From the NCBI GenBank assembly GCA_002898235.1, contig BEIL01000003.1, positions 2,264 to 66,263 of the forward strand: a stretch of 64,000 bases of DNA, given 5' to 3'. This document shows, piece after piece, positions 1 to 64,000 of this stretch; positions within the stretch are counted from its first letter, which is position 1; every line of letters begins with the position of its first letter. Source of the DNA: a bacterium HR35. Its GTDB lineage: Bacteria; Patescibacteriota; Minisyncoccia; UBA6257; HR35. A program made the translations under genes and the position numbers. Under the pieces are notes generated by a model. It was not told the DNA's origin. It did no database searches and worked only from the letters and a program-made list of their open reading frames with translations.

Positions 1-327
1 ACTGCCTTCGAGGGAGTAATGAACGAGCAACTGGAAAGCCTCATCCTGATCGCCAAGGGGTTAGCAAAAACCGAATCAGAACGCAATGACGTTGACGCTG
101 TTATCCAAGCACATCTCAGCGGCGAAAAGGTAATGGGGCAGTTTAAACAACTTCTGACCCGCATCGTTCAGAACTTCCTCGAGGAGTTTCAAGAAAAGCG
201 AGCGGAGGTTCTGCGGGATCCTTCTTATATCTCGGCTATTCTTGAAAGGGGTGCCGAGATAGCTAAGGATAACGCAGAAGAAACGCTTAGCGCCGCCATG
301 GATGCTTTGCAACTAAAAAGGGGCTAA
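1..327 (+). CDS. trpS: Tryptophanyl-tRNA synthetase, C-terminal fragment; the gene starts upstream of the window (frame 1 is open from nt 1).
   Basis: The translation ...GQFKQLLTRIVQNFLEEFQEKRAEVLRDPSYISAILERGAEIAKDNAEETL matches the conserved C-terminal anticodon-binding helices of bacterial TrpRS, e.g. B. subtilis ...VLDEGAEKANRVASEMV. This stretch is about 50-55% GC, unlike the rest of the window. Confidence 0.6.
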   Translation, partial: TAFEGVMNEQLESLILIAKGLAKTESERNDVDAVIQAHLSGEKVMGQFKQLLTRIVQNFLEEFQEKRAEVLRDPSYISAILERGAEIAKDNAEETLSAAMDALQLKRG

Positions 328-354
328 GAGGTACAAAACTCTTAGCCCCTTTTT
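320..354 (+). terminator. Rho-independent terminator (perfect 11-bp stem ggggctaagag/ctcttagcccc, 8-nt loop, then TTTTT).
   Basis: Hairpin seen directly in the sequence; the trpS stop codon TAA lies inside the 5' arm of the stem. Confidence 0.8.
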
Positions 355-360
355 AAAATT

Positions 361-1551
361 ATGAAAAATTTGCGGTACATAATTAATAATAGAAAAACCA
401 AATTTTATGAAATATTAAAAGAAATAGCACTAGAAGAAAATAGATCCTTTAAAGATATTATAAAAGAGTATAACCAATTACTAAAAGAAAGCAAATTTTC
501 AAATAAAAATTTAAACAAAATAATTAAAAAATTCGGATATACTAAAATTTCCAGAAAATTCAGTTTATATGGGTATAAACTAAATTATAAGTTTTCTCAT
601 TATTATAATTTAGAGATATTTAAAAAAATTCCTCCACAAGAAGTAGCTATCGTAACAGGTTTCGGTCCTACAAATCCACCAACAGCTGGAACTCTAGCAT
701 CTATTTTTAGAGCAATCGAATTGCAAAAAAATACAGGGGTTTATACCCATATAACAATATCGGAATTTGGCGCACTAAATTCTAGACAAAGGCCATTGGA
801 AGAATTAATTCAAAACTCATATAAGTTTATTTCTTTTATTAAAGAATTAGGATTTAATCAGAAAAATGGAGAAATTAGAACCCATAACGACCATGATCAT
901 GCAAGAATATTTTCTCTTGTTGCAAGTGTTTTAACCACTAAAGATCTTTTAAAAAATCTTGAAGTTACTTATAATACCTACAAAAGATTGAATTTATTAG
1001 GTAATGATTTCTCGAGAATGGTTAGCAGAGCTTATGTAATATCAGATATCTTATTACCAATAATCCGGGATAAAAAACGCGGCGTAATAGTACCATTAGG
1101 ATTAGAAGAACATCATCATCCATATCTAGCAAGAATAGTTCTCGAAAGATTGAAATTAAAATATAAAAATTTGATTCGTCAAGATGCAGATGTAGGAGCA
1201 TTATATAATAGAATTATTCCAGGGCTTTTCCCGTATTTTAAAATGTCAAAAAGTATTCCGCAGTCCTCTATTAATTTAGGAGATAATGTTGAAGAATTAC
1301 AAAAAAAAATTATTAATTGTAAAAAAATAGACGAAGAAATTATTTTAAAAATGATGTCTCTGGTTTCTGATTGGGATGAAAATAAATTAAAAAAAGCTGA
1401 AAGGGCATTTAATAATCTAAAAAAAGATTACAGAAGCTGGGTAAAGTTTAAATTTGATTATTTAAATTTTTTCATCAAAATAAAAAATATTTGGGAAAAT
1501 ACGAAGTATCCTAAAAATTTTAATTTACATAAAGAAATTTTTAAAAAATAA
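361..1551 (+). CDS. Class Ic aminoacyl-tRNA-synthetase-fold paralogue (TrpRS-like) with a degenerate HIGH motif, an intact KMSKS motif and an N-terminal extension of about 75 aa.
   Basis: Manual alignment to E. coli TrpRS: IVTGFGPTNPPTAGTLASIF aligns with [21 protein letters not shown], so HIGH/TIGN is replaced by TAGT. VPLGLEEHHHPYLARIV aligns with VPVGEDQKQHLELSRDI, the Trp-recognition region, and is altered. FKMSKS is intact. Confidence 0.6.
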   Translation: MKNLRYIINNRKTKFYEILKEIALEENRSFKDIIKEYNQLLKESKFSNKNLNKIIKKFGYTKISRKFSLYGYKLNYKFSHYYNLEIFKKIPPQEVAIVTGFGPTNPPTAGTLASIFRAIELQKNTGVYTHITISEFGALNSRQRPLEELIQNSYKFISFIKELGFNQKNGEIRTHNDHDHARIFSLVASVLTTKDLLKNLEVTYNTYKRLNLLGNDFSRMVSRAYVISDILLPIIRDKKRGVIVPLGLEEHHHPYLARIVLERLKLKYKNLIRQDADVGALYNRIIPGLFPYFKMSKSIPQSSINLGDNVEELQKKIINCKKIDEEIILKMMSLVSDWDENKLKKAERAFNNLKKDYRSWVKFKFDYLNFFIKIKNIWENTKYPKNFNLHKEIFKK

Positions 1552-1607
1552 AAAAACCTGTCTTTAAATTAATCTCTTAAAAATATACAGCTTAATATTG
1601 TTTTTGC

Positions 1608-2783
1608 TTATTCTAAATTTATAGCGTTCAAGAGGAAATTGAAATTCTTTTTATAATCTAACCCTGATATTACTGAGTAGCATTTTACATTTCTAAATAA
1701 TCTATTTAACTCTCTTTTCATGTTTGCTTCTTCTTTGAATTTATTAAATTTGATTAACTTTCTAAAAAGTTCAGTTGTAGGAGCAAAGCTTATTTCTAAA
1801 AATCTATTTACAATTTTTACTGGGTTTATTTTTTTTATAGCCATTTCTGTTGCGTTTTTTTTAAGGCTGACATCAAGAACGTGGGTTATTGTTTTTCTTA
1901 TTACATTATTTCTTTCTTTACATAAATTTTCGAAGTAGATTGATATTTGTTTTTTCTTACCGAGTTGAAATAATTGTTTTTTAGATTTAATTAAACTGTC
2001 TAAAAAACTATTCTTAATTATAATGCCACATCTATTCAAAAAATCCTTAAACTCAAAATATGTTCCAATCCTTATATTAAAATAATTTCTTACATTATAA
2101 TCAAGGATTTTACCAAATTTAGTTATATAAGTAGTTTCCTCAGTTACAATTTGCCAATTATTCTCTAAGAATAACAAAGAAAAAGTGGTTTTCCCGCTTA
2201 GAGAGGGACCGGTTATTAAAATATTATACTTGCCATTACTTACCAATCCTCCATGAATTGCGTATAAATCCCCACAAGCCAAATATGGTATCAATAACAA
2301 AATATTAATCATTGTTATAGCTTTTTTTTCGTTAGATGTTACAATTAAAGAATAATTTGATTCTGTATTATAAATACAGTAAAGATATTCATAACATTTG
2401 ATAATATAAAATTTTTCATCGTTTGTACATTTAGCTTTTGAAGTTTTATAAGTTGCTTTATTAAATTTTTCAACTTCATAATTTGTTAACCAAGCCGAGT
2501 TTTGAAATAAATATTTTACTTCCCTAAAAATATCTTTGTTATTGGTAATAAATATCTTAATAACTTCATTAAAATTATCTGATTTATTATTTGATTTTTT
2601 AAACAAATTATTAAATACCGAGCATAATTTCTTCAAACTATCAAAATATAGGCTATGATTACAGACAATATCAGTTTTTAAATCACTGCCTTTTAATGCA
2701 AAAGATGAGCAGTTATAATCATGTTTTATTGTTTTAATGCTTTCGTTAAAAATTTTATCAATTTTTATGGTTAAATCCATCAT
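1608..2783 (-). CDS. HPr-kinase/phosphorylase-like P-loop serine kinase (HprK C-terminal-domain family, no HprK N-domain).
   Basis: HGGLVSNGKYNILITGPSLSGKTTFSLLFLENNWQIVTEETTYI matches the HprK pattern H-G-x-L-V...G-V-L-I-T-G-x-S-G-x-G-K-S...L-V-x-D-D. Confidence 0.55.
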   Translation of the reverse strand: MMDLTIKIDKIFNESIKTIKHDYNCSSFALKGSDLKTDIVCNHSLYFDSLKKLCSVFNNLFKKSNNKSDNFNEVIKIFITNNKDIFREVKYLFQNSAWLTNYEVEKFNKATYKTSKAKCTNDEKFYIIKCYEYLYCIYNTESNYSLIVTSNEKKAITMINILLLIPYLACGDLYAIHGGLVSNGKYNILITGPSLSGKTTFSLLFLENNWQIVTEETTYITKFGKILDYNVRNYFNIRIGTYFEFKDFLNRCGIIIKNSFLDSLIKSKKQLFQLGKKKQISIYFENLCKERNNVIRKTITHVLDVSLKKNATEMAIKKINPVKIVNRFLEISFAPTTELFRKLIKFNKFKEEANMKRELNRLFRNVKCYSVISGLDYKKNFNFLLNAINLE

Positions 2784-2801
2784 TTCTCTATTTTTATCAT
2801 T

Positions 2802-3917
2802 TTATATAAGTTTAAATTTTTTTATGATATCATAAGAAAATACTCTTTCAATTAAATCACCATGATGTTTCATTTTAATCTCAGGATTATACTGATCGAA
2901 AATCACGTTAATAAAATCGTCATTGTTTATATAATTTCTGAATTTAAAAACTAGATTTTTAACATTATCTATCTCTAAAATATCTGGAAATATTTCAGAA
3001 ATATAATTTAAAGCAAAAAACACATATTTATCAAAACCGTACTTACAAGAGACTTCCAATATTATATCTAGGTTAATCTTGTTAAAATAAGATTGAATAA
3101 AAGTATATATATCAACGAATTTATATAAGTCTAAAACCTTCCTTTTCTTAATCACGTCTATTAAAGCTGATTCCTTATAGAAGTGAATGCATAATTGAAT
3201 AAATAAATATTCTTTTTTTAAAGTATAAATAAAAAAATTGTTATCAATAGGAATAAGAGTTTTTTCTTTTAAAAAACATTCTACTATTTCGCCATTAGAT
3301 TTATTAGATTCCCAATCTAAAGAAAAATTAACGTCCACATTAATTGTTTTAAGAGTATTTTCATCAACAGTTTTAACAAAAGGAGCTGTCTCGCCTTTAG
3401 TATTCATATATTGTGTAACAACCTCTTGTGGAAATTTTTCAATTGTGTTTTTTTTATAATTATATTTACCCTGAATAAAACCTAATTTATACAAAATATC
3501 TTTTACTTGCAGAATAGAGTTTCTAGATATTAAAATATCAATATCATTAAAAGCTCTAGCTCCAAGAGGATAAATAGTAAAAGAAAAAACGCTTCCCTTT
3601 AAAAATACGTGTTCTATATTTGCTTTTTGTAATTCAGAAGAAATGATTTTAATATATTCTTTTTGTAACATAGCTCGTATATATTGTGCTTGATTAATCA
3701 TATATAAAGTAAAAAAAACAGGAAAATCTAATTTTTCTAAGCATCCTATTGTTTTTAGAGTTTCGTACGCAAGGCCAGCAACGCGATGATAACATAAATA
3801 TCCTAGAATCTCGATCCAATTTAAGTTGTTATCTTCGATTATTTTTAGCAATTCATCTCTATTTCTTTTATTTCCTAATCTTACTAGCTTTAACACTGCT
3901 TCGTATTCTTTTTTCAT
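2802..3917 (-). CDS. Uncharacterised nucleotidyltransferase family protein (PF14907-like).
   Basis: VFLKGSVFSFTIYPLGARAFNDIDILISRNS is the KG..hs..lYP....R...DIDlLV signature of the nucleotidyltransferases that co-occur with HprK-like kinases in RiPP clusters. Confidence 0.5.
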   Translation of the reverse strand: MKKEYEAVLKLVRLGNKRNRDELLKIIEDNNLNWIEILGYLCYHRVAGLAYETLKTIGCLEKLDFPVFFTLYMINQAQYIRAMLQKEYIKIISSELQKANIEHVFLKGSVFSFTIYPLGARAFNDIDILISRNSILQVKDILYKLGFIQGKYNYKKNTIEKFPQEVVTQYMNTKGETAPFVKTVDENTLKTINVDVNFSLDWESNKSNGEIVECFLKEKTLIPIDNNFFIYTLKKEYLFIQLCIHFYKESALIDVIKKRKVLDLYKFVDIYTFIQSYFNKINLDIILEVSCKYGFDKYVFFALNYISEIFPDILEIDNVKNLVFKFRNYINNDDFINVIFDQYNPEIKMKHHGDLIERVFSYDIIKKFKLI

Positions 3918-3938
3918 TAATAATATTATCCATGATTA

Positions 3939-4823
3939 TTAGGTTACTTCAAAGTAATTATTTGCCGTGCAACCGACCTCTAATTGTACAGGGAATTCTT
4001 CGTCTAATCTTTTCCAATCTTCATAAAGAATTTCAAAGTTTTCCGTATCTAAAATTTCATCTATATGATCCTTATTTGAGCTTTTGAATACAATTTCCAC
4101 ACAATCTTGTTGCAAAAGCCATTTAACAGCAATTTGGACATTCGTTTTATTGTACTTTTTAGCAACTTCATCTAACAATTTATAAGTACCTTCAGGATAA
4201 AATGGGTCTGGACATCCTGGATACAGTAAACGAATAGGCCTCCACGCAATAAATCTAATTCTATTTTTTCTACAATAATCAATAATCTTTTTTCTTTGAG
4301 ATTCACGGCATACTAAATTATATTGATTTTGAACTGCGTATACTGGTTTTTTTAATAATTGAGAGTATTTTTTTATAGTATCGATTCCAACATTACTTAA
4401 TCCAATATTCTTTATAAGACCCATATCTAGAAGTTTATTCAGAGCTGCGATTGTTTCATTTATAGGAATTTCTGGATTCTGTTTGTGAATGTAATACACA
4501 TCTATATACGATGTTTGGAGTCTTTCGAGAGATTTCTTACAAGATTCAATAACAGCATCATAAAAAAGATTGTATTCACGAACTTTAGTGGCTATAACAA
4601 GCCTATTTCTAGAAAAGCATTTGATTGCTTCTCCTATCAACATTTCTGTCTTTCCACCCGCATAACTTTCTGAAGTATCTATTTGAAATATACCTTTTTT
4701 AATTGCATATCTAATAGCTTCAACATCCCTCTCGTCATCGTTATTTGGATCAGATGTTACATACCCTCCCATACCAAATGTTCCTAGCCAAATTTTTTGT
4801 TTGTAATAACTTCTTTTAATCAT
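3939..4823 (-). CDS. Aldo/keto reductase family oxidoreductase.
   Basis: Contains DTSESYAGGKTEMLIGEA and NIGLSN; length about 290 aa. Confidence 0.65.
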   Translation of the reverse strand: MIKRSYYKQKIWLGTFGMGGYVTSDPNNDDERDVEAIRYAIKKGIFQIDTSESYAGGKTEMLIGEAIKCFSRNRLVIATKVREYNLFYDAVIESCKKSLERLQTSYIDVYYIHKQNPEIPINETIAALNKLLDMGLIKNIGLSNVGIDTIKKYSQLLKKPVYAVQNQYNLVCRESQRKKIIDYCRKNRIRFIAWRPIRLLYPGCPDPFYPEGTYKLLDEVAKKYNKTNVQIAVKWLLQQDCVEIVFKSSNKDHIDEILDTENFEILYEDWKRLDEEFPVQLEVGCTANNYFEVT

Positions 4824-4894
4824 AATTATATATATTATAATTTTAATTGTTTTGTTTAAATAATTTAAAATTGCAATTTAATCAAATTATTAAA

Positions 4895-6256
4895 CTATTC
4901 ACAAAGCAAAAGCTTGGTTAATCTATTAAATTTTTCAACATCTCCACCAGAATAATAAATCAAATCTTCTATAACCCTAATACCTTCCCCCGAGTTTATG
5001 ACTTCTACTGCTAAATTTGCACCATATTTCAAATCATTAACTATTTCTAAACCTAAAAGATTTAAAGCTACTTCCATAGCTACAACCTGTTTAATACTTT
5101 CATTACTTTTACCAGCCAAAAGTTTAATAAATTCACTTAAATTTTCTATTGTATTTTGTCTACTTTCGATATACTTAATTGGCTTAAAACAAAAACCAAA
5201 ATCTTTCGGAGTAACTGTTTTAATAACTATTTGTCCTTTTATACTTTGAGCAATTTCAGTATTACCATTTATTGATACTTGATCAATAACTGGTTTACCA
5301 TTATAATTTTTACCTTGAATCACAAGTATATTTTTTTTAGGATATAATTTACTCAAGATAGCTAAGCATAATTGTGTTGAACCCCTTGTTAACCCATAAT
5401 TTATTAAATCAGCGTCAATTGGATTAACTATAGCTGCTCCACCAACCAGACCAGCGAAAACTTGCACATCATATAAACGACCATTATAAACTTGATTTAG
5501 CTTTGGTACAATTCTATTAATATCAAATATTCCAACTCCTGTTTTAAGCATAATTTCTATCATTTTTTCTATTGGCAAATTTAAATTTATACCCGCGCTT
5601 TCAAAAATATCGGTAGAACCAGTTACACTTGAAGTAGATCTAGAAGCTGTTTTTGTTATTAAAATATTTTTTCCTAGAACTTTACCTACTGCTGCGGTAA
5701 TAATAGCATTCATAGAACTAATGTTTAGTAATTTAGTTTCTTTTTTACCACTACCAGCTAAATTTATAACTTTGACTTCGCTAGTCAATTTTATCTTTCT
5801 ATCAATATCAAAATTATCTAAACTAAAAGCTGATTTTATTATTGCTAATCCATAATTAACTGCTATTTCTAGATTTTTAGAATTATTCATAAATGACCAT
5901 AAAGCGCCGTAAAAATAACCCATTAAAATATCCCTTTTTTGTGGGTCATTAGGATATGTAAGAATATCTAAAAATAAATTACCTATTTCAAGTGGAGACA
6001 AGATACCTCCATTAAGCAAAAAAACACATTTTTCGAGAATTTCGTTATTAGCAAATTTTCCATAATCTTTATTTGGAAATTCTTTGAATTTCGAAAAGTA
6101 ATACAAAAGGATAATACCTTCATAAACTTTAAAATTGCGATTAGAATTATTAATAAGTTTTAATATTAAATAAGCTTCTGCTTTATTGAAATCTTTACCA
6201 GAAGTTAATTTTTGAGTAAATTTAACGATTTTTTTTATAATATTTTCGTCCATCAT
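4895..6256 (-). CDS. Glycosyl-transferase family 3 fold protein (TrpD / thymidine-phosphorylase-like) with a divergent active site.
   Basis: NLAGSGKKETKLLNISSMNAIITAAVGKVLGK...SVTGSTDIFESAGINLNL aligns with TrpD D-t-c-GTGGDG-NTFNIST-AA-V-AA-G...KHGNR...SGSADVLEALG. The GTGGDG glycine loop is GSGKKE and KHGNR is TKTASR. Confidence 0.45.
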   Translation of the reverse strand: MMDENIIKKIVKFTQKLTSGKDFNKAEAYLILKLINNSNRNFKVYEGIILLYYFSKFKEFPNKDYGKFANNEILEKCVFLLNGGILSPLEIGNLFLDILTYPNDPQKRDILMGYFYGALWSFMNNSKNLEIAVNYGLAIIKSAFSLDNFDIDRKIKLTSEVKVINLAGSGKKETKLLNISSMNAIITAAVGKVLGKNILITKTASRSTSSVTGSTDIFESAGINLNLPIEKMIEIMLKTGVGIFDINRIVPKLNQVYNGRLYDVQVFAGLVGGAAIVNPIDADLINYGLTRGSTQLCLAILSKLYPKKNILVIQGKNYNGKPVIDQVSINGNTEIAQSIKGQIVIKTVTPKDFGFCFKPIKYIESRQNTIENLSEFIKLLAGKSNESIKQVVAMEVALNLLGLEIVNDLKYGANLAVEVINSGEGIRVIEDLIYYSGGDVEKFNRLTKLLLCE

Positions 6257-6263
6257 TAAAATT

Positions 6264-7700
6264 TCAACCTTTAATTACTCCAATTGGAACTAATTTGACT
6301 ATTTTTTTAGCAATGCCAATATTATGAACAACATCAACAACTTCTGACACATCTTTATAAGCTTCTGGTGCTTCTTCAGCAAGACCAGACATACTTCCAG
6401 CAGCAACTGAAATCCCTCTTGCTTCTAATTCTTTTTTTAATTCACTTCCTCTTATTTTTCTTTTTGCTTCTGCTCTGGACATCATTCTTCCTGCGCCATG
6501 TGGAGCTGAACCAAAAGAAATCTTTTTAGCTAATTCTTGGCCAATTAAAACATAACTACTTGTTCCCATTGATCCTGGAATTAGTGTTGGCTGACCAATT
6601 TGACGATATTTTTCAGGAAGCTCAGGGTGCCCTTGCCAAAAAGCCCTAGTTGCTCCTTTTCGATGAACTAATAATTTTTTATTATCGTATTCTTCAATCT
6701 TAACTATATTGTGAGCAATATCATAAACTTGTTTTAATTCAATTTCTTTACCAAAAACTTTTTTAAATGCTTTTCTAACTTCATAAGTAATAAGTTGCCT
6801 GTTAGTAAAAGCAAAATTAGCTGCAGCTTTCATTGCTGCTAAATAATCTTGACCAAGTTCATGACTATAAGGAAAATAAGCTAATTCTCTATCAACTAAA
6901 TCAATTCCTTGTTTATCTAAATATCTTAAAGCTTCTCGAATATAATCAGTGGCAACTTGATGACCTAAACCTCTTGAGCCACAATGAATTAAAACACAAA
7001 CTTTATTTTTTTCTAAACCCAATTTTTTACCAATTTCTTCATCAAAAATTTCAGCTACTCTTTGAATTTCAACAAAATGATTGCCAGCACCAATTGTTCC
7101 TAATTGATCCCTACCCCTATCTTTAGCTGTTTTCGAAACTTTATCAGCTTCAGCTCCTTCAATTTTCCCATAACTTTCAGTTGCTTCTAAATCTTCTTTT
7201 TCAGCATAACCAATTTCATAAAGCCATTTTGCTCCTTCTTCTAAAACTTTTTTCATTTCATCATTATTTAACTTCCAAAAACCTCCTCGACCAACACCAG
7301 AAGGAACCTCTTTAAAAATTTGCTCTGTTAACTTTGGTATTTTATCTTTAATTTCCTCATAATAAAAAGGAGAAACCAAAAGACGAACGCCACAATTGAT
7401 GTCATACCCACAAATCCCAGGAGAAATAATTCCCTCATTTGTATCAAAAGCAGCAACACCTCCCACTGGCGAGCCATAGCCTTCATGGATATCAGGCATT
7501 GCTAAGGAATATTTAAAAATACCAGGTAAAGTGGTTAAATTAACTAATTGCCATAAACTTTTATCTTCTAAAATATCAGCCAACATTTTTTCCGAAGCAA
7601 AAAGACGAGCTGGCACTTTCATATCTTCACGAAAACTTTGAGGAATTTCCCAAATATAATCTGAAATTTTAATTAAATCTTTTTTCTCAGGTTTCTTCAT
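6264..7700 (-). CDS. rtcB: RNA-splicing ligase RtcB.
   Basis: Signatures MPDIHEGYGSPVGGV and GTIGAGNHFVEIQ; 478 aa. Confidence 0.85.
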   Translation of the reverse strand: MKKPEKKDLIKISDYIWEIPQSFREDMKVPARLFASEKMLADILEDKSLWQLVNLTTLPGIFKYSLAMPDIHEGYGSPVGGVAAFDTNEGIISPGICGYDINCGVRLLVSPFYYEEIKDKIPKLTEQIFKEVPSGVGRGGFWKLNNDEMKKVLEEGAKWLYEIGYAEKEDLEATESYGKIEGAEADKVSKTAKDRGRDQLGTIGAGNHFVEIQRVAEIFDEEIGKKLGLEKNKVCVLIHCGSRGLGHQVATDYIREALRYLDKQGIDLVDRELAYFPYSHELGQDYLAAMKAAANFAFTNRQLITYEVRKAFKKVFGKEIELKQVYDIAHNIVKIEEYDNKKLLVHRKGATRAFWQGHPELPEKYRQIGQPTLIPGSMGTSSYVLIGQELAKKISFGSAPHGAGRMMSRAEAKRKIRGSELKKELEARGISVAAGSMSGLAEEAPEAYKDVSEVVDVVHNIGIAKKIVKLVPIGVIKG

Positions 7701-8344
7701 TTTTGATTAGCTAACTCTTTTTCTATTTCTTTTTCTAGAGAATCATAACTAGTTAAAGTTACCAACTTTCTATTAACAAAAAAACTTGGCGTTCCTTGAA
7801 GTCCAAACTTTAAAGCTTCACTCCTTTCATTTAGAATTTTTTCTTTTATTTCTTGGTTTTCAAAATCTTTTTTGAATTTATCTAAATCCAAATTCAGGGT
7901 TTTAGCATAGGAAAGAAAAAGTTCTTTTGGATTCGGAGAATTCTTCCATTCTGCTTGTTTTTCAAAAAGAAGGTTATGCATTTCCCAAAACTTTCCTTGT
8001 TTGCTAGCTGCTTCAGCTGCTTGAGCTGCCATTAATGCCTTAGGATGAATTTCGATTAAAGGTAAATGACGATAAATAAAAACAACTTCATCTTTATACT
8101 TTTCTTTTAGAGATTTCACTCTAGGATAAAAAGACTGGCAAGCTGGACATTCAAAATCTGAATATTCAATTACGACAATTTTTGCCTTATTTAAATCACC
8201 TAAAATGTGATCTGTTTCTCTAGGAAAAACATCATATTCTTTTTTAGCCAAGCGAAAACTGCTAACAAATCCCATAAAAACTAAAGAAAAAATAACTAAA
8301 CCAACAAAAATTGTAAAAAAAATGTTGTTTCTATTTTTATCCAT
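7697..8344 (-). CDS. DsbA-family thiol:disulfide oxidoreductase, membrane anchored.
   Basis: N-terminal TM helix, a thioredoxin-fold CPAC active-site motif (FECPACQSF) and the FIYRHLPL region. Confidence 0.65.
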   Translation of the reverse strand: MDKNRNNIFFTIFVGLVIFSLVFMGFVSSFRLAKKEYDVFPRETDHILGDLNKAKIVVIEYSDFECPACQSFYPRVKSLKEKYKDEVVFIYRHLPLIEIHPKALMAAQAAEAASKQGKFWEMHNLLFEKQAEWKNSPNPKELFLSYAKTLNLDLDKFKKDFENQEIKEKILNERSEALKFGLQGTPSFFVNRKLVTLTSYDSLEKEIEKELANQK

Positions 8345-8407
8345 TTTAAGAATAATTATAACAAAATTGCTTTCTTAAATCATCGGTTTTATAATAAAAC
8401 AAAAAGT

Positions 8408-9664
8408 ATGGATAAAAAGCTTTGGCAAATAATTGAAAAGGAAATAAAAAGACAAGAAGAAACATTAGAGCTTATACCTTCAGAAAATTTTGTTGATTTA
8501 GAAACTTTATTTATTGTTGGCTCACCTTTGATGAATAAATATGCTGAAGGCTATCCAGGTAAAAGATATTATCCGGGCAATAAATTTATTGATGAAATTG
8601 AAAATTTAGCTAAAGAAAGAGCTTTGAAAGCTTTTAAATTAAATCCGAGTGAATGGTCAGTAAATGTTCAGCCTTATTCAGGCTCGCCAGCAAATTTGGC
8701 TGTTTATTTAGCTTTAGCTGAACCAGGAGAAACAATAATGGGATTAAATTTATTTCATGGCGGTCATTTAACTCATGGTCATAAGGTAAGTTATACAGGA
8801 AAATTGTTTAAGGCAGTTCAGTATGGAGTTAATCCTCAAACTGAAACAATTGATTATGAAGAATTGCAAAAATTAGCTTTAGAATACAAACCAAAAATTA
8901 TTATTTCAGGAACAACCGCTTATCCAAGAGTAATTGATTTCAAAAGAATTGGAGAAATTGCTAAAAAAGTTGGAGCTTATCATGTAGCTGATATTGCTCA
9001 TATTGCTGGACTTGTTATTGCTGGCCTTCATCCCTCACCTTTTCCTTTTGCTGATGTAGTTACCATGACAACTCATAAAACTTTAAAAGGACCAAGAGGA
9101 GCAGTTATTTTTATGAGAAAGGAATTAGAAGAAAAAATTAATAAGTCTGTTTTTCCTGGACTTCAAGGAGGACCTCATATGCATACAATTAGTGGAATTG
9201 CTTATGCCTTTGGCAAAGCTTTAAAAAAAGATTTTCATAATTATCAAAAACAAATTGTTAAAAATGCAAAAGTTTTAGCTGAAGAACTTAAAAAAAGAGG
9301 TTTTAAATTATATACTGGTGGAACTGATAATCATCTAATGATGATCGATTTAAAACCCTTAAATTGGGACGGAAAAACAGCTGAAGAATTGCTTGAAAGA
9401 GCAAATATTGTTGCTAATCGCAATTCTTTGCCTTCAGATACTTCTCCTTTTAATCCAACAGGAATAAGATTAGGAACACCAGCGATCACTAGCAGAGGAA
9501 TGAAAGAAAAGGAAATGAAAATTATTGCTGAATTTTTTGAAAGAATCTTAATTAAAAAAGAAAAACCAGAAAAAATTAAAAAAGAAGTTATCAAATTAAC
9601 AAAAAAGTTTCCTTTGCCTTATTTGAGGTGGTTAAAGATGGCTAAAAAATTTATTCAGGAATAA
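8408..9664 (+). CDS. glyA: Serine hydroxymethyltransferase.
   Basis: LELIPSENF, the [15 protein letters not shown]-lysine region, 418 aa. Confidence 0.9.
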
Positions 9665-9929
9665 TATGGACAATTTTTTTCCAAACTTTTTTACCACTAA
9701 AAGTTGTTTTTCTTAAAGTTTTAAATTTTACTTTACCAGCGATCAAAGCATAAAGAGTATCATCTCTTCCTTGAGCAACATTTTTTCCAGGTAAAAATTT
9801 TGTTCCTCTTTGCCTAACAATTACCATTCCAGGAAAAACAAGTTCGCCATCATGAACCTTTACACCTAAATACTTTGGGTTCGAATCTCTTCCTGTTTTA
9901 ACTGAACCACCTGCTTTTTTCTGAGCCAT
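9651..9929 (-). CDS. rpmA: 50S ribosomal protein L27.
   Basis: [24 protein letters not shown]...[14 protein letters not shown] is the L27 consensus. Confidence 0.9.
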
Positions 9930-9958
9930 TTTTGTTTAATAATTGAATTTTAATTTAA

Positions 9959-12900
9959 TTATATCAAATTTTCTTCTTCTAAATATCTTTTTCTAAATTC
10001 TTCGCCAATCAATGGTTTTTTGCCGATAATAACATTTTCGTTTATACCTATTAATCTATCTTCTCTACATTCTAAGGCAGCTCTTACTAAAGCCCGCGAT
10101 GTTTCTTGAAAAGAAGCAGCTGAAAGAAAACTATAAGGAGTAGAAGCTACTTTTTTAATGCCCATAAGAAGCAAAACAGCTTTAGCTGGTTTAAGTCCGT
10201 TTTTTATAATTTCTCTATTCTTTTCAATGAATAAATCTTTTTCAATAATCTCGCCAATGACAAACTCGCTATCACCTGGATCAATCACTTTTACTCGAGA
10301 AAACATTTTTCTAATAACTAATTCAATATACTTCTCGTGAATATCAGCTCCTTGATTACTATAAACACTTCTAACTTCGTTTAAGATATACTTGAAAGTT
10401 TCCATTTTTCCCTTAGTTAAGTAGATTGCCTTTGGATCAATTATTCCTTCATTTAAGATATCGCCTTTATTAACTATCTGTCCTTTTTTGACGAAAAGCC
10501 TAAATTTTGATGGAATCTTAATGCTAACTTCTTTATTTTTTCTTGTTCTAATTTTAATAAGCCAATAACGAGGAAATTCTCTGATTTCTGAAATTTTTCC
10601 CTTAACCGGCGAAAGAACTGCTTCATTTTTAGGAGTAGAGACTTCAAAAAGCTGTTTCACTCGAGGCAAATCTTGGGTAATATCTTTAGCCGAAATAACT
10701 CCTCCAGCATGAAAAGACCTCAAAACAAATTGAGTTAATCTTTCACCAATAGAATGAGTAGCAATTAAACCAACGGCTTCTCCTAGTTTTACTGGTTGAT
10801 GGGTGCTTAAATCTAAGCCATAACACTTTTGACAAACACCATAAAGGGTTTTACAAGTAAAAACAGATCTAACTTTGGCTTCTTTAATAGAACTATCTTT
10901 ATCAATCAATCTTGAAAGTTTATAGGTAATAAATTCACCAGCTCTAACTAAAATTTGTCCTTGACTATTTTTAATATCCTCTAAGGCAACTCGAGAAAAA
11001 AGAGCATCGCCAAAACTTACTCCTCGTCTTTGAGCTTCTTCTCTAGTAATTACGATTCCTTCTTTGGTTCCACAATCAATTTCTCTTACTATCACATCGT
11101 GAAGGGCTGAAGCTAAAATTCTAGTCAAATAACCAGAATGAGGAGTTTTTAAAGCTTTATCAGCAACTCCCTTTCGGGCTCCATGGGTTGAACTGAAATA
11201 TTCAAGCGGTGATAAGCCCTTAAGATATGGACTAGCAATAGGTAAATGAACTGGCTCATTAGTTGGTGTTCTAACAACACCCTTAAAAGCTACCATTTGA
11301 ATAAGCTGATCATAACTACCTCGAGCGCCAGCATCAATTAAAAGTCGAGCATTATTAGTTAAAGGAACATTTTTCTTAATATATTCTTCGGCTTTAACCT
11401 TAGCTTTAACCCAAACTTCTTGAAGTTTTAAATTTTTTTCCTCTTTATTTAAAAGACCGTTGTTATAAGCTTCTAAGATTTTTTTATGTTCTTCAAGAGC
11501 TTCGTTTAAAATTTCTTCGATTTGAGAAGGTACAGTTAAATCGCTAATACTTAAAGTGATACCTCCATGAGTAGCATATTTAAATCCTAAAGTTTTAAGT
11601 TCATCTAAAATTATAGCTAATCTTTCAATTCCGTATTTATCTAAAATTTCCAAAAGAAGAGGAATAATTGATTTTCTATTAATGACTTCATTAATAAAAG
11701 GAAAGTCACTGGGTAAGACGCGGTTAAAAATTATTCTTCCTACTGTTGTCTCTATTTTTTCTTCATTTTTAACTTTCTTAACTTTGATTTTAGCCTGAAG
11801 GTCAATTAAATTATTTTCATAAGCTAAAATGGCGTCATTTTCATCAGCAAAATATTTTCCTTCACCTTTGAGTCCATCAACCATCAAAGTTAAGTAATAA
11901 ATTCCAGCAATCATATCTTTATCTGGTCGAGCTTCAATCATTCCTGTTCCTGGTCTTAAAACATTATAAAGAGCATTCATTAATTCTCGAGCTTCTCTTT
12001 GAGCTTCTGAAGATAAAGGTAAGAAGCAACCCATTTGATCACCATCAAAATCGGCATTAAAACCAGAACAAACAAGAGGTGGAATTCTAATAGCTAAACC
12101 TTCAACTAAAATAGGCTGAAAAGCTAAAAAGCTTAATTTATGAAGGGTTGGTGGTCGATTTAAAAGGATATATCTATTTTTAATAACTACTTCCAGAGCT
12201 GAGAGAGCTTCTGGATCCATTCTTTCGATTAGATAGTTAGCTTTTTTAGTTGTTTGGACAACTCCTCTTTTTAAAAGTTCATGAATAATAAAGGGTTTAA
12301 AAATTTCTAAAGCCATCTTTTTGGGTAAACCACATTCATTAACTCTTAAAGTTGGATCAACTACAATCACCGATCTGCCAGAATAATCAACTCTTTTACC
12401 TAAAAGGTTTTGTCTAAATCTTCCTTCCTTACCCTTAAGAAAATCGCCTAAAGATTTTAAAACTTTTCTTTGACCAATAACTATCTTTTCTTTCTTAAGA
12501 GAAATGTCAATCAAAGCATCAACAGCCTCCTGAAGCATTCTTTTTTCATTCTTTAAAATAATTTCGGGAGATTTCATTTCTAAAAGCCTCTTAAGGCGAT
12601 TATTTCGATTGATGATTCGGCGGTAAAGATCGTTTAAATCCGAAGAAGCAATTTTTCCTCCTTGAAGTTGAACAACTGGACGAATATCTGGAGGCACAAC
12701 TGGTAAAATTGTCAAAATCATCCATTCTGGTCGACGATTATATTTAATAAAAGCATTGATAAATTTAAGCTTTAAGGAAAGAATTTTCTTTTCTTGAGGG
12801 TCTGCTTTAGCTAACTTTTTAATTGTTTCCTCCCTTAGTTTTTCTAAATCTATTTCTTCTAAAAATCGGCGAATAGGTTCAGCTCCCATATCAACCTCAA

Positions 12901-13531
12901 AAACTCCAGGATATTTTTTAGAAAAATAAAAATATTCAGAATCAGAAAGAACCTTTTTAACCTGAAGAGAATTTAATTCTTCTTTAATTTGCTTATAAAT
13001 CTCGGTTTTTTGCCTCTTTTCTTCTCTACTTTCAGCTTTGGCTAAAAATTCTTTATATTCTTTTTCAATTTCTTCTAAGATTTCCTTCTTTTTAGTTTCA
13101 TTTACTTGAGTAATAATATAAGCAGAATAATAAATAACTCTTTCTAAATCTCTCAAAGGAATGTCCAAAAACAACTTTAAAGGATAAGGATAAACTTTTA
13201 GATACCAGATATGTGCTACTGGACTCATTAAAGTAATATGACCCATTCTTTCTTTTCTTACTGAAGATGAGGTTACTTCGACATCACATCTTTCACAAAC
13301 AATTCCTTTAACTTGAGGCTTTTTATACTTTCCACAAGCACATTCATAATCTTTAATTGGACCGAAAATAACTTCAGAAAAAAGACCATAACGATCAGGC
13401 TTGCCAGTTCGATAATTAATTGTTTCTGGCTTTAAAACCTCTCCGTGACTCCAGCTTAAAATCTCTTCAGGAGAGGCAATCTTTAAAACTAATTTTTCTA
13501 TTTCTGAAGTTGGTTTTTTAATAAGACTCAT
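9959..13531 (-). CDS. rpoC: DNA-directed RNA polymerase subunit beta'.
   Basis: Zn-binding CxxC clusters, the NADFDGDQM catalytic motif, 1190 aa; ATGA overlap with rpoB. Confidence 0.95.
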   Translation of the reverse strand: MSLIKKPTSEIEKLVLKIASPEEILSWSHGEVLKPETINYRTGKPDRYGLFSEVIFGPIKDYECACGKYKKPQVKGIVCERCDVEVTSSSVRKERMGHITLMSPVAHIWYLKVYPYPLKLFLDIPLRDLERVIYYSAYIITQVNETKKKEILEEIEKEYKEFLAKAESREEKRQKTEIYKQIKEELNSLQVKKVLSDSEYFYFSKKYPGVFEVDMGAEPIRRFLEEIDLEKLREETIKKLAKADPQEKKILSLKLKFINAFIKYNRRPEWMILTILPVVPPDIRPVVQLQGGKIASSDLNDLYRRIINRNNRLKRLLEMKSPEIILKNEKRMLQEAVDALIDISLKKEKIVIGQRKVLKSLGDFLKGKEGRFRQNLLGKRVDYSGRSVIVVDPTLRVNECGLPKKMALEIFKPFIIHELLKRGVVQTTKKANYLIERMDPEALSALEVVIKNRYILLNRPPTLHKLSFLAFQPILVEGLAIRIPPLVCSGFNADFDGDQMGCFLPLSSEAQREARELMNALYNVLRPGTGMIEARPDKDMIAGIYYLTLMVDGLKGEGKYFADENDAILAYENNLIDLQAKIKVKKVKNEEKIETTVGRIIFNRVLPSDFPFINEVINRKSIIPLLLEILDKYGIERLAIILDELKTLGFKYATHGGITLSISDLTVPSQIEEILNEALEEHKKILEAYNNGLLNKEEKNLKLQEVWVKAKVKAEEYIKKNVPLTNNARLLIDAGARGSYDQLIQMVAFKGVVRTPTNEPVHLPIASPYLKGLSPLEYFSSTHGARKGVADKALKTPHSGYLTRILASALHDVIVREIDCGTKEGIVITREEAQRRGVSFGDALFSRVALEDIKNSQGQILVRAGEFITYKLSRLIDKDSSIKEAKVRSVFTCKTLYGVCQKCYGLDLSTHQPVKLGEAVGLIATHSIGERLTQFVLRSFHAGGVISAKDITQDLPRVKQLFEVSTPKNEAVLSPVKGKISEIREFPRYWLIKIRTRKNKEVSIKIPSKFRLFVKKGQIVNKGDILNEGIIDPKAIYLTKGKMETFKYILNEVRSVYSNQGADIHEKYIELVIRKMFSRVKVIDPGDSEFVIGEIIEKDLFIEKNREIIKNGLKPAKAVLLLMGIKKVASTPYSFLSAASFQETSRALVRAALECREDRLIGINENVIIGKKPLIGEEFRKRYLEEENLI

Positions 13532-16500
13532 GATTGTTTAACTTCTCCGCCTTGGGGTTCTGTTTTTTTGACCTCCAATTGAGAAGGAACTGGTTGAATT
13601 TTTTCTGGTTTTTCTCGGTAATGAATTTCAATATTAAGGCCAAGACCTCTAAGCTCGTTAATCAACACAAGGAAAATATTAGGAAAAGAAGAGTAATTAA
13701 TATCCTCTCCCTTAATAATACTTTCATAAGCTACCATTCTTCCCTTAACATCATCTGATTTAATAGTTAAAATTTCGTGTAAATTTTCAGTTGCTCCATG
13801 AGCTTCAATTGCCCACATCTCCATTTCTCCAATTCGTTGCCCACCAAATCGAGCCTTACCTCCTAATGGTTGTTGAGTAATTAAAGAATAAGGACCAACT
13901 GAGCGAGCATGAATTTTATCTTCAACCATATGGACTAACTTCATCACTGTCATATAACCAACTAAAACTTTTTGAGGGAATTTTTCACCAGTTAAACCAT
14001 CATAAACATTGACTTTACCATCATCTGGTAAACCAGCTTTTTTAAGTTCTTGAGCTATTTCTTCTAGGGTTAAATTAGCAAAAGGGGAAACAATAGCGTA
14101 ATAACCATTAGCTTTAGCAGCTGCTCCTAAAAGGGTTTCTAAGATTTGACCTAAGTTCATTCGGGAAATTACTCCTACAGGATTAAAAATTATGTCTAAT
14201 CGTCTACCATCAGCTAAAAAGGGCATATCTTCTTCTTTAGCAATTAAAGAAATTACTCCTTTATTTCCATGTCGATTAGCTAGCTTATCTCCTATTTGAA
14301 TTTTTCGAAGTTTAGCTATTTTTACAAAAACCCTTTTAATTACTCCTGGTTCAGAAATCTCACCCTTAGCTCTCTCTAAAATCCTTATGCCAATCACTCT
14401 TCCTTCTTTACCTGGTTCAAGATAAAGAGAGGTATCTTTAACATCGCTTACCTTTTCACCAAAAATGCTCCTTAAAAGTTTTTCTTCAGGTGTTAAAGTT
14501 TCTGTTTTCTTAGGAGTAATTTTACCAACTAAAATATCACCAGCTTTGACATAGGTTCCAATTCTTACTATTCCATCAACATCAAGATTAGCTAATTTTT
14601 CTGGAGGAACACCTGGGATATCATTAGTAGTAATTTCTCTTCCCAATTTAGTATCAACAACATCAACAAAAAATTCTTCAATATAAATAGAAGAGAAAAA
14701 GTCTTCTTTTAAAAGCCTTTCGGAAATAATAATAGCATCTTCAAAGTTATAACCATACCAAGGCAAAAAGCCAACAAGTAAATTTTGACCAAGAGCTAAA
14801 TAACCGTCTTTAATTCCCGGACCATCAGTTAAAATATCTCCTTTTTTAACTTTTTCTCCTAATTTAACCCTTGGTTTTTGATTGTAACAAGTATATTTTG
14901 AAGTCATTTCGAATTTCTTTAATTGATAAACAACTTTTTTGCCTTTATCAGTTTCAATAGTAATATGGTCGGCATCAACTTCAATTACTTTTCCATCTAC
15001 TTCGGAAACTAAAACTCTTCCTGATTCTTCAGCTGCTTTTGCTTCTAAACCAGTCATTACCAAAGGAATTTCTGGTTTAATTAAAGGCACAGCTTGTTTT
15101 TGCATATTTGTTCCCATTTGAAGTCTATTAGCATCATCATGATTACCAAAGGGTATTAAAGAAGTAGAAAGAGAAAAGGCTTGAAATGGACTAACATCAA
15201 TTAAAGTAACTTCCTCTTTTCTGACTAAAACAGCTTCTCCATTAAATCGTGCTTCAACTATTTCGTCTAAGATATTTCCTCGAGAATCAATTCTTACATT
15301 TCTTGAAGCGATAATTTCATCTTTTTCCTGATCATAAGTTAGCCAGACAAGTTCATCGGTTACTTTTCCGTTTTTTACTCTCAAATAAGGAGTTTCCAAA
15401 AACCCAAATTCATTTCGGCGAGCATACAAAGCTTTGCTTAATTTTATTCCTACAGATTGACCTTCATGAGGAGTATGGATAGGACAAATTCTTCCATAAT
15501 GAGAAGGATGGACATCTCTTACTTCTAAACTAGCTCTTTCTTTACTTACTCCACCAGGACCAGCTGCGGTAATTACTCTTTTATTTTCTATCTCTGAAAG
15601 CGGTGAAGTTTGGTCTAAAATTTGCGAGAGTCTTGAAGTGTTAAAAAATTCTAAAATGGTATTTGAAAATCTTCGAGGATGAATTATTTGGGAAAGAGCT
15701 ATTTCTTCGGTTTTGCTTACTGAACTCATTTTATCTTGAATGTCTCGGCGCAATCGAGAAAGAGCAATTCGAACTTGATTTTCTAAAAGCTCTCCCAAGT
15801 CTCTTATTCTTCGATTGTAAAGAGCGTCAACATCGTCTTTGGTAGCTAAGGGGTCATGTTGAAGTCTTAAAATTTCTTTAACTATTTCTAAAATATCTTC
15901 TTTTTCTAAAACTAAGGAGTTGGAGTTTCGTTTGAGTCTTCTATTTAGATGGAATCTACCAACTCGAGAAAGATTATATCTTTGAGGATTTAAAAAGGTT
16001 GATTCAAAATAAAAAACAGCATTATCATAGGTGTTTGGTTCAATTGGCTTCATTTTTCGATGAATTTCTAAAAGAGCCTCTTCTCTATTTTCAGTTTTAT
16101 CTCTCTTTAAAGTTAAAGTAACAATTGGAAATTCTTCGCTTTCAGAATTTTTTAAAGCTTCAAAAATTTCTTCATTAGTTTCAAAACCAAAAGCTTTTAA
16201 AATAACTGAAAAGGGAAATTTTTTTCTTCTATCAACTCTTACTTGTAAGATGTTAGTTGCTTCTACTTGAAACTCAAGCCAGGCACCTTGATGAGGAATA
16301 ACTTTAGCTCCAAAATTTCTTCTTTCTCCATACAAAACAAAATCAAAATATACTCCGGGGGATCTTAAAAGTTGATTAACAATTACCCTTTCATGTCCGT
16401 TAATAATAAATGAACCTCGAGAAGTAATTATTGGTAAATCGCCAAAATATATTTTCTGAATTTTTTCTTCTTTAGTTACTAAGTTTGTAAGTTTTAAAGT

Positions 16501-16752
16501 CACTCTCAAGGGAGCATCATAGTTAACTCCATAATAAACAGCTTCTTCTTCAGTCATTTTTGGCTCTCCTATTTCTAAATCAACAAAATCTAGTTTCAAT
16601 TCCTTTCCAGAATAATCATAAATAGGAAAAAATTCGCTAAAGGCTCTTTTTAAATCAGTTTCTAAAAATCTCTCGAAAGACTTAATCAAATCTTCTAAAA
16701 GTGATGGCGGTTCTAAAAAAGTGAATTTTGAAAAATTTTTGAAACTAATCAT
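13528..16752 (-). CDS. rpoB: DNA-directed RNA polymerase subunit beta.
   Basis: Conserved beta-subunit blocks (GEMEVWALEAHGA-like GEMEMWAIEAHGA, NRHGNKGV), 1074 aa. Confidence 0.95.
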   Translation of the reverse strand: MISFKNFSKFTFLEPPSLLEDLIKSFERFLETDLKRAFSEFFPIYDYSGKELKLDFVDLEIGEPKMTEEEAVYYGVNYDAPLRVTLKLTNLVTKEEKIQKIYFGDLPIITSRGSFIINGHERVIVNQLLRSPGVYFDFVLYGERRNFGAKVIPHQGAWLEFQVEATNILQVRVDRRKKFPFSVILKAFGFETNEEIFEALKNSESEEFPIVTLTLKRDKTENREEALLEIHRKMKPIEPNTYDNAVFYFESTFLNPQRYNLSRVGRFHLNRRLKRNSNSLVLEKEDILEIVKEILRLQHDPLATKDDVDALYNRRIRDLGELLENQVRIALSRLRRDIQDKMSSVSKTEEIALSQIIHPRRFSNTILEFFNTSRLSQILDQTSPLSEIENKRVITAAGPGGVSKERASLEVRDVHPSHYGRICPIHTPHEGQSVGIKLSKALYARRNEFGFLETPYLRVKNGKVTDELVWLTYDQEKDEIIASRNVRIDSRGNILDEIVEARFNGEAVLVRKEEVTLIDVSPFQAFSLSTSLIPFGNHDDANRLQMGTNMQKQAVPLIKPEIPLVMTGLEAKAAEESGRVLVSEVDGKVIEVDADHITIETDKGKKVVYQLKKFEMTSKYTCYNQKPRVKLGEKVKKGDILTDGPGIKDGYLALGQNLLVGFLPWYGYNFEDAIIISERLLKEDFFSSIYIEEFFVDVVDTKLGREITTNDIPGVPPEKLANLDVDGIVRIGTYVKAGDILVGKITPKKTETLTPEEKLLRSIFGEKVSDVKDTSLYLEPGKEGRVIGIRILERAKGEISEPGVIKRVFVKIAKLRKIQIGDKLANRHGNKGVISLIAKEEDMPFLADGRRLDIIFNPVGVISRMNLGQILETLLGAAAKANGYYAIVSPFANLTLEEIAQELKKAGLPDDGKVNVYDGLTGEKFPQKVLVGYMTVMKLVHMVEDKIHARSVGPYSLITQQPLGGKARFGGQRIGEMEMWAIEAHGATENLHEILTIKSDDVKGRMVAYESIIKGEDINYSSFPNIFLVLINELRGLGLNIEIHYREKPEKIQPVPSQLEVKKTEPQGGEVKQS

Positions 16753-16884
16753 AAAAAGGAGGTTGGGTACTCCTCTAAAAATTTATTAAAAGTTTTATTT
16801 CATCGCTTGTTAAAACTTTTAAATATTTTATCATAAAAAATTTAGCTCTGTCAAGAAGAAATTTTAATAAAAAATTCAATATTG

Positions 16885-16969
16885 CGGAGGGGGTGGGACT
16901 CGAACCCACAAGGCCACAAGGGCCACCGGTTTTCAAGACCGGCGCATTAGCCAATTCTGCCACCCCTCC
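16885..16969 (-). tRNA. tRNA-Ser (anticodon TGA), type II with a long variable arm.
   Basis: Manual cloverleaf: acceptor ggagggg/cccctcc, anticodon stem ccggt/accgg with loop cttgaaa, long variable arm. Confidence 0.75.
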
Positions 16970-16970
16970 A

Positions 16971-17042
16971 TGCCCCCAACCGGATTCGAACCGGTATTTC
17001 CAGCTTGAGAAGCTGGTGTCCTAACCATTAGACGATGGGGGC
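16971..17042 (-). tRNA. tRNA-Glu (anticodon CTC).
   Basis: Manual cloverleaf: acceptor gccccca/tgggggc, anticodon loop ttctcaa, T-loop ttcgaat. Confidence 0.7.
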
Positions 17043-17043
17043 T

Positions 17044-17126
17044 TGGGCAGGGAGGGATTCGAACCCTCACGGCTAAAAGCCACAAGGTCCTAAACCTTGC
17101 GCGTCTGCCAATTCCGCCACCTGCCC
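17044..17126 (-). tRNA. tRNA-Leu (anticodon TAG), type II.
   Basis: Manual cloverleaf: acceptor gggcagg/cctgccc, anticodon loop tttagga, long variable arm, T-loop ttcgaat. Confidence 0.75.
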
Positions 17127-17142
17127 TTAATTTAATTATAAC

Positions 17143-17379
17143 TCACTTAAAAATCCCAGAAATTATACTTGGTATTGTTAAAGCTAAAAAAATTATTACA
17201 ATTCCTATAATTAAAGGCAAAATTTTGGAATGAACTTCTTGAGCACCTTTTTGACCACCTGTCATATAACGAAAGCCATAATAAATCAAAACAATAACCA
17301 ATAAAAATAAAATAAAATTAAAAAGAATTCTAAAAAAATTCCAAAAAATTTTCAAAATTTCTGGCGAAATTAAATCCAT
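17143..17379 (-). CDS. Small two-helix membrane protein, one TM1-loop-TM2 unit of a pilin-like family (TrbC/VirB2-like architecture), no signal peptide.
   Basis: YMTGGQKGAQEVHSKILPLIIGIVII shares the loop/TM2 pattern with the five genes upstream. Confidence 0.45.
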   Translation of the reverse strand: MDLISPEILKIFWNFFRILFNFILFLLVIVLIYYGFRYMTGGQKGAQEVHSKILPLIIGIVIIFLALTIPSIISGIFK

Positions 17380-17380
17380 T

Positions 17381-18043
17381 TTATTCTAAACTAAAAAAGA
17401 ATCTTTCAATAAGTTTAACAATTGTAAAAGAAGCAAAGGAAATTATTATGCCAATAAAAATGTAAAGAAAATTTTTATGAACTTCTTGTGATTTTTCTGG
17501 TCTAGCAATATAGTTAAAACCAGTCCAAACAAGCAAAACAACTGAGGCTACAAAAACTGCTTTATATAAAAGACTAATAGCTAAATAAATTAAATAAATA
17601 AAACAAAGAGACCAACTTCCCAAGGGCAAGGTTGAGGTTTGAAAAACAGAAGGAATCTCTATTCCCCCGCAACTAATACTTTCTGGAGGTTCGTATTCTG
17701 GGAGCTGCTCAGCAAAAACAAAATTAATAAAACCGGCTCCTAAAATTGCAGCTATTAATTTAACAATAGCAAAAGCAAGTAAAGCGACTACTAAGCCAAT
17801 TATTGCCCATAAAATTCTTTGATTCACTTTCTGAACATTTTCAGATTTATCTCCTTGACTCATATAAAGAAAACCAGCCCAAGCAAGCATCAAAGCTGAA
17901 AAACCTACAGCAATTACGCTAACATAAACTAAAAGAGTTTCGAAAATAGAAAAAAAACAGTCAAGAAAACTTTTATCAGCACATAAAATTGGAGGCAAGC
18001 TAGGAAAAGTAGAGGTAGAAATTTGAGCTACCAATTCAAACAT
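17381..18043 (-). CDS. Membrane protein made of two tandem pilin-like TM1-loop-TM2 units (internal duplication).
   Basis: Unit a is AWAGFLYMSQGDKSENVQKVNQRILWAIIGLVVA; unit b is VWTGFNYIARPEKSQEVHKNFLYIFIGIIIS. Confidence 0.45.
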   Translation of the reverse strand: MFELVAQISTSTFPSLPPILCADKSFLDCFFSIFETLLVYVSVIAVGFSALMLAWAGFLYMSQGDKSENVQKVNQRILWAIIGLVVALLAFAIVKLIAAILGAGFINFVFAEQLPEYEPPESISCGGIEIPSVFQTSTLPLGSWSLCFIYLIYLAISLLYKAVFVASVVLLVWTGFNYIARPEKSQEVHKNFLYIFIGIIISFASFTIVKLIERFFFSLE

Positions 18044-18426
18044 TAAATTTGAAGATTAAAAATTCTAGCAATTAAAACTGAAACTGCCCAAGAAAGAATA
18101 GCTACTACTAAACCAATAAGAGCATACATCAATTTACCTCTAGCAGCTTTAACTTTCTCTTCACTTTCTCCGCTGCTCATAAATGTCCAAGCTGCCTGAA
18201 AAATACTAATTCCTGCAAAAACTACTGCCACAATAGCTAGAATAACAAAAACGCCCCTGGCTATACATAGAATTCTTCCAACCGGATCTTGAACTTGATC
18301 AATACATTCAGAAATTATAGGTATCCTTTCAACTGGTCCCTGGTCTTGAGCTAAAGTTAAATTAGAAGAAAATAATAAATTAAAAACTAGAAGAGAAATT
18401 AAAAGGATTGTAGATAATTTTTTCAT
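18043..18426 (-). CDS. Secreted/membrane pilin-like protein (signal peptide, Cys-pair ectodomain, TM1-loop-TM2); TrbC/VirB2-like.
   Basis: Signal peptide MKKLSTILLISLLVFNLLFSSNLTLA, CIDQVQDPVGRILC, then FAGISIFQAAWTFMSSGESEEKVKAARGKLMYALIGLVVAILS. Confidence 0.5.
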   Translation of the reverse strand: MKKLSTILLISLLVFNLLFSSNLTLAQDQGPVERIPIISECIDQVQDPVGRILCIARGVFVILAIVAVVFAGISIFQAAWTFMSSGESEEKVKAARGKLMYALIGLVVAILSWAVSVLIARIFNLQI

Positions 18427-18504
18427 TTAATTTTTTCAATAAATTTTTCGACCTTTGCTTTAAAAAGATTTTAATTAAAAAAATGTTAAAAATCAAAAAA
18501 AATG

Positions 18505-18903
18505 TTAAAATCCAGGACCACCTAAAATAAACCTAATAAGGGTAAAAACACCAGAAATTATAAGCAAAACAAAATAACCGACGACTGCTTCTTTAATATA
18601 TCTCCAACCTATATCCCTAGCATCTGGTTTAAAAGTTATTAAAAGAAACCAAAAACCACCAACTATTATTTCTAAAGTTAAAACAAAAGGTGCAATATAA
18701 AGAATAAAATTCCAAATTCTTTGAATAATCTCTAAAATACTAAAAAATTCACAAGCCTCTCTACCAAAAATTCCAGGCGGACAGACACTAATTGTTGCTT
18801 CTGTCCAAGTAACTACTACCTTACCGGGTTCTTTAATTTCAAGTTGGGCAAAAACTAAACTAAAACTTAAAAATAAAATTAAAAATAAAAAAAATTTTTT
18901 CAT
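18505..18903 (-). CDS. Secreted/membrane pilin-like paralogue.
   Basis: Signal peptide, CPPGIFGREAC, then VGGFWFLLITFKPDARDIGWRYIKEAVVGYFVLLIISGV. Confidence 0.45.
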   Translation of the reverse strand: MKKFFLFLILFLSFSLVFAQLEIKEPGKVVVTWTEATISVCPPGIFGREACEFFSILEIIQRIWNFILYIAPFVLTLEIIVGGFWFLLITFKPDARDIGWRYIKEAVVGYFVLLIISGVFTLIRFILGGPGF

Positions 18904-19331
18904 GGTCCAAAAATTATTCTTTCTATTTGGTCTTTAATTAAGTCGCCTAATAAAACTATAACAATTCCAACCGGAGTCCAAATAAGAATTCTCCAAGCAA
19001 TAGCAACATTTTTAAGACCAAAAAACGGAGTTGAAATTAAATAAATAGCTGCTCCAAAAAAGGCTATGACCATTAAAATCAAAGCTAAACTTTTAAGGAG
19101 TTCCAAAATATCAAAAGCACATCTTATTAACTTTTGTAGCGCAGAATTAGCTCCTTCTCCACATTTAAGAGTTGAGGCAAAGGGTTCTCTAAAAAAATTC
19201 AAAATAGAATAAAATGGATCTTCTGAACCTCCATTAGTTCCACCGCCTCCACCTGTTCCTGGTTCAAGAGCTCCAAGAGTATAATTAACCAAAAGAAAAA
19301 AAATAAATAAAAAAATAAAAAACTTCTTCAT
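18900..19331 (-). CDS. Secreted/membrane pilin-like paralogue with a Gly-rich N-terminal region.
   Basis: Signal peptide, GTGGGGGTNGG, CGEGANSALQKLIRC, then AFFGAAIYLISTPFFGLKNVAIAWRILIWTPVGIVIVLL. ATGA overlap with the neighbouring gene. Confidence 0.45.
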   Translation of the reverse strand: MKKFFIFLFIFFLLVNYTLGALEPGTGGGGGTNGGSEDPFYSILNFFREPFASTLKCGEGANSALQKLIRCAFDILELLKSLALILMVIAFFGAAIYLISTPFFGLKNVAIAWRILIWTPVGIVIVLLGDLIKDQIERIIFGP

Positions 19332-19336
19332 TAATC

Positions 19337-19693
19337 TTAATAGTATTTTAATTTCGGACCGAAAAATTCTAAAACTAAATCAAAAATAACACCAATAGAA
19401 AGAAGAAGGATATAACCGATAATAGCTGTTTTAATCATATCTTTTCCTCGGTTGGCTAAATTAGGATAAGGACCACCTAACATCCATAAAAAAGAACCAA
19501 TAACAGAAATGATAACAGCAAACCAAAAGGCAAACCAAATAACAAAAGTTAATAATCTTCTTATATTACTAAATAATTCTGGAAGCTGACAAGGATCGTG
19601 TTCGCATTTAACTAAACCTCCAGAAAAATCTTCTTGAGCTAAAACAAAATTTAAAAGAAAAAAAATAGTGAAAAAAATTATTATTTTATTCAT
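19337..19693 (-). CDS. Secreted/membrane pilin-like paralogue.
   Basis: Signal peptide, CEHDPC, then VIGSFLWMLGGPYPNLANRGKDMIKTAIIGYILLLSIG. Confidence 0.45.
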   Translation of the reverse strand: MNKIIIFFTIFFLLNFVLAQEDFSGGLVKCEHDPCQLPELFSNIRRLLTFVIWFAFWFAVIISVIGSFLWMLGGPYPNLANRGKDMIKTAIIGYILLLSIGVIFDLVLEFFGPKLKYY

Positions 19694-19694
19694 T

Positions 19695-20873
19695 TTAAAA
19701 TCTTAAATTTAATAATTCCAAAGCTCTTCTACCTTCATTAGGATTATTTTCCCAAACCTCTAAAACTTTTTCAAATTGAGAGTAATCATCTAAGGAAATA
19801 AAATCTAAATATGAAGAACCATACTCAGCGTTTTTTTGAAATATATCTTTAGGAGGTTCAATTGAGGAAACTTTAAAAATAGGAATTAAATCCATTTCTT
19901 CTATAAATTTCTCGTAGTTTTTTTCTTCTAAGAGCCATTTTAAAAATAAGATTGTTTTCTCATAATTAGAAGAATTTTTAGGAATAGCAAAATAGAATGC
20001 TTTAACAAAATTTTTACCAGTTGGAGGAAATGTTTCTAATGGATTTTGAGAAACCCTATAGCTTATTCGCGGATTTAATCTTAAAACGCTTTTTAAGTCT
20101 TCGTAAAAACCTATGAAAGCTCCTACTTTTTCATTAGCAAAAAGACTAATATCTTGACTGCCCAATCCTCTTTTTAAAGCAAAATTTGGTGACTTTTCGT
20201 CACTGTAATTATAGTAATCATTAATGGTTTGATCTAGGCTTTTTTTCTCTAAAGTTTTTAAAACTAAAATAATTTCTTTTTTATTTTTAACCTCATTAGT
20301 TCCTAAGGCAATTAAATAAAAATCTTTTATATTTTTGTTTTTAAAATCTGCTAAGAGATTATTAAGTTCAGAAATTGTTGTCGGAGGCTGGTAATTAAAA
20401 AAATCAAAAATTCTTTTATTATAGATAAAAGTTAAAGAATCGATATTGACTGGAACCCCTAAGTTTTCAATTTCGGTTTCTAAAAATAACGGCTTAGGTA
20501 AATTAAGATTTATTTCTTGTAAGTATTTTTTATTTCGATAGATAATATAATTAGGAGCATAAATCAAATCAGGAGCTTCTCCGCCAGCTAAAGCATAAAT
20601 AAAATCCTTTTCTAAATTATCAAAGTCTTTTTTGTAATAATCGAAATAAAGACAGTATTTTGAAGAAAAAGGAGAAATAAAGCTCAAAAATTTATCTTTA
20701 TCAAAATTTGCCCAAACTTTAAGATGAAGATTATAACAAGGAGTTTGTCTTTTAGGCTTATTTGGTTTAAATAAAATATAAGCAAAAACTAAAAGAACTA
20801 TAATTAAAATTATGATTTGATATTTAACATCAGTTAATATTTTGTTTTTAATTTCTTCTAAATTAAGGTTCAT
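19695..20873 (-). CDS. Hypothetical membrane-anchored extracytoplasmic protein (single N-terminal TM); may be co-transcribed with the pilin-like array.
   Basis: N-terminal hydrophobic helix IIILIIVLLVFAYILF and no recognisable catalytic motif; 2-nt gap to the array, ATGA overlap with the downstream methyltransferase. Confidence 0.3.
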   Translation of the reverse strand: MNLNLEEIKNKILTDVKYQIIILIIVLLVFAYILFKPNKPKRQTPCYNLHLKVWANFDKDKFLSFISPFSSKYCLYFDYYKKDFDNLEKDFIYALAGGEAPDLIYAPNYIIYRNKKYLQEINLNLPKPLFLETEIENLGVPVNIDSLTFIYNKRIFDFFNYQPPTTISELNNLLADFKNKNIKDFYLIALGTNEVKNKKEIILVLKTLEKKSLDQTINDYYNYSDEKSPNFALKRGLGSQDISLFANEKVGAFIGFYEDLKSVLRLNPRISYRVSQNPLETFPPTGKNFVKAFYFAIPKNSSNYEKTILFLKWLLEEKNYEKFIEEMDLIPIFKVSSIEPPKDIFQKNAEYGSSYLDFISLDDYSQFEKVLEVWENNPNEGRRALELLNLRF

Positions 20874-21391
20874 TTTTGGAAAATCAAAAGAAAATAACCA
20901 GGATAATTTTTATGGTCAATTAACTTAAAGCCCAATTGAGAGCAAATTTCTTCTATTTTTTCTTGAGGATAAACTTCTTGGTTTTGAAAAAGAAAATTAT
21001 TTTTTTGAGGTTCAAAAATTATTAAAAAGCCATTAGTTTTTAAAACTTGATAAGCGTTTTTTAAAATTTTTTCTGGTTCTTTAGATTGATACAAAACTTG
21101 AGAAATAAAAACAAAATCAAGAGGACTGATAGCTAATCCAGTAGTTGTTTCTAAATTTTGTTTTAAAAACCTAATATTTTTTATTCCTAAATTATTAGCA
21201 AATTCTGAAGCTTCTTTTAAAACCTCATCTTGAATATCGATAGCATAAATAGTTCCTGATGGTAAAACTGTTTGCGCTAAAAGAACGGAAAAATAGCCTG
21301 ATCCACAACCAAAATCAGCTCCATTCATATTTTGAGTTAAGTATTTTTTTTCCTTTAAAAAACTAATTATTTCTCCAGGACGAGCAAACAT
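20870..21391 (-). CDS. Class I SAM-dependent methyltransferase.
   Basis: Motif I DFGCGSGYFS, motif II/III context; 173 aa. Confidence 0.6.
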   Translation of the reverse strand: MFARPGEIISFLKEKKYLTQNMNGADFGCGSGYFSVLLAQTVLPSGTIYAIDIQDEVLKEASEFANNLGIKNIRFLKQNLETTTGLAISPLDFVFISQVLYQSKEPEKILKNAYQVLKTNGFLIIFEPQKNNFLFQNQEVYPQEKIEEICSQLGFKLIDHKNYPGYFLLIFQK

Positions 21392-21415
21392 TAAATAAAA
21401 TTTTAATTAAAATTG

Positions 21416-23737
21416 CTAAAAAATAAAAACATTTTTAATTTCATCTAAACCTGAGATTTTCTTGGGTGCATTTACTCTTTTAACCAAAGGTATCTCTTTT
21501 ATTTTTATTGCCTTCATTTCGCCATCTGAAAGAAGAATTTCTTTTTCTTCTTGAAGAGTCTTAGCTAAGATTAGATTACCATATTTTTCTTTTTCAAAAA
21601 TAAAAACCCCTTTACCTCCACGGTTTTGAGTTTTAATTTCTTCTAAAGAAAAAAGCTTAACAAAACCTTTGCTAAAAACTAAAATCATTTTATTTGAATT
21701 TTTTAATCCTCCATTAATAATTCTTTCTTTAGCTGCTTTTACTCCTTTAGCCGATCTTCCTTGGGGAGAAAGATTATCTTTAAAAATTAAAATGTTGCCT
21801 ATTTCTAAAACTAAAAAAATCTCTTCACCACCTCGATGACTAAAAGCAGAAACAACTTCGTCCTGATTAGATAATTTAATTACTGAAATACCAGCTTTCC
21901 GAGTAGTAATTACTTCATTTTTTTCTAATTTTTTAATTAAACCATTTTTGGTAATTAAACTAAGATATTTTTCTTTCAAATTAATAATTTCAATAATTTC
22001 ATCTCCACTTTCAAGTTTAATAAACGATTCTAAATATTTTTGATTTTTATTATAAAGCTCGTAAGCTTCTAGATTATAAACTTTACCATTTTTAGTAACG
22101 ATAATTAAAGTATCTTTTGAATTAAGATAAATTAGTTTTTTAGGAAAGATTTTATTTTTAACTAGTTTTTCTAAATCAGTTTTGTTTTCTTCAAAAGTAA
22201 AAATTTGATTTTTACTAGAAATTAAAAGAATAAAATTTTTATCCGGAATTTCTTTTTCTTTAATTTCAGGCTCCTCATAAACAACTTTAGTTAACCTTGG
22301 AGAGCTGTATTTTTCAATTATTTCATCAATCTCTTTAACAATTACTTCATCAATCTTTTTAGGACTTCTTAAAATCATTTCTAATTCTTGAATTAAACTT
22401 TTTCTTTCTTTAAGCTCTTCTAAAATCTTATGTCTTTCCATTTGGGTTAAAGTTCGAAGCGGCATTTCTAAAATTGCATCAGCTTGTTTTTCTGAAAGCT
22501 TAAATTTCTTCATTAAATTTTCTAAAGCCTCTTTTTTATCTTTAGATTTCTTAATAGTTTCAATAACTCGATCCAAATTTTCTAAAGCTTTATCAAAGCC
22601 TTCTAATAAATGTACTCTCTCCTTATTTTTTTCCAAATCAAACCTTGTTCTTCGCTTAACGACTTCTCGACGATGATTAAGCCAAATAACTAAAAGTTCC
22701 TTTAAATTAAAATTCTTAGGCTGAAGACCATTTTCTAAAGCAATAAAATTAAAATAATAAGTTTTCTGAAGAGAAGTTAAGCGGTAAAGATCATCAATTA
22801 TTTTTTGATAATCAGCCTCTGGTTTTAATTCAATTACCACCCTCATTCCCTCTTTATTAGATTCATCTCTAACATCTTTTATTCCTTCTATAACTTTATC
22901 CAAGGCTAAAGTAGCTATTTCTTTAACTAACTCTGCTTTATTTACTTGCCAAGGAATACTTTTAATTACTAAATATTCTTTACCTCTTTTGGTTTCTTCA
23001 ATTTCTATTTCTCCTCTAACAACAATTCCTCCTCGACCTTCTTCATAAGCTTTTTCTAATTTAGAACCAGCATAAACTATTCCACCAGTTGGAAAATCTG
23101 GACCTTTAATTATTTTCAAGAGTTCTTTAGTAGTAATTTTTTCATTTTTAATAATTTCCTTAACAGCTGTCATTACTTCAGTTAAATTATGGGGTGGGAT
23201 TGAGGTTGCCATACCAACAGCAATTCCCATTGAACCATTAATTAATAAATTTGGTACTTTAGCTGGCAAAACTACTGGTTCTTCTCGAGTATTATCATAA
23301 TTTGGACGAAAATCAACAGTTTCTTTCTCAATATCAGCTAACATCTCTTCAGCCATTTTTGAAAGTTTTGCCTCGGTGTAGCGATAGGCAGCCGGTGGAT
23401 CTCCGTCAATTGAACCAAAATTTCCTTGACCTTGAACCAGTGGGTATCTCATTGAAAAATCTTGGGCTAATCTAACTAAAGCATCATAAACAGCTTGATC
23501 ACCATGAGGATGATAGCGAGCAATTGTATTTCCAACAATATTAGCACATTTAGTAAATTTTTCATTAGACCATAAACCAAGTTCTTTCATTACATAAATA
23601 ATTCTTCTTTGAACAGGCTTCAAGCCATCGCGAGCATCAGGCAAAGCTCGAGAAATAATAACCGATAAAGCATAATCAAGATAAGCCCTCTTTAGCTCAG
23701 CTGTAATTTCTTGGACTATAATTTTAAGTTTCTTCAT
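21416..23737 (-). CDS. gyrA: DNA gyrase subunit A.
   Basis: N-terminal [15 protein letters not shown] with active-site tyrosine region AAYRYTEAK; a C-terminal GyrA-box-like QNRGGKG; 773 aa. Confidence 0.8.
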
Positions 23738-23940
23738 TATCTACCTAAAAAATTAGCTATACCATTTAAAATCAAAGCTGTGCCTGCTTGGAAGTTTTTA
23801 AAAATAAAAGCAGTTGCTTGAACTGCTGGTGGAGTTCTTTTTAAACCATAAACTAAAGAGCCGCCACTAAACCACCAAAGAAATAAAAGAAGGGAGAAAA
23901 CAGCTAGAGTATAAATTAAGGGGCGATATTTTTTAAGCAT
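23737..23940 (-). CDS. Small hypothetical membrane protein.
   Basis: 67-aa ORF with one hydrophobic helix sitting between gyrA and the upstream gene; no homology recognised. Confidence 0.2.
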
Positions 23941-24429
23941 TTACTCTAAAATGTAAATTTGGTTTTCCGACCTTTTTAAATTTATTTTAAAACTTTTTCC
24001 CTTATTTTTTTGAAAGTTGGAATAATTTAAATTGTGGTCGGTGATTATATTTTTTATTTCAAATTTTTTAATCAATTCTTCTGGCAAATTTTTGTCTAAA
24101 AAAATTAAAGCTTCGATTTTGGAAGTGATTTCTTTAATTTTTTTAAAGCTTTCAGCTTCTGGTGAAACATTAGAAAAGATCAAAAAGCCTTCATCGCTTT
24201 CAAAAAGATGAGTTAATTGATTATTTTTATTTAAAAAAGAATAAATAAAAACTTCACCAACATTATATTCTCCTGGCGAAGCAAAGATTTGGTCGTAATT
24301 TATTTTTTCATTATATTGAGAAAAAATTAAGGTATAATTTTCTTTAGTTCTTACCTGAGAAGGATTTAAAAGGAAATTCCGATCGGCTAGTTGTAAGACT
24401 AATCCTAAGTTGTCTTTTTTTATTTGCAT
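23941..24429 (-). CDS. Hypothetical protein.
   Basis: ORF in an operon-like position; no motif recognised. Confidence 0.3.
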   Translation of the reverse strand: MQIKKDNLGLVLQLADRNFLLNPSQVRTKENYTLIFSQYNEKINYDQIFASPGEYNVGEVFIYSFLNKNNQLTHLFESDEGFLIFSNVSPEAESFKKIKEITSKIEALIFLDKNLPEELIKKFEIKNIITDHNLNYSNFQKNKGKSFKINLKRSENQIYILE

Positions 24430-24471
24430 TTCTTATTAATTTTATCATAAAAATAAGGTAAAATATTAATC

Positions 24472-25536
24472 ATGAGTCAAACAATGGTTACTGAACAAAA
24501 TCAAGGATTAAAAGTGAAAGTTAAGAATATAACAATAGGTAGTATTTTGGAGGGAGTTGTTATCAGTAAGAAAAAGGGTGAGCTTTTTGTTGATTTGAGT
24601 CCTTTTGGAACAGGAAGGCTTTATGGGATTTTTTTCAAAGAGTGTGAGGATTTAGCAAAAAAAGTAAATGTTGGTGATAAAGTTGGAGTAAAGGTTGTTG
24701 GTTTAAATGATGGTTATGGAAATTTAGAAATTGTTCTTCAAGATACTTTTCAAATTAATCGCTGGCAAAAGATTTTGGAATATCAAAGAAATAAAACAGT
24801 TTTGGAATTGGAAATTAAAGAAGCTAATCGAGGTGGTTGGATTATTGAGCTTGAAGGCATTCAGGGTTTCATTCCTGTTTCTCAACTTTCGCCTGAATAT
24901 TATCCTCGAGTAAGTAATAATGATAAAGAGGCTATTTTAGAACATCTTAAAAAATTTGTTGGTCAAAAAATTAAATGCGTTGTTTGGTTAGCTGATCCTC
25001 AAAAAAACAAGTTAGTTCTTTCAGAAAAATTAACAAAAGCTGAAATTTATCAAAAGGTTTTAGAAAGTCTTCAGGTTGGTCAAATTTTAGATGTTAAAGT
25101 TGTTGGTATCAGTTCCTTTGGTGTTTTTGTTAGGTTTCATACTAACCCTGATATGGATGGTTTAATTCATATTATGGAAATTCCTCCAGAGTTAGCAAAT
25201 GACCTTCAAAAAAATTTTCCTTTAGGCAAAATCTTAAAAGCAAAAATTATTCAAATAAAACAAGATAGAGTTAATTTTTCTCTTAAAGATTTGAGGCCTG
25301 ATCCTTGGTTAATGGTTAAAGAATTTTATCGTGAAGGCTCTCAAGTCCAGGGGCTGGTTAAGGAAAAAAATAATATCTTTGGTGTAGCTGAAATTTCAGT
25401 AGGAGAGTATGGAAGTATTCAGGGTTATGTTTTTGAAGGAGTAGAAAAATTGGAGGTTAATAAGAGCTATAATTTTTTAATCGAAACTTTAAATCCCAAA
25501 GAAAAACATCTTGTTTTAAAACCGATTGATGCTTAG
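24472..25536 (+). CDS. rpsA: S1 RNA-binding-domain protein (short ribosomal protein S1 homologue, about 4 S1 repeats).
   Basis: Repeated G-x-V-x-G-x-V-(x)n-G-V/A-F-V S1 motifs (GSILEGVVISKKKGELFVDL, GQILDVKVVGISSFGVFVRF, and others). Confidence 0.6.
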   Translation: MSQTMVTEQNQGLKVKVKNITIGSILEGVVISKKKGELFVDLSPFGTGRLYGIFFKECEDLAKKVNVGDKVGVKVVGLNDGYGNLEIVLQDTFQINRWQKILEYQRNKTVLELEIKEANRGGWIIELEGIQGFIPVSQLSPEYYPRVSNNDKEAILEHLKKFVGQKIKCVVWLADPQKNKLVLSEKLTKAEIYQKVLESLQVGQILDVKVVGISSFGVFVRFHTNPDMDGLIHIMEIPPELANDLQKNFPLGKILKAKIIQIKQDRVNFSLKDLRPDPWLMVKEFYREGSQVQGLVKEKNNIFGVAEISVGEYGSIQGYVFEGVEKLEVNKSYNFLIETLNPKEKHLVLKPIDA

Positions 25537-28500
25537 AAATAATTATCTTAAATACTTTATTTTAGTTTTCTCTTTAATTCTTTTTTTCTCAATTTTATTT
25601 GTTGGTGAGAAAAAAATCAAAGAAGAGCAAAGCGTTTCTTTTCCTGTATTTTTAGAAAAGGTAAAAAATGGCGAAGTTAAAGAAATTAACTTAGAAAACG
25701 AAACTAATTTTACTTTTATTACTCAAGACAATAAAGTTTTTAATTCGAATAAGGATCCTAATGTTAGCTTTTGGGAAGTCTTCGAAAAAGAAAAAATACC
25801 TAAAGAAGTTTATCTGAAGATTAAAATTACTAAAAAAACAGAAGCTTCTTGGCTTCAACTTTTTCTTTCTTTTCTAATTAATGTTATTCCAATAATAATT
25901 ATTACTTGGTTTATTTGGCAGATTTTCAGACAGACGCAAAGAGGTACAAGTCAAATTTTTTCTTTTGGCAAATCAGGAATTAAAGTTTATAATCCCAATG
26001 ATCCAAATCGAATAACTTTTAAAGATGTAGCTGGCCTTGAAGAAGCTAAACAAGAACTTATGGAAGTTGTTGAATTTTTAAAAAATCCTGAAAAGTTTTT
26101 CAAAATTGGAGCTCGAATTCCTAAAGGAGTATTACTAGTGGGGCCGCCTGGAACCGGGAAAACAATGTTGGCTCAAGCAACAGCCTCGGAGGCTGGTGTT
26201 CCTTTCTTTTATATTTCTGGTTCTGAGTTTGTTGAAATGTTTGTCGGTGTTGGTGCTTCAGTAACTGGAGACACACCGATATTAATAAAAAGAGGAAACA
26301 AAATTAAGTTAACAACTATCGGTAAGTTTGTTGATAAATTTTATCAAGAAAATGAAAGTGGTTTTGTTAAATTTATAGACGGTTATGAAACTTTAGGTTA
26401 TGAACCACAAAGAAAAGTTTATTTTGGCAAGCCAATCTGGACAAATATTCGTGGCGTTTTTAGACATAAAGTCAATGAGATTTATGAAATTTATTTTAGA
26501 GGGGGGAAAATAAAAACAACTGGAGATCATAGCGTTTTTGTCAGAGAAAAAAATAGAATTATTCCTAAAAAAGTAAGTGAATTAAAAGTTGGTGATTGTT
26601 TAGTAAATTTACCATTTAAACGAAGAAGTGTTTTTGTTAAAGGAATAGGCACAACTCATAAGATTTCAACTTTTGATCTTGAAGAAAAAGAGATTTATTT
26701 AGATTTATATGAGAAAGAGTATAATAAAGCTTTGTTTAGTTACCAGTTTGCTTTAGAAAATAGAAATATTTTGAGTCAAGCGAAAATAGGAAAAATTTTA
26801 GGATTAGCGCAGACTACAATTAAAGATTGGCAATTAGGAAGGAGAAGGCCGAAAATATTTTCGAGCTTTAATATCTTTAGATTTAAAATCCCGCCTAAAA
26901 TAAAAGTGGATTTAGATTTGATGAAACTTCTTGGCTATTATGTTGCTGAAGGGAGAACAACAGATTATTTCACTCAATTTGTTTTTGGGATTCATGAAAG
27001 AGATTTGATTAAAGATTGTTCAAATTTAATTGAAAAGATTTTTAACATAACACCCCATATCAAAGATTGTCCTGAAACTAACTCCTGTCGAATTACTATT
27101 TACTCATCAATTATTAGCAAATTTTTTAAAAAGCACTGTGGTACTGGGGCCAAGAAAAAGCATATTCCTCCTTTCTTGTGGCAAATTCCCTTTCCTTATT
27201 TCAAATCATTTTTAGAAGGTCTTTACAGGGGTGATGGTTACATTACAAAAGAAGGAAAGTTAATTATTACCACAACTTCAAGAAGGTTAGCTTTAGAGCT
27301 TATTTGGCTTTCGGCTCTCCATGGAATTCAAGTTGGACTAAGAAAAACAAAATCGCCTGAAAGAAAAATAAGAGAGAAAATTCTTAAGCCATCTAAATAT
27401 TACCTAGTAATTTTTGGAAAGACATCTAATCCTTTTCTTAAAAATAAAAAGACTTCTCAACCTAAAAAACCAATAATAACAAAAATAATTAAAAAACCCT
27501 ATGATGGTTATGTTTATGACCTTTGTGGTTGTGATAATGAAGCATTTTTTGGAGGAGAAAAACCTATTTTACTTCATAACAGTCGCGTCCGTGATGCATT
27601 TTCTGTTGCTAAAAGAAATCAACCTTGTTTAACAGGTGATACAATTATTACTTTAAGCAATGGAGAAGAAATTACTATTAAAGAGATTTATGAGAAAAAA
27701 TTGATTGGCAAAGAGGTTTTAGCTTTTGATGAAAATCTTAATCTTAAAACCGCAAAAATAATTGGTGTTAGCAAAACACCCGATCAAGAAATATTAAAAA
27801 TATCTACAATCATCGACACCATAAAATTAACTCCCGATCATCTTTTACCTACTTTGAAAGATGGCAGGTTAGAATGGGTAGAAGCCAAAGAACTAAAAGA
27901 GGGAGATTTCATAGCTTATCCAAAGAAAATTCCTGAAGAATTTAGGATTCAATCAATAAGAACTCTAACTTTGATTCCTGAAGAAACAAGAATTTACTTC
28001 AAAAACAATTGTCTGCCTAAAATATATGGAAATAAAAAGTATTATCATTCAGTTAAATTAAAAGAAATATATTTAGATAAAATTGACGAAGAAAACATTG
28101 CTTGGATTGCTTTAGGCAAAGGTGGTTTTACTGATTCTTATCTCTACAGAATACCAAAATATTTGAATGAAGATATTCTTTATCTTAAAGGCTTAATAGA
28201 TGGTGATGGTTCTTATCATAAAAACAAATTCAATATTACTTTTGTTAATACTGAGTTGTATCTTCACCAAGAAGTTAAAAAGATTGTTTTAGATAATTTT
28301 GGAATTTCTGCGAAGACTTATAAAAACAAAAAATATTATCGCAATCTTCCTCAAGGGAAACCACCTCAAAATCTTAAAGATTGTTATACCACTCATATTA
28401 ATAACAAGTTAGTTAAAATCATCCTGAAAAACATTGATGAGATTCTTCTTTCTTTACCAAACAATCTTATAGCTGCTTGGATAAGGGGCATTTTTGATAG

Positions 28501-30151
28501 TGATGGTTATGTAGCCAGTATCAAAAATCATCCCAAGATTGTAATTACTTCTACTGACGAAACGTTGAACAAAAAAATTAGATCTGCTTTATTAAGATTA
28601 GGAATAATTGGCTATTGCACTGCTTCTAATAATTTTGGTAATATTGAAATTACAGGAAAGGAAAATATTAAACGTTTTAGAGAAATAGTTGGCTCTAATC
28701 ATCCTAAGAAATTGCAGAGATTAAAAAATTTAAATTTAGAAGGAGTAAGATTTTGGCGCTTAAATCAGATTCCATTAGGTTTGTTGCTTAAAGAAGCTAG
28801 GATTTCTTTAGGGATAGGGCAAAGGAGTTTTAAAAATGGGCATATGATTTCTTGTTGGGAAAGAAATATTCATTTACCATCTTTAGAGAATTTGGAAATA
28901 AAAGTTAAAGAAATGGAGAAAATAATTAGTGAAAAAAATTTATCTCCAACTCAAAGCTTTGAAAAATTAAAATCATTTGTCTACGGTGATGTAAGTTGGG
29001 TAAAAATTAAAAAAATTGAAAAAGTAAATCAAAAAGAAGACGTTTATGATCTTATTTTAGATAAATATCATAATTTCATTGCTAATAATCATTTTGTTCA
29101 TAATTGCATTTTGTTCATTGATGAGCTTGACGCTATTGGAAAAATAAGAGGAGCGGGAATTACTGGCGCTCATGAAGAAAGAGAGCAAACATTAAATCAA
29201 ATTTTAGTTGAAATGGATGGTTTTGAAAAAGGAACAAAAGTCGTTGTTTTAGCGGCGACAAATAGACCTGATGTTCTTGATCCAGCTCTTCTTCGTCCAG
29301 GAAGATTTGACCGCAAAATTGTTTTGGATTTGCCTGATATTAAAGCTAGAGAGGAAATTTTAAAAATTCATTTAAGAGATAAAAGAGTTGGTAAAGTTAA
29401 TTTAAGGCAAGTAGCTGAAAGAACTCCTGGTTTTTCTGGAGCTGATTTAGCTAATTTATGTAATGAAGCTGCAATTTTAGCAGCCAGAAGAAACAAAGAA
29501 TTTATCACTCAACAAGAACTTTTAGATTCAATTGAAAAAGTTTTATTAGGTCCAGAAAGAAAAACAAAAGCCTATTCAAAAAAAGAAAAAGAAATTGCTG
29601 CTTATCATGAAGCTGGCCATGCCATTGTTGCTCATTATTTGCCTTATACTAATCCAGTTCAAAAAATTTCAATTATTTCTCGCGGTCGAGCAGGTGGTTA
29701 TACTTTAAAAACACCCCTTGAAGACAGAAGCTTTTATTTTAAGAAAGAATTTTTAGATGAATTGGCTTCAATGCTTGGTGGTTATGCTGCTGAAAAATTA
29801 ATTTTTAACGATATTACTACTGGAGCCAGTAATGATTTAGAAATTGCTACTGATTTAACTAGACAATTAGTAACTAAATTTGGAATGTCAGAAAAACTTG
29901 GTCCAATTTCAATCTCCCAAAAACCAAAAGAATTTGTTTTAGAAAAAGAGTACTCTGAAAAAACAGCTGAACTTATCGATGAAGAAGTAAAAAATATTAT
30001 TCACCAAGCATTAGAAAGAGCAACAAAGGTTTTAGAAATTAAAAAAGATAAATTAGAAAAAGTTGCTCAAGTTTTAATCAAAAAAGAAGTGATTGAGAAA
30101 AAACAATTTGAGAGATTAGTTGGCGAGAAAAAAGGAAGTTTAAATATTTAA
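25526..30151 (+). CDS. ftsH: ATP-dependent zinc metalloprotease FtsH, interrupted by two in-frame inteins; the mature extein is about 607 aa.
   Basis: Walker A GPPGTGKT, the FVEMFVGVGA | SRVRD | CILFIDELDA extein blocks, the HEAGHA zinc site and an N-terminal TM anchor; a 1541-aa ORF. Confidence 0.9.
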   Translation: MMLRNNYLKYFILVFSLILFFSILFVGEKKIKEEQSVSFPVFLEKVKNGEVKEINLENETNFTFITQDNKVFNSNKDPNVSFWEVFEKEKIPKEVYLKIKITKKTEASWLQLFLSFLINVIPIIIITWFIWQIFRQTQRGTSQIFSFGKSGIKVYNPNDPNRITFKDVAGLEEAKQELMEVVEFLKNPEKFFKIGARIPKGVLLVGPPGTGKTMLAQATASEAGVPFFYISGSEFVEMFVGVGASVTGDTPILIKRGNKIKLTTIGKFVDKFYQENESGFVKFIDGYETLGYEPQRKVYFGKPIWTNIRGVFRHKVNEIYEIYFRGGKIKTTGDHSVFVREKNRIIPKKVSELKVGDCLVNLPFKRRSVFVKGIGTTHKISTFDLEEKEIYLDLYEKEYNKALFSYQFALENRNILSQAKIGKILGLAQTTIKDWQLGRRRPKIFSSFNIFRFKIPPKIKVDLDLMKLLGYYVAEGRTTDYFTQFVFGIHERDLIKDCSNLIEKIFNITPHIKDCPETNSCRITIYSSIISKFFKKHCGTGAKKKHIPPFLWQIPFPYFKSFLEGLYRGDGYITKEGKLIITTTSRRLALELIWLSALHGIQVGLRKTKSPERKIREKILKPSKYYLVIFGKTSNPFLKNKKTSQPKKPIITKIIKKPYDGYVYDLCGCDNEAFFGGEKPILLHNSRVRDAFSVAKRNQPCLTGDTIITLSNGEEITIKEIYEKKLIGKEVLAFDENLNLKTAKIIGVSKTPDQEILKISTIIDTIKLTPDHLLPTLKDGRLEWVEAKELKEGDFIAYPKKIPEEFRIQSIRTLTLIPEETRIYFKNNCLPKIYGNKKYYHSVKLKEIYLDKIDEENIAWIALGKGGFTDSYLYRIPKYLNEDILYLKGLIDGDGSYHKNKFNITFVNTELYLHQEVKKIVLDNFGISAKTYKNKKYYRNLPQGKPPQNLKDCYTTHINNKLVKIILKNIDEILLSLPNNLIAAWIRGIFDSDGYVASIKNHPKIVITSTDETLNKKIRSALLRLGIIGYCTASNNFGNIEITGKENIKRFREIVGSNHPKKLQRLKNLNLEGVRFWRLNQIPLGLLLKEARISLGIGQRSFKNGHMISCWERNIHLPSLENLEIKVKEMEKIISEKNLSPTQSFEKLKSFVYGDVSWVKIKKIEKVNQKEDVYDLILDKYHNFIANNHFVHNCILFIDELDAIGKIRGAGITGAHEEREQTLNQILVEMDGFEKGTKVVVLAATNRPDVLDPALLRPGRFDRKIVLDLPDIKAREEILKIHLRDKRVGKVNLRQVAERTPGFSGADLANLCNEAAILAARRNKEFITQQELLDSIEKVLLGPERKTKAYSKKEKEIAAYHEAGHAIVAHYLPYTNPVQKISIISRGRAGGYTLKTPLEDRSFYFKKEFLDELASMLGGYAAEKLIFNDITTGASNDLEIATDLTRQLVTKFGMSEKLGPISISQKPKEFVLEKEYSEKTAELIDEEVKNIIHQALERATKVLEIKKDKLEKVAQVLIKKEVIEKKQFERLVGEKKGSLNI
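26258..27580 (+). mobile_element. Intein 1 in FtsH (441 aa; Ser1 ... His-Asn, +1 Ser) with a LAGLIDADG-type homing-endonuclease domain.
   Basis: Starts with SVTGDTPIL (block A with Ser as the nucleophile) and ends ILLHN|SRVRD. LAGLIDADG-like motifs are LLGYYVAEGRT and LEGLYRGDGYI. It is inserted between FtsH GVGA and SRVRD. Confidence 0.75.
27626..29104 (+). mobile_element. Intein 2 in FtsH (493 aa; Cys1 ... His-Asn, +1 Cys) with a LAGLIDADG homing-endonuclease domain.
   Basis: Starts with CLTGDTIITL (classic block A) and ends FVHN|CILFIDELDA. LAGLIDADG motifs are LKGLIDGDGSY and WIRGIFDSDGYV. It is inserted immediately before the Walker B region. Confidence 0.8.
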
Positions 30152-30155
30152 AAAA

Positions 30156-31256
30156 TTAAGGACCAAGATTTAGACAAACATATCTAATTGGGCCAGTAGT
30201 TGAACAAGTGCTACCAAAAGAACATTTTTCCGTACCGCTTACTCCTCCAGGATCATAAGCTTTAACACAAATCTCTTTTGCTCCTGTTGTATAATTTCCA
30301 TTTATTACCCTACTATTTAAATCAATTGAAGCTATTTTTCCGCTTACATACATATCTCCATTAACATATAGTCTAAATGGATCTGGATTTGTTATTCCGA
30401 TGCCTATGTTACCATTATTTCCTTTAACTGTAAAAACTTCGCTGCCACGGTCATTAGTTACTCTAAATCTTGAATCTTGACCGGTATCTATTCTAATGGT
30501 GGTAATTGCATTCCAATCCCCTACTTCTTCATTGCCAATTATAAATTCATTTGTATCTACATAAATGTATTTATTAAAAGCATCTAAGAAATTTATCTTT
30601 TTTCCGGAATTACCAGAAAAACACAACATATACGGATCATAATTACAATAATAAATATCATCGCCTATTCCTATAGTTCCTATTACTTGTAATTTCTTCT
30701 GAGGGTTCATTGTTCCAATGCCAATATTTCCATTATTTAAAATTGTCATTAAATGCTTTACATCATCGCCTCCAGGTGGATCTGGATCATTAACAAATGA
30801 TGTTTTTCCATAAGAAGGAGCAGTATTTGTAATCCAAAATAATCCATCATATCCACCATCAAACCACATATCTCTTGAAAAATCACCAAATCCTATTTTC
30901 CCAACTGCTTCATTATCGCTAACAATTTCAAATTTTGTTCGCGGATAAAGAGTTCCTACTCCAACATTGCCTCCGTAAGGATTAAGAGATAAATTATATG
31001 GTTTGCCGGTTTCATCTTTGCTCTGAATAATACCATAGTCAGCGTAATTTGATAATAATTTATTATCCTCAGAAATTGGTTCGTTAGGAGTAAGATAGAT
31101 ATTTTGATTTAATTTAAGATTATCATCTGACGATATTTTTGTTCTTTTGCCTATAAAGTAATTTTTAAAGGAATCAAAAGAAGGTCTATTAAAATAATAA
31201 AAATAAACGAAAATAAAAATAAGCCCTCCTAAAAAAATCAAATATTCTTTTTTCAT
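30156..31256 (-). CDS. Secreted repeat protein (tail-fibre-like G-N-V/I-G-I-G-T-x-x-P repeats), putative adhesin.
   Basis: N-terminal anchor MKKEYLIFLGGLIFIFVYFYYF; repeats GNVGVGTLYPRTKFEI, GNIGIGTMNPQKKLQV, GNIGIGITNPDPFRLYV; a Cys-rich C-terminus. Confidence 0.5.
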   Translation of the reverse strand: MKKEYLIFLGGLIFIFVYFYYFNRPSFDSFKNYFIGKRTKISSDDNLKLNQNIYLTPNEPISEDNKLLSNYADYGIIQSKDETGKPYNLSLNPYGGNVGVGTLYPRTKFEIVSDNEAVGKIGFGDFSRDMWFDGGYDGLFWITNTAPSYGKTSFVNDPDPPGGDDVKHLMTILNNGNIGIGTMNPQKKLQVIGTIGIGDDIYYCNYDPYMLCFSGNSGKKINFLDAFNKYIYVDTNEFIIGNEEVGDWNAITTIRIDTGQDSRFRVTNDRGSEVFTVKGNNGNIGIGITNPDPFRLYVNGDMYVSGKIASIDLNSRVINGNYTTGAKEICVKAYDPGGVSGTEKCSFGSTCSTTGPIRYVCLNLGP

Positions 31257-31291
31257 CTTAAAAGTATTATAATTATAACTCTATGTTACTT

Positions 31292-32614
31292 CTAGTACAA
31301 ATCTGGCCAGCAAATCCCTAAATTTGTTGAAGGAATAACTTGTCTAGAAATTCCGGGTCCGCTCCATTCAAGAAGCAATCTCTCACCACCTGCATTCTCA
31401 TAATGGTCTATTCTTAATGGATACCAACCGGGAGAAGAAAAGGTATAATTAGCAGAATACGTGGTAGCGCCTTGATCTCTCCATTGATCCACTAAGATTT
31501 GCCAGTTAACCCACAACCTAACACCATCATCGCTAGTTACATAAAAAGTATAGGTTCCTGCAACTGGTATATAAACACAACCATAAACTCTAAGCGACCA
31601 ACCATCAGCTTTTCCAAGGGGATTAAGATCAGTAAAATCTATAGTTGGTTTTACTATTCTCATAATTTTATCTTTAAACGAAAGATATGGATTTGGATCA
31701 TAGCTCCCAAAACCTTCAACAATAATTCCTCCTTTTTGCACTATTCTTCTCGGAGGCCATCCTGGAGAATCTAAAAAAACAGCATCAACTAAATTTCCTT
31801 CATAAATTGTTAATTTAGTAGTCGGTGTCGTCGTCCCGATGCCGATATTATTATTAACATCGATTACTATTGCAGGATTATTAAAATTTCTCGTAAAATC
31901 ACGTGCTATTTTGAATTTGTCTCCATCGGCGTTATCTATTCCCATTATCCAATCTCTTACTCCTGGAATAGCAAAATGAAGCATAGGATTAGCGGTTGCT
32001 CCGCCCCAAGCAGTAGAAATAGCTATTCTAACATCAGCCGAAGGTCCAGTATTATCGTTCCTTATTAAAAGTTGCAATTCTGAGTTAGAATTTGAAGCTA
32101 TATGAACTTTTTGTTCTGGTGTCGTCGTCCCGATGCCGACGTTGCCAGGAAAACTATAATTTCCTCCACCTGTGTTTGCTCCAAATTGGCCTGAAGAAAC
32201 ATTAGCTGCATTGATTGTTCCTAAAAAAGTATCAGCTTTAACATTACCAGCAACATGTAAAGTTGTTGTAGGTGTTGTTGTTCCAATTCCTAATCTTTTG
32301 TTTGTATTGTCCCAAAAGAGATTGTTGTCACCAGAAATAGTTGATGCTCCTGTCCAAAATGCTACTTGACCAGCTGAACCCGAGCCGCCTATTCCTAAGC
32401 TACCAGTATATCTTACTAAAACATTTTGGGTTGAGGAGGTCATTACTAAATAACCAGCTCCAGGCCAAGTTGTTTCTCCCCAATTAAGATAAGGTAATGG
32501 CTGGCAGTAAGCACCTTGTCCTAAAGATTCTTTGGGTAAAAAAAAGTAAAAAATAATGTTGGTTAAAGCAAATAAAAGCGAAAGAGCAAGAGATATTATT
32601 AACCCCTTTTTCAT
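31292..32614 (-). CDS. Secreted repeat protein with three IGIGTTTP repeats and a C-terminal PA14 domain; putative carbohydrate-binding adhesin.
   Basis: Repeat 1 is LGIGTTTPTTTLHVAG, repeat 2 is NVGIGTTTPEQKVHIA and repeat 3 is NIGIGTTTPTTKLTIYEG. A C-terminal YTFYVTSDDGVRLWVNWQ...YPLRIDHYENAGGERLLLEW is PA14-like. Confidence 0.55.
   Translation of the reverse strand: MKKGLIISLALSLLFALTNIIFYFFLPKESLGQGAYCQPLPYLNWGETTWPGAGYLVMTSSTQNVLVRYTGSLGIGGSGSAGQVAFWTGASTISGDNNLFWDNTNKRLGIGTTTPTTTLHVAGNVKADTFLGTINAANVSSGQFGANTGGGNYSFPGNVGIGTTTPEQKVHIASNSNSELQLLIRNDNTGPSADVRIAISTAWGGATANPMLHFAIPGVRDWIMGIDNADGDKFKIARDFTRNFNNPAIVIDVNNNIGIGTTTPTTKLTIYEGNLVDAVFLDSPGWPPRRIVQKGGIIVEGFGSYDPNPYLSFKDKIMRIVKPTIDFTDLNPLGKADGWSLRVYGCVYIPVAGTYTFYVTSDDGVRLWVNWQILVDQWRDQGATTYSANYTFSSPGWYPLRIDHYENAGGERLLLEWSGPGISRQVIPSTNLGICWPDLY
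31824..31845. repeat. 22-nt direct repeat ggtgtcgtcgtcccgatgccga (copy 1); copy 2 at 32118..32139 in the same frame encodes G-I-G-T-T-T-P.
   Basis: Exact 22/22 nt identity 294 bp (98 codons) apart inside CDS 31292..32614. Confidence 0.8.
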
Positions 32615-33078
32615 TTTGTTATTATTATATAACCTAACAATTTATTTTTGCAATTGTTACAAATAATTTTAAAGCTACCTTCTTCTAAAGCTTGAAATTG
32701 AATTGTTTTTGTTTCTTCCTTTTTTATTTTGCTAGAAAGATTATAATTTTCTATAAAAATTTCGTAATTTTTATCTTTAGCTGTTAAATTTAAAGTAAGT
32801 ACATCATTTAAAGAAGCTTTTATCGTGTTTTTTTCTCCTAGACTTTCGTTTTCTAAATCTAAATTAAAATTTTGATAATTTGTTTCATTTATTTTAACGC
32901 TGCTTGATGGTTGAACGATTTTAGTTTCTTCTACTTTGATTGTTTCTTTAGAAGAAGTTTTAACTTTTTGAGGTAATTTAAAAGAAATTATAGAAAAAAT
33001 ATCAAAGTAAAAAACAAGTACAAAAATTAAAACAACAATTATGATTCCAACTAAAAAAATTAAATATTCTCTTTTCAT
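32611..33078 (-). CDS. Hypothetical signal-anchored protein.
   Basis: The N-terminus MKREYLIFLVGIIIVVLIFVLVFYF is closely related to that of the 30156..31256 protein (MKKEYLIFLGGLIF...). Confidence 0.35.
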   Translation of the reverse strand: MKREYLIFLVGIIIVVLIFVLVFYFDIFSIISFKLPQKVKTSSKETIKVEETKIVQPSSSVKINETNYQNFNLDLENESLGEKNTIKASLNDVLTLNLTAKDKNYEIFIENYNLSSKIKKEETKTIQFQALEEGSFKIICNNCKNKLLGYIIITK

Positions 33079-33677
33079 TAAAAATAATTATAAAGAAGCT
33101 TAAAAATAAAGTCTATAATTTTGTTAATAAGAGCAAAGAAATAAGAGCCAAAGAAAATAATAAAAAGAGCAACAAAAACAAATCCATAAGTCTCTAAAAT
33201 GGCATATTCTTCAAAACTCATAAAAAGAAGTAAAAGCTTTGACCCATCGAGTGGAGGCAAAGGTAAAAGATTAAAAAGGGCTAAAAGGAGGTTAATTCGG
33301 AAAAGAGAAAGAAAAATTAAGCCTAATGATTGATTTAAAAATTGCTTATAAAGAAAAAAGAAAAAAAGTGCCAAAAAAATATTAACTAGAGGGCCAGCTA
33401 AAGCAATTAAAATTGGGTCTCGATTTTTGTCTTTTAAGTAATAAGGATTATAAGGAACGGGTTTTGCATAGCCCAGAATTAGGCCATTGAAAAAAACAAA
33501 AGTTAAAAAAGGTAAAAGAAGAGTTCCATAAGGATCAATATGAACCAAGGGATTTAATGATAGCCTACCTTCGTATTTTGCTGTGGGATCGCCCAGTTTA
33601 TAAGCAACAAAACCGTGAGCAATTTCATGAAGAACTATCGAATAAAAAACCAAAATAAGCAAAATTATAAATTCCAT
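33078..33677 (-). CDS. Site-2 protease family (peptidase M50) intramembrane zinc metalloprotease.
   Basis: HEIAHG zinc-binding motif in TM1 plus LSLNPLVHID and NLLPLPPLDG motifs; a polytopic membrane protein. Confidence 0.7.
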   Translation of the reverse strand: MEFIILLILVFYSIVLHEIAHGFVAYKLGDPTAKYEGRLSLNPLVHIDPYGTLLLPFLTFVFFNGLILGYAKPVPYNPYYLKDKNRDPILIALAGPLVNIFLALFFFFLYKQFLNQSLGLIFLSLFRINLLLALFNLLPLPPLDGSKLLLLFMSFEEYAILETYGFVFVALFIIFFGSYFFALINKIIDFIFKLLYNYF

Positions 33678-33682
33678 TCAAA

Positions 33683-33874
33683 TTAAACTGTTATTTTTCC
33701 TTTCAAGATAAGTTTTCGGCAATCCTTACAAACTTCTATTTTTTTATTACCTAAATTTAAAATTTGAATATTCGGCTTTTGAAAATAAGCTTTAACAGGA
33801 TTGTATTGACCCCTCAATTTCTTTCTTTTGATTGCTTTCTTTCTTCCTTTACCGCAAATTTGGCAAACTTTCAT
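33683..33874 (-). CDS. rpmB: 50S ribosomal protein L28.
   Basis: MKVCQICGKG...RGQYNPVKAY...IEVCKDCRK has the L28 C-x-x-C...C-x-x-C pattern and matches the bacterial L28 consensus. Confidence 0.75.
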   Translation of the reverse strand: MKVCQICGKGRKKAIKRKKLRGQYNPVKAYFQKPNIQILNLGNKKIEVCKDCRKLILKGKITV

Positions 33875-33896
33875 AATAATTTTATTTTACCACAAA

Positions 33897-35168
33897 TTAA
33901 TAATTGACAATTACTCTATAATAATCTTTATCTTCTTCTTGCCTGTAATTTAAATTCAACAACTCTTTTCGAAAATCTTCTAATTTTTCTTTGGGAACTT
34001 TAAAAATTGCCTCCCGTCTATCAAAATCATAACTTTCTAAAGAATATTTTTCGGAGAGAAACAAAACTTTTAAATAATTTTCATTTTTTTTATTTTCAAT
34101 TTTTTGAACAATTTCCAAAAGATAATCTAAACTATTTTGGATTTCCCTTAAATTACCTCTTAAAGGATGTTTAGCTAAATTTTCTTTTATTTCTTTTTCT
34201 GATCGGGAAAGTTTTGAATAATAAAAGCCAAAAACTAAAATAGCAATCAGAGAAACGACTATCAAAAAAATAGAAGCTACCAAAATAGGCCTTCTTATTT
34301 TAGTGAAAAAATAGACATTTTTAGGTTTGAGATTAAGAAAATCAAGGAAGGGTTGATCTTGAAAAATTTTCCTTAAAAGAACAACTCCGCCTTTAGCTAT
34401 AAATTCATAAGGATTAATTAAAATTGTTTGAAGATTGGAGAGGGCTGTTTCTTTAAAAGAAAAAATTAGGATTTCAAATTTTTTGTTTAAACTTTGAAAA
34501 TAGCCGATATATCTTTGAAAAAAAATTTCAAAATTAGTATTTTCGCTAATTTCTTCTAGAAATAAACTTTCTAACTTTAAATTTTCTAAATACAGGATAT
34601 GAGTAAGTTTTTCGTCAATAAAAAAAACTAAATAATTTTCGCTAAAAGTAATTTTTGCTTCATAAATTAAATTACTTAAAATGGCTTCAACAGAAGGAGC
34701 AATAAAATAAATTGTTAAATTTTCTTTAAAAAGAACCTCTAAAATAGCTTCTTCAATTTCTCTAGGGAAGAAAAAAATATCAAAATTAGCTAAATTACCG
34801 CTAAGTTTGTAAATATCTTCTTTAAAAATAAATTTATATCTTTCCAAAGGCAGAGGAAGATTGACCTGGAGATAATTTTTGATAGCTGAAGCTGGATCTG
34901 TTGTTCGGGGTATAGTAATTCTTTGAAAAAAAATATTAGGTAAATGAAGAATAATTCCTAATTCGTTTAATTTATATTTAGTTAGAAGCTCTTTTAATGC
35001 TTTTTCAAAGTTTTCTTTAAAAAAAACACCATTACTATAAATTTCTCCTTTCAAAATTTCCAATCTTTTAAGTTTAATTTCATTGTCTTTTTCTTCAAGA
35101 TCATAGTAAATTAACCTATCTGAAGAAATAAGAAGAATATCTATAATTTCTTCTTTGAATATTTTCAT
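33897..35168 (-). CDS. Hypothetical bitopic membrane protein (cytoplasmic domain of about 285 aa, one TM, extracytoplasmic tail of about 120 aa).
   Basis: TM helix ILVASIFLIVVSLIAILVFGFYY; no catalytic motif recognised; ATGA overlap with the downstream solute-binding gene. Confidence 0.3.
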   Translation of the reverse strand: MKIFKEEIIDILLISSDRLIYYDLEEKDNEIKLKRLEILKGEIYSNGVFFKENFEKALKELLTKYKLNELGIILHLPNIFFQRITIPRTTDPASAIKNYLQVNLPLPLERYKFIFKEDIYKLSGNLANFDIFFFPREIEEAILEVLFKENLTIYFIAPSVEAILSNLIYEAKITFSENYLVFFIDEKLTHILYLENLKLESLFLEEISENTNFEIFFQRYIGYFQSLNKKFEILIFSFKETALSNLQTILINPYEFIAKGGVVLLRKIFQDQPFLDFLNLKPKNVYFFTKIRRPILVASIFLIVVSLIAILVFGFYYSKLSRSEKEIKENLAKHPLRGNLREIQNSLDYLLEIVQKIENKKNENYLKVLFLSEKYSLESYDFDRREAIFKVPKEKLEDFRKELLNLNYRQEEDKDYYRVIVNY

Positions 35169-36712
35169 TTTGAGTATATATTTTGAATTTTAACAAATCT
35201 CTCAGAAAAGTCATTAACAAAAAAGATATCAAAACCTTCAAATTTTTTATCTACTAAATAGAGATAATAGGGATTAACTAAAAATATATTACTTTTTTGG
35301 TCCAAAATAATTTTTTCAATTTCTTGTTGAGAAGAGAAGATATCTTTAGCTGGATTAATTTTTGTTTCTAAAATTTCTTTTTCCAAAATTTTACTTTCGC
35401 TATTATTTAAATTAATGCCGGTTTGAGAGAAAAAATAAGCAAGATTAGGTGGATAACCATAATTAATTCCATAAAGAAGAGCTTGGTAATCTTTATTTTT
35501 TATTATTTCATTTAGATCGATCCTGGAGACAATTACAAAATCTATTTTAAATTTTGACTTAAGATATCTAGCTAAATCTGGGTAATAAAATGAATTAGGT
35601 AAAATAAGAGTAAAATCAAATTGAGGTTTAGCTGTTTTTTGCGGACTTAAAACTTCAACTCCTTTCAAATTTAAAATTTTTCTTACTGATGGCGAAAAAA
35701 TTCCTTCACTCTTTTCAGCATAGTTATTAAAAACATTCTTCACTATTTCTTGCCTATCGAGATTAGCATTAAGAAAATCAACAATTTCATTTGCTTTTAT
35801 TTTCTGTTGATTAAAAAAGATGCCAATAACCCTTGGTAAGACGATTTTATAAATTCTAATTCTTTTTTTAAAGCCTGAAGGTAAATTAAAATAATTAATA
35901 CCTGCTAAAGCATCAATCTCTTTTGTAAAAAAAGCAGTTAGGGCTTCTTTTTGGTCTTTAAAAATATGAAATTCAATCCTCTTTAGATAAACCTTTTCTG
36001 GAAAATACTTATTTCTTTCTAAAACGATAATTTTTTTCTTATTATTTCTAACTTCTTTCAAAACAAAAGGACCAAAACCATTTTGAGCTAAATCTAAGGC
36101 ATAAAAATCAGGAGAATAATGAGAAAAAACCTTTACCGGCAGGGGTTTGAGATAGACTAGATTATAAATTAAATAATTATCCGGGAATTTAGAAATAAAA
36201 ACGCCTTGGCTTTCGTTTATTATTTTAAATTCTAATTGAGAAAAAAACCGAGAAATTTCAGAAGGAGCGAATTTTTTAGCAAACTCTAAACCAAAGCGAA
36301 TATCTTCGGTTGTTAATTTTTCTCCATTGGCCCAATAAAGCTTATCTTTAAGAGTTATTTGAATTTCAGTTTTTTCTTTATTAACTAAATAACTTTTGAG
36401 AAATTTAGAAATAATTTTGCCGTTATAGTTTTCAAAAAGAGACGGGAAAATAATATTAGCAATTGTTTTTTCAGTATCATTAGTAGTAAGATAAGGAGTT
36501 AAAGTTTTAACATCTTCATAAACCCCTTCTCGATAAATTCCATTAGTTTTTTTACTAGTGAAAATTAGATAATCTGGAAAAATAAAAACTAATCCTAAGG
36601 CTAAAAAGGAAATAAAAAAGAAAACATAAATAGGAAAAAAATCTAATTGGCCATTTTTAATAAGCTTTCTTGTTTTTAAATAAAAATCACGAATTTCTTT
36701 ATTTATTTTCAT
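35165..36712 (-). CDS. ABC-transporter substrate-binding protein, family 5 (peptide/nickel, OppA-like), N-terminally membrane anchored.
   Basis: Size (515 aa), N-terminal anchor, and a family-5 SBP-like region KLTTEDIRFGLEF...; the assignment is by overall resemblance only. Confidence 0.4.
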   Translation of the reverse strand: MKINKEIRDFYLKTRKLIKNGQLDFFPIYVFFFISFLALGLVFIFPDYLIFTSKKTNGIYREGVYEDVKTLTPYLTTNDTEKTIANIIFPSLFENYNGKIISKFLKSYLVNKEKTEIQITLKDKLYWANGEKLTTEDIRFGLEFAKKFAPSEISRFFSQLEFKIINESQGVFISKFPDNYLIYNLVYLKPLPVKVFSHYSPDFYALDLAQNGFGPFVLKEVRNNKKKIIVLERNKYFPEKVYLKRIEFHIFKDQKEALTAFFTKEIDALAGINYFNLPSGFKKRIRIYKIVLPRVIGIFFNQQKIKANEIVDFLNANLDRQEIVKNVFNNYAEKSEGIFSPSVRKILNLKGVEVLSPQKTAKPQFDFTLILPNSFYYPDLARYLKSKFKIDFVIVSRIDLNEIIKNKDYQALLYGINYGYPPNLAYFFSQTGINLNNSESKILEKEILETKINPAKDIFSSQQEIEKIILDQKSNIFLVNPYYLYLVDKKFEGFDIFFVNDFSERFVKIQNIYSK

Positions 36713-36717
36713 TAAAA

Positions 36718-36933
36718 TTAAACCTTAATTCTAATTAGAGAAAGCAAAAGAAAAACAAAAATCATAAACCAAGTAAAGTAATAAATTAGTTTTTCCATGC
36801 CTCTTTTTTTAAAAAAGAATTCTGTTTGAAAACCAAAAAAGGCACCACCACTAACTCCTCTTTGTTGAAGCAAAATTAAAACAACAATTAAACCACCTGA
36901 TAAAATTTGTAAAAATTCAATTAAGCCTTTCAT
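36718..36933 (-). CDS. secG: Preprotein translocase subunit SecG.
   Basis: The LILLQQRGVSGGAFFG motif (SecG consensus LLQ-x-GKG-x-G...FG) and two TM helices; 71 aa. Confidence 0.7.
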   Translation of the reverse strand: MKGLIEFLQILSGGLIVVLILLQQRGVSGGAFFGFQTEFFFKKRGMEKLIYYFTWFMIFVFLLLSLIRIKV

Positions 36934-38185
36934 TTTCTCTTAATTTACGATGATATTTTACCACAAATTGATGAGCTTTTAAGTCAAGCAATTTTAGAAA
37001 TTCAGCTGTTTCTCGAGAGAAGTTTTTAAGAGAAAGCGGCGGTTTTTTTTCATCATAATAAATTTCTTCTTTGGGCTTAGCAAAGGAAATGATTTTAATT
37101 TTTTCGTCAAGTTCGGCTTCTTTAAGAGCTTGAAAAGCAAATTTCCATTGAATTTTACCTCCGTCAATTAAAATTAAATTAGGATATCCCCATTCAGGAT
37201 GATTAAATCTTCTTTTTAAAACTTCATAAATCATTCTTGGGTCATCTGGTTTTAAAACTGTTTTTATTTTAAATCTTCTAATTTTTGAAGGATTTAAAAA
37301 GCCTTCATAGAAGGAAACAAGAATTCCAACTTTAAAACTGCCTGTAAAGTGAGAGATGTCATAAACTTCAATAATTCGGGGGATATCTGGTAAATTAAAT
37401 TTTTCTTTTAATTCCAAAAGAGTTTTTCTTCTTTTATTTTCTAAAAAGAAGGGATCTTGTCCTAGGATTTGAACTTCTTCTTCTATTTTTTTAATAGCTA
37501 AGTATGTGTCTTGAAGTTTTTTAGCCAAAATTAAGTTATCTTCTGTTAATAATTTTTTCATCTCCTCTAATAATTCTTTTTTAAGATTTTTAAAATCTCC
37601 TTTAAGAATTTTTTCAACGATTTTCAAGTTTTCATAATATTTCTTTCTATCAGCTAAAGTTGGTCGAACTTCTTTAAGACAACAAAAACCAAAACACAAA
37701 CCCAAAGAGGCATTTAGACATTCTCTTAAATGGTTTTCTCGACAAGTACAAAAGGGAATTTTTTTTCTAATTATTTGAAGAAGTTGACGCAAAGCTTTTC
37801 CTTCAGAAAATGGACCGAAAATTTTAAAAAATTTAAATTTAGTCGGTTGATGAGTTAAATAAATTCGCGGAAATTTTTCTTGAGTAAAAATAATATAAAA
37901 ATAATTAGTATCGTCTCGAAGAAGTTGATTATAAACAGGATTTAGTTTTTTAATAAGGTCGCTTTCTTTAAAAATAGCTTCAGCTTCTGTCGGGGTTACT
38001 AAAATTTCTAAATCCTTAGCTTCTGTTAAAAGTTGTTTAACTTTCAGGCTAGGGTTTTTAAAATAGGAAGCGATTCTTTTTTTCAAATCTTTTGCTTTGC
38101 CTATATAAAGAACCTTACCAGATTCATCTTTAAAAAGATAAACTCCAGGTTTTTGAGGAATAGTTTTTAAATCAATTTTTATCAT
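36917..38185 (-). CDS. uvrC: Excinuclease ABC subunit C-like protein (GIY-YIG nuclease plus the UvrC RNase-H-like domain; the C-terminal (HhH)2 domain is absent).
   Basis: GIY-YIG region GVYLFKDESGKVLYIGKAKDLKKRIASYF; UvrC-like ILIDGGKIQ...ISFAKPKEE (IDGGKGQ...LAK); only 422 aa. Confidence 0.6.
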   Translation of the reverse strand: MIKIDLKTIPQKPGVYLFKDESGKVLYIGKAKDLKKRIASYFKNPSLKVKQLLTEAKDLEILVTPTEAEAIFKESDLIKKLNPVYNQLLRDDTNYFYIIFTQEKFPRIYLTHQPTKFKFFKIFGPFSEGKALRQLLQIIRKKIPFCTCRENHLRECLNASLGLCFGFCCLKEVRPTLADRKKYYENLKIVEKILKGDFKNLKKELLEEMKKLLTEDNLILAKKLQDTYLAIKKIEEEVQILGQDPFFLENKRRKTLLELKEKFNLPDIPRIIEVYDISHFTGSFKVGILVSFYEGFLNPSKIRRFKIKTVLKPDDPRMIYEVLKRRFNHPEWGYPNLILIDGGKIQWKFAFQALKEAELDEKIKIISFAKPKEEIYYDEKKPPLSLKNFSRETAEFLKLLDLKAHQFVVKYHRKLRENERLN

Positions 38186-38186
38186 T

Positions 38187-39734
38187 TTAGATCAACCAAG
38201 GTAAAAGAGATTTTCCTTGAAAAAAGTTTTGGTATTTATCTAAAACGCCATAAAGGTCTAAAATTGTTGGTAAGACAAAAGTTAGATCTCCTAAAATTTC
38301 TTCTCTCCGAGGAATTTCTTTTTCCCATTCTTTAGAAATTAAATAGAAAGGAACTGGACTAAAATTGTGAGAAGTGTCTTTTGTTCCTTTTGAAAGATCA
38401 ATCATTTTTTCAATATTTCCGTGATCGGAGGTAATTATTAAAAGCCAATTCTCTTTCTTAATTAATTCAATAAATTCACTAAGCTTTTCACTTAAGTAAT
38501 CAATTGCCTTAACTGCTTTATTAAAATCGCCTAAATGACCAAAAAAATCAAACAAAGAGAGATTAGCTAAAATAAAATGAAAACTTTTGTCCCTAATAAT
38601 TAATTTTAAATAATTAAAGATTTCATCGGTTATCGTAAAAGCATTTTCTTCTGAATCTATAGCTGGTAAGATTTTTATTATTTCATTGAGGTGTTCTTCA
38701 TCGATTAAACCATTCAAATAATAGGTAATATGTTTTTTTCTAGTCTCATCAGTAATCTTAAACTGCCTTAAACCAATTTCAGAGATAATTCGAGAAAGAT
38801 TGGAACGAATTTTTTCTTGAGGAAAAATAGCTAATTGAGGTAAATCTTCAAAATAATCAACTAAAGTTAAAATTAAAAGATTTTCTTTAGAAGGACGAGG
38901 GAATTCTTGAAAATTGGGATCGAGAAAAGCTCGAGCTAATTGTTTGATTTTTTGATTTTCAAAATTAAAAAAAATAACAATATCATTATCTCTAATAATT
39001 CCTTTTTCTTCTAAAATAACTGGCTCGAGCATATCTTCTTTGAAATTTGGGTCTTTTGTTTTTTCTTGGAGAAATTCTTCTAAATTATTTATCTTTGTAC
39101 CTATTCCTTGAACTAAAGCCAAAAAGGCTCTTTGGGTTCTTAAATAATAGTTTTGAGAAGCATCCAAGGCATAAAAACGACCAATTAGAGTAGCGATTTT
39201 TCCTGGCAACTTTCTTTCTTTTAATTCTTTTAAGAAGTTAGGAATTAAATTTAAACTTGATTTTGGAGGTGAATAAGTACTATCCAAAAAGAAGTGAAAG
39301 AAAATTTCTTTTAATTGATAAGCTTTAAAATCCTCCAAAAAAGCAAAAAGATGATTAAGATCAGCCTCAACTGGTGATTGGTTTAAAGTTAAAAGAAAAT
39401 GAATACGAGAATTGTAATTAAAATAAAATTCAATAATTTTCTTAATTATTTGGTTATTTTTAATTTCTCCTTTTTCAATAGCTAAATCGATTCTAACTTT
39501 GGGGGTAAAATTGATAATTCCGGTTCCTAAGGTTAAATGACCTTGTTCGCAATTTCCTGGTTCAGTCACTGGCAAGCCAACAGAAAAACCACTTGCTTGA
39601 AGATAACAAAAGGGGTATTTTTTCTTAAGTTCTTCAAAAATATTTTTCTTAGCCAATCTAAAAGGATTGGAGATATTATTCTCTCCTTTTCCTAAGCCAT
39701 CAATTATTAAAAGACAAAGATAAGGTTTTTTCAT
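38187..39734 (-). CDS. gpmI: 2,3-bisphosphoglycerate-independent phosphoglycerate mutase.
   Basis: LLIIDGLG, GNCEQGHLTLGTG and ITSDHGN motifs; 515 aa. Confidence 0.85.
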   Translation of the reverse strand: MKKPYLCLLIIDGLGKGENNISNPFRLAKKNIFEELKKKYPFCYLQASGFSVGLPVTEPGNCEQGHLTLGTGIINFTPKVRIDLAIEKGEIKNNQIIKKIIEFYFNYNSRIHFLLTLNQSPVEADLNHLFAFLEDFKAYQLKEIFFHFFLDSTYSPPKSSLNLIPNFLKELKERKLPGKIATLIGRFYALDASQNYYLRTQRAFLALVQGIGTKINNLEEFLQEKTKDPNFKEDMLEPVILEEKGIIRDNDIVIFFNFENQKIKQLARAFLDPNFQEFPRPSKENLLILTLVDYFEDLPQLAIFPQEKIRSNLSRIISEIGLRQFKITDETRKKHITYYLNGLIDEEHLNEIIKILPAIDSEENAFTITDEIFNYLKLIIRDKSFHFILANLSLFDFFGHLGDFNKAVKAIDYLSEKLSEFIELIKKENWLLIITSDHGNIEKMIDLSKGTKDTSHNFSPVPFYLISKEWEKEIPRREEILGDLTFVLPTILDLYGVLDKYQNFFQGKSLLPWLI

Positions 39735-39810
39735 TAAATTAGTTTAAAATTTAAAAAGATTTTAATTTTATTTTACCATCTAGAAGGTCGAAATCTTTAG
39801 TTTTTAAAAA

Positions 39811-41328
39811 ATGAATTTAGAACAAATTGCTGCTGGTATTTTAATAGGTATTATTTTAGGTTTTTTGTTAAGACAATTTTTATCGATTAGACTAAAACTT
39901 AAAGCAGAAAAGGAGATTGAAGCTGAAATAGCTAATCTTCAGAAAAAGAAAGAAGAAATTTTGGAAGAAGCCAAAAAAGCTTCACTCGAAATTATTGAAG
40001 GAGCAAAAAAGGAAAGAGAAAGATTATTGAGTGATTTGCAACAAAAAGAAGATCGGCTTTTTCAAAAGGAGAAAATTCTTGATGAAAAAGAGGCTAATTT
40101 AATTGAAAAGGAAAGAATTTTCCAAGAGGGTTTAAAAAAGATTGAAGAAAAAGAAAGAATTTTGAATGAAAAAGAAAAGGAATTAATAGCCGAACTTGAA
40201 AAAATAAGCGGTCTTAAAAAAGAAGAGGCTTTAGAACTTCTTTTCAAAAAAATAGAAAAAGATTATGAAGAGGATATTTTTCGAGCTTTAAGCAAACTAA
40301 GAAAAAACTTAAAGGAAGCAGTTGAAGAAGAAGCAAAAAAAATTATTGTCGAAACCATTCCTCGCTACGCTAAAAGCGTAGTTAGCGAAATTACAACTAC
40401 AATTATTAGATTACCAACCGAAGAAATGAAAGGTAGAATTATTGGTAAAGAAGGAAGAAATATTAAGCATTTTGAAAATTTAACAGGAGTTGAGCTTATT
40501 ATTGACGAAACTCCAGATATTATTACTCTTTCTTCTTTTGATCCAGTTAGAAGAGAGATAGCGAGAATTGCTTTAGAAAAATTAATTAAAGATGGCCGAA
40601 TTAATCCGGCAACAATTGAAGAAAAAATAGCCGAAGCAAAAAAAGAGATTGAAAAAGAAATTGAAGAAGCAGGAAAACTAGCTAGTTATGAAGTTGGAAT
40701 TTTCGATTTGCCTCAAGAAATTCTTCTTTTAATGGGAAGATTAAAATTTAGATATAGTTATGGACAAAATGTTCTTAATCATTCAATTGAAGTTGCTACT
40801 TTTGCTCGAATGATAGCTGAGGAATTAAATTTAGATGCTACTGTAGCTAAAAAAGCTGGCTTTTTGCATGATATTGGTAAAGCAGTTACTCATGAAATTG
40901 GCGGAAATCATTTAGAAATAGGAATAAGAATTTTAGAAAAATATAATATTGATGAAAAAGTAATCTTAGCTATGAGGTCTCATCATGAAACTTATCCTTT
41001 TGCTATTCCAGAAGCTTATATTGTTTTGGCAGCTGACATAATTTCTGGCGCTAGGCCAGGAGCTCGAAGAGAAACAATTGAAATTTATCTTCAAAGACTT
41101 CAAGAATTGGAAAAAATTGCTTACTCTTTTGAGGGTGTAGAAAAGGCTTTTGCTATTCATGGAGGCCGGGAGTTAAGGGTCTTTGTAGTAGCCGATAAAG
41201 TTTCTGATCTGGAAATGTTTAATTTAGCTAAAGAAATTGCCTCTAAAATTGAGAGAGAATTGACTTATCCTGGTGAAATTAAAGTGGTAGTAATTAGAGA
41301 AAATAGGGCTATTGAGTATGCTAGGTAA
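39811..41328 (+). CDS. rny: Ribonuclease Y.
   Basis: N-terminal TM, a coiled-coil, a KH domain (GRIIGKEGRNIKHFENLTGVELIID) and an HD domain (HSIEVA...GFLHDIGKA); 505 aa. Confidence 0.9.
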   Translation: MNLEQIAAGILIGIILGFLLRQFLSIRLKLKAEKEIEAEIANLQKKKEEILEEAKKASLEIIEGAKKERERLLSDLQQKEDRLFQKEKILDEKEANLIEKERIFQEGLKKIEEKERILNEKEKELIAELEKISGLKKEEALELLFKKIEKDYEEDIFRALSKLRKNLKEAVEEEAKKIIVETIPRYAKSVVSEITTTIIRLPTEEMKGRIIGKEGRNIKHFENLTGVELIIDETPDIITLSSFDPVRREIARIALEKLIKDGRINPATIEEKIAEAKKEIEKEIEEAGKLASYEVGIFDLPQEILLLMGRLKFRYSYGQNVLNHSIEVATFARMIAEELNLDATVAKKAGFLHDIGKAVTHEIGGNHLEIGIRILEKYNIDEKVILAMRSHHETYPFAIPEAYIVLAADIISGARPGARRETIEIYLQRLQELEKIAYSFEGVEKAFAIHGGRELRVFVVADKVSDLEMFNLAKEIASKIERELTYPGEIKVVVIRENRAIEYAR

Positions 41329-41398
41329 ATTTTGGTTTTTTTATTTTTTAGGATAAAATTTTATTAATCAGGGTCGGATTAAAGAATTAATTTTAAAA

Positions 41399-41692
41399 AT
41401 GGCAAGAAATTCAAATATCCTTAAATTGAATGACTTAGCTAAAAAAATGGCCGAAAAATTTAATATGACTAAAAAAGATGCAACTGATGTTTTAAATTTT
41501 CTTGTTTCTGAAATAACTGGGGCTCTGAAATCTGGCCAACAAGTTAAGTTAGCAGGCTTAGGAACATTCAAAGTTAGAGAAAGAAAAGCTCGCGTAGCCA
41601 TCAATCCTAAAACAGGCGAAAAAGTAAATGTTCCAGCTACCCGCGTGCCTAAATTCACCCCTGCTAAAGACCTTAAAGAAGCAGTTAAATAA
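41399..41692 (+). CDS. HU-family DNA-binding protein.
   Basis: The LAGLGTFKVRERKARVAINPKTGEKVNVPATRVPKFTPAK arm region is HU/IHF-type. Confidence 0.8.
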   Translation: MARNSNILKLNDLAKKMAEKFNMTKKDATDVLNFLVSEITGALKSGQQVKLAGLGTFKVRERKARVAINPKTGEKVNVPATRVPKFTPAKDLKEAVK

Positions 41693-41706
41693 AATAAGTT
41701 TTTTAA

Positions 41707-42687
41707 TTGAAAAAGAGATTTTTCATGAAAAAAGTTTTTCTTATCTTAGGCAATGATTTAATTTTGATTGAAGAAAAAATAAAAGAAAAAAGTCAAAGTT
41801 ACAAAATTTATTCTTTTAAAGAAAATAAAAAAAGGGAGGAAAATAAAAATCTCGAAATCTTAAATAGCCTTCTTCAAGAACTTAATTATCGACTTTTTAC
41901 TAGTAAAGAAGATATTGTTCTTAAAAATTTAAATTACTTAACTCCTCAAGAAAAAGAAAAATTAATTTATCTTCTAAAAATAAATAAACAAATAAATTTT
42001 TTTCTTATTTTTAATGATGAAAAAATATTTGAAGAGTTTAAAATTTTGCTTAGAAAAGAAAAAATTGATTTTGAGGATTTAAATTTAAATTTTAAATGGC
42101 AATTTCAATTTAAAAAAATTATTGAAGAAGAACTTAAAAAACTTAAAATTAAATTACCTCCAGAAGTTATTAATTTTCTTTTAGATAATTATAAAAACGA
42201 TTTTTCTTTATTTTTTCAAGATCTTAAAAAAATTAAATATTACCAGCTAGAGGGGGAAATTTCTCTTGAAGAATTCAAAAATCTTCTTCAATCAACTACT
42301 AACGAATTTCAAATTCAAGAAAGTTTTTTATCTTTAAACTTTCCGGTTTTCCTTAAAAGATTTAAAAAATATATTTATTCTCTTCAAACAGAGGGTTATG
42401 AAAAGAAGAAAGAAAAGGTAGAAAGTTTAATTTATAATCTATTATTCGGCGCTTTGCTTAAAATTTATTTTTTAAAACAAAATAACCAAAAATTTAAAAT
42501 CGAAGGCAACCCTTATTATCTTCAAAAACTCAAAGAATATTCACAAAAATTAGATTTTAAAACTATAAAATTTTTAATTAAGGTTTTAGCTTTAACCGAC
42601 AAAAAAATTAAAAAGTTTTATCTCCAACCAAAAGATATTCCCGAAGAAATTGTTTTTAATTTTTATTTTCACCAAAAGTTTGATTAA
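41707..42687 (+). CDS. Possible DNA polymerase III delta subunit (HolA-like); otherwise hypothetical.
   Basis: The N-terminus VFLILGNDLILIEEKIKE resembles HolA AYLLLGNDPLLLQE; the size (326 aa) is compatible; the rest is too divergent to confirm by eye. Confidence 0.35.
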   Translation: MKKRFFMKKVFLILGNDLILIEEKIKEKSQSYKIYSFKENKKREENKNLEILNSLLQELNYRLFTSKEDIVLKNLNYLTPQEKEKLIYLLKINKQINFFLIFNDEKIFEEFKILLRKEKIDFEDLNLNFKWQFQFKKIIEEELKKLKIKLPPEVINFLLDNYKNDFSLFFQDLKKIKYYQLEGEISLEEFKNLLQSTTNEFQIQESFLSLNFPVFLKRFKKYIYSLQTEGYEKKKEKVESLIYNLLFGALLKIYFLKQNNQKFKIEGNPYYLQKLKEYSQKLDFKTIKFLIKVLALTDKKIKKFYLQPKDIPEEIVFNFYFHQKFD

Positions 42688-42931
42688 AAATTTTAGCGTA
42701 TTTAGCTTTAAGCCTAGCAGCCTTATTTTTATGAATAAATCTTTTAGCTCCTTTGTCTATTGATTTATAAACCAAAGCCAGATATTTTTTTGCTTCTTCT
42801 TTTTTCTTTTCTTTAACTGCTTTTAAAAAATTTTTAACAGCTATTTTTATTTCCCTTCTTCTTCTTTCATTAAAATACCAATTTCTTAAAGCTTTTTTAA
42901 GAGCTCTTTTAGCTGATTTGGTTACTGGCAT
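42656..42931 (-). CDS. rpsT: 30S ribosomal protein S20.
   Basis: MPVTKSAKRALKKALRNWYFNERRRREIK matches the S20 N-terminus; a basic 91-aa protein. Confidence 0.8.
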   Translation of the reverse strand: MPVTKSAKRALKKALRNWYFNERRRREIKIAVKNFLKAVKEKKKEEAKKYLALVYKSIDKGAKRFIHKNKAARLKAKYAKIFNQTFGENKN

Positions 42932-42933
42932 AG

Positions 42934-43983
42934 TTAGTTATTTTTAAGATCGTCCCTAATTTTTTTAATTAAATCTTTATGTTCTTTTTTAAGCCTAGGA
43001 AAATGATAATTAATTTTAAGATAAAGATCGCCACCAAATAGTCCTAACCCTTTGATTCTAATTGGTTCATTTTCTTCTACAGGTAAGGAGACTTTTATTT
43101 TAGCATCAAAAAAATTAATTTCCAAATAATTATTTAAAAAGACATCTAAAACATTTAAACGGTAATTTAAAAGTAAATCCCGGTCATTGATTATTTCAAT
43201 TTGAGGCAGATTGCTTTTAACTTTGAGCTTAATAACCAAGTCACCCTTAACTCCTTTTCCTTCATGTCCTAAATTTTTAAAAATCAATTTACTCGAATTG
43301 GCTTTAGATGGTATTTTAACATTATAATCTACTTTTTCATAAACAAAGCCGTTTCCTTGACATAACTTACAAGGTTTTTCTGGCAAATAACCTTCACCTC
43401 GACAAACTGGACAAGTTTTTAATTCTTCAAATAAAAAAGAACCCAAAAATGAAGAGGAATGAGTTACTTTTCCTCGGCCTTGACAATTACTACAAATTAT
43501 TTTCTTTTTAGTCTCCGAACCAGTTCCTTCACACAAAGAACAAATTTTTTCTTTTTTGTAAAAAACTCTTTTTTGAGTTCCCTGAAAATATTCTTCTAAA
43601 TTAAGCTCCAAATCTAAGTAAATATTATAATCTCGTTTTTTCTTTTCTTCAAAGAATTTGCCAAAGATTTCACTAAATTCATCCTCAAAGAAAAATTTTT
43701 TTAAATAATCCTCAAGATCAGTAAATAAATTAAAAGTAAAGTCAAAACCAGGACTAGTGAAATCAAAGCCGGTTTTTGTTTGCCATTTTCTTTGAGCATC
43801 ATATTCTTTTCTTAACTTAGGATCAGACAAAACTCTATAAGCTTCTAAAATTTCTTTGAATTTTTCTTGGTCACCACCAGGAGCATCTGGGTGATATTTT
43901 TTTGCTAATTCTCGAAAAGCTTTTTTTATTTCTTCTGGAGAAGCATTTTCGGGTACCCCTAAAATTCCATAGTAATCTTTCAT
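42934..43983 (-). CDS. dnaJ: Chaperone DnaJ.
   Basis: J-domain DYYGILGV...HPD and a CxxCxGxG zinc-finger region. Confidence 0.9.
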
Positions 43984-45800
43984 TATGAACTTTGAGCTTG
44001 ACCGTAAAAGCTTCGACCAATTTCTGAAAGAAGCTCATTTAATTCTTTTATTTTAGCTTCGATTTCTTCTGCTGAGCTAGCTTTATCAATAAGTTCATTA
44101 AGCTCATTTATTTTATTTCTTATTTTTTCTTGAAGATCGGGTGCTATTTTATCTTTGTACTCATTTAAAATTTTTTCTGCTTGGTAAACTAAATTATTTG
44201 CTTGAACTTTAACTTCGGCTAATTTTCTCTTCATCATATCCTGGGCAGCATATTCTTCGGCTTCTTTCTTGAGCTTTTCAATTTCTTCTTTAGAAAGATT
44301 AACAGAATTAGTAATTTTAACTGATTGGGAGCGACCAGTAGCTTTATCAACAGCAGTCACTGTTAAAATTCCATTAATATCAACATCAAAAGTAACCTCT
44401 ATTTGAGGAACGCCTCGTGGTGCTGGAGGAATACCATCGAGAACAAATCGAGCTAAAGTTTTGTTATCTTGAGCCATCGGCCTTTCTCCTTGAACTACAT
44501 GAATTTCTACTTGGGTTTGATTATCAGTAGCGGTAGTAAAAATTTCTTTTTTGGAGGTTGGAATAGGAGTATTTTTAGGAATCATTGGATGAGCTAAACC
44601 GCCTAAAACTTCAATAGCCAAGGTTAAAGGCACCACATCAATAAGTAAAATTTCTCTAATTTCTCCTTGTAAAATACCAGCTTGAATAGCTGCACCAATA
44701 GCTACTACTTCGTCAGGATTAATATCTTTTTTAGGGTCTTTGCCAAAAAATTCTTTAACTTTCTGTTGAATTAAAGGCATTCTAGTTTGACCACCAACCA
44801 AAATAATTTCATCAATTTCTTCCTTTTTAAATCCAGCCTGATCTAAAGTTTCTTTAACTAGTTCAATTGAACGTTCAACTAAATCTCGAGTTAGGTCTTC
44901 GAGTTGTTTTCTTGTTAGTTTATAGTAAAGATGTTTAGGACCCGAGGGAGTAGAAGTAATGAAGGGTAAATTAATTTCAGTTTCATAAAGAGAAGATAAT
45001 TCTTGTTTGGCTTTTTCAGCTGCTTCTTTTAATCTTTGAAGAGCTAAAACATCTTCTCTTAAATCAACCCCTTCTTCTTTTTTAAACCATTCAATCAAAA
45101 AATTAATAATCCGGTTATCAAAATCATCACCACCCAAAAAGGTATCGCCACCAATAGCTTTAGTTTCAATAATATTATCGCCAACTTCGAGAATGGATAT
45201 ATCAAAAGTTCCTCCACCAAAATCATAAACCAAAATCTTAGCATTTAATTTTTTATCCAAGCCATAAGCCAAAGCAGCTGCAGTTGGTTCAGGCAAAAGT
45301 CTTCTAACATTAAAACCAGCTATTTCACCAGCTGCTTTAGTAGCCGCTCTTTGAGAATCGTTAAAATAAGCAGGACAAGTAATAACTGCCTCTTCGATTT
45401 TTTCTCCTAATTTTTCTTCAACATCTAGTTTAATCTTTTGAAGAACCATAGCGGAAATTTCTTCTGGTTTATACCAGCGGTCTCCCATTTTAACCTCAAC
45501 TCCACCATTTTCAGCTTCTCGAATTTCATAAGGAAGAATTTTTTTAGCTTTTTGAACTTCCTCTTCGTTATATCTTCTTCCAATTAATCTTTTAACAGAA
45601 AAAATAGTATTTTTAGGATTAGTAATTGCTTGCCTTTTAGCTAAAATCCCTACTAATCTTTCACCGCTTTTAGAAATAGCCACCACCGATGGGGTCAAGC
45701 GGGAACCTTCTCTATTTTCTAGTACTCGAGGAACACCAGCTTCAACAACAGCTACTACTGAATTAGTTGTTCCTAAATCAATACCAATAATTCTTCCCAT
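43983..45800 (-). CDS. dnaK: Chaperone DnaK (Hsp70).
   Basis: [18 protein letters not shown] and the remaining Hsp70 blocks; 605 aa. Confidence 0.95.
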
Positions 45801-45801
45801 T

Positions 45802-46311
45802 TTAGTGAGAAATAGTTTTAACTCTTGCCGGCCTTAAAAGACGACCTTTTAAAAAATAACCCTTACTATAAACCTCAACAATTAAACCTTCATCAGAGCC
45901 ATCACAATTTTCTTTAGAACAACTTTCGCTTGTAACTGTTTCATGATAATTAGGATCGAATTTCATACCCAGAGGATTGATTTCTTCTAAGCCATATTTT
46001 TCTAAAATATCCTTTAGCTGAGAATAAATTAAGAAAAAGCCTTTATCAATTTCTTTGTCACTATATTTAGCAAAAGCTAATTCAAAAGAATCCAAAACAT
46101 TAAGTAAAGAATAAATAAGATTGGCATTAGCTATTTCTTCAAACTGCTTCATTTTCTCCTCATATTCAGTTTTAATTCTCAAGACATCATTTTTAGCCCT
46201 TAAAAGATTTTCTAAATATTGCTTTTTTTCTTTTTCCAAATCTTCAATTTTAGCCATCAATTCTTTGACTGTTTCTTCTAAAGCTGGTAATTTTTGTTCT
46301 TCTTCAGCCAT
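45802..46311 (-). CDS. grpE: Nucleotide exchange factor GrpE.
   Basis: Coiled-coil N-terminus, GrpE C-terminal beta domain, and its position between hrcA and dnaK. Confidence 0.8.
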   Translation of the reverse strand: MAEEEQKLPALEETVKELMAKIEDLEKEKKQYLENLLRAKNDVLRIKTEYEEKMKQFEEIANANLIYSLLNVLDSFELAFAKYSDKEIDKGFFLIYSQLKDILEKYGLEEINPLGMKFDPNYHETVTSESCSKENCDGSDEGLIVEVYSKGYFLKGRLLRPARVKTISH

Positions 46312-46312
46312 T

Positions 46313-46945
46313 TTAAATTCTCTTTTTTATTTCATTTAAAAGCGACCAGAGGGTATGATAGTAATTTCTTTTTGGGCCTAAAAATAAATAGCTTCTTTTA
46401 GGTTGATTAACAAAACCTAAAGCTAATTCTCCTGTCTTAGAAATCTTTATTTCTTTTCCTATTTTAATCCCTATATCTTCTGAAATTAAATCAAAAGTAG
46501 ACAACAAATATTCAATCAAATCTAGGGCATCAACTAAGCTTTCTTTTTTCTGAGCTAAGCCATCAGCTAAATAATTTAATCCTTTCAAGAAGCTTTTTCT
46601 ATTCTCCTCGATAACTATTAAAGCGCTTCTTGAAAAATAAAGGTATTTTTTAATGCTTTCTTCCAAATTTTGGTAATTTAATTTTATTTCTGGATTTAAG
46701 TTAAAACCAAAAAGATAATACTTCCAACCTTTATCAGAGGGCAATCTACCCTTGAAATCATATGAATTAAGAATTAAACCTTTTTTAGCCAATCTTCGAA
46801 AATATAGCCTTAAGAGCGGAGGGGAAAATTTAAAATTTAATGTCTTGGCTAAATATTTAGAGCCAATAGGTCTATTTTTTTTAAGATAACATCTAACAAA
46901 ATGATAAAAGATAAATCTTTCTTTAGGTTGAAGCATTTTAATCAA
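46313..46945 (-). CDS. hrcA: Heat-inducible transcription repressor HrcA, short form (210 aa versus about 340).
   Basis: N-terminal winged helix SPPLLRLYFRRLAKKGLILNSYDFKGRLPSDKGWKYY aligns with HrcA SSATIRNEMADLEELGLL..PHTSAGRVPTDKGYRYYV; it is the first gene of the grpE-dnaK-dnaJ operon. Confidence 0.65.
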   Translation of the reverse strand: MIKMLQPKERFIFYHFVRCYLKKNRPIGSKYLAKTLNFKFSPPLLRLYFRRLAKKGLILNSYDFKGRLPSDKGWKYYLFGFNLNPEIKLNYQNLEESIKKYLYFSRSALIVIEENRKSFLKGLNYLADGLAQKKESLVDALDLIEYLLSTFDLISEDIGIKIGKEIKISKTGELALGFVNQPKRSYLFLGPKRNYYHTLWSLLNEIKKRI

Positions 46946-47360
46946 TTTTAATTTCTTTTCCTTTTTGAGTTTCTTCTTTCTTTAATTTAGGCAAAACAAT
47001 TTCTAAAACTCCATCCTTAAGCCTAGCCTTAGCTTTTTCATAATCTACTTCGGCTAAAAGAGGGATAATTCTTCTAAAAGAGGCCTGCCTTCTTTCTTTT
47101 CGCCAATAATTTTTTTCTTCTTTTTCCTCGGTTTCAGTCTTTTTTCCTTCAACTACAAGATAACCATCTTCAAAATTTATTTTTAAATCTTCTTTTGTAA
47201 AACCAGGAACTTCCATATTAACAACGACCTCCTTTTCGGTTTCATAAACATCAACGGGATAAGAAGAAAAACGAAAGACTGGAAGGGGTAAAAATTCTTC
47301 TTCGGAAAAGAATTTTTCTAAAAATTCTTTAAAAGGATCCCATCTTTTAAGAAGAGCCAT
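46938..47360 (-). CDS. Hsp20 / alpha-crystallin family small heat-shock protein.
   Basis: The alpha-crystallin domain PVDVYETEKEVVVNMEVPGFTKEDLKINFEDGYLVVEGKK; 8-nt overlap with hrcA. Confidence 0.8.
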   Translation of the reverse strand: MALLKRWDPFKEFLEKFFSEEEFLPLPVFRFSSYPVDVYETEKEVVVNMEVPGFTKEDLKINFEDGYLVVEGKKTETEEKEEKNYWRKERRQASFRRIIPLLAEVDYEKAKARLKDGVLEIVLPKLKKEETQKGKEIKID

Positions 47361-47430
47361 TTCTTTTTTAATTTTTAATTCGACCTTTAATAAGAGTTAT
47401 TTTTGGTTATTTCTATATATATTATACTTC

Positions 47431-47461
47431 ATTTATCACCTAGAGTTCAAGGGTGATAAAT
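47431..47461. promoter_or_regulatory. CIRCE-like inverted repeat (ATTTATCACC-N11-GGTGATAAAT), a candidate HrcA operator/promoter region for the hsp20-hrcA-grpE-dnaK-dnaJ operon.
   Basis: Perfect 10-bp inverted repeat about 70 bp upstream of the hsp20 start codon, in a 175-bp AT-rich intergenic region. It differs from canonical CIRCE (TTAGCACTC-N9-GAGTGCTAA). Confidence 0.5.
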
Positions 47462-47535
47462 AACAATTTTTGAGAATTTTTGATTATAATTTAAAATATT
47501 AAAGAGGTCGTTAATTAAGAATATTTTTTAAGAGG

Positions 47536-47739
47536 ATGCAATTTCAAAATAAAAAAGTTATGTTAGCAGTTGTTGTTGCTGTTTTAGTTGTTTTAGCTGG
47601 TGTAACTTATTGGTTTTTCGGCCGAAAATCAGCTTCGGTCCCATCACCAAATTTACCTCCAGCTCCAGAGGTAGTTCCTCAAGAACCAACAGCAACAGAA
47701 ACCCCTTCTTCGCCAGCAACTCCTACTCCTCAGGAGTAA
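47536..47739 (+). CDS. Small membrane-anchored protein with a Pro/Thr-rich extracellular tail.
   Basis: TM helix MLAVVVAVLVVLAGVTYWFF, then PSPNLPPAPEVVPQEPTATETPSSPATPTPQE; a strong terminator follows. Confidence 0.35.
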   Translation: MQFQNKKVMLAVVVAVLVVLAGVTYWFFGRKSASVPSPNLPPAPEVVPQEPTATETPSSPATPTPQE

Positions 47740-47768
47740 TAAAAATTTAAAAAATTAAAAAAAGAAAA

Positions 47769-47799
47769 GGGCGGAGCAATTAACTCCGCCCTTTTCTTT
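47769..47799 (+). terminator. Rho-independent terminator (gggcggag / ctccgccc stem, 7-nt loop, T-rich tail).
   Basis: A GC-rich hairpin in an otherwise AT-rich intergenic region, seen directly. Confidence 0.8.
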
Positions 47800-47853
47800 A
47801 AGAAAATTTTGTTATAAAATTTAAAAGATTGAATATTCAGCTAAATTTAAAAG

Positions 47854-48927
47854 ATGAAAAGTTTAATCGAAGATTTGCTTAGAAATAACTTAAAAGAAAG
47901 AGAGGTTTTGATTATTAAAAAAAGATTTGGTTTAGAAGAGGATGAAGAACCTTATTCTTTGGAAGCCATTGGGAAAAATTTAGGCATTACCCGAGAAAGA
48001 GTCAGACAAATTCAAAACAATGCTCTCCAAAAAATCAAAAAAGCGATAAATGATAATCCGAAAATAAAGGATTTTATTAAAGAAGTAAAAAGCTTGCTTG
48101 AACCCCTAGGAGTTAGAGAAGAAAGAAATTTTTATAAATTGCTAATAGAAAAAAAAATAGTCCGAGAGAGAGAAATTAATTATTTAAAATTTATTTTTAT
48201 TAATCATCAAGAAATTCATTATCATCCTGAAGATAAAGATTTAAACAGCTTCTATGCTAAATCTGAAGATTGGGCATTTTTCTTTCGCCATCTCTTAAAA
48301 AAAATAACGATTTATTTTTTAGAAAATAATAAAGAGATTTTTGAAGAAAATAAAATTTTCGAAATAATTGCTAAAGAGTTAAAAGCTCACTTGGCTGATT
48401 TAGAGCTTCAAGATTATTATGAGATTTTGAGAATTCTCAAGCCAGTTTATAAAAACCCTTTTGGAAAATGGGGATTTATTACCAATCATTTTGTTGTACC
48501 TTCGTCTTTAAAAGAAAAAATTTTAACGATTCTTAAAATTGAGGGCAAACCTCTTCATTTTACTGAAATTTATAATAAAATCTCTCAAGTTAGTGAAATT
48601 AGCGATGAATTTGTTCATCCAGCTTGGAAGAAAAAATATTCACTTGATTCAATTAAAAATGAGCTTATCAGACATCCAGAATTTGTTTTAGTGGGAAGAG
48701 GAATTTATGGTTTGAAAGAATGGGGATTTAAAGAGGGAACAGCTTTTGAACTTCTTAAAGAATTTTTAGCTTCTAAAAAAGAAGTTGATTTTGAAGAATT
48801 GATTGAATTTTTTAAAAATCAGCGTTTTATTAAATTAACAACCTTGAATATTTATCTCTATAGGCTTTTAAAAAGTAGATTTATTAAATTTGAAAAAGGA
48901 AAAATTAAAGTAGTCAAAAATGCTTAA
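47854..48927 (+). CDS. Protein with an N-terminal sigma-70 region 4.2-like HTH fused to a domain of about 290 aa of unknown function.
   Basis: [52 protein letters not shown] versus this genome's own RpoD region 4, [50 protein letters not shown]; the 10-mer [10 protein letters not shown] is identical. Confidence 0.55.
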   Translation: MKSLIEDLLRNNLKEREVLIIKKRFGLEEDEEPYSLEAIGKNLGITRERVRQIQNNALQKIKKAINDNPKIKDFIKEVKSLLEPLGVREERNFYKLLIEKKIVREREINYLKFIFINHQEIHYHPEDKDLNSFYAKSEDWAFFFRHLLKKITIYFLENNKEIFEENKIFEIIAKELKAHLADLELQDYYEILRILKPVYKNPFGKWGFITNHFVVPSSLKEKILTILKIEGKPLHFTEIYNKISQVSEISDEFVHPAWKKKYSLDSIKNELIRHPEFVLVGRGIYGLKEWGFKEGTAFELLKEFLASKKEVDFEELIEFFKNQRFIKLTTLNIYLYRLLKSRFIKFEKGKIKVVKNA

Positions 48928-50257
48928 TTTTATAAACTATTTTTTATCTGATTTTATTAATCTTTTTTTAAATTTTTGGTGGTTAGTTTTACCAGTAATC
49001 TCAACCTACCTTTTTATTGAAAAATACCATCAAGATAAAATAAAAACGTTTGTTAAAGAGAAACTTAAATACAAATTTCTAGAAATTACTTTTCCGGAAG
49101 AGTCAATTAAAAATCCAAGATTAATGGATGAAGTTTTAGCTTCTCTTCATTCAACAGCTACTAAGTTTTCTTCTTTAAAACAATTTTTTACCGGTTCTTT
49201 TCCCTTAGCTTATATTTTTCTTTTAGAATTTCATGATAAAAAAATCAGATTTTTTATTGGTGCTTCTGAATCTCTCTTTCAATTTATTAAAACTTCTTTT
49301 TACAGCAAATACCCAGAAATAAAATTTAAAGAAAGTGAAACGCCACTTAAAAAATTTGATTTTAATCTACCCAATCCTCTTTTTGATGGTCTAATGTTTG
49401 ATGTTTTACCAGAAAACCCTGATTTTGTAATTTTAAAAACTTATAAAAATTTAGAAAAATTACCGCCAGAAGAAAGAATTGATCCAGCTTCTGTTTTTTG
49501 GGAATTAAAAGAAGCTATTTCTAACAAAGAATGGCTTTATTTTATCATTTTTGCCTTACCAGTTTTAGCTGATGATCCTATTTTAGGAAAAAATTGGGTT
49601 GGAGTTTATAAATCTATAATAGATGCAATCATTGGAAAACCAAAACCACCAGCTCCTAAATCATTTGATTATTATCTTCATGAGTTTTTTAAAAATCTTT
49701 TGGCTGAATTTTATAATATTTTTCTTGGTAGTTTTTTTAAAGCAGAACAGCCAATTGAATGGACACCAATTAAACCTCAACCAGCTCCACCTTTTGAATT
49801 TAATATTGGAAAATTAACGCCTGAACAAAAAGAAATTATCGATTTGATTTTAGAAAAAATTAAAAAACCAGGCTACTTAGTTAAAATTGAAGTTCTTTAC
49901 TTAACTCAAAAAATCAATTTTGAAAAAACTAAAAGTTATATTCCTTCTTTAATCCTTTCTGCTTTTAAAAATTTTACTTTTGAAAATTTAGGCAAAATTA
50001 AATTAGAACCCTTTTTTAAAATTTCTTCAACTGAACCACTTTACCAATTTAAAAACTTTCTTTTAACCTTAGCAAGTTTTGATAGTTTAAAAAAACACAA
50101 GGCTCTCATAATTAAAGCTGTTAAATTGACTAAAGATATAGCAGCTCCTAAGATGAAGTTTATTTTAAATACAGAAGAATTAGCGACTATTTTTCATCAC
50201 CCTTTAAAAATCGAAAGTAAAAGAAAAGAGGAATTAGAACCATCTTTCTTAAGCTAA
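48920..50257 (+). CDS. Hypothetical membrane protein (N-terminal TM), translationally coupled to the flanking genes.
   Basis: N-terminal TM helix FWWLVLPVISTYLFI; 8-nt overlap with the upstream gene; no motif recognised. Confidence 0.3.
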   Translation: MLNFINYFLSDFINLFLNFWWLVLPVISTYLFIEKYHQDKIKTFVKEKLKYKFLEITFPEESIKNPRLMDEVLASLHSTATKFSSLKQFFTGSFPLAYIFLLEFHDKKIRFFIGASESLFQFIKTSFYSKYPEIKFKESETPLKKFDFNLPNPLFDGLMFDVLPENPDFVILKTYKNLEKLPPEERIDPASVFWELKEAISNKEWLYFIIFALPVLADDPILGKNWVGVYKSIIDAIIGKPKPPAPKSFDYYLHEFFKNLLAEFYNIFLGSFFKAEQPIEWTPIKPQPAPPFEFNIGKLTPEQKEIIDLILEKIKKPGYLVKIEVLYLTQKINFEKTKSYIPSLILSAFKNFTFENLGKIKLEPFFKISSTEPLYQFKNFLLTLASFDSLKKHKALIIKAVKLTKDIAAPKMKFILNTEELATIFHHPLKIESKRKEELEPSFLS

Positions 50258-50269
50258 AATTATTTAACT

Positions 50270-51766
50270 ATGGAAGAAAGAATTATTTTAGGTAAAATAG
50301 TTTATCGAGAAAGAGAAGAATATTTTTCCTTAACTAAAGAAGATCGACGAAAACATTTTTATGTTATCGGAAAAACTGGAACAGGAAAAACAACTTTGCT
50401 TTTAAATATGTTAATTCAGGACATTAGGAATGGTGAAGGTGTTGGTTTTTTTGATCCCCATGGCGATGCTTTGCTTAAGCTTTTAAAATATATTCCTCAA
50501 GAAAGAATTGAAGATGTTGTTTTTCTTAATCCGGCCGATTTAGATCATCCTTTTGCTTTTAATCCCTTAGAAGATGTTGATTATTATAAAAGAACTTTAG
50601 TTACTTCAATGATTTTGTCTGTTTTTAAAAAAATCTGGCAAGATGCTTGGTCGGCTAGAATGGAATACATTCTTCAAAACTCAATTTTAACTCTTTTAGA
50701 ATATCCTGGCTCTACTCTTTTAGATATTAATCGACTTTTAGCTGATGATTCTTTTAGAAAGAGAGTAGTAAGTCAACTGAAAGATCCAGTAGTTAAAGCT
50801 TTTTGGGAAAATGAATTTGATAAATATCACCTTCAATTTAGAACAGAAGCGATTGCGCCAATTCAAAATAAAGTAGGTCAATTTATTGCTAATCCTCTTT
50901 TAAGAAATATTATTGGTCAAAGAAAAAGTACTGTTGATTTAAGTGAAATTCTTAATGAAGGGAAAATCTTTTTAGTTAACTTAGCTATTGGTCAAATAGG
51001 AGAAATTAGCGCCCAGCTTTTAGGAGGACTATTAATCAATGCTCTTTATTTAAAAGCAATGGAAAGGGTTAATATTCCTGAAGAAGAAAGAAGGGATTTT
51101 TATCTTTATATTGATGAGTTTCAAAATTTTGCTACCGAATCTTTTGTTAATATTCTTTCGGAAGCAAGAAAGTATAGATTCAATCTTATTTTAGCCCATC
51201 AATTTTTAGACCAACTTGATGAATCTTTAAAAAAAGCTATTTTAGGTAATGTTGGTTCAATGATGGTCTTTCGGGTAGGAACAATTGACGCTCAAATTTT
51301 CTTTGAAGAATTCGAAAGATTGGTTTCTTTAGAAAGTTTTCTTAACCTTCCTAGTTATTATGCTTATGTTAAAATTCTTTATCAAAATAAACCTCAAAGG
51401 CCATTTTTGGCTCAAACACTTCCTTTAGAGACAGAACCTGAAGTTAGTTATCTTGATGAAATTCTAAGTTATAATCATCTTAAATATTCAGCTCCTAGAG
51501 AAATAGTTGAAGCTCGAATTAGAAGAATTTATTTATCTTCAAAAAAAGAAGATTTTCTAATTTGTCGTCTTTGTGGAATTCAATTCCCCAATGATGAAGA
51601 TATTGAAATTTGCCCTAATTGTCGTCAAAGAGCTTTTGTTAAAGGAATTAGTTTAAAAGAATTAGCCAAAAAAAATTTTAGCGTTAAAATAAAAAAAGAG
51701 GAAAAAAATAAAAAGGTCGATCTTGATTCAATTTTAAAGAAATTAGAAGGAAATGAAAGTCAGTGA
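50270..51766 (+). CDS. TraD/TraG/VirD4-family (type IV coupling-protein-like) P-loop ATPase, soluble form with a C-terminal zinc ribbon.
   Basis: Walker A VIGKTGTGKTT; a Walker B / TraG-D_C-like block YLYIDEFQNFATESFVNILSEARKYRFNLILAHQFLDQL; a C-terminal CRLCG...CPNCR ribbon; no N-terminal TM helices. Confidence 0.45.
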   Translation: MEERIILGKIVYREREEYFSLTKEDRRKHFYVIGKTGTGKTTLLLNMLIQDIRNGEGVGFFDPHGDALLKLLKYIPQERIEDVVFLNPADLDHPFAFNPLEDVDYYKRTLVTSMILSVFKKIWQDAWSARMEYILQNSILTLLEYPGSTLLDINRLLADDSFRKRVVSQLKDPVVKAFWENEFDKYHLQFRTEAIAPIQNKVGQFIANPLLRNIIGQRKSTVDLSEILNEGKIFLVNLAIGQIGEISAQLLGGLLINALYLKAMERVNIPEEERRDFYLYIDEFQNFATESFVNILSEARKYRFNLILAHQFLDQLDESLKKAILGNVGSMMVFRVGTIDAQIFFEEFERLVSLESFLNLPSYYAYVKILYQNKPQRPFLAQTLPLETEPEVSYLDEILSYNHLKYSAPREIVEARIRRIYLSSKKEDFLICRLCGIQFPNDEDIEICPNCRQRAFVKGISLKELAKKNFSVKIKKEEKNKKVDLDSILKKLEGNESQ

Positions 51767-52310
51767 TTTAGCCAAAGGAGATCATTTGAAATTAGAAGGA
51801 AAAATTTTTGAAGTTGTCGAAATTAAACATTCTCATTTGGGCAGAGGCTCAGCTAATTTAACTTTAGTTTTAAGAAATGTTCAAACTAATCAACGGATTG
51901 AAAAAACCTTTAAACCCGATGAACAAATTGATTATTTGGAAGTTGAAAAAGAAAAATTGGTTTATAGTCATCGAGACAGTCAAAATTTTTATTTTAAAAG
52001 AGATAGCCAGCTTATTTCTTTGCCAACTAAACTCTTTGAAAATTTAAGTAAATTCTTAAAACCGAACTTAGAAGTTTTAGGTTATTTTAGCGAAGATGAA
52101 GAACTTCTTTGGGTAGAGTTGCCTAAAATCGTTGAATACTTAGTTGTTGAAACTGGACCTGACTTTAAAGGAAGTACAGTTCAAAGCAGTTATAAGCCAG
52201 CTAAAATTGAAACTGGCTTAGAAATTAAGGTTCCTTTTTTTATTAAAAATGGCGATTTGATAAAAGTCAATACTGAAACTGGAGAATACGTCGAAAGGGT
52301 ACAAAAATGA
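51753..52310 (+). CDS. efp: Elongation factor P (Arg-type loop).
   Basis: 185 aa, three-domain EF-P layout. The loop HSHLGRGSANLT aligns with E. coli FVKPGKGQAFAR, so the modified Lys34 position is Arg. Confidence 0.75.
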   Translation: MKVSDLAKGDHLKLEGKIFEVVEIKHSHLGRGSANLTLVLRNVQTNQRIEKTFKPDEQIDYLEVEKEKLVYSHRDSQNFYFKRDSQLISLPTKLFENLSKFLKPNLEVLGYFSEDEELLWVELPKIVEYLVVETGPDFKGSTVQSSYKPAKIETGLEIKVPFFIKNGDLIKVNTETGEYVERVQK

Positions 52311-53938
52311 AACTCGATGAACTTCAAAATAAAATTGACATTCTTGAGGTGGTTCAAAAATATGTCAAGCTCAAACGAGTAGGCAAATATTATGCTGGTC
52401 TTTGTCCTTTTCATTCAGAAACTAAACCTTCTTTCTATGTTTCTCCTGAAAGGCAGATTTTTAAATGCTTTGGCTGCGGCGAAGGAGGAAATGTAATCTA
52501 TTTTTTGATGAAAATTGAAAATTTAAGTTTTCGGGAGGTTTTAGAAAAACTTAAGGAAGAATATGGTTTAGAAATAGATAAAATTTCCCAGTCAAAAATT
52601 TCTTCTAAAATTTTAGAAATAAACTATGCGGCCTTAAAATTTTTTCGCCAACAACTTAACACTAACTATCTTGAAGCTAAAAATTATTTAATTGAAAGAG
52701 GATTAACTCAAAAAACAATCGAAGACTTTGAATTAGGTTATTCACCTGGGGGGACAAGTCTAAGAGACTATCTTTACGCCCAAGGTTATTCTTTAGAAGA
52801 ATTAAAACAAGCTGGGCTTTTAGATGAGAACAATTTTGACCGGTTTCAACAAAGAATTATTTTTCCTTTAAGAAATGAGAAAGGTGATTTAGTTGGTTTT
52901 ACTGGTAGGATTTTTCCTGAAAAAGAAAAAGCTCCTAAATATCTCAACACTCCAGAAACTGATGTTTTTAAGAAATCAGAATTTCTCTATGGACTTTTTT
53001 ACTCTAAAGATTATATTTATTCCCAAAAAGAAGCAATTATTGTTGAGGGTCAGATTGATTTTCTTTTAAGTTTTCAAAATGGCTTAAAAAATATTGTTGC
53101 TGTTTCTGGTTCAGCCTTAACTGAAACTCATTTAAGAAAAATTAAAAAATATACTTCCAACTTAGTTTTAGCTTTTGATAATGATGAAGCGGGTTTTAGG
53201 GCTTCATTGCGAGCTAATCTTTTAGCTCAGAAATTAGATTTTCAAGTTTATCAATTGATCTATGACGAGAAAGATTTGGGTGAATTTTTTAAAAACAAAA
53301 GAGATTTAGCTGAAATCAAAAAAATCTACTTTCTTGATTATCTTTTAGAAACCTTAGACAAAAAATTTGGCCAGGGAAATAAAAAAACTTATCTTGAAAT
53401 TTTTTTACCTCAAATCCAAAACCTAAACCTTTCTGAAAAAGATAAATATTTAGATATTTTGTCCCAAAAATTAAATATTCCTAAAGATTTTCTTTTTGAA
53501 GAATTAAAGAAAATGCCGGCTTCTTTAACTTTTTCAGAAGAAGAAAAAATAGTTCCTGTATTGGATTTTGAAAAAAACCTATCTTTAAAAGCTGTTAGTC
53601 TTATTTATGCTTTCAATCTTAATGTTTTTGAAGAGGAATTTATTCCTTTTTTGAGTGAAGAAGCTAAAATTATTTATCTTAAATTTAAGGAAAATAATTT
53701 GACCTTTGAAGAAATAGATGAATTAGAAATGAGAAAGAGATTTTTTGAAGAAACTAGAATTAATCCTCAAAAAGAATGGGAAAAAACTCTAAAAGAGTTA
53801 AAAAGGATCTATTATAAAAAAACCATAGAAAAATTAAAAGAAGAACTGCGGTTTAGCTCCTCAGAGAATTATGATAAAATTATTCAAGAAATCAATTATT
53901 ATCTTCAAGAATTAAGAAAAATTGAAAAAAATGGCTAA
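52307..53938 (+). CDS. dnaG: DNA primase.
   Basis: Zinc-binding [13 protein letters not shown]...CFGCGEGGN, a TOPRIM region (EGQIDFL...DNDEAG); ATGA overlap with efp. Confidence 0.85.
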
Positions 53939-55016
53939 AAAATCTTTAAAAATAGATAAAAAGATTAATGCTAAAATCAATTATCTTATTAAGAAAGGGA
54001 AAGAAAAGGGTTTTATTTTAGAAGATGAAATTTTAGATTTATTTCCTACAATTGATGAAAAACTTGAGCTTTTAGAATATATTTATGAAAGATTAGAAAC
54101 TGCTGGAATTGAAATCCAAAGCTCGAATAATCGCTGGGAATTAACTAAAGAAGAAATTGAAAAATATCTAGGTCATGATGATGAACTGATTGATGCTACT
54201 CAAAAATATTTAATGGAAATCTCCCGCTATCCCCTTTTAACTCCAGAAGAAGAAAGAGAATTGGCTAAAAAAGCATCTCAAGGAGATGATGAAGCTCGAG
54301 AAAGATTAATAAAATCAAATTTAAGATTAGTTGTTAGTATTGCTAAGAAATATTTAGGCAAAAGTCGGGGACTTACTTTTTTAGATTTGATTCAGGAAGG
54401 TAATATTGGTTTAGCTAAAGCCGTTGATAAATTTGACTGGCGTCGAGGTTTAAAATTTTCTACCTATGCCACTTATTGGATTCGGCAAGCAATTACTCGA
54501 GCTTTATCTGATCAAGCTCGAACTATTAGATTACCTGTTCATATTATTGAAACTTTTTATAAATTAAATAAAGTTAAAAAAAGATTAAGTAGTATTCTTA
54601 ATCGAGAACCAACTCCTGAAGAATTAGCTTCAGAAATAGGCTTACCTACAAATAAAGTTCAAAAACTCCTTAAATATCTTCATGATACTATTTCTTTGGA
54701 AACACCTATTGGTGATGAAGGTGATGCTTTACTTAAAGAGTTAATTCCTGATTTAAATACCGAAACTCCAGACAAAGTAGCAGCTATAAGCGTTTTAAAA
54801 GAACAACTAAAAAAAGCTATTTTAGATTTAAGTCCCAAAGAAAGAAAGATTATTAGCTTGCGTTATGGTTTAGAAGATGGAACCGAACATACCTTAGAAG
54901 AGATTGGAAGGATTTTTGGAATTACTCGCGAAAGAGTAAGACAAATTGAAATTAGAGCTTTAGAAAAACTTAGAAATCATCCATTAATTCTTAAAATTAA
55001 AGAACAAGAGTTTTAA
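53922..55016 (+). CDS. rpoD: RNA polymerase sigma factor RpoD (primary sigma-70).
   Basis: Region 2 [16 protein letters not shown]...[16 protein letters not shown], region 3 and region 4.2; the classic dnaG-rpoD arrangement. Confidence 0.9.
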
Positions 55017-56107
55017 TGTTTTATCGGAAATATCGACCAAAAAATTTCAGTGAGGTAGTTGGCCAAGAAATTGTTATTAGAATTTTAAAAAATATGATAA
55101 AAAGAGGTGAGATTTTACATGGCTATCTTTTTGCTGGTGAACGAGGAACAGGCAAAACCACTGTAGCCCGAATTTTTGCCAAAACAGTTAATTGTCTTAA
55201 TCCTCAGGAAGGAGAAGCTTGTGAAAAATGTCAAATTTGTAAATTATGGAACGAGGGTAAGTTTTTAGATATTGTCGAAATTGATGCTGCTTCTCATAGA
55301 AAAATCGATGATGTCAGAAGTCTTCAAGAACATATTGGCTTTAAACCTCTTCAAGGTAAATACAAGGTTTTTATTATTGATGAAGCTCATATGTTAACCG
55401 AAGAAGCTTTTAACGCTCTTTTAAAAACTTTAGAAGAACCACCAAAGCATGTAATTTTTATTTTAGCTACCACTGAACCAAGTAAAATTCCCCCAACTAT
55501 TCTTTCTCGGCTTCAAAGATTGGATTTTAAAAGAATTTCTCTGCCTCAAATTGTTGAAAAACTAAAAAAAATTTTAGAAAACGAAAAAATCGATTATGAA
55601 GAAGAGGCTTTATATTTAATTGCTGAAGAGGCTGAGGGTTCTTTAAGAGATGCTGAAACTTTATTAGAAAAAGTAGTTATTAGTTTAAATCCTGAACCAA
55701 AAATTACTCAAGATTATGTTGCTGAATTTTTGGGTCAAATTAGTACTAACAAGGTTTTGAATTTTTTAGATAATCTTTTAGACAAAAAAACAGATTTAGC
55801 TTTAGAATTTTTACATGATATTTACAAAAACGGCTATGAAATATCCAGTTTTTTAAAATCATTAATTAAAATTTTAAAAGAGATTATTTTTATCAAAGTT
55901 AATAAAAATTTTGCTAAACATCTCTCCAGCGAAAGATCTTCTGAAATAACTGATAAAATGATTGAAATTGCTTCTAAAGCTGATTTGGAAACTTTTAAAA
56001 AACTTTTAAGACTCTTTTTTGAAGCTGACTCTCTTTTGAGAAAAGAACCACCTCATCCTCTCCTTCCTTTGGAAATAGCTGTTATTGAGTTCGTTAGTTT
56101 AAGGTGA
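55016..56107 (+). CDS. dnaX: DNA polymerase III subunit gamma/tau, short form (363 aa).
   Basis: FYRKYRPKNFSEVVGQE, Walker A GERGTGKTT, a zinc module CxxC...CxxC, and SRLQRLDF. Confidence 0.8.
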   Translation: MFYRKYRPKNFSEVVGQEIVIRILKNMIKRGEILHGYLFAGERGTGKTTVARIFAKTVNCLNPQEGEACEKCQICKLWNEGKFLDIVEIDAASHRKIDDVRSLQEHIGFKPLQGKYKVFIIDEAHMLTEEAFNALLKTLEEPPKHVIFILATTEPSKIPPTILSRLQRLDFKRISLPQIVEKLKKILENEKIDYEEEALYLIAEEAEGSLRDAETLLEKVVISLNPEPKITQDYVAEFLGQISTNKVLNFLDNLLDKKTDLALEFLHDIYKNGYEISSFLKSLIKILKEIIFIKVNKNFAKHLSSERSSEITDKMIEIASKADLETFKKLLRLFFEADSLLRKEPPHPLLPLEIAVIEFVSLR

Positions 56108-56152
56108 TTTTTATGCTATAATTTTAAAGGTAATTTTAATTATCTTTAATTT

Positions 56153-56226
56153 TGGGGGGTGGTGTAATGGTAGCACAAGGGACTTTGGATCCCTTGGTCC
56201 TGGTTCGAATCCAGGCCCCCCAGCCA
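56153..56226 (+). tRNA. tRNA-Gln (anticodon TTG), with CCA encoded.
   Basis: Manual cloverleaf: acceptor tgggggg/cccccca (U1-A72 as in E. coli tRNA-Gln), anticodon loop ctttgga, T-loop ttcgaat, then gCCA. Confidence 0.75.
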
Positions 56227-56233
56227 GATAAGT

Positions 56234-56659
56234 TCAAAAAAGACCGTTTTTCTGGAATAAAACACTTTTTACTAATTTATCAGCTCTTTGGTTTTCTTCT
56301 CGAGGAATAATCTTTATTTCAATTTCTCCAAAATCTATTTTTAGGTTCCAAAATTGAATAAAATATCTTTGAAGATTTTCTTCTAAAATTTTATACTCGC
56401 CTCTAAGTTGCTTCCCTACTAGCTCGCTATCTAAATGAAGAATAATTTTATAATTTTTTATTTTTTCTTTACCTAAAAATTTTTTTATTTTTTCTAAAGC
56501 AAAAATAACCGCTTCATATTCTGCTTCATTATTAGTTTTAATCCCTATTTCTTTAGCGTATTCTTTTATTTTATCTTCAAATTTAATAATAACACCAATA
56601 GCTGATTTTCCTGGATTATTAAGACTACCGCCATCAGTATAAACAAAAATTTCTTTCAT
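56234..56659 (-). CDS. rnhA: Ribonuclease H (RNase HI-type, short).
   Basis: YTDGGSLNNPG...NNEAEYEA...REENQRADKL catalytic DEDD-type motifs; 141 aa. Confidence 0.7.
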   Translation of the reverse strand: MKEIFVYTDGGSLNNPGKSAIGVIIKFEDKIKEYAKEIGIKTNNEAEYEAVIFALEKIKKFLGKEKIKNYKIILHLDSELVGKQLRGEYKILEENLQRYFIQFWNLKIDFGEIEIKIIPREENQRADKLVKSVLFQKNGLF

Positions 56660-57774
56660 TTTTCGAAAATCGGTAGTTTCTCAGTAGCTAAATATTCTAA
56701 CATCGCTCCACCACCAGTCGAAATAAATTTAAATTTTTTGAGAAGTTTTTTTCTTTCTAAAAAACCTAAAGTATCTCCTCCACCAACTAAAATAAAATTG
56801 TTTTTAAGAGAAGCTAAAAATTTAGCTAAATTTAAAGTTCCTTTTTCGCTTTCTTTTTTTTCAATTATTCCAAGTGGTCCATTCCAGATGATTATTTTTG
56901 CTTTTCTTAATTCCTTAAAAATATTTTCTAAATTAAAAACATCAATAATTTCATCCTCTTTATCAATTTCTCCTAAGTTTTTTATTTCAAGCTTGCCATT
57001 TCTATCTTTAACCTTAAAACTAAAAGGAACTAATACTTTTCCGCTTCTAATTTTTTTAATTTCTTCTATCATTTCTTCTTCGACTAAACTTTTGCCAACC
57101 TCAAAGCCTAAAGCTTTAAGATAAGTATTAGCTAAACCTCCTGCTAAAAAAATTAAATTAGCTTTCTTTAAAAATTTCTTTATTAAAGGCAATTTAGTTG
57201 AAATTTTAGCTCCTCCCAAAATAAATGCTGAGTTTTTTGATTTTAAAACTTTATTTAAAAGTGTTATTTCTTTTTCAAAATTAAAACCAAAATAGGTTGG
57301 TAAAAGTTTAGGTAAAAGATAAACAGAAGTATGTTTTCGATGACTAACAGAAAAAGCGTCATTAACAAAAACTTCTCCTAAGCTGCTTAATTTCTGTGCA
57401 AAGTCTAAATCATTCTTCTTTTCTTCCGGCCAAAACCTTATGTTCTCTAATAAACTAAACTTTTCTTGGGAAATTTGATTTAAATCTTCTAAAAACCCAA
57501 TTTTAATCTTTAATACTTTTTGAATTAAAGGCAAAATCCTTTTAAGAGAATATTTTCCTTCTTTTCTTTCTGGATCATTGAAGTGGCTAATTAAGATAAC
57601 TTTTTTTGCTTCTTTTAAAAAATTAATTGTTTCTTTTATTGCTTCAATTCTGTATTTTCCATAAAAATTTCCGTTTATTTCTTCTAAATTAAAATCAACT
57701 CTTAAAATTACTTTTTTATCTTTGATTTTATCTTTATTAAGTCTTAAAAGCTGTGTGTTTTTAAGTTTTATCAT
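56656..57774 (-). CDS. pgk: Phosphoglycerate kinase (short, 372 aa).
   Basis: N-terminal ILRVDFN...RI and a C-terminal ISTGGGAMLEYL, as in PGK. Confidence 0.7.
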   Translation of the reverse strand: MIKLKNTQLLRLNKDKIKDKKVILRVDFNLEEINGNFYGKYRIEAIKETINFLKEAKKVILISHFNDPERKEGKYSLKRILPLIQKVLKIKIGFLEDLNQISQEKFSLLENIRFWPEEKKNDLDFAQKLSSLGEVFVNDAFSVSHRKHTSVYLLPKLLPTYFGFNFEKEITLLNKVLKSKNSAFILGGAKISTKLPLIKKFLKKANLIFLAGGLANTYLKALGFEVGKSLVEEEMIEEIKKIRSGKVLVPFSFKVKDRNGKLEIKNLGEIDKEDEIIDVFNLENIFKELRKAKIIIWNGPLGIIEKKESEKGTLNLAKFLASLKNNFILVGGGDTLGFLERKKLLKKFKFISTGGGAMLEYLATEKLPIFEK

Positions 57775-57800
57775 CTCTTGCGGGCCTTTTTTATTTTTGT

Positions 57801-59303
57801 TTAATCTTCTCTTACGCGGTATTGGACTGCTTCAGAAATTGATTCTAAATCTACATTTTCTTTTTCTTCAAAATCAGCAATTGTTCTAGCTAATTTCAAA
57901 ATTTTGTGAACAGCTCTTAAGGAAAGATGATATCTGTCTATTATTGTTCTTAAAAAGTTTTCTTCTTTAGCTGATAGTTTAATATAATCATTAAGCTTAT
58001 AATAAGGAATTTCGCTATTATATCTAAAATTTTCGTTTTGGTATCTTTTTTCAATTTTTTCTTTTATTTCCAAAATTTTCTCTTTAATTTTTTTAAGTTC
58101 AATTTTTCTTTCTTTAAAAACTTCTTCGCTTTCTAATCGAGGAACATTTAAATGAATATCTATTCTATCTAAAAGTGGTCCGGAAATTTTTTTTTGGTAT
58201 CTTTTGATTTCAGCTAAAGAACATTTACACTCAATCTTTTCATCACCATAAAAACCACAAGGGCAAGGATTGTAAGCACCAACAAAAAGAAATTTAGCTG
58301 GATATTTGACTGTTTTTCTTGAACGAGCAACAATAATTTCTCCATTTTCCAATGGTTCTCTTATTCCTTCTAAAACATCTCTTCTAAACTCTGGCAGTTC
58401 ATCAAAAAATAAAACACCTCGATGAGCTAAAGTAACTTCTCCTGGTTTAGCTTCTTTGCCGCCACCTAAAACTGAAATAGCTGAACTAGTATGATGAGGT
58501 GCTCTAAAAGGAGGATAAATAATTAAAGAATCGGTTAAAAGCCCTAAAGAACTATAGATACTTGAGATTTCTAAACTTTCTTCATAAGTTAATCTTGGCA
58601 GAAAATAAACCAAAGATTTAGCAATTAAGGTCTTTCCTGTACCTGGCGGTCCATAAAGCAAAAGATTGTGTCTACCTAAAGCAGCTAAAATCATTCCTCT
58701 TAAAAGATAGTCGCTTAAAATTGGTAAATTAATTTCTTCGGGTTCGGAAAAAGTAAATTCTTCTGGAGTCAAAGGAAGGTATTTTTCTTTGTTTTCAATA
58801 AAATCAATTACTTCTTGAAGGTCTTTTAATGGATAAACTTCAATTCCCTTAATAAAACCAACTTCATTTTGATTTTCATAAGGCAGAACAATTTTTTTAA
58901 ACCCTCTTTTTAAACTTTCTAAAACAATTGGTAAAGCACCTTTTATTTTTCTTAAACTACCATCAAGCGCTAATTCGCCAACAAAAACAGTATCTAATGG
59001 AATCGCTTTTAATTGCTGAGTAATATAAAGAAAAACTAAAGCAATGGGTAAATCAAGGTGGGTGCCTTCTTTTTTAATATCAGCCGGAGCTAGATTAACT
59101 ACTATTCTTTTTAAAATTTTATTAGGAGGTTTTGCTCCAATTCTTTTAAGAGCGATTGTTATTCTTTCTTTTGATTCATTTATAGCCTCATCAGGTAAAC
59201 CAACTATTTGAAAACTTGAAAGTCCGCTCGATAAACCAATTTCAATATCAATTATTTCAGGAAAAATTCCTGAAAGGGTTGCTCCCTTTATTTTTCCTAT
59301 CAT
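57801..59303 (-). CDS. YifB/ComM-family Mg-chelatase-like AAA+ ATPase.
   Basis: Lon-like N-domain, Walker A LLYGPPGTGKT and the family-typical Cys cluster NPCPCGFYGDEKIECKC. Confidence 0.8.
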   Translation of the reverse strand: MIGKIKGATLSGIFPEIIDIEIGLSSGLSSFQIVGLPDEAINESKERITIALKRIGAKPPNKILKRIVVNLAPADIKKEGTHLDLPIALVFLYITQQLKAIPLDTVFVGELALDGSLRKIKGALPIVLESLKRGFKKIVLPYENQNEVGFIKGIEVYPLKDLQEVIDFIENKEKYLPLTPEEFTFSEPEEINLPILSDYLLRGMILAALGRHNLLLYGPPGTGKTLIAKSLVYFLPRLTYEESLEISSIYSSLGLLTDSLIIYPPFRAPHHTSSAISVLGGGKEAKPGEVTLAHRGVLFFDELPEFRRDVLEGIREPLENGEIIVARSRKTVKYPAKFLFVGAYNPCPCGFYGDEKIECKCSLAEIKRYQKKISGPLLDRIDIHLNVPRLESEEVFKERKIELKKIKEKILEIKEKIEKRYQNENFRYNSEIPYYKLNDYIKLSAKEENFLRTIIDRYHLSLRAVHKILKLARTIADFEEKENVDLESISEAVQYRVRED

Positions 59304-60299
59304 TTAAGTCTCTTTTACTTTTTCTAAAATTTGTTTAAATATCCTTTGTTTTAATTCTTTATTTTCTTTTAGATTTTCTCTGGCTGCTTGGTAACTTGAA
59401 CCTAACTTTGTTTCCTCAAAATAAAAAGAATTGCCTTCTTTTTTAATTACACCGTATTTTAAACCTAAATTAAGAAGATCAGCTTCATAAGAAATTCCTT
59501 CATTATAGTAAATTTCAATTTCAGCAGTCTTAAAAGGTGGAGCAACCTTATTTTTAACAATTCGAGCTTTAACTTTTACTCCGATTACTTCATCACCTCT
59601 TTCAATTTGACCAACTTTTTTAAGCTCAATTCTTACTGAGGCATAAAATTTTAAAGCTTTACCACCAGTTGTTGTTTCTTGACCAGGAACTAAACCGCCT
59701 ATCATTGCTCTTGTTTGATTAATAAAAATCAAAACTGTTCTCGTTTTCGAAATAAGACCTGTCAGTTTTCTTAAAGCTTGAGACATAAGTCTTGCTTGAA
59801 GACCAATATATTGATCACCAATTTCTCCTTCAAGTTCAGCTCGGGGAACTAAAGCAGCAACCGAATCAACGATAATCACATCAAAAATTCCAGCTTTAGT
59901 TAATTTTTCAACAATATTTAAAGCATCTTCGCCGCTATCTGGCTGAGATAAAACTAATTTATCGACATTAACTCCCAATCTCTTAGCGTAATCAGGGTCT
60001 AAAGCATGTTCAGTATCGATAAAAGCAACATTGCCGCCTTCTTTTTGAGCTTGAGCAGCTACTGAAAGGGCAATAGTTGTTTTACCTGAAGATTCTGGAC
60101 CATAAATTTCAATTATTCTACCTCTAGGTAATCCGCCTATTCCTAAAGCTAAATCAAGTGAAGGAGAACCAGTAGAAATAACTTCAACATCTACTTTAGG
60201 TGCCTCTTCTAAGGTCATAATACTCCCTTCACCAAATTCTTTTTTTATTTCTTCCAATAATTTTTTAATTTCACTTTTTTCTTCTTTTTGTTTTTTCAT
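59304..60299 (-). CDS. recA: Recombinase RecA.
   Basis: GPESSGKTT, FIDTEHALD and the remaining RecA core blocks; 331 aa. Confidence 0.95.
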   Translation of the reverse strand: MKKQKEEKSEIKKLLEEIKKEFGEGSIMTLEEAPKVDVEVISTGSPSLDLALGIGGLPRGRIIEIYGPESSGKTTIALSVAAQAQKEGGNVAFIDTEHALDPDYAKRLGVNVDKLVLSQPDSGEDALNIVEKLTKAGIFDVIIVDSVAALVPRAELEGEIGDQYIGLQARLMSQALRKLTGLISKTRTVLIFINQTRAMIGGLVPGQETTTGGKALKFYASVRIELKKVGQIERGDEVIGVKVKARIVKNKVAPPFKTAEIEIYYNEGISYEADLLNLGLKYGVIKKEGNSFYFEETKLGSSYQAARENLKENKELKQRIFKQILEKVKET

Positions 60300-60622
60300 T
60301 TTTCTTTGCTTCTTAACAATATTACTTTAATTTCCTTTTTGTTTTCCTGACCCCAAAATTTTACTCCTCTAATTATAAATCTATTAATTCCTTCTTTCAA
60401 ATATAATTCTTTTTCAAAATAACCTTTTTCTTTTTGAGGAATTAAAATATCATTAATATAAATATCAGCTCTTTTATCAATTTTTCCTTTGAGTTTAATT
60501 ACTTCCGAAGAGGTTGCGTAATTCTCTGGCGGAAAAATTATTTCAATTTTAGGTGGTAAAAGAAGGTCTAAATAAAGATAAGCATTATAGATTAAAAGCA
60601 AAATAAGAAGCAGATTTTTCAT
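60296..60622 (-). CDS. Hypothetical secreted/periplasmic protein (signal peptide), ATGA-coupled upstream of recA.
   Basis: N-terminal hydrophobic leader MKNLLLILLLIYNAYLYL; no homology recognised. Confidence 0.3.
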   Translation of the reverse strand: MKNLLLILLLIYNAYLYLDLLLPPKIEIIFPPENYATSSEVIKLKGKIDKRADIYINDILIPQKEKGYFEKELYLKEGINRFIIRGVKFWGQENKKEIKVILLRSKEK

Positions 60623-60659
60623 TTATCTAATTTTATTGTAAAATTTTAATAAGTTTAAG

Positions 60660-60731
60660 GCGGCGGTAGTTCAGCGGCAGAACGCCGGCTTGCCATGCCG
60701 GAGGTCGCGGGTTCAAATCCCGTCCGCCGCT
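60660..60731 (+). tRNA. tRNA-Gly (anticodon GCC).
   Basis: Manual cloverleaf: acceptor gcggcgg/ccgccgc, anticodon stem ccggc/gccgg with loop ttgccat. Confidence 0.75.
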
Positions 60732-60747
60732 CAAACTTTTAAATAAA

Positions 60748-60819
60748 GGGCGGGTAGCTCAGTGGTAGAGCGTCTCGCTTACAACGAGAAGGTCAGAGGT
60801 TCGATTCCTCTCCCGCCCA
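60748..60819 (+). tRNA. tRNA-Val (anticodon TAC).
   Basis: Manual cloverleaf: acceptor gggcggg/cccgccc, anticodon loop cttacaa, T-loop ttcgatt. Confidence 0.75.
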
Positions 60820-60825
60820 ATTTTC

Positions 60826-60898
60826 CGGGGTGTGGCGCAATGGCTAGCGCGCTGGCATGGGGTGCCAGAGGTTGCGGGTTCGAGTCCCGCCACCCCGA
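60826..60898 (+). tRNA. tRNA-Pro (anticodon GGG).
   Basis: Manual cloverleaf: acceptor cggggtg/caccccg, anticodon stem ctggc/gccag with loop atggggt, T-loop ttcgagt. Confidence 0.7.
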
Positions 60899-60906
60899 AA
60901 AAAATA

Positions 60907-62700
60907 ATGGAAAAGTTTAAGCTTGAAGGAGAAAGAAGAGAAGGAGGGTGGACTAGAAGAAAATTTTTGGCTGCTATGGGTGCTTTCTTAGCGGCTTGCA
61001 GTTTAAAGCTAACCGAGGAATCCCCAATGCCTGAACCGCAATCTGGTATCGAAGAACCAAGGATAAATATGGGTAATCCTGAACTGCCATCTAGCATTGA
61101 GAAACCAAGGATAAATATAGATGATTTAATAAATAGTGGACTATTGAGAAGTGAGGAGAAAAGATTTTTTTCTAATCCTTTTGTTATGGAAGAAAAGTCG
61201 GGGCGGGTAATATGGACTGGAATGCAGCAAACTTTATTAACTATATACGACATTCAGAGATTGGAAACTGAAATTCAGCAAGGAAATTTAGTTTTAGTAG
61301 AATTCACTGAAACAACAGCTGCTCTTTTTAATTTTCCTCCAGCTCAAAGAAGAATTTTAGCTATTAGAACACCATCGGGAAATATTATTCCCGCATACTG
61401 GCTTAATCCCCAAAAATTAGCCCCTAAATTTGAAGAATTATCAAACCTCAAAGTTGTCCAGATAGATGAAGAAACAGTTTTAAAAAATGTTGCTCAAATA
61501 GTTAAAGAGAAAAAATTAGGAGTTGAAATCAAACCGGGAGATCTTATTAGAATTGGTAAAGAGATTAGGCTTCCTAAAAATTGGGCCAATGGGCGGGTTC
61601 TTGGTTTAAGATATGGTGTTGGGGGAAATAATAGAGAATGGATTATTTTTCTATACACGCAAAATGGAGAATATTCGGGCTTTATTACAGTACCACCCAA
61701 CGTTTTTGTAGAAGAAATCTCTAATAAATTGAAAGATTCTTCGTCTCATTATAATCTTAGACACAGTCTGGATGATGTAATTCTTGGAGAATCTTTCTCT
61801 AACAGGCAAATTTCTGGAATAGTTTTTAATAACATACAAAACATATTTAAAAATCTTTCAAACCCAAATCTCCAAGAATTCGAAATAGAAAGATTTCAGT
61901 TTAGAGTGTTAAATAGAATAACCTTAGGAAACTCTAGGACAATGTATGTAGTAGAGATAAGCGAAGAAGGAAGGAGCATTATCGCTACTTTTCATCAAGC
62001 TGGCAATTTTTATCATTTTTACTTGAATAATGCTATATCAAGTAGATTTAGTGGAACCAGAGCTTTATTGAGTGCTCAAGAATATCTATCACAACCATAC
62101 TTTGTTCCTTCAATTTTGGGAATAATTAGAAACCTAACGGCTAAATATAGCAAAATATTAACTGGCCTAACTTTAATTCCTTCTATTTTTTTTGAATTTC
62201 AACATTATTCTGAAATAATGAAAAAGGAAGTAGATTTTTGGGCAAATTTAGACAAAGAAGAAAGAGAAAAATTGTTAGCCTTAGGTACAAAAATTACTAG
62301 CAAAGATGAATCACTTAAGTTTAATTATACTCTTCCAATAACTGGTTTAATACTTATAGATGAAGCAGAATTAGCAAATGCGAAAAATAATACTCGTTTT
62401 GAGTTCCCTGTTTATTTGGTTGAAGGTTTTTTTCCCGATAGAAATCAATTAAAAATCTTTGAACCAGAATCTGAAAGTTTTAACAGCTCTTATTACGGTG
62501 TTGTTGTTTTAAAAGTAGATGAAAAATATTACCTTATAGTTGAAAACGAGAGAGGTTGTTTTTCAATCGATTTGTCTAAAAAAGAGCAAATTTCTGAAGA
62601 GGAATATAAAACTTATCAAAAAGCTGGAATAGAAATCATACATTTAAAAAACGGCAAAATTTTAGTTGTTTTCAACTTAAAACCGGAAGAAAAAAAATAA
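60907..62700 (+). CDS. Hypothetical lipoprotein with an RR-containing signal peptide and a lipobox (start trimmed to the ATG at 60907; the tracked ORF start lies inside tRNA-Pro).
   Basis: MEKFKLEGERREGGWTRRKFLAAMGAFLAAC|S is a twin-Arg-like n-region, an h-region and an LAAC lipobox; an internal tandem repeat EEPRINMGNPELPSS / EKPRINIDDLINSG follows. Confidence 0.4.
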   Translation: MEKFKLEGERREGGWTRRKFLAAMGAFLAACSLKLTEESPMPEPQSGIEEPRINMGNPELPSSIEKPRINIDDLINSGLLRSEEKRFFSNPFVMEEKSGRVIWTGMQQTLLTIYDIQRLETEIQQGNLVLVEFTETTAALFNFPPAQRRILAIRTPSGNIIPAYWLNPQKLAPKFEELSNLKVVQIDEETVLKNVAQIVKEKKLGVEIKPGDLIRIGKEIRLPKNWANGRVLGLRYGVGGNNREWIIFLYTQNGEYSGFITVPPNVFVEEISNKLKDSSSHYNLRHSLDDVILGESFSNRQISGIVFNNIQNIFKNLSNPNLQEFEIERFQFRVLNRITLGNSRTMYVVEISEEGRSIIATFHQAGNFYHFYLNNAISSRFSGTRALLSAQEYLSQPYFVPSILGIIRNLTAKYSKILTGLTLIPSIFFEFQHYSEIMKKEVDFWANLDKEEREKLLALGTKITSKDESLKFNYTLPITGLILIDEAELANAKNNTRFEFPVYLVEGFFPDRNQLKIFEPESESFNSSYYGVVVLKVDEKYYLIVENERGCFSIDLSKKEQISEEEYKTYQKAGIEIIHLKNGKILVVFNLKPEEKK

Positions 62701-62705
62701 TTTTA

Positions 62706-63206
62706 TTGTTAAAATTTTATAAAATGATTGAATTCGGTTTTTCATTCGAGGGTGGTCATAATGTTGAAAATCTACAAACATTAATACGATTATATCGAAG
62801 ACATTTAAATATTTTAGATTTGTTAATCAGGCAGAATTCTTTTAAAAATATGATTATTGAATATCTTTCGCAAATTAAATCGGATTTAAACGGGGCAAAC
62901 TGGGCAATATTTTTCAATTTAGCTAGCTGGGTGATTTTTATTTTAAATAAACTCCCAGAAAATTCAACCGAAGAAAAAATTAATGAAGTAATTAATAGAG
63001 CAATTGATCCAGAAAAATATTCAAATGAGGAGTTTGAAAAAGAAATTAATAATAACATTGAAAAAATAGATGATTTTTGTTTATTTCTGTCAAAGATTGT
63101 TTCTGCAGAATCGATGGATACTTCTACTGACAATGAATTGAGATCCTTTATAGAAAGAATAAAAAAATTTATAAACGACATACAACAACATCAACAATCT
63201 CGATGA
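62706..63206 (+). CDS. Hypothetical protein.
   Basis: 166-aa ORF, ATGA-coupled to the downstream PHP-domain gene; no motif recognised. Confidence 0.3.
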   Translation: MLKFYKMIEFGFSFEGGHNVENLQTLIRLYRRHLNILDLLIRQNSFKNMIIEYLSQIKSDLNGANWAIFFNLASWVIFILNKLPENSTEEKINEVINRAIDPEKYSNEEFEKEINNNIEKIDDFCLFLSKIVSAESMDTSTDNELRSFIERIKKFINDIQQHQQSR

Positions 63207-64000
63207 AAGTTTTTGCTGATTTACATTTACATTCAAAATACTCTCGGGGTTGTTCGAAAAATTTGGATTTAGAAAATTTAGTAAAATTTGCCAAATTAAA
63301 GGGATTAAAACTTTTAATTACTGGGGATTTTACTCATCCTTCTTGGTTTAAAGAAATAAGAGAAAAATTAGAGGAAAGAGATGGGATTTATAAGTTAAAA
63401 AACTCAACTGAAGATATTTATTTTTTGATTGGTGGCGAACTTAGTTCAATTTTTTCTAGGAAAAACAAAGTTTATCGGATTCACTATCTTCTTATATTTC
63501 CTAATTTTTCAACAGCAGAAAGATTTAATAAAAAATTAGCTCTTTATTCTAATTTAGCTAGTGATGGCAGACCTACTTTAGGCCTTGATGTAATTGAAGT
63601 TTTAAAAATAGCTCTTGATATCTATGATAAAACAATTTTTATTCCTGCTCATATCTGGACTCCTTGGTATTCTTTATATGGTTCTAATTCCGGTTTTGAT
63701 TCAATTTATGAAGCCTTTAATGATTTTGTTAATTATGTTTCAGCTATTGAAACTGGACTTTCAAGTGATCCCAATCTTAACTGGCGATTACCTGAGCTTG
63801 ATAATATTTCGATTGTTTCTTTTTCTGACGCTCATTCTCCTTATACTTATCGCATTGGCCGAGAGGCAACCTTATTTGAGCTTGAAAAAATTTCTTTTAA
63901 AAACATTTATCAAGCTTTAAAAAATCCTGATGAAAAAAATAAAATCTTAATGACTATAGAATTTTTTCCCGAAGAAGGAAAATATCATTATGATGGTCAC
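63203..64000 (+). CDS. PHP-domain nuclease, endonuclease Q-like (N-terminal part; continues beyond the window).
   Basis: MKVFADLHLHSKYSRGCS (PHP HxH metal site), a later SIVSFSDAHSP, and open frame 2 from 63203 to the window end. The ORF track missed it because there is no stop in the window. Confidence 0.45.
   Translation, partial: MKVFADLHLHSKYSRGCSKNLDLENLVKFAKLKGLKLLITGDFTHPSWFKEIREKLEERDGIYKLKNSTEDIYFLIGGELSSIFSRKNKVYRIHYLLIFPNFSTAERFNKKLALYSNLASDGRPTLGLDVIEVLKIALDIYDKTIFIPAHIWTPWYSLYGSNSGFDSIYEAFNDFVNYVSAIETGLSSDPNLNWRLPELDNISIVSFSDAHSPYTYRIGREATLFELEKISFKNIYQALKNPDEKNKILMTIEFFPEEGKYHYDGH

Follow-up and report, generated by a model that had tools for sequence, protein, structure and literature searches.

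In the HisZ-HisG system a class II HisRS-like protein, devoid of both the anticodon-binding domain and catalysis, forms a complex with HisG, a PRPP-dependent phosphoribosyltransferase of a fold other than that considered below. In the MshC (mycothiol) and BshC pathways glycosyl transfer is followed by a phosphatase step and then by an ATP-dependent, aminoacyl-tRNA synthetase (aaRS)-like ligase that joins an amino acid to the sugar scaffold. Canonical aaRS also accompany biosynthetic clusters as resistant copies of the target of the product, as with indolmycin (TrpRS), mupirocin (IleRS), albomycin (SerRS) and agrocin 84 (LeuRS), and T4 Pnk follows a logic in which P-loop kinase and HAD phosphatase go together. 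In lasso-peptide clusters of Firmicutes, finally, a hydroxyl group is phosphorylated (up to the triphosphate) and the phosphate is then decorated (PMC6993621).

The locus described here lies at the beginning of a 64,000-nucleotide stretch of the genome of bacterium HR35 (GCA_002898235.1, BEIL01000003.1:2264-66263; hereafter, the window) and comprises the 3′ end of a trpS gene and the five genes found between positions 361 and 6256, the coordinates of which had been given exactly in an earlier note on this DNA. These six genes form a real, conserved and previously undescribed module, centred on a divergent tryptophanyl-tRNA synthetase paralogue (PAR) and a TrpD-like enzyme; no published description of it was found, and, as previously claimed, it matches no known pathway. 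Its most likely function is the synthesis or processing of a small molecule linked to tryptophan. Among 32 non-redundant related loci, each of at least 7 kb, trpS adjoins PAR in 31 by ORF calling and in the remaining one (L012) by blastn, the TrpD-like and the PF14907 genes are each found in 29, the P-loop kinase gene in 28 and that for the aldo/keto reductase (AKR) in 27. Since dozens of independent contigs share the combination, chance adjacency is excluded, and the near-invariable co-occurrence of the homologues bears out the initial idea of a single accessory module with a tryptophan theme. That proposal had, however, been limited to five genes and had overlooked trpS as the sixth, co-inherited member. 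From one locus to another, the protein identity of trpS follows that of the rest of the module (for L032 and L001, 81% compared with 67-78%), so that trpS belongs to the module. In L032 (contig GC, 0.61) all six genes form a single co-directional operon; in the window the intergenic gaps are of 33, 56, 18, 21, 71 and 7 bp, and an RtcB gene is found 8 bp upstream.

Only the last approximately 109 codons of trpS are present in the window (1-327, plus strand), the gene being truncated by the window start. They encode the C-terminal part of a canonical bacterial-type enzyme (type 1, 'TIGN/TVAN' class): the 102-residue ORF at 19-327 matches positions 239-326 of TIGR00233 with an E-value of 1.4e-11, and the part in the window shares 68% identity with the full-length L001 TrpRS. 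Full-length orthologues in the corresponding place reach 248-257 bits, above the trpS cut-off of 176.75. The canonical trpS previously noticed at the window edge is supported by these matches. There is no second trpS within the 64 kb of the window; two TrpRS genes are found beside one PAR in five loci (L006, L024, L031, L051 and L055). The co-inheritance of a canonical aaRS, the two TrpRS genes at some loci, the presence of exporters in some variants and the switch of the aaRS to TyrRS along with the type of paralogue recall the clusters for aaRS inhibitors. Unlike them, the module lacks their known biosynthetic enzymes and is mainly hosted by bacteria with ultra-small genomes, in which the module trpS could be the sole trpS, a possibility that weighs against the reading preferred below.

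PAR (361-1551, plus strand; Pfam tRNA-synt_1b, E-value of 5.6e-9) was correctly recognized as TrpRS-like, but it had escaped attention that the protein exhibits the full-length class Ic aaRS fold, complete with the anticodon-binding domain, to which an N-terminal extension of two helices is added. TAGT stands in place of the HIGH motif and GLEE in place of GxDQ, the KMSKS motif being intact. The scores against the TrpRS NCBIfam models are far below the cut-offs (43.3 bits for the trpS equivalog; cut-off, 176.75), and these values and the HIGH to TAGT change set the sequence of PAR apart from that of an ordinary TrpRS. The KMSKS motif and further active-site residues are invariant, which argues against a catalytically dead protein, and a Glu that aligns with the residue binding the amino group is conserved. 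In addition, TrpRS-linked PAR carry the 'TAGT...SELSALNSRQ' motifs, as opposed to 'HLGT...GDLDSYNARN' in the TyrRS-linked ones (PAR'), so that, as judged from the motifs, the specificity of PAR co-varies with that of the linked aaRS.

The TrpD-like protein (4895-6256, minus strand; Glycos_transf_3, PF00591, E-value of 3.4e-20) belongs to subtype A of a divergent family and has an approximately 70-residue N-terminal extension. The family profile matches anthranilate phosphoribosyltransferases (AnPRT) of known structure (E-value of 8e-41), but the score against the TrpD model TIGR01245 is 100.5 bits with a cut-off of 199. With respect to TrpD, the Lys residue of KHGN and the SS-K-x-GS-x-D segment are maintained, as is the Mg-binding DE pair in subtype B (DQ in the subtype of the window). 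In contrast, GTGGD is changed to GSGKK, KHGN to K-T/A-A/C-S (KTAS in the window), the anthranilate-binding Arg and Asn are lost, and there is no trp operon nearby; the roles of the AnPRT residues used in this comparison have been described (PMC9835598). The degeneration of the TrpD motifs first pointed out from the window is real, and the low score, the GSGKK loop and the loss of KHGN and of the Arg and Asn residues set the sequence apart from that of a true AnPRT. The GSGKK loop could also mean that PRPP is not a substrate.

PAR and the TrpD-like protein are coupled, to judge from the retention of both genes across variants of the module and from L063, in which their domains are fused in a single ORF next to a TrpRS gene. 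This association of an aaRS paralogue with a phosphoribosyltransferase-fold protein resembles HisZ-HisG, from which the module differs in that PAR is a full-length class Ic protein endowed with KMSKS, and in the additional enzymes and canonical aaRS. By analogy, PAR could be a sensor of Trp or tRNA-Trp controlling a TrpD-like phosphoribosyl or nucleoside-phosphorylase enzyme for the salvage of ribose, nucleosides or PRPP, its expression being linked to that of the housekeeping trpS in auxotrophs of reduced genome. The fusion in L063 would fit, as would the fact that HAD_2 domains are fused to, or encoded beside, the TrpD-like gene in some loci, reminiscent of a phosphorylase with its phosphomutase or phosphatase. 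So would the hosts, which are mostly of approximately 1-1.5 Mb (Patescibacteria and RF39-like 'Bacilli'), and the location of relA, PAR, a HAD gene and trpS on one strand in the RF39-like loci. Such regulated salvage is nevertheless decidedly unlikely. The module is rare and patchily distributed (17 of 185,579 species genomes) in hosts with a GC content between 0.26 and 0.69, which argues against a housekeeping function; the invariant KMSKS and active-site residues do not suit a purely regulatory paralogue, nor do the loci with two TrpRS genes and the variants with radical-SAM enzymes or exporters suit salvage, and neither a T-box nor a riboswitch (nor a defence-system match or a phage link) was found for the module.

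The gene at 1608-2783 (minus strand) encodes a P-loop kinase of predicted HPr-kinase/PEPCK-like fold, with conserved Walker A motif and an acidic pair (E215-E216) after the P-loop strand. The description as 'HPr-kinase-like' holds at the level of the superfamily, where it draws on the predicted structure and on transitive sequence links, but no HprK HMM is reached: of the curated models (TIGR04352/TIGR04355, TIGR00679 and PF07475) only TIGR00679 gave a match, with an E-value of 0.03 and 13.6 bits for a cut-off of 240. The protein has no Pfam match and, being far below the HprK_rel_A/B cut-offs, forms a small family of its own. The adjacent gene (2802-3917, minus strand) encodes a Pol-beta-type nucleotidyltransferase-fold enzyme of the PF14907 (NTP_transf_5) family, as had been proposed, with an E-value of 1.9e-31 and 110 bits for a gathering cut-off of 31.2. 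The KGS...ND(124)ID(126) motifs, with D124 and D126 forming the DxD of nucleotidyltransferases in the Pol-beta G[SG]...DxD pattern, are kept in 18 orthologues; no relative of known structure was found by sequence. Neither protein falls into a housekeeping family by HMM.

The gene pair is indeed known from lasso clusters (PMC6993621), where PadeK or PsmK, an HPr-kinase-fold P-loop kinase, adjoins a PF14907 protein (PsmN), and the D158/D159 pair of PsmK corresponds to E215-E216. On these grounds, and from the radical-SAM/SPASM enzymes of one variant of the module (V2), it may be argued that kinase and nucleotidyltransferase act on a ribosomal peptide, adding a phosphate and decorating it, as for paeninodin and pseudomycoidin, which had been the analogy drawn in the earlier note. 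This reading is largely refuted, and we regard it as extremely improbable. A search for the precursor peptide suggested there identified no small ORF (15-90 residues) that is conserved within the module or close to it among 18 loci (the window, L001 and L005-L021), the gaps between the five genes and around them in the window being of only 7-71 bp, and no lasso cyclase (Asn-synthetase-like), B1 (PqqD-like) or B2 protease was present among the Pfam-annotated neighbours and recurrent families of approximately 70 loci. Also unlike the lasso clusters, the module of the window has no transporter, its kinase belongs to a separate family, and the kinase/PF14907 pair is replaceable in sister modules.

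The latter define the invariant core of the system, a triad in which PAR and the TrpD-like protein are accompanied by a canonical class Ic aaRS. V2, V3 and the L063 fusion locus all retain the three (L059, the upstream side of which ends at the contig end, was left out of this judgement) and the remaining genes are exchanged. In one variant TyrRS takes the place of TrpRS; the reductase may be an AKR, an SDR or a Zn-ADH, and the kinase HprK-like or AAA_33. The kinase/PF14907 pair is missing from V2 and V3; in V2 four radical-SAM enzymes replace it, and a PNP_UDP-type protein is also encoded. L059 encodes an AMP-binding enzyme, a 78-residue carrier-like protein and two ABC exporters, and in L012 and L032 PAR is followed by what we read, from its motifs, as a DrrA-like ABC-2 pair. 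HAD phosphatases recur near the module in other hosts. The AKR of the window (3939-4823, minus strand; Aldo_ket_red, E-value of 4e-53, 180.8 bits) is a genuine member of its family, with the conserved catalytic tetrad D49/Y54/K80/H112 and the T. maritima-type AKR 5dan as its closest solved structure (E-value of 2e-48). With 58-86% identity across clades it is the most conserved module member, setting aside trpS within its own type, and the gene is absent from L011 and L022.

That the same roles are filled by non-homologous enzymes, as for the reductases, the kinases and the HAD phosphatases, speaks for the logic of a small-molecule pathway, as do the radical-SAM set and PNP_UDP-type protein of V2, the adenylating enzyme, carrier and exporters of L059 and the ABC-2 pairs of L012 and L032. 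The conserved AKR tetrad, DxD, Walker A and EE pair, and KMSKS with the associated Glu suggest that the enzymes are active. Our preferred reading, to which we assign somewhat less than an even chance, is that the module produces a Trp-(phospho)ribosyl or nucleoside-like conjugate, the dedicated TrpRS serving self-resistance or supply. Of the modifications of a peptide or a small molecule by aminoacylation or adenylation, phosphorylation and nucleotidylation that had been envisaged, it is the small-molecule version that would survive. We infer how the steps are ordered, which substrates and product they involve and what trpS contributes, as follows. In a horizontally spread six-gene module, the TrpD-like enzyme would form a phosphoribosyl unit or transfer it to an acceptor other than anthranilate; the reductase (here the AKR) would reduce the sugar carbonyl, with HAD phosphatases also acting on the intermediate in other hosts; the HprK-fold kinase would phosphorylate a hydroxyl or a phosphate, which the PF14907 enzyme may cap, following the PsmK/PsmN precedent of a phosphate that is first installed and then decorated. 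PAR, in physical partnership with the TrpD-like protein, would activate Trp as the adenylate and ligate it to the ribosyl scaffold, a logic like that of the MshC and BshC pathways. The co-inherited TrpRS may be a copy resistant to an aminoacyl-adenylate-like product or a dedicated supplier of Trp-tRNA. Natural-product clusters are rare in genomes of the size of those of the hosts, and no exporter was seen in the window or in most loci of Patescibacteria, both of which weigh against such a pathway.

The complete anticodon-binding domain of PAR fits a tRNA-dependent role at least equally well. With the whole TrpRS architecture retained, PAR and the canonical aaRS could select tRNA-Trp (or tRNA-Tyr) for kinase, phosphatase, nucleotidyltransferase and TrpD-like protein to act on the tRNA or aminoacyl-tRNA, by end healing or 3′-end rebuilding, PRPP-dependent ribosylation, or conversion of the amino acid on the tRNA (of the PSTK/SepSecS or Gat type). 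In V3 the kinase matches both PSTK and the Pnkp kinase (E-values of 4e-13 and 1e-9, respectively), and the protein encoded next to it is a calcineurin-type phosphoesterase, a signature of RNA-end healing that counts against the small-molecule pathway, although all these scores are far below the cut-offs. The pairing of kinase and HAD phosphatase would agree with the T4 Pnk logic, PF14907 proteins are of Pol-beta type like the CCA-adding enzymes, and two additional lysines are present in the 5′-phosphate loop of the TrpD-like protein; its profile, however, matches true AnPRT and, in spite of the common fold, retrieves no nucleic-acid-binding TrpD2/YbiB at E-values up to 1e-3. As to the gene neighbourhood, the proximity of RtcB is not conserved across related loci, and an adjacent tRNA gene, a tRNA-Trp at L018, is found in only one of approximately 70. 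RNA repair would hardly call for three kinds of carbonyl reductase, a set of radical-SAM enzymes, an adenylating enzyme with its carrier protein or ABC exporters, and we consider an RNA-linked system rather unlikely.

In more general terms, the triad may represent a new class of systems built around aaRS paralogues, a speculation that we hold to be improbable in either of two forms. If it yielded aminoacyl-ribosyl inhibitors of TrpRS or TyrRS, ultra-small symbiotic bacteria would make natural mimics of aminoacyl-adenylates or of tRNA 3′ ends, with the co-inherited aaRS as immunity. If instead tRNA were loaded with a non-canonical Trp derivative, an aaRS-like enzyme would use a Trp-derived amino acid made by the pathway, or ribosylated Trp, for on-tRNA chemistry or in a system akin to code expansion. 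As to base composition, the trpS part of the window has a GC content of 0.49 (GC3, 0.52), the window mean being 0.29.

ORF calling recovered the five genes that follow the end of trpS in the window (GC 29%; encoded proteins include HRbin35_00446/00447 of bacterium HR35) at exactly the coordinates previously assigned to them, and HMM scans backed four of the five fold assignments made in the earlier note. The TrpRS-like paralogue (PAR, 361..1551, plus strand), which lies beside the C-terminus of a canonical TrpRS (1..327, plus strand), gave a weak match to tRNA-synt_1b (E 5.6e-9) and 43 bits with the trpS model, for a cut-off of 177. The nucleotidyltransferase (2802..3917, minus strand) matched the PF14907 HMM (E 1.9e-31) and retains the GS...DxD motif, with no significant match in the PDB by sequence, and the D/Y/K/H tetrad is retained in the aldo/keto reductase (AKR, 3939..4823, minus strand; E 4e-53). 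The TrpD-like protein (4895..6256, minus strand) matched Glycos_transf_3 with E 3.4e-20 and scored 100 bits with the TrpD model (cut-off, 199). The fold assignment that did not find such backing is that of the P-loop kinase (1608..2783, minus strand), for which neither an HMM nor a PDB sequence gave a significant match. Only 55 relatives were found when 1.84 billion representative proteins were scanned with a profile, the gene is carried by only 17 of 185,579 species genomes, and a word-index profile search for distant relatives recovered the family itself alone. Because remote relatives of the kinase consistently match the HprK_rel_B, HprK_rel_A, hpr-ser, Hpr_kinase_C and FomB models below threshold, its initial description as HprK-like is correct at the superfamily level, but the protein falls outside every curated HprK family.

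Neighbourhood searches seeded with the kinase and, independently, with PAR returned the same module, made of trpS and the PAR, TrpD-like, AKR, kinase and PF14907 genes. Among 32 non-redundant window-type loci, each of at least 7 kb, trpS was found in 31 by ORF calling and in the remaining one (L012; handles of this form denote related loci on other contigs) by blastn, the TrpD-like and PF14907 genes in 29 each, the kinase in 28 and the AKR in 27, the absences corresponding to contig ends or to a decayed locus with a PAR pseudogene (L065-L067). Chance adjacency, which the earlier note had tied to homologues never occurring together in other genomes, is ruled out by these co-occurrence counts, each module gene being present in 27-32 of the 32 loci. 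The conclusions drawn at the level of the module are, in our judgement, very probably correct. The hosts are Patescibacteria, small-genome 'Bacilli'/Tenericutes-like MAGs, gut Bacilli among them, and a few high-GC contigs. In the window, an RtcB gene (6264..8344, minus strand; E 1.7e-168) lies upstream of the TrpD-like gene, with 8 bp between its end and that gene, and a 4-bp overlap joins its start to the stop of a gene for a DsbA-like thioredoxin; therefore, the four minus-strand genes of the module may be co-transcribed with dsbA-rtcB in this genome. This linkage is absent from every other locus examined, and RtcB, DsbA and SHMT were rejected as members, these neighbours not being conserved across loci. 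Promoter and terminator scans of this AT-rich DNA were uninformative (54 sites found versus 47 expected).

By sequence, the closest solved relative of PAR is the archaeal TrpRS 3a04 (E 2e-5), by comparison with which the HIGH motif (HFGH) is replaced by TAGT and GxDQ by GLEE, with an intact KMSKS, a pattern that is invariant across the PAR family. PAR is a full-length class Ic aaRS, the anticodon-binding domain included. The profile of the TrpD-like family matched solved anthranilate phosphoribosyltransferases with E 8e-41, and the degeneracy of its motifs, already noticed from the sequence alone, was borne out, with GTGGD changed to GSGKK and KHGN to K-(T/A)-(A/C)-S; also lost are the Arg and Asn that bind anthranilate (residue roles after PMC9835598). 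Two subtypes of the TrpD-like protein share only approximately 28% identity, and that of the window belongs to subtype A, which is extended at its N-terminus and reads 'DQ' where the Mg-binding 'DE' is expected. At L063, a locus on a contig of GC 0.69, one reading frame (2715..5600, plus strand) contains the Pfam domains Glycos_trans_3N, Glycos_transf_3 and tRNA-synt_1b, so that the TrpD-like protein and PAR are fused, and it adjoins a TrpRS gene. Nearby are a gene for a UbiA-like membrane protein and two ORFs, one radical-SAM-like and the other of the dTMP-kinase-like P-loop kind. PAR and the TrpD-like protein would add to HisZ-HisG a second case in which an aaRS paralogue has been recruited to a partner with a phosphoribosyltransferase fold. 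A regulated salvage role similar to that of HisZ/HisG was considered, which we regard as improbable.

The TrpRS genes flanking PAR are of two bacterial types, type 1 (TIGN class) and type 2 (HLGH class), both scoring above the trpS cut-off, and at L006, L024, L031, L051 and L055 a single PAR lies beside two TrpRS genes. That the adjacency is a relic of tandem duplication was rejected, since PAR is nearest to archaeal/eukaryal TrpRS and its neighbours are two different bacterial types. Between loci L032 (GC 0.61) and L001 (GC 0.42), identity is 81% for TrpRS, 78% for PAR, 73% for the AKR, 72% for the PF14907 protein, 68% for the kinase and 67% for the TrpD-like protein; judging from these sequence identities, trpS is a member of the module, diverging in step with the other genes. 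Type-1 trpS is a strong composition outlier in the window (1..327) and in at least ten non-window subtype-A loci (L001, L005, L022, L025, L026, L028, L033, L061 and L065 among them), with GC of 0.45-0.51 and GC3 of 0.45-0.60, versus a GC3 of 0.14-0.34 in the module genes beside it and in the host flanks. Recent transfer of trpS was rejected as the cause, because its inter-locus DNA identity (70-75%) equals that of PAR; therefore, the GC-rich codon usage seems to have been maintained over time rather than newly imported. Directly upstream of type-1 trpS lies the gene of a small DNA-binding protein, HTH_17/MerR-like (excisionase-type) and 60-83 residues long (L025 415..597, plus strand; L001 13593..13844, minus strand, the two approximately 85% identical; also L005, L026, L065 and L066), which is likely a seventh gene or a regulator of subtype-A modules; its expected position in the window falls past the 5' edge. 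In L065 (6802..~8000), L066 and L067, PAR is broken into three ORF fragments, the GC-rich trpS is kept, as is the HTH gene, and the other module genes are missing; these loci appear to hold a decaying copy of the module.

A metagenome scan returned variants of the module. In the sister form V2 (L049-L057, e.g. L055 49..11876), the genes are TrpRS-like, TrpD-like, two radical-SAM, PNP_UDP, DUF362, two radical-SAM/SPASM, SDR, PAR, TrpRS and HAD_2; the four radical-SAM enzymes, the PNP_UDP-like protein, DUF362 and the SDR stand where the kinase, PF14907 protein and AKR would be, and the second, divergent TrpRS-like gene has KAGKT instead of KMSKS. In the sister form V3 (L070-L076, e.g. L072 8977..15576), the genes run in the order short PAR' ('HLGT'), TyrRS, TrpD-like, Zn-ADH, HAD_2, kinase and metallophosphoesterase, the kinase being of the AAA_33 family and weakly similar to PSTK/Pnkp. 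The TyrRS, which replaces TrpRS, is bona fide (264 bits versus a cut-off of 114), and aaRS identity switches together with the PAR type. At L059, PAR is found with a HAD gene, a PF14907 gene, an AMP-binding enzyme, a 78-residue carrier-like protein and two ABC exporters, and the modules of gut Bacilli have two extra HAD phosphatases, of Cof and beta-PGM type, and in some cases the beta-PGM-type gene and the TrpD-like gene are fused. From these gene contents, the canonical class Ic aaRS, PAR and the TrpD-like protein are the invariant core, and reductase, phosphatase and kinase roles recur, filled from non-homologous families. The HprK-like/PF14907 pair, first taken as a hallmark of RiPP-type clusters, is one interchangeable tailoring set.

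A RiPP cluster was rejected, since the suggested small-ORF search yielded no conserved small ORF among the 18 loci screened (the window, L001 and L005-L021; gaps in the window are 7-71 bp) and lasso genes are missing; a RiPP role is now highly improbable. An anti-phage defence system was rejected (no match of PADLOC models below E 0.005), as was a phage or viral origin (no match of the PAR profile in 2.9 million viral contigs), and a full-text literature search found no description of this gene combination. The most economical reading, which we put forward tentatively, is a small-molecule pathway, because enzymes without homology to one another perform the same chemistry, there are variants with radical-SAM enzymes and with adenylation/carrier proteins, ABC exporters are added in some hosts and the distribution is rare and patchy. 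The TrpD-like enzyme would be the source of a (phospho)ribosyl scaffold, onto which PAR would ligate Trp (Tyr in V3), with tailoring of the product left to the reductase, phosphatase, kinase and PF14907 enzyme. In the PsmK/PsmN pair of lasso peptides, phosphate(s) are put on by the HprK-like kinase and then decorated by the PF14907 protein (PMC6993621). The co-inherited aaRS may provide self-resistance against an aminoacyl-adenylate-like product or a dedicated aminoacyl-tRNA supply. The intact anticodon-binding domain of PAR and the Pnkp/PSTK-like kinase and phosphoesterase pair of V3 speak for the main rival, RNA-linked chemistry on tRNA-Trp or tRNA-Tyr, which is judged unlikely, if less so than the salvage role. 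A dedicated tRNA gene was rejected, tRNA-Trp adjoining the module solely in L018, from one Bacilli MAG, where tRNA-Trp(CCA) (5930..6003, minus strand) is found directly downstream of the TrpD-like gene, followed by the T-box leader of the next aaRS gene (5541..5731, minus strand). Riboswitch or T-box control was rejected as well, since Rfam at the gathering threshold returned tRNAs alone, besides this unrelated T-box.

Should the module prove to be what these data suggest, its architecture would be that of a pathway not recognised before, with a divergent class Ic aaRS paralogue of full length in obligatory coupling, at times by fusion, with a TrpD-fold enzyme. A canonical TrpRS of its own, or TyrRS in the sister form, accompanies it in Patescibacteria, small-genome gut Bacilli and, sporadically, high-GC bacteria. 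Three protein families without annotation would gain a role, and a new Trp/Tyr-derived metabolite or aaRS-targeting compound could be uncovered in organisms thought to be nearly devoid of secondary metabolism. L032, with all six genes co-directional in a single operon, offers a concrete clonable test object.

Some module contigs (L013/L002 and L008) and proteins (P0002 and P0047) come from bins assigned to Ignavibacteriales, Anstonellales/Parvarchaeum (DPANN) or Nitrososphaeria, with genes typical of the Patescibacteria or Bacilli versions of the module, which reflects either mis-binning or genuine inter-domain transfer. Assembly breaks fall inside trpS both at the window start and in a Logan assembly made independently from the same sample (L079 1..475), within approximately 150 bp of each other, and may mark a discontinuity of coverage or strain at this GC-rich gene.

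Follow-up and report, generated by a model that had tools for sequence, protein, structure and literature searches.

The question raised by this locus, in the bacterium HR35, a bin of the ultra-small Patescibacteria (CPR), is whether six small membrane-protein genes lying between gyrA and the rpoB/C genes encode type IV secretion system (T4SS) pilins, and whether so many copies are kept as variants or as distinct subunits. The window analysed is the whole 64-kb stretch of DNA from which the array is taken.

Gene structure of the array and its surroundings

The six adjoining open reading frames (17143-19693, minus strand) encode proteins of 78, 220, 127, 132, 143 and 118 amino acids, comprising seven units with a common module: a short basic loop between two transmembrane (TM) helices. 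The first-pass annotation had counted six minus-strand genes and, by way of a duplication within the 220-residue protein, seven units; the open reading frames lie where it placed them, and the peptides that it quoted were all found (three loop/helix motifs, four Cys pairs and the GTGGGGGTNGG tract). The first gene, p118 (19337..19693), encodes a signal peptide, the Cys pair CEHDPC and a two-TM hairpin. The same arrangement of signal peptide, Cys pair and hairpin is encoded by p143 (18900..19331), the most divergent paralogue, with a variable Gly-rich tract after the signal peptide; by p132 (18505..18903); and by p127 (18043..18426), the fastest-evolving member. p220 is made of an N-terminal unit (aa 1-115; 17699..18043) with a Cys pair and a hairpin and without an N-terminal signal peptide, and of a C-terminal unit (aa 116-220; 17381..17698), also with a Cys pair and a hairpin, fused to it in frame. 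The last gene, p78 (17143..17379), encodes a minimal hairpin with neither signal peptide nor Cys. Hydropathy gives an N-terminal signal-like segment plus two TM helices in each of p118, p143, p132 and p127, two helices in p78 and twice two in p220; the Cys pair stands ahead of the first helix in every unit except p78, both halves of p220 included. The signal peptide and Cys pair described earlier for the four larger members are borne out by hydropathy and sequence.

Five of the six junctions measure 1 nt, -1 nt, -4 nt or 5 nt, and the remaining one is a 78-nt gap (18427-18504), the sole intergenic gap of the array. In it lies a consensus match (TTGATT-17-TAAAAT; 18468..18496, minus strand) that may act as an internal promoter for p127-p220-p78. 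The gap is 87% identical to that of a sister contig (L016), versus roughly 60-69% identity at synonymous sites, and the sister keeps the promoter-like element as TTGACT-17-TAAAAT; the total count of consensus promoter matches in the gap is not above that of shuffled sequences.

The array is embedded in housekeeping genes: gyrA, a methyltransferase gene and a solute-binding protein (SBP) gene upstream, and tRNA genes and rpoB/C downstream, with 17 nt between p78 and the tRNA-Leu gene. Adjacency to tRNA genes might be read as the sign of an island, which the locus does not bear out (no att-like repeats, no integrase, no composition shift). The upstream gene previously described as encoding a membrane protein (19695..20873, minus strand) does encode a membrane-anchored product (N-terminal TM segment, aa 11-40), more specifically a solute-binding protein (SBP_bac_8, 50.5 bits); it ends 1 nt from p118 and is probably co-transcribed with the array. 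No SBP homologue was found next to the arrays in 13 more distant loci.

None of the window open reading frames of at least 90 aa encodes VirB4, VirB6 or another T4SS assembly protein. A VirD4-like ATPase of 498 aa (50270-51766), 31 kb from the array, had been suggested as a partner. It matches TrwB_AAD_bind (35.6 bits, cutoff 20.5), TraG-D_C (26.1 bits, cutoff 22) and T4SS-DNA_transf (24.3 bits, cutoff 20.1), and carries the Walker A motif GKTGTGKT from residue 34; no TM segment is predicted in it, and BLASTP against VirD4 of pTiC58 gave no similarity (E 0.18). Its homologues are highly conserved within the phylum, the 120 matches listed of at least 8,000 having 48-74% identity, and in three relatives its neighbourhood is a conserved HTH-DUF8128-ATPase-dnaG-rpoD-dnaX block. 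In published data, most Patescibacteria homologues of such an ATPase show no linkage to virB4, and in Southlakia epibionticum ML1 they are not essential (PMC12102498). With neither a TM anchor nor BLASTP similarity to VirD4, and with housekeeping neighbours, the ATPase is not supported as a partner of the array.

The housekeeping surroundings, with no T4SS gene within 17 kb on one side and 44 kb on the other, the generic fold of the proteins and the lack of a recognisable T4SS Pfam domain among the array neighbours in related loci would all suit small envelope proteins, bitopic or hairpin, whose role is independent of a T4SS (membrane organisation, channel or holin-like); the Pfam name would then be a misnomer at this locus. 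We regard this explanation as unlikely: the array of S. epibionticum lies inside an essential T4SS cluster (PMC10633639), pilin genes are found near virB4 in 1,135 of 1,948 assemblies (PMC12102498), in nine of 13 related loci the array adjoins a gene for a polytopic membrane protein, of one family, whose layout is like that of VirB6 (a homologue is absent from the 64-kb window), and the array proteins have sequence ties to TrbC and to conjugal-transfer proteins of integrative and conjugative elements (ICEs).

Family membership and relation to VirB2, VirB3 and Mycoplasma proteins

Pfam PF18895 (T4SS_pilin) is the best match for all six proteins, three of which score above its curated gathering cutoff of 26.6 bits: p220 (47.5 bits in two stretches, the best being aa 36-97, within the N-terminal unit), p127 (30.9) and p132 (27.4). 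Below the cutoff, with PF18895 still the best match, are p118 (24.1 bits, E 3.8e-5) and p78 (22.8); the score of p143 (16.1 bits) is at noise level, one of ten shuffles having reached 15.2 bits. An independent family HMM, made from 55 homologues of 12 other genomes and free of window sequences, scores the seven units at 16.8-67.3 bits (p220 N-terminal unit 67.3, p118 39.4, p78 36.5, p132 29.3, p143 16.8). For p143, p118, p132 and p78, the four weakest tested, none of 500 local shuffles reached the observed score, the shuffle maximum for p143 being 10.5 bits. p143 was kept as a family member because the independent profile and its conservation in the sister lineage outweigh the noise-level Pfam score. 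Of the 61 array members in this genome and 12 related ones, PF18895 is matched by 59 and PF04956 (TrbC/VirB2), at E ≤ 1e-3, by 12; the Gly of the second helix (G105 of p127) does not vary in either the 8- or the 61-sequence alignment. Judged by their sequences, the six genes encode PF18895-type proteins, the published name of which, for such Patescibacteria arrays, is VirB2-like pilins (PMC12102498, PMC10633639, PMC12857230).

The units are also related to each other. The two halves of p220 match at the protein level (E 2e-10) and in a DNA repeat (17409-17455 versus 17754-17800, 70% identity) with an offset of 345 nt, or 115 codons. p78, both p220 units and p127 match one another at E 1e-4 to 5e-11, with the exception of p78 versus p127 (0.02); p118 matches p132 (E 2e-7) and the N-terminal unit of p220 (E 3e-3); p143 has no pairwise match to the other units. 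Sequence similarity among the array units exceeds chance, at an identity among paralogues of only about 20-39%, and the six array genes are the only window open reading frames (all those of at least 45 aa) that match the family profile at E < 0.1.

All seven units, like 43 of 62 family members, have a loop of net positive charge, and the segment ahead of the first helix is net negative, which predicts a topology with the N-terminus out, the basic loop inside and the C-terminus out, as in the VirB2 type. Hydropathy and this charge prediction support the VirB2-like layout of signal peptide, TM, loop and TM put forward in the first-pass annotation. The AlphaFold model of the p127 monomer does show the expected hairpin of two long antiparallel helices (48-84 and 89-122; core pLDDT 71-82, mean pLDDT 69, a moderate value), a shape not specific to pilins: it resembles thousands of unrelated structures and is generic and non-diagnostic. 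No match was obtained in a PDB sequence search with the family profile. Type IV pilus pilins have a class III signal peptide and an N-methylation motif; the array proteins were rejected as candidates for this class (no N_methyl (PF07963) match at E ≤ 1, no G|F-T-L-x-E motif).

The link of the array proteins to canonical VirB2/TrbC, as far as it can be read from sequence, is weak. PF04956 is matched above its cutoff of 27.9 bits by p220 (30.0 bits, aa 159-212) and below it by p78 (21.5 bits); the other four proteins gave no match at E ≤ 1, and no shuffle matched TrbC either. By hhalign, the 61-sequence family profile has no detectable similarity to VirB2 of Agrobacterium pTiC58, taken alone or as a 6-sequence alignment (probability 0.3-0.4%, E 0.14-0.18, equal to the VirB3 control), a weak negative given the shallow VirB2 profile (Neff 1.9). 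What survives of the proposal of VirB2/TrbC pilins is the T4SS_pilin family, the topology and the p220 score just over the PF04956 cutoff; direct VirB2 similarity was not detected. Canonical VirB2/TrbC pilins polymerise with phospholipid into an extracellular pilus, and T-pilin and TrbC cyclise head-to-tail. The array proteins resemble them (Agrobacterium T-pilin, RP4 TrbC) in size class, signal peptide, two helices, short basic loop and predicted N-out/C-out topology, besides the PF04956 matches of p220 and the 12 family members, and differ from them in the extracytoplasmic Cys pair, the multiple divergent copies, the monoderm host, the lack of an adjoining virB operon and the lack of profile similarity to Agrobacterium VirB2.

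A second relative is NCBIfam NF045849, a family of small two-TM proteins of Mycoplasma ICEs, matched by 47 of the 61 family members at E ≤ 1e-3. In the array, p220 (38.8 bits), p127 (34.0) and p78 (28.3) match it without reaching the equivalog cutoff of 40 bits, and no match was obtained for the remaining proteins; by this measure the array proteins are related to the family yet lie outside it. The pilin-like conjugal transfer protein Mbov_0395 / MMCAP2_0565, which NF045849 models, has a similar 80-residue two-TM module and a similar setting: bacteria that are wall-less or monoderm, have reduced genomes and use machinery of the MPF-FATA type. In contrast to the array, which is chromosomal, multi-copy and without relaxase or ICE context, Mbov_0395 is single-copy, ICE-borne and serves conjugation.

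The NF045849 matches would also agree with VirB3/PrgI-type inner-membrane subunits of a monoderm T4SS, small two-TM proteins that anchor VirB4 and never leave the membrane, hence not pilins. Small two-TM ICE proteins of mycoplasmas, putatively those of NF045849, have been termed VirB3-like (PMC12857230), pilins are usually absent from monoderm T4SSs, and hhalign detects no VirB2 similarity. Such an identity is nevertheless quite unlikely: four of the six proteins carry a cleavable-type signal peptide followed by a Cys-pair ectodomain, the charges point to a cytoplasmic loop and external termini, the reverse of VirB3, no array protein matches the VirB3 family (PF05101) at E ≤ 1, TrbC/VirB2 is matched by 12 of 61 family members, and multi-copy arrays are typical of VirB2, not of VirB3 (PMC12102498).

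Conservation of the paralogues and recurrence of the array

The sister contig has the SBP gene followed by six array genes in identical number and order. The array genes are 71-94% identical to their orthologues (dS 0.40-0.57), with dN/dS of 0.07-0.34, compared with 0.12 in the neighbouring SBP gene: p118 (86% identity, dN/dS 0.14), p143 (94%, 0.08), p132 (90%, 0.11), p127 (71%, 0.34), whole p220 (85%, 0.14) and p78 (93%, 0.07). The value is at most 0.14 in five of the six genes; the rate of p127 is about three times that of the genes next to it. The rapid evolution claimed for the array is at odds with this retained order and with ratios similar to that of the SBP gene; dN/dS, calculated against one sister contig, indicates purifying selection on all six genes. 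The Gly-rich tract of p143, likened earlier to the VirB2 N-terminus, is an 11-residue indel (LEPGTGGGGGT) absent from the sister orthologue, and therefore not a conserved feature. The paralogues are anciently diverged, each conserved under purifying selection.

A fast-diversifying surface-variation cassette (antigenic or host-range), as proposed in the first-pass annotation and suggested for VirB2 paralogues of Bartonella and Anaplasma, is unlikely, since the low paralogue identity, the threefold higher dN/dS of p127, the indel in the exposed Gly tract of p143 and the absence of positional orthology with distant arrays are outweighed by the gene number, order and lengths kept in the sister lineage, by dN/dS well below 1 throughout, by every copy being a complete gene with its own start, and by the failure to find silent cassettes or recombination repeats. 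The tandem VirB2 paralogues of Anaplasma, Ehrlichia and Bartonella (cited in PMC12102498) are likewise divergent pilin genes of a host-dependent bacterium; they are bona fide PF04956 proteins of diderms whose variation is attributed to immune pressure, unlike the individually conserved copies found here.

Same-strand arrays of 3-8 family genes are present in 12 of 13 related loci, and the closest pilin relatives come, with two exceptions, from organisms named Patescibacteria, Parcubacteria, Woesebacteria or Saccharibacteria, a set that takes in the homologues of one conserved protein of the window as well. In the literature, 441 arrays of 2-11 pilin genes each, averaging 25% identity, are described from 383 Patescibacteria assemblies (PMC12102498), and the essential ML1 array (PMC10633639) has six pilins according to a later review (PMC12857230). 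The present array shares with that of ML1 and with the 'Sec-secreted array' of TM7x (Nanosynbacter lyticus) the Pfam family, the phylum, the tandem same-strand order, the signal peptides and the low paralogue identity (about 25% in published arrays), and with ML1 the number of six genes. It differs in the fused double unit (p220), in its detachment from T4SS genes, between gyrA and the tRNA-rpoB/C block, where the ML1 array lies in the T4SS cluster, and in its lineage, Parcubacteria-like and from a hot-spring metagenome, published arrays being commonest in Microgenomatia and Saccharimonadia. This kind of array was already described in the phylum in 2023-2025, and the present locus is a real but ordinary new example.

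Proposed role of the array

From how the genes are laid out, the family to which they belong, their predicted topology, the purifying selection on them, and the conservation of the array and its recurrence in the phylum, it is probable that the locus is a chromosomal six-gene, seven-unit Patescibacteria-type T4SS pilin array building a contact filament or conduit. The Sec system would export the four signal-peptide precursors, with cleavage predicted after A/G at -1, so that three of the four mature proteins would begin with Gln. Each unit would enter the membrane as a helical hairpin, leaving its two ends outside and its short basic loop on the cytoplasmic side, and the Cys pair may form a disulfide just outside the first helix; a DsbA-like thioredoxin gene is present in the 64-kb window. 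A monoderm (MPF-FATA-like) machine of the VirB4/VirB6 type, presumably encoded elsewhere in the genome, would then pull units from the membrane pool and build from them a pilus-like filament or conduit where these epibiotic bacteria touch the host cell that they depend on.

As the sister lineages conserve every paralogue individually, the paralogues most likely have distinct, non-interchangeable roles, with one major subunit and accessory subunits that include the covalently fused double unit; interchangeable antigenic variants are unlikely. VirB2 and TraA pili are essentially homopolymeric. In contrast, on a monoderm cell the six paralogues might co-assemble into one heteropolymeric pilus or conduit, their module descending from a Mycoplasma-type MPF-FATA pilin-like protein and not borrowed from diderm VirB2; we put forward this joint reading, on an origin that the 2025 survey left open, only tentatively, as possible rather than probable. 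We know of no patescibacterium in which a pilus of these proteins has been observed, and reviews treat one built from patescibacterial array proteins as a possibility (PMC12857230).

Patescibacteria, which live attached to host cells, account for a large part of uncultivated bacterial diversity, and the T4SS with its pilin array is essential in the sole patescibacterial species tested. The present locus refines the current picture without changing it: it adds a Parcubacteria-like hot-spring example in which the array stands apart from the machinery genes, a sequence bridge to the Mycoplasma ICE pilin-like protein that bears on the origin of these pilins, and purifying selection on each paralogue, which argues for a division of labour among subunits over antigenic variation.

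Organisation and paralogy of the pilin-like array

The minus strand between 17143 and 19693 carries six successive ORFs encoding, in order of transcription, proteins of 118, 143, 132, 127, 220 and 78 aa (named here by length, p118 to p78), of which p127 has the same sequence as HRbin35_00462 of 'bacterium HR35'. The six-gene array proposed in the first-pass annotation was recovered as ORFs, together with all the peptides quoted there. At five junctions the genes overlap or are separated by no more than 5 nt; the only larger gap, between p132 and p127, measures 78 nt (18427-18504) and is the sole intergenic gap inside the array. ORF and Pfam analysis placed gyrA, a SAM methyltransferase and a membrane-anchored solute-binding protein (SBP) upstream on the same strand, the SBP gene ending 1 nt ahead of p118; downstream lie tRNA-Leu (17 nt past p78), tRNA-Glu and tRNA-Ser, followed by rpoB and rpoC. 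The window is a low-GC (~29%) chromosome segment with housekeeping genes (rpoB/C, gyrA, an intein-bearing ftsH, dnaK/J/grpE, recA, dnaG, rpoD, dnaX). A mobile island was considered and rejected: no att-like repeats, integrase or composition shift were seen in the window, and relative to the tRNA genes the array is on the 5' side.

Other genes of the segment have features of their own. The ftsH gene (25526-30151) encodes 1,541 aa, with two inteins carrying homing-endonuclease domains inside the AAA module (Intein_splicing twice, LAGLIDADG_3 and Hom_end). Two adjacent secreted or anchored proteins of 366 and 440 aa (30156-31256 and 31292-32614), with genes for a cupredoxin-like protein and an M50 protease beside them, have repeated N-[IV]-G-I-G-T-x-x-P motifs in common; the 440-aa protein ends in a PA14 carbohydrate-binding domain, and the pair are possible surface adhesins. 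A 622-aa ORF (60832-62700), whose product has no Pfam match, has a GTG start inside tRNA-Pro (60826-60898); its true start is probably a downstream ATG (MEKFKLEG...).

The paralogy of the six ORFs was confirmed by pairwise links, an independent HMM and a shuffle control. In pairwise BLASTP, p78, the two halves of p220 (p220N and p220C) and p127 were interlinked at E-values of 1e-4 to 5e-11 (with the exception of p78 against p127, 0.02), p118 matched p132 (2e-7) and p220N (3e-3), and p143 had no significant match to the other units. The HMM, built from 55 single-unit homologues of other genomes only, scored the seven units of the window at 16.8-67.3 bits, and none of 500 local shuffles preserving the hydropathy pattern attained the observed score of any of the four weakest units. 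When all window ORFs of at least 45 aa were scanned with a family profile, only the six array ORFs matched at E < 0.1. By these comparisons p143, though divergent, is a true member of the family. The internal duplication claimed for p220 is borne out at the protein level (E 2e-10) and by a DNA repeat in which 17409-17455 and 17754-17800 match, offset by 345 nt (115 codons).

Family assignment and predicted topology

Pfam PF18895 (T4SS_pilin) was the top match for all six proteins. Its gathering score (26.6 bits) was exceeded by p220 (47.5 bits, in two stretches), p127 (30.9) and p132 (27.4); p118 (24.1) and p78 (22.8) fell just under it, and p143 lower (16.1). Ten local shuffles gave one T4SS_pilin match, at 15.2 bits, and no TrbC match, so scores near 16 bits are to be read as noise and those of 23-47 bits are not. 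The PF04956 (TrbC/VirB2) cutoff was passed by p220 only (30.0 against 27.9 bits; p78 reached 21.5). NCBIfam NF045849 (Mbov_0395, a Mycoplasma ICE 'pilin-like conjugal transfer protein') scored p220 at 38.8, p127 at 34.0 and p78 at 28.3 bits, all three under its 40-bit cutoff. Among 61 array members from the window and related loci, 59 matched PF18895, 12 PF04956 and 47 NF045849 (best E 4.8e-11). There is little doubt that the family is that of the Patescibacteria-type T4SS pilins.

The identity with VirB2/TrbC held only in part: PF18895 for all members and PF04956 for p220 speak for it, but no similarity to VirB2 of pTiC58 was detectable. Authentic VirB2, VirB3 and VirD4 were retrieved from that plasmid, plus 120 VirB2 homologues. 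Comparison by hhalign of the 61-sequence family profile with pTiC58 VirB2 or a six-sequence VirB2 alignment gave probabilities of 0.3-0.4% (E 0.14-0.18), no better than the VirB3 control; hmmsearch against the same VirB2 and alignment was negative too, and a sequence-profile search of the PDB gave no match at E <= 10. The VirB2 profile is shallow (Neff 1.9), the 120 homologues being too alike for a deep one, which makes this a weak negative. On these comparisons the tie to canonical VirB2 is not as strong as the name of the family implies.

The signal peptide and paired helices attributed to the four larger single-unit members were seen in hydropathy profiles: in p118, p143, p132 and p127 two TM helices come after an N-terminus resembling a signal peptide, and p78 and p220 have two and four TM helices, respectively. 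These four proteins, and each half of p220, have a Cys pair ahead of the first helix of the hairpin. From the signal peptides and the ectodomain Cys pairs together, the N-terminus is predicted to lie outside; the inter-unit linker of p220, with its Cys pair, would then also be outside, which is internally consistent with an N-out topology. The loop joining the helices carries a net positive charge in each of the seven units; of 62 family members, 43 have a net positive loop and only 7 a net negative one. Ahead of the first helix the charge is net negative. A VirB3-like membrane subunit, the alternative for which the hhalign scores were no worse, is disfavoured by the predicted topology, which does tell a VirB2-type from a VirB3-type identity. 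The reading as type IV pilus pilins was rejected for absence of a class III signal peptide. The gene for a DsbA-like thioredoxin of 215 aa lies 9 kb from the array (7697-8344); its product could make the disulfides implied by the conserved Cys pairs of the pilin ectodomains.

Candidate partner genes and selection on the array

No VirB4, VirB6, VirB8 or relaxase was found among the window ORFs scanned. The array proteins might on that account be envelope proteins independent of any T4SS, a reading that is disfavoured; matches to the TrbC and Mycoplasma ICE models stand against it, and in a 2025 survey pilin genes lay near virB4 in 1,135 of 1,948 assemblies (PMC12102498). The VirD4-like ATPase suggested as a partner of the pilins (498 aa, 50270-51766) matches T4CP domain models (TrwB_AAD_bind, 35.6 bits). 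It lacks a TM anchor, carries a C-terminal CxxC...CxxC motif, shows no similarity to VirD4 in BLASTP and has a housekeeping neighbourhood; these results do not support a dedicated partnership. It has at least 8,000 homologues, the 120 listed sharing 48-74% identity. In the window (47854-51766) and in three Parcubacteria relatives (L020, L021 and L022, ~5600-9490) it invariably lies behind genes for a Sigma70_r4/HARE-HTH protein and a DUF8128 protein with one TM segment, and ahead of dnaG, rpoD and dnaX, the locus adjoining an hsp20-hrcA-grpE-dnaK-dnaJ block. Instead of a T4SS coupling protein, the ATPase looks like part of a housekeeping trio found throughout the phylum. Such VirD4 homologues were reported in nearly all genomes, mostly far from virB4, and the copy of Southlakia epibionticum ML1 is non-essential (PMC12102498).

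A polytopic family (484-1119 aa) adjoins the array in 9 of 13 related loci from other genomes: L002 (16398-18032), L004 (6181-8625), L006 (3619-5382), L008 (13656-15110), L010 (4468-7599 and 707-3418), L012 (1913-5092), L013 (4006-7365), and cut copies in L011 and L014; the window has no homologue. Its members begin with a signal or anchor and an ectodomain, continue through 5-6 TM helices and end in a cytoplasmic tail; they resemble VirB6 by topology only. A Pfam scan of 20 large array neighbours in the related loci, this family among them, found no T4SS domain, and the family had no match even at E 0.5.

A 3.9-kb contig of another sample (L016) carries the orthologous locus in identical gene order (the end of the methyltransferase, a 392-aa SBP, then proteins of 120, 132, 132, 127, 220 and at least 73 aa). 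Synonymous divergence from the window is unsaturated (dS 0.40-0.57). Amino-acid identities and Nei-Gojobori dN/dS were 90% and 0.12 for SBP, 86% and 0.14 for p118, 94% and 0.08 for p143, 90% and 0.11 for p132, 71% and 0.34 for p127, 85% and 0.14 for p220, and 93% and 0.07 for p78. From these values, the six array genes are real and evolve under purifying selection. The paralogues are ancient, each has been kept in its own right, and p127 alone clearly evolves faster. The 'rapidly evolving' family proposed earlier did not survive the shared gene order and dN/dS of 0.07-0.34 throughout. Nor is the Gly-rich tract of p143 a shared feature: it lies within an 11-residue indel (LEPGTGGGGGT) missing in the L016 orthologue. 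Positional orthology between distant arrays was not detectable. Least favoured is a fast-diversifying variation cassette; the conserved order and low dN/dS speak against it and for distinct subunit roles.

The 78-nt gap is 87% identical between the window and L016, above synonymous-site identity, and a TTGAyT-17-TAAAAT (-35/-10-like) element is kept in both lineages. This candidate internal promoter could raise expression of p127-p220-p78, and may thereby set the ratio of pilin subunits; the DNA is AT-rich, and promoter and terminator pattern counts were not above shuffled expectation.

Recurrence in relatives and proposed function

Same-strand arrays of 3-8 family members occur in 12 of the 13 related loci and include fused multi-unit proteins of 200-420 aa. 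Pilin relatives belong to reference genomes labelled Patescibacteria, Woesebacteria, Blackburnbacteria or Saccharibacteria, and to five MAG records titled 'uncultured Gammaproteobacteria bacterium' (L003, L005, L006, L009, L014). In these five, the pilin genes are of the Patescibacteria type, form arrays in four of the records and have neighbours in common with Patescibacteria loci; the organism labels are probably wrong. The named homologues obtained for a conserved window protein are from Patescibacteria, Parcubacteria and Pacebacteria; the exceptions are a MAG titled 'Candidatus Methanomethylia…' and one titled 'bacterium'. In L020 (16055-16894), L021 (14835-15809) and L022 (14836-15822), a 279-328-aa protein with a PF18895 domain, in one case also with a YkuD L,D-transpeptidase domain, adjoins the origin-proximal genes yidC/rnpA, beside unannotated proteins of 366-368 and 207-212 aa.

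The survey, which applied PF04956 and PF18895 to 3,035 Patescibacteria genomes, counted 441 'VirB2 arrays' across 383 assemblies; these comprise 2-11 pilin genes each, with a mean identity of 25% (PMC12102498). The part of its supplements available to us does not mention bacterium HR35. Arrays having already been described in 2023-2025, the locus adds one more example to a known kind. We consider it fairly probable that these six chromosomal genes form an array of T4SS pilins of the Patescibacteria type, in which the proteins would be exported and inserted as N-out/C-out hairpins, a monoderm-type T4SS encoded elsewhere would assemble them into a host-contact structure, and the conserved paralogues would divide the labour. 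A pilus on a monoderm for host exchange has been raised as a possibility (PMC12857230).

According to the survey, which makes no mention of mycoplasmas, monoderm MPF-FATA systems lack VirB2-like pilins (PMC12102498). The Mycoplasma ICE model NF045849 is matched by 47 of the 61 array members. This link suggests that the pilin module may have come with monoderm machinery. The value added to the arrays already described is modest: an array apart from machinery genes, purifying selection on its members, a fused double unit and a sequence link to the pilin-like protein of Mycoplasma ICEs.

Follow-up and report, generated by a model that had tools for sequence, protein, structure and literature searches.

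The membrane protease FtsH is encoded within the window (the whole 64-kb stretch of DNA analysed here) by a single reading frame of 1541 codons, which raises the question of what the additional sequence represents and whether a functional protease could still be produced from such a gene. According to the original prediction, the AAA+ module of this protein is interrupted by two inteins (441 and 493 aa) separated by only 15 extein residues. The analyses described below bear this out. Judging from their sequence motifs and structural models, the inserts are very probably two independent, canonical class-1 inteins, each composed of a HINT domain and a monomeric, double-motif LAGLIDADG endonuclease.

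The ftsH gene and its exteins

The identification of the gene as ftsH was substantiated by a profile search, in which its product scored 710.7 bits with the TIGR01241 (FtsH_fam) model (cut-off 600). The 4.6-kb reading frame (Table 1) is uninterrupted and starts with a TTG codon overlapping the 3' end of an upstream S1-domain gene (the next ATG is at 25529). It is the single copy of ftsH within the window, and its neighbours there include rpoB, rpoC, gyrA and dnaK, which identifies it as a chromosomal housekeeping copy; the genome may contain another ftsH, free of inteins, outside these 64 kb. The ftsH stretch is part of the core chromosome of a low-GC, uncultured, Paceibacteria-like (Patescibacteria/CPR) bacterium. 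No inteins are present in the nearby rpoB, rpoC, gyrA and dnaK genes, and tblastn searches of the 64-kb window revealed neither further copies of the two inteins nor free-standing relatives.

Table 1. Features of the ftsH locus (positions in the window)
Feature	Positions	Strand	Description	Basis
ftsH precursor ORF	25526-30151	+	1541 aa, 177 kDa	TIGR01241, Peptidase_M41, AAA, AAA_lid_3, FtsH_ext
N-extein	25526-26257	+	244 aa	aligns without gaps with FtsH of T. maritima (7tdo)
Walker A	26141-26164		GPPGTGKT	
Pore loop	26237-26248		MFVG	
Intein 1 (site b)	26258-27580	+	441 aa, 51.2 kDa, protein residues 245-685	Pfam above cut-off, family alignment, AF2/Foldseek
Intein 1, block B	within 26513-26542		TGDH	family alignment
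Intein 1, helix-turn-helix-like segment	26771-26839			
Intein 1, LAGLIDADG-1	26927-26959		LLGYYVAEGRT	
Intein 1, LAGLIDADG-2	27209-27244		FLEGLYRGDGYI	
Intein 1, blocks F/G	27506-27580		...VYDLCGCDNEAFFGGEKPILLHN	
Inter-intein extein piece	27581-27625	+	15 aa, 45 nt	aligns to 15 residues of T. maritima FtsH
Intein 2 (site c)	27626-29104	+	493 aa, 57.0 kDa, protein residues 701-1193	Pfam above cut-off, family alignment, AF2/Foldseek
Intein 2, block B	within 27824-27850		TPDH	family alignment
Intein 2, LAGLIDADG-1	28184-28216		LKGLIDGDGSY	
Intein 2, LAGLIDADG-2	28478-28513		WIRGIFDSDGYV	
Intein 2, helical XRE-like segment	28781-28882			
Intein 2, blocks F/G	29039-29104		DVYDLILDKYHNFIANNHFVHN	
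C-extein	29105-30151	+	348 aa plus stop codon	motifs located; alignment to FtsH structures
Cys+1 and Walker B	29105-29134			
Sensor-1 and second region of homology	29252-29314			
Zinc site	29606-29620		HEAGH	

The N-extein contains two hydrophobic segments and ends with ...FVGVGA. In the short piece between the inserts, a Ser serves as +1 nucleophile for intein 1, and the residue at position -1 of intein 2 is Pro; Cys+1 is the first residue of the C-extein. All catalytic residues of FtsH (Walker A and B, the second region of homology and HEXXH) have been kept. When both inserts are taken out, a 607-aa FtsH is obtained, whose predicted mass is 68.9 kDa instead of the approximately 67 kDa expected initially. 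This protein could be aligned without gaps across both junctions with the FtsH structures 7tdo (Thermotoga maritima), 2ce7 and 7vhp (Escherichia coli). The junction residues are as proposed, and so is the location of the insertions just upstream of Walker B. The +1 Cys and the flanks match native residues of the intein-free T. maritima protein, and the +1 position of site b (Ser in this case) is occupied there by Ala. The sequence strings quoted previously each occur once in the translation, at the positions given, and the interval assigned to the two inteins (26258-29104) indeed starts with the first codon of intein 1 and ends with the last one of intein 2.

Structure of the two inteins

Intein 1 begins with block A SVTGDTPILI (Ser1 being Ser245 of the precursor) and ends with the junction ...LLHN/S, while intein 2 begins with CLTGDTIITL (Cys1 being Cys701) and ends with ...FVHN/C. 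The splice-junction residues are therefore Ser1...His-Asn/Ser+1 and Cys1...His-Asn/Cys+1, and the lack of a terminal Asn or of a +1 nucleophile, which would have marked the inserts as non-splicing, was not seen. Since Ser is found at both position 1 and position +1, the boundary of intein 1 is ambiguous by one residue; A/S...HN/S is the sole assignment compatible with intein chemistry. Ser1 is rarer than Cys1 in inteins. This part of the original prediction also holds within the present data set, and Ser1 is invariant throughout the family of site-b inteins. The terminal Asn (within H-N or as N) is invariant in the families of both sites.

Family alignments likewise revealed the invariance of the block B residues T88 and H91 (intein 1) and T69 and H72 (intein 2). 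LAGLIDADG motifs are present in both inteins, as claimed, although a single motif had been given for intein 1, whose second motif was located further downstream (Table 1). The acidic residues of the two motifs, each followed by Gly, are Glu231 (G232) and Asp326 (G327) in intein 1, and Asp194 (G195) and Asp293 (G294) in intein 2. No variation was seen in the splicing and endonuclease motif residues among 15 members of the family of intein 1 (42-58% identity) and 13 of that of intein 2 (35-54% identity). Intein 2 departs from the consensus of its family at two conserved spots, having TPDH in place of TGNH in block B, and FDSDG in place of FDGDG.

The scores of both inserts with curated Pfam models are far above chance level: 47.4 bits (intein 1) and 99.5 bits (intein 2) with Intein_splicing (PF14890; cut-off 35.8), and 44.3 and 91.9 bits, respectively, with LAGLIDADG_3 (PF14528; cut-off 22.5). 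Both also exceed the cut-off (24.5) of TIGR01445 (intein_Nterm), with 38.3 and 38.7 bits. Confident AF2 models (pLDDT 88.8 and 89.0) predict a HINT fold for both inserts, matched by Foldseek to intein structures and mini-inteins, and a LAGLIDADG fold, matched to PI-PkoII, PI-PfuI, I-DmoI and I-Tsp061I. The model of intein 1 matched PI-PkoII (2cw7) with E 7.6e-24. PI-PkoII is also the best sequence match of this intein (E 2.7e-16, three collinear segments). Intein 2 matched TliVMA (7qss, E 9.9e-22), PI-PkoII (E 4.0e-20) and PI-PfuI, a further match being the Ssp DnaB mini-intein (1mi8).

PI-PkoII, i.e. intein 2 of the Thermococcus kodakarensis DNA polymerase, ranks first or second among the fold matches of both inserts (TM approximately 0.64-0.68). 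Like them, it consists of a HINT domain into which a LAGLIDADG endonuclease with two motifs is inserted, together with additional DNA-binding parts. It differs in being archaeal, in residing within a DNA polymerase, and in sequence (14-19% identity); intein 1 is further distinguished from it by Ser1, Ser+1 and its protease host. TliVMA/PhoVMA (7qss, 7qsu, 7qst), PI-PfuI (1dq3) and PI-SceI (1vde), which are also intein endonucleases of nucleotide-binding enzymes, ranked high with both models, but they belong to other lineages, have different hosts (V-ATPase subunit A, ribonucleotide reductase) and share 11-20% identity with the FtsH inteins.

The two inserts are approximately 27% identical to one another, in short blocks only, and the best scores between the two intein families are around 40 bits, compared with over 500 bits among members of one family. 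These values rule out the duplication of one intein. On the basis of their sequences, the two are mutually unrelated, separate elements, in agreement with the independence proposed originally.

Predicted splicing and homing

We infer from the conserved residues that these two copies are capable of both splicing and DNA cleavage. The gene would be translated into a 177-kDa precursor, whose AAA+ fold is broken three residues after the pore-loop F-V-G and directly before the Walker B strand. Each excision would start with an acyl shift, of the N-O type at Ser1 and of the N-S type at Cys1. Transesterification to the +1 residue (Ser or Cys) would come next, after which the terminal Asn would cyclise and a last acyl shift would take place. 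In this way, the three extein pieces (244, 15 and 348 aa) would be joined into a normal FtsH of 68.9 kDa, and both splicing events would be required for an active protease. Each endonuclease is expected to cleave alleles lacking its intein, precisely where that intein is inserted, and to spread by gene conversion. The reconstructed intein-less sequences are TTTGTTGAAATGTTTGTCGGTGTTGGTGCT/AGTCGCGTCCGTGATGCATTTTCTGTTGCT (site b) and GCATTTTCTGTTGCTAAAAGAAATCAACCT/TGCATTTTGTTCATTGATGAGCTTGACGCT (site c), with a distance of 45 bp between the centres of the two targets.

FtsH inteins in other genomes

One protein search yielded 731 matches at E≤1e-5, of which the 120 listed, together with 11 cluster members, were examined. 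Nearly all of these 131 proteins are FtsH with inteins, residing at four sites designated by the letters a-d: Walker A (a), just after the pore loop (b), just before Walker B (c) and sensor-1 (d). Among the matches listed, the occupancy was: b only, 70; c only, 2; b+c, 10; a+b, 15; and b+d, 15. The combinations carried by other alleles were a+b, b+d and b+c+d, and three inteins within one FtsH were found in P0123 and in a Blastocatellia genome (L004). The sites are thus occupied independently across homologues. FtsH proteins with inteins are frequently encountered in Patescibacteria, as well as in other uncultured phyla.

Both sites occupied in the window carry inteins in at least 15 other proteins (15 of the 131 examined): 10 with full-size inteins and 5 with one mini-intein. 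The presence of the same arrangement in many metagenome-derived genomes indicates that the double insertion is real but not exceptional. It has been described as unusual, which our data do not support for it as a genomic arrangement. It is unreported in the literature searched. A full-text literature search found no description of FtsH inteins.

These homologues also bear on whether the locus might be an artefact, formed by mis-assembly of strain variants, or a dead gene. The source is evidently an assembly of the metagenome type, from an organism not in culture, and the exact FtsH protein of the window is absent from a collection of 15 billion proteins, as might be the case if the sequence were spurious. 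Such an origin is nevertheless extremely improbable, taking into account the unbroken 4.6-kb frame, the intact catalytic residues of the protease and the two inteins, and the recurrence of b+c insertions with the same 15-residue spacer in assemblies obtained independently, from various samples and phyla (P0001, P0003, P0004, P0006, P0007, P0018, P0022, L016, L018, L024 and others).

One of these proteins, P0001, has the same two sites occupied in the same host protein and represents a separate species-level lineage; its identity with the window is 81% in the extein, 70% in intein 1 and 54% in intein 2. The best match among GTDB representatives, a Pacebacteria MAG (L001), shares 66% identity with intein 2. 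Compared with its nearest relatives, the window is 70% identical in intein 1, 54-66% in intein 2 and 81-85% in the exteins. Viral contigs (IMG/VR), scanned with both family alignments in search of phage vectors, gave weak partial matches only (L030-L032).

Mobility of the FtsH inteins

The site-c inteins of the close relatives P0001 and P0004 share 98.3% nucleotide identity, compared with 67-78% for their exteins, which points to recent homing. The neighbouring site-b inteins are 57.8% identical, which indicates that inteins 45 bp apart home independently. For site b, we found 430 pairs in which intein identity exceeds extein identity by more than 8 points. The site-c flanks of P0001 and P0004, compared in order to delimit the co-conversion tract, are conserved in any case and contain an indel that interrupts an ungapped alignment.

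The inteins of the window are, in turn, more diverged than their exteins, and the evidence of recent mobility therefore concerns the relatives. Their GC content (0.296 in intein 1 and 0.280 in intein 2) is close to the values for the extein (0.314) and the window (0.294), as expected for residents of the host genome, and speaks against a recent foreign insertion visible by composition.

Both observations would also be expected of inteins that splice but are immobile, i.e. fixed, vertically inherited passengers, one or both of whose endonucleases are inactive remnants: the divergence from the closest relatives is what long vertical residence predicts, and the GC content is fully ameliorated. 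In addition, endonuclease-free mini-inteins occur elsewhere at the same sites (P0034, P0048, P0050, P0041, P0052, L014, L017, L026 and L028), so that endonuclease decay does take place among FtsH inteins. We regard such a loss of mobility as possible, but on the doubtful side. Against it, neither intein has lost a LAGLIDADG motif or any of the corresponding acidic residues, which are invariant in the families, recent lateral transfer is clear within both families, and the endonuclease domains are conserved as well as the splicing domains (majority fraction 0.66 versus 0.65 for the HINT domain in intein 1, and 0.63 versus 0.67 in intein 2).

FtsH as an intein host

Inteins of the AAA+/P-loop ATPases MCM, RFC-S and DnaB are clustered, and several of their sites may be occupied at once (Novikova et al. 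2016, PMC4760082). The four sites of FtsH correspond to motifs analogous to those occupied in these proteins. In contrast to FtsH, which is a membrane protease, the hosts catalogued in that study are replication proteins. FtsH is not among its top 15 bacterial intein hosts, and no FtsH inteins are described in its text and tables, rare entries in the supplementary tables being possible. The NCBIfam matches did not include a dedicated FtsH-intein model, of the kind available in this database for GyrA, RtcB and Tes.

Insertion points inside ATPase catalytic motifs imply that the unspliced precursor must be inactive, and might suggest that the cell has co-opted the inteins as post-translational switches, whose conditional splicing gates the activity of the membrane protease. 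The clustering of inteins in ATPase motifs is taken in PMC4760082 as a sign of selective retention, and conditional splicing of other inteins is known, as stated in passages of three papers (PMC6195587, PMC5790916, PMC5238726). We nevertheless consider co-option quite unlikely here. No sequence feature sets these inteins apart from selfish ones, they have kept endonuclease domains that a pure switch would not need, and occupancy varies among close relatives (approximately 80% identical exteins with b only, a+b or b+c), which is better explained by parasitism than by a conserved role in regulation. Redox state (via Cys1/Cys+1 of intein 2), temperature and substrate are conceivable triggers of conditional splicing.

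It is likewise unlikely that, on a broader scale, FtsH constitutes an undescribed intein hot-spot of Patescibacteria and several other uncultured phyla, in which inteins are retained, in lineages like the present one, because their conditional splicing gates a membrane quality-control protease. If this were true, the idea of inteins as post-translational sensors would reach from replication proteins to proteostasis.

Current understanding of intein function is left unchanged by the FtsH inteins, which add a non-replication AAA+ host whose insertions are located at the motif positions also used in MCM and RFC. The FtsH alleles form a natural series (full, mini, single, double and triple), which allows the independent homing of inteins 45 bp apart to be examined and bears on whether the 15-residue extein between them constrains the order of splicing. 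With regard to annotation, entries of 1500-2000 aa that are named "giant FtsH" or "AAA family ATPase" in Patescibacteria and other MAGs represent FtsH of the ordinary kind with one to three inteins; such proteins are labelled "ATP-dependent Zn protease/intein/homing endonuclease" by the JGI pipeline.

Structure of the interrupted ftsH gene

Judged from its sequence, the window stems from a Paceibacteria-like CPR bacterium, where it is part of the core chromosome. The GC content of the window is 29%, the ftsH gene lies among rpoC, rpoB, gyrA, dnaK, tRNA genes and a gene encoding an S1-domain protein, and the nearest FtsH homologues (among the matches listed and in the GTDB scan described below) belong to Pacebacteria/Paceibacterota. 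The encoded protein was identified as FtsH by the NCBIfam model TIGR01241 (710.7 bits; cut-off 600), and the Pfam domains FtsH_ext, AAA (split), AAA_lid_3 and Peptidase_M41 were recognized. The peptides quoted in the original prediction each occur once in this frame, at the place assigned to them and correct to the base.

Features of the ftsH region and of other parts of the window
Feature	Position (nt)	Strand	Extent	Basis
S1-domain gene	24472-25536			
ftsH ORF	25526-30151	+	1541 codons, continuous frame	
Intein 1	26258-27580	+	residues 245-685, 441 aa	sequence
Helix-turn-helix-like helical segment, intein 1	26771-26839	+		model and alignment only, no profile confirmation
Second LAGLIDADG motif, intein 1	27209-27244			
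Inter-intein extein piece	27581-27625	+	15 residues	sequence
Intein 2	27626-29104	+	residues 701-1193, 493 aa	sequence
Helix-turn-helix-like helical segment, intein 2	28781-28882	+		model and alignment only, no profile confirmation
Two adjoining ORFs	30156-32614	-	366 and 440 aa	
tRNA-Pro	60826-60898			
622-aa ORF	60832-62700			

Deletion of both inserts in silico restores the host FtsH exactly, as a protein of 607 aa (68.9 kDa). This extein sequence can be aligned over its whole length to FtsH of Thermotoga maritima (7tdo; E 4e-172), and neither junction opens a gap; its ATPase core is also ungapped against full-length Escherichia coli FtsH (7vhp; query 1-143 corresponding to chain 181-323). 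Intein 1 is placed three residues past the pore-loop F-V-G, and intein 2 directly ahead of the Walker B strand C-I-L-F-I-D-E. The equivalent insertions in E. coli FtsH would follow residues 230 and 245 of the 644-residue chain, numbers that are 3 higher in the older literature. The Cys residue following intein 2 (+1) is a native residue of intein-free FtsH, while the +1 position of intein 1 is Ala in T. maritima and Ser in E. coli.

The TTG start codon of ftsH lies in an 11-nt overlap (25526-25536) with the 3' end of the S1-domain gene, and is directly followed by an ATG (25529), so the start is uncertain by one codon.

Nature and independence of the two inserts

Profiles, invariant residues, structural models and low mutual identity lend good support to the prediction that the inserts are two independent homing-endonuclease inteins. 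Analysed alone, each insert matched the Pfam families Intein_splicing (47.4 bits for intein 1 and 99.5 for intein 2; cut-off 35.8) and LAGLIDADG_3 (44.3 and 91.9 bits; cut-off 22.5), and each passed the threshold of NCBIfam TIGR01445. Alignment of 15 homologous inteins from the intein 1 site (42-58% identity to the window copy) revealed as invariant, among others, S1, the block B residues T88/D90/H91, E231-G232 and D326-G327 (where the two LAGLIDADG helices end), the VYD.CG..NE.FF.G block and H440-N441. In 13 homologues from the intein 2 site (35-54% identity) these included C1, T69/H72, D194-G195, D291/D293-G294, VYDL and N493. All of these positions are retained in the window copies. Of the LAGLIDADG motifs of intein 1, one had been correctly predicted, but the second (FLEGLYRGDGYI) was overlooked. 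The mean majority fraction of the endonuclease domain is close to that of the splicing domain (0.66 versus 0.65 and 0.63 versus 0.67), an argument for selection on the nuclease in both families.

AlphaFold2 models of intein 1 (pLDDT 88.8, pTM 0.86) and intein 2 (pLDDT 89.0, pTM 0.88) gave intein homing endonucleases as their top matches among solved structures, with mini-inteins and I-DmoI ranking after them. The best-matching endonucleases are PI-PkoII (2cw7; E 7.6e-24 for intein 1 and 4.0e-20 for intein 2), the TliVMA inteins (7qss, 7qsu; best E 9.6e-24 and 9.9e-22, respectively), PI-PfuI and PI-SceI. In sequence, the nearest relatives are PI-PkoII for intein 1 and the Ssp DnaB mini-intein for intein 2. 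Precomputed Pfam matches to helix-turn-helix domains are present in several homologues.

BLASTP comparison of the two inteins showed approximately 27% identity, and this only in the N-terminal block and in the core of the endonuclease; scores reached about 40 bits at best across the families but exceeded 500 bits between members of one family. The 64-kb window contains no further copies of either intein.

Proposed splicing and homing

All residues required for class-1 splicing chemistry are present in both inteins. By established intein chemistry, splicing would begin with an acyl shift of Ser1 or Cys1, pass through transesterification onto Ser+1 or Cys+1 and cyclisation of the Asn, and end in a further acyl shift. 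The precursor is expected to be an inactive ATPase, because its fold would be broken in two places, at Walker B and beside the pore loop, so that two splicing events would be needed to ligate the three stretches of extein (244, 15 and 348 residues). The middle one is the helix that connects the pore loop to the Walker B strand in solved structures of FtsH. Each endonuclease would be expected to recognise its own intein-less junction.

Inteins are common in FtsH proteins of Patescibacteria and other uncultured phyla

The original prediction regarded this arrangement as unusual, a view which our searches do not bear out. A protein search with the two-intein segment retrieved 731 proteins at E<=1e-5, the best 120 of which were nearly all intein-bearing FtsH proteins. 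The matches listed are mostly from Patescibacteria (Pacebacteria, Nomurabacteria, Nealsonbacteria, Parcubacteria), together with Eisenbacteria and Planctomycetota. A library of 50%-identity representatives contained 70 relatives of intein 1 at E<=1e-30. Alignment of each protein to the window's extein defined four recurrent insertion points among the matches listed: a (GTGK/T, Walker A; Cys1), b (GVGA/S; Ser1), by far the commonest and occupied by intein 1, c (P/C ahead of Walker B; Cys1), occupied by intein 2, and d (AA/TNRPD, sensor-1; Ser1). Among 131 proteins counted, 70 carry b only, 15 b+d, 15 a+b and two c only; b+c are occupied together by full-size inteins in 10 and with one mini-intein in five, and a single 1968-aa protein (P0123) contains three full-size inteins (b+c+d). 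The site-c alignment was also scanned against one genome per GTDB species, yielding 29 loci (Pacebacteria, Saccharibacteria, Acidobacteriota, Planctomycetota, Eisenbacteria, Methylomirabilota, Clostridia, Chloroflexota), five of them with b+c. The window's own combination, b+c, is that of 15 of the 131 proteins. The closest GTDB locus (L001, Pacebacteria; intein 2 66% and C-extein 85% identical) very probably carries both inteins, since it starts N/SRVRDAFAVAKKNQP/C, and a Blastocatellia MAG (L004:1566-7634) has full-size inteins at a, b and c in a 2023-aa frame.

Endonuclease-less mini-inteins of 160-225 aa occur at b or c beside full-size neighbours (P0034, P0048, P0050, P0041, P0052, P0038; loci L014, L017, L026, L028), and so this gene family also includes the stage of the homing cycle in which the endonuclease decays. 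The penultimate His of block G is replaced in P0018, P0031, P0105 and L024 (...VKN/C, ...TKN/C, ...TEN/C, ...LSN/S), which may reflect altered C-terminal cleavage chemistry. In a MAG labelled as an ammonia-oxidising archaeon (Nitrosotalea sp.), a 105-kb contig (L015, DATIWG010000036.1) has at its end an FtsH of bacterial type that carries a site-c intein; mis-binning of the contig or transfer of the gene could account for this.

Mobility and residence

Site occupancy differs between close FtsH relatives: proteins with exteins 79-82% identical to those of the window carry b only (P0013, P0017, P0019), a+b (P0012) or b+c (P0001). Nucleotide comparison of the genes for P0001 and P0004 (L033:916-5508 versus L034:3001-7572) showed 98.3% identity in the site-c intein, but only 67.4% in the N-extein, 77.6% in the C-extein and 57.8% in the site-b intein 45 bp upstream. 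We interpret this near-identity of c between diverged exteins and beside a diverged b as the signature of recent lateral homing by the c intein alone, indicating that two inteins 15 codons apart act as separate elements. Within the b family, intein identity exceeds extein identity by more than 8 points in 430 of 5778 pairs (e.g. 92% versus 71%).

The window's inteins show the reverse of this pattern, being more diverged from those of P0001 (70% identity for intein 1, 54% for intein 2) than are the exteins (N-extein 74%, C-extein 86%), and their GC content equals that of the host; they look like long-resident copies.

Site d inteins are homologous to those at site b (43-51% identity within the same protein, approximately 370 bits, both with Ser1), e.g. 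in P0002, P0005, P0009, P0014, P0020, P0021 and P0023; ectopic movement has thus brought one intein lineage to both sites in the same gene.

Relation to described inteins

In MCM and RFC-S, both AAA+ ATPases, and in DnaB, inteins have been reported to cluster in the P-loop, Walker B and sensor motifs, with multiple sites at times occupied together (PMC4760082). The FtsH inteins repeat this clustering, the closest described phenomenon, but in a protease. FtsH is outside the top 15 bacterial intein hosts of that 2016 survey and is not named in its text (PMC4760082). No publication on inteins of FtsH came up in full-text literature searches, the two promising papers being concerned with other proteins; as an intein host, FtsH is apparently abundant in databases and not described in the literature. 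The window inteins are therefore new copies of a known type of element in a host protein apparently undescribed in this role. Mechanistically ordinary, they belong to a well-populated natural system that also holds a lesson for annotation: the automatic JGI name is already 'ATP-dependent Zn protease/intein/homing endonuclease', whereas NCBI names omit the inteins, and the NCBIfam matches of the window protein include no model of an intein-containing FtsH.

Other features of the window

The 622-aa ORF has no Pfam match at E<=1e-5, and its GTG start codon falls within the tRNA-Pro gene, so that the listed start is probably wrong. The two adjoining ORFs on the minus strand each encode an N-terminal hydrophobic segment and share G-N-[IV]-G-I-G-T motifs; the first (366 aa) has no Pfam match and the second (440 aa) has a C-terminal PA14 domain. 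Their products are possibly surface or adhesin-like proteins.
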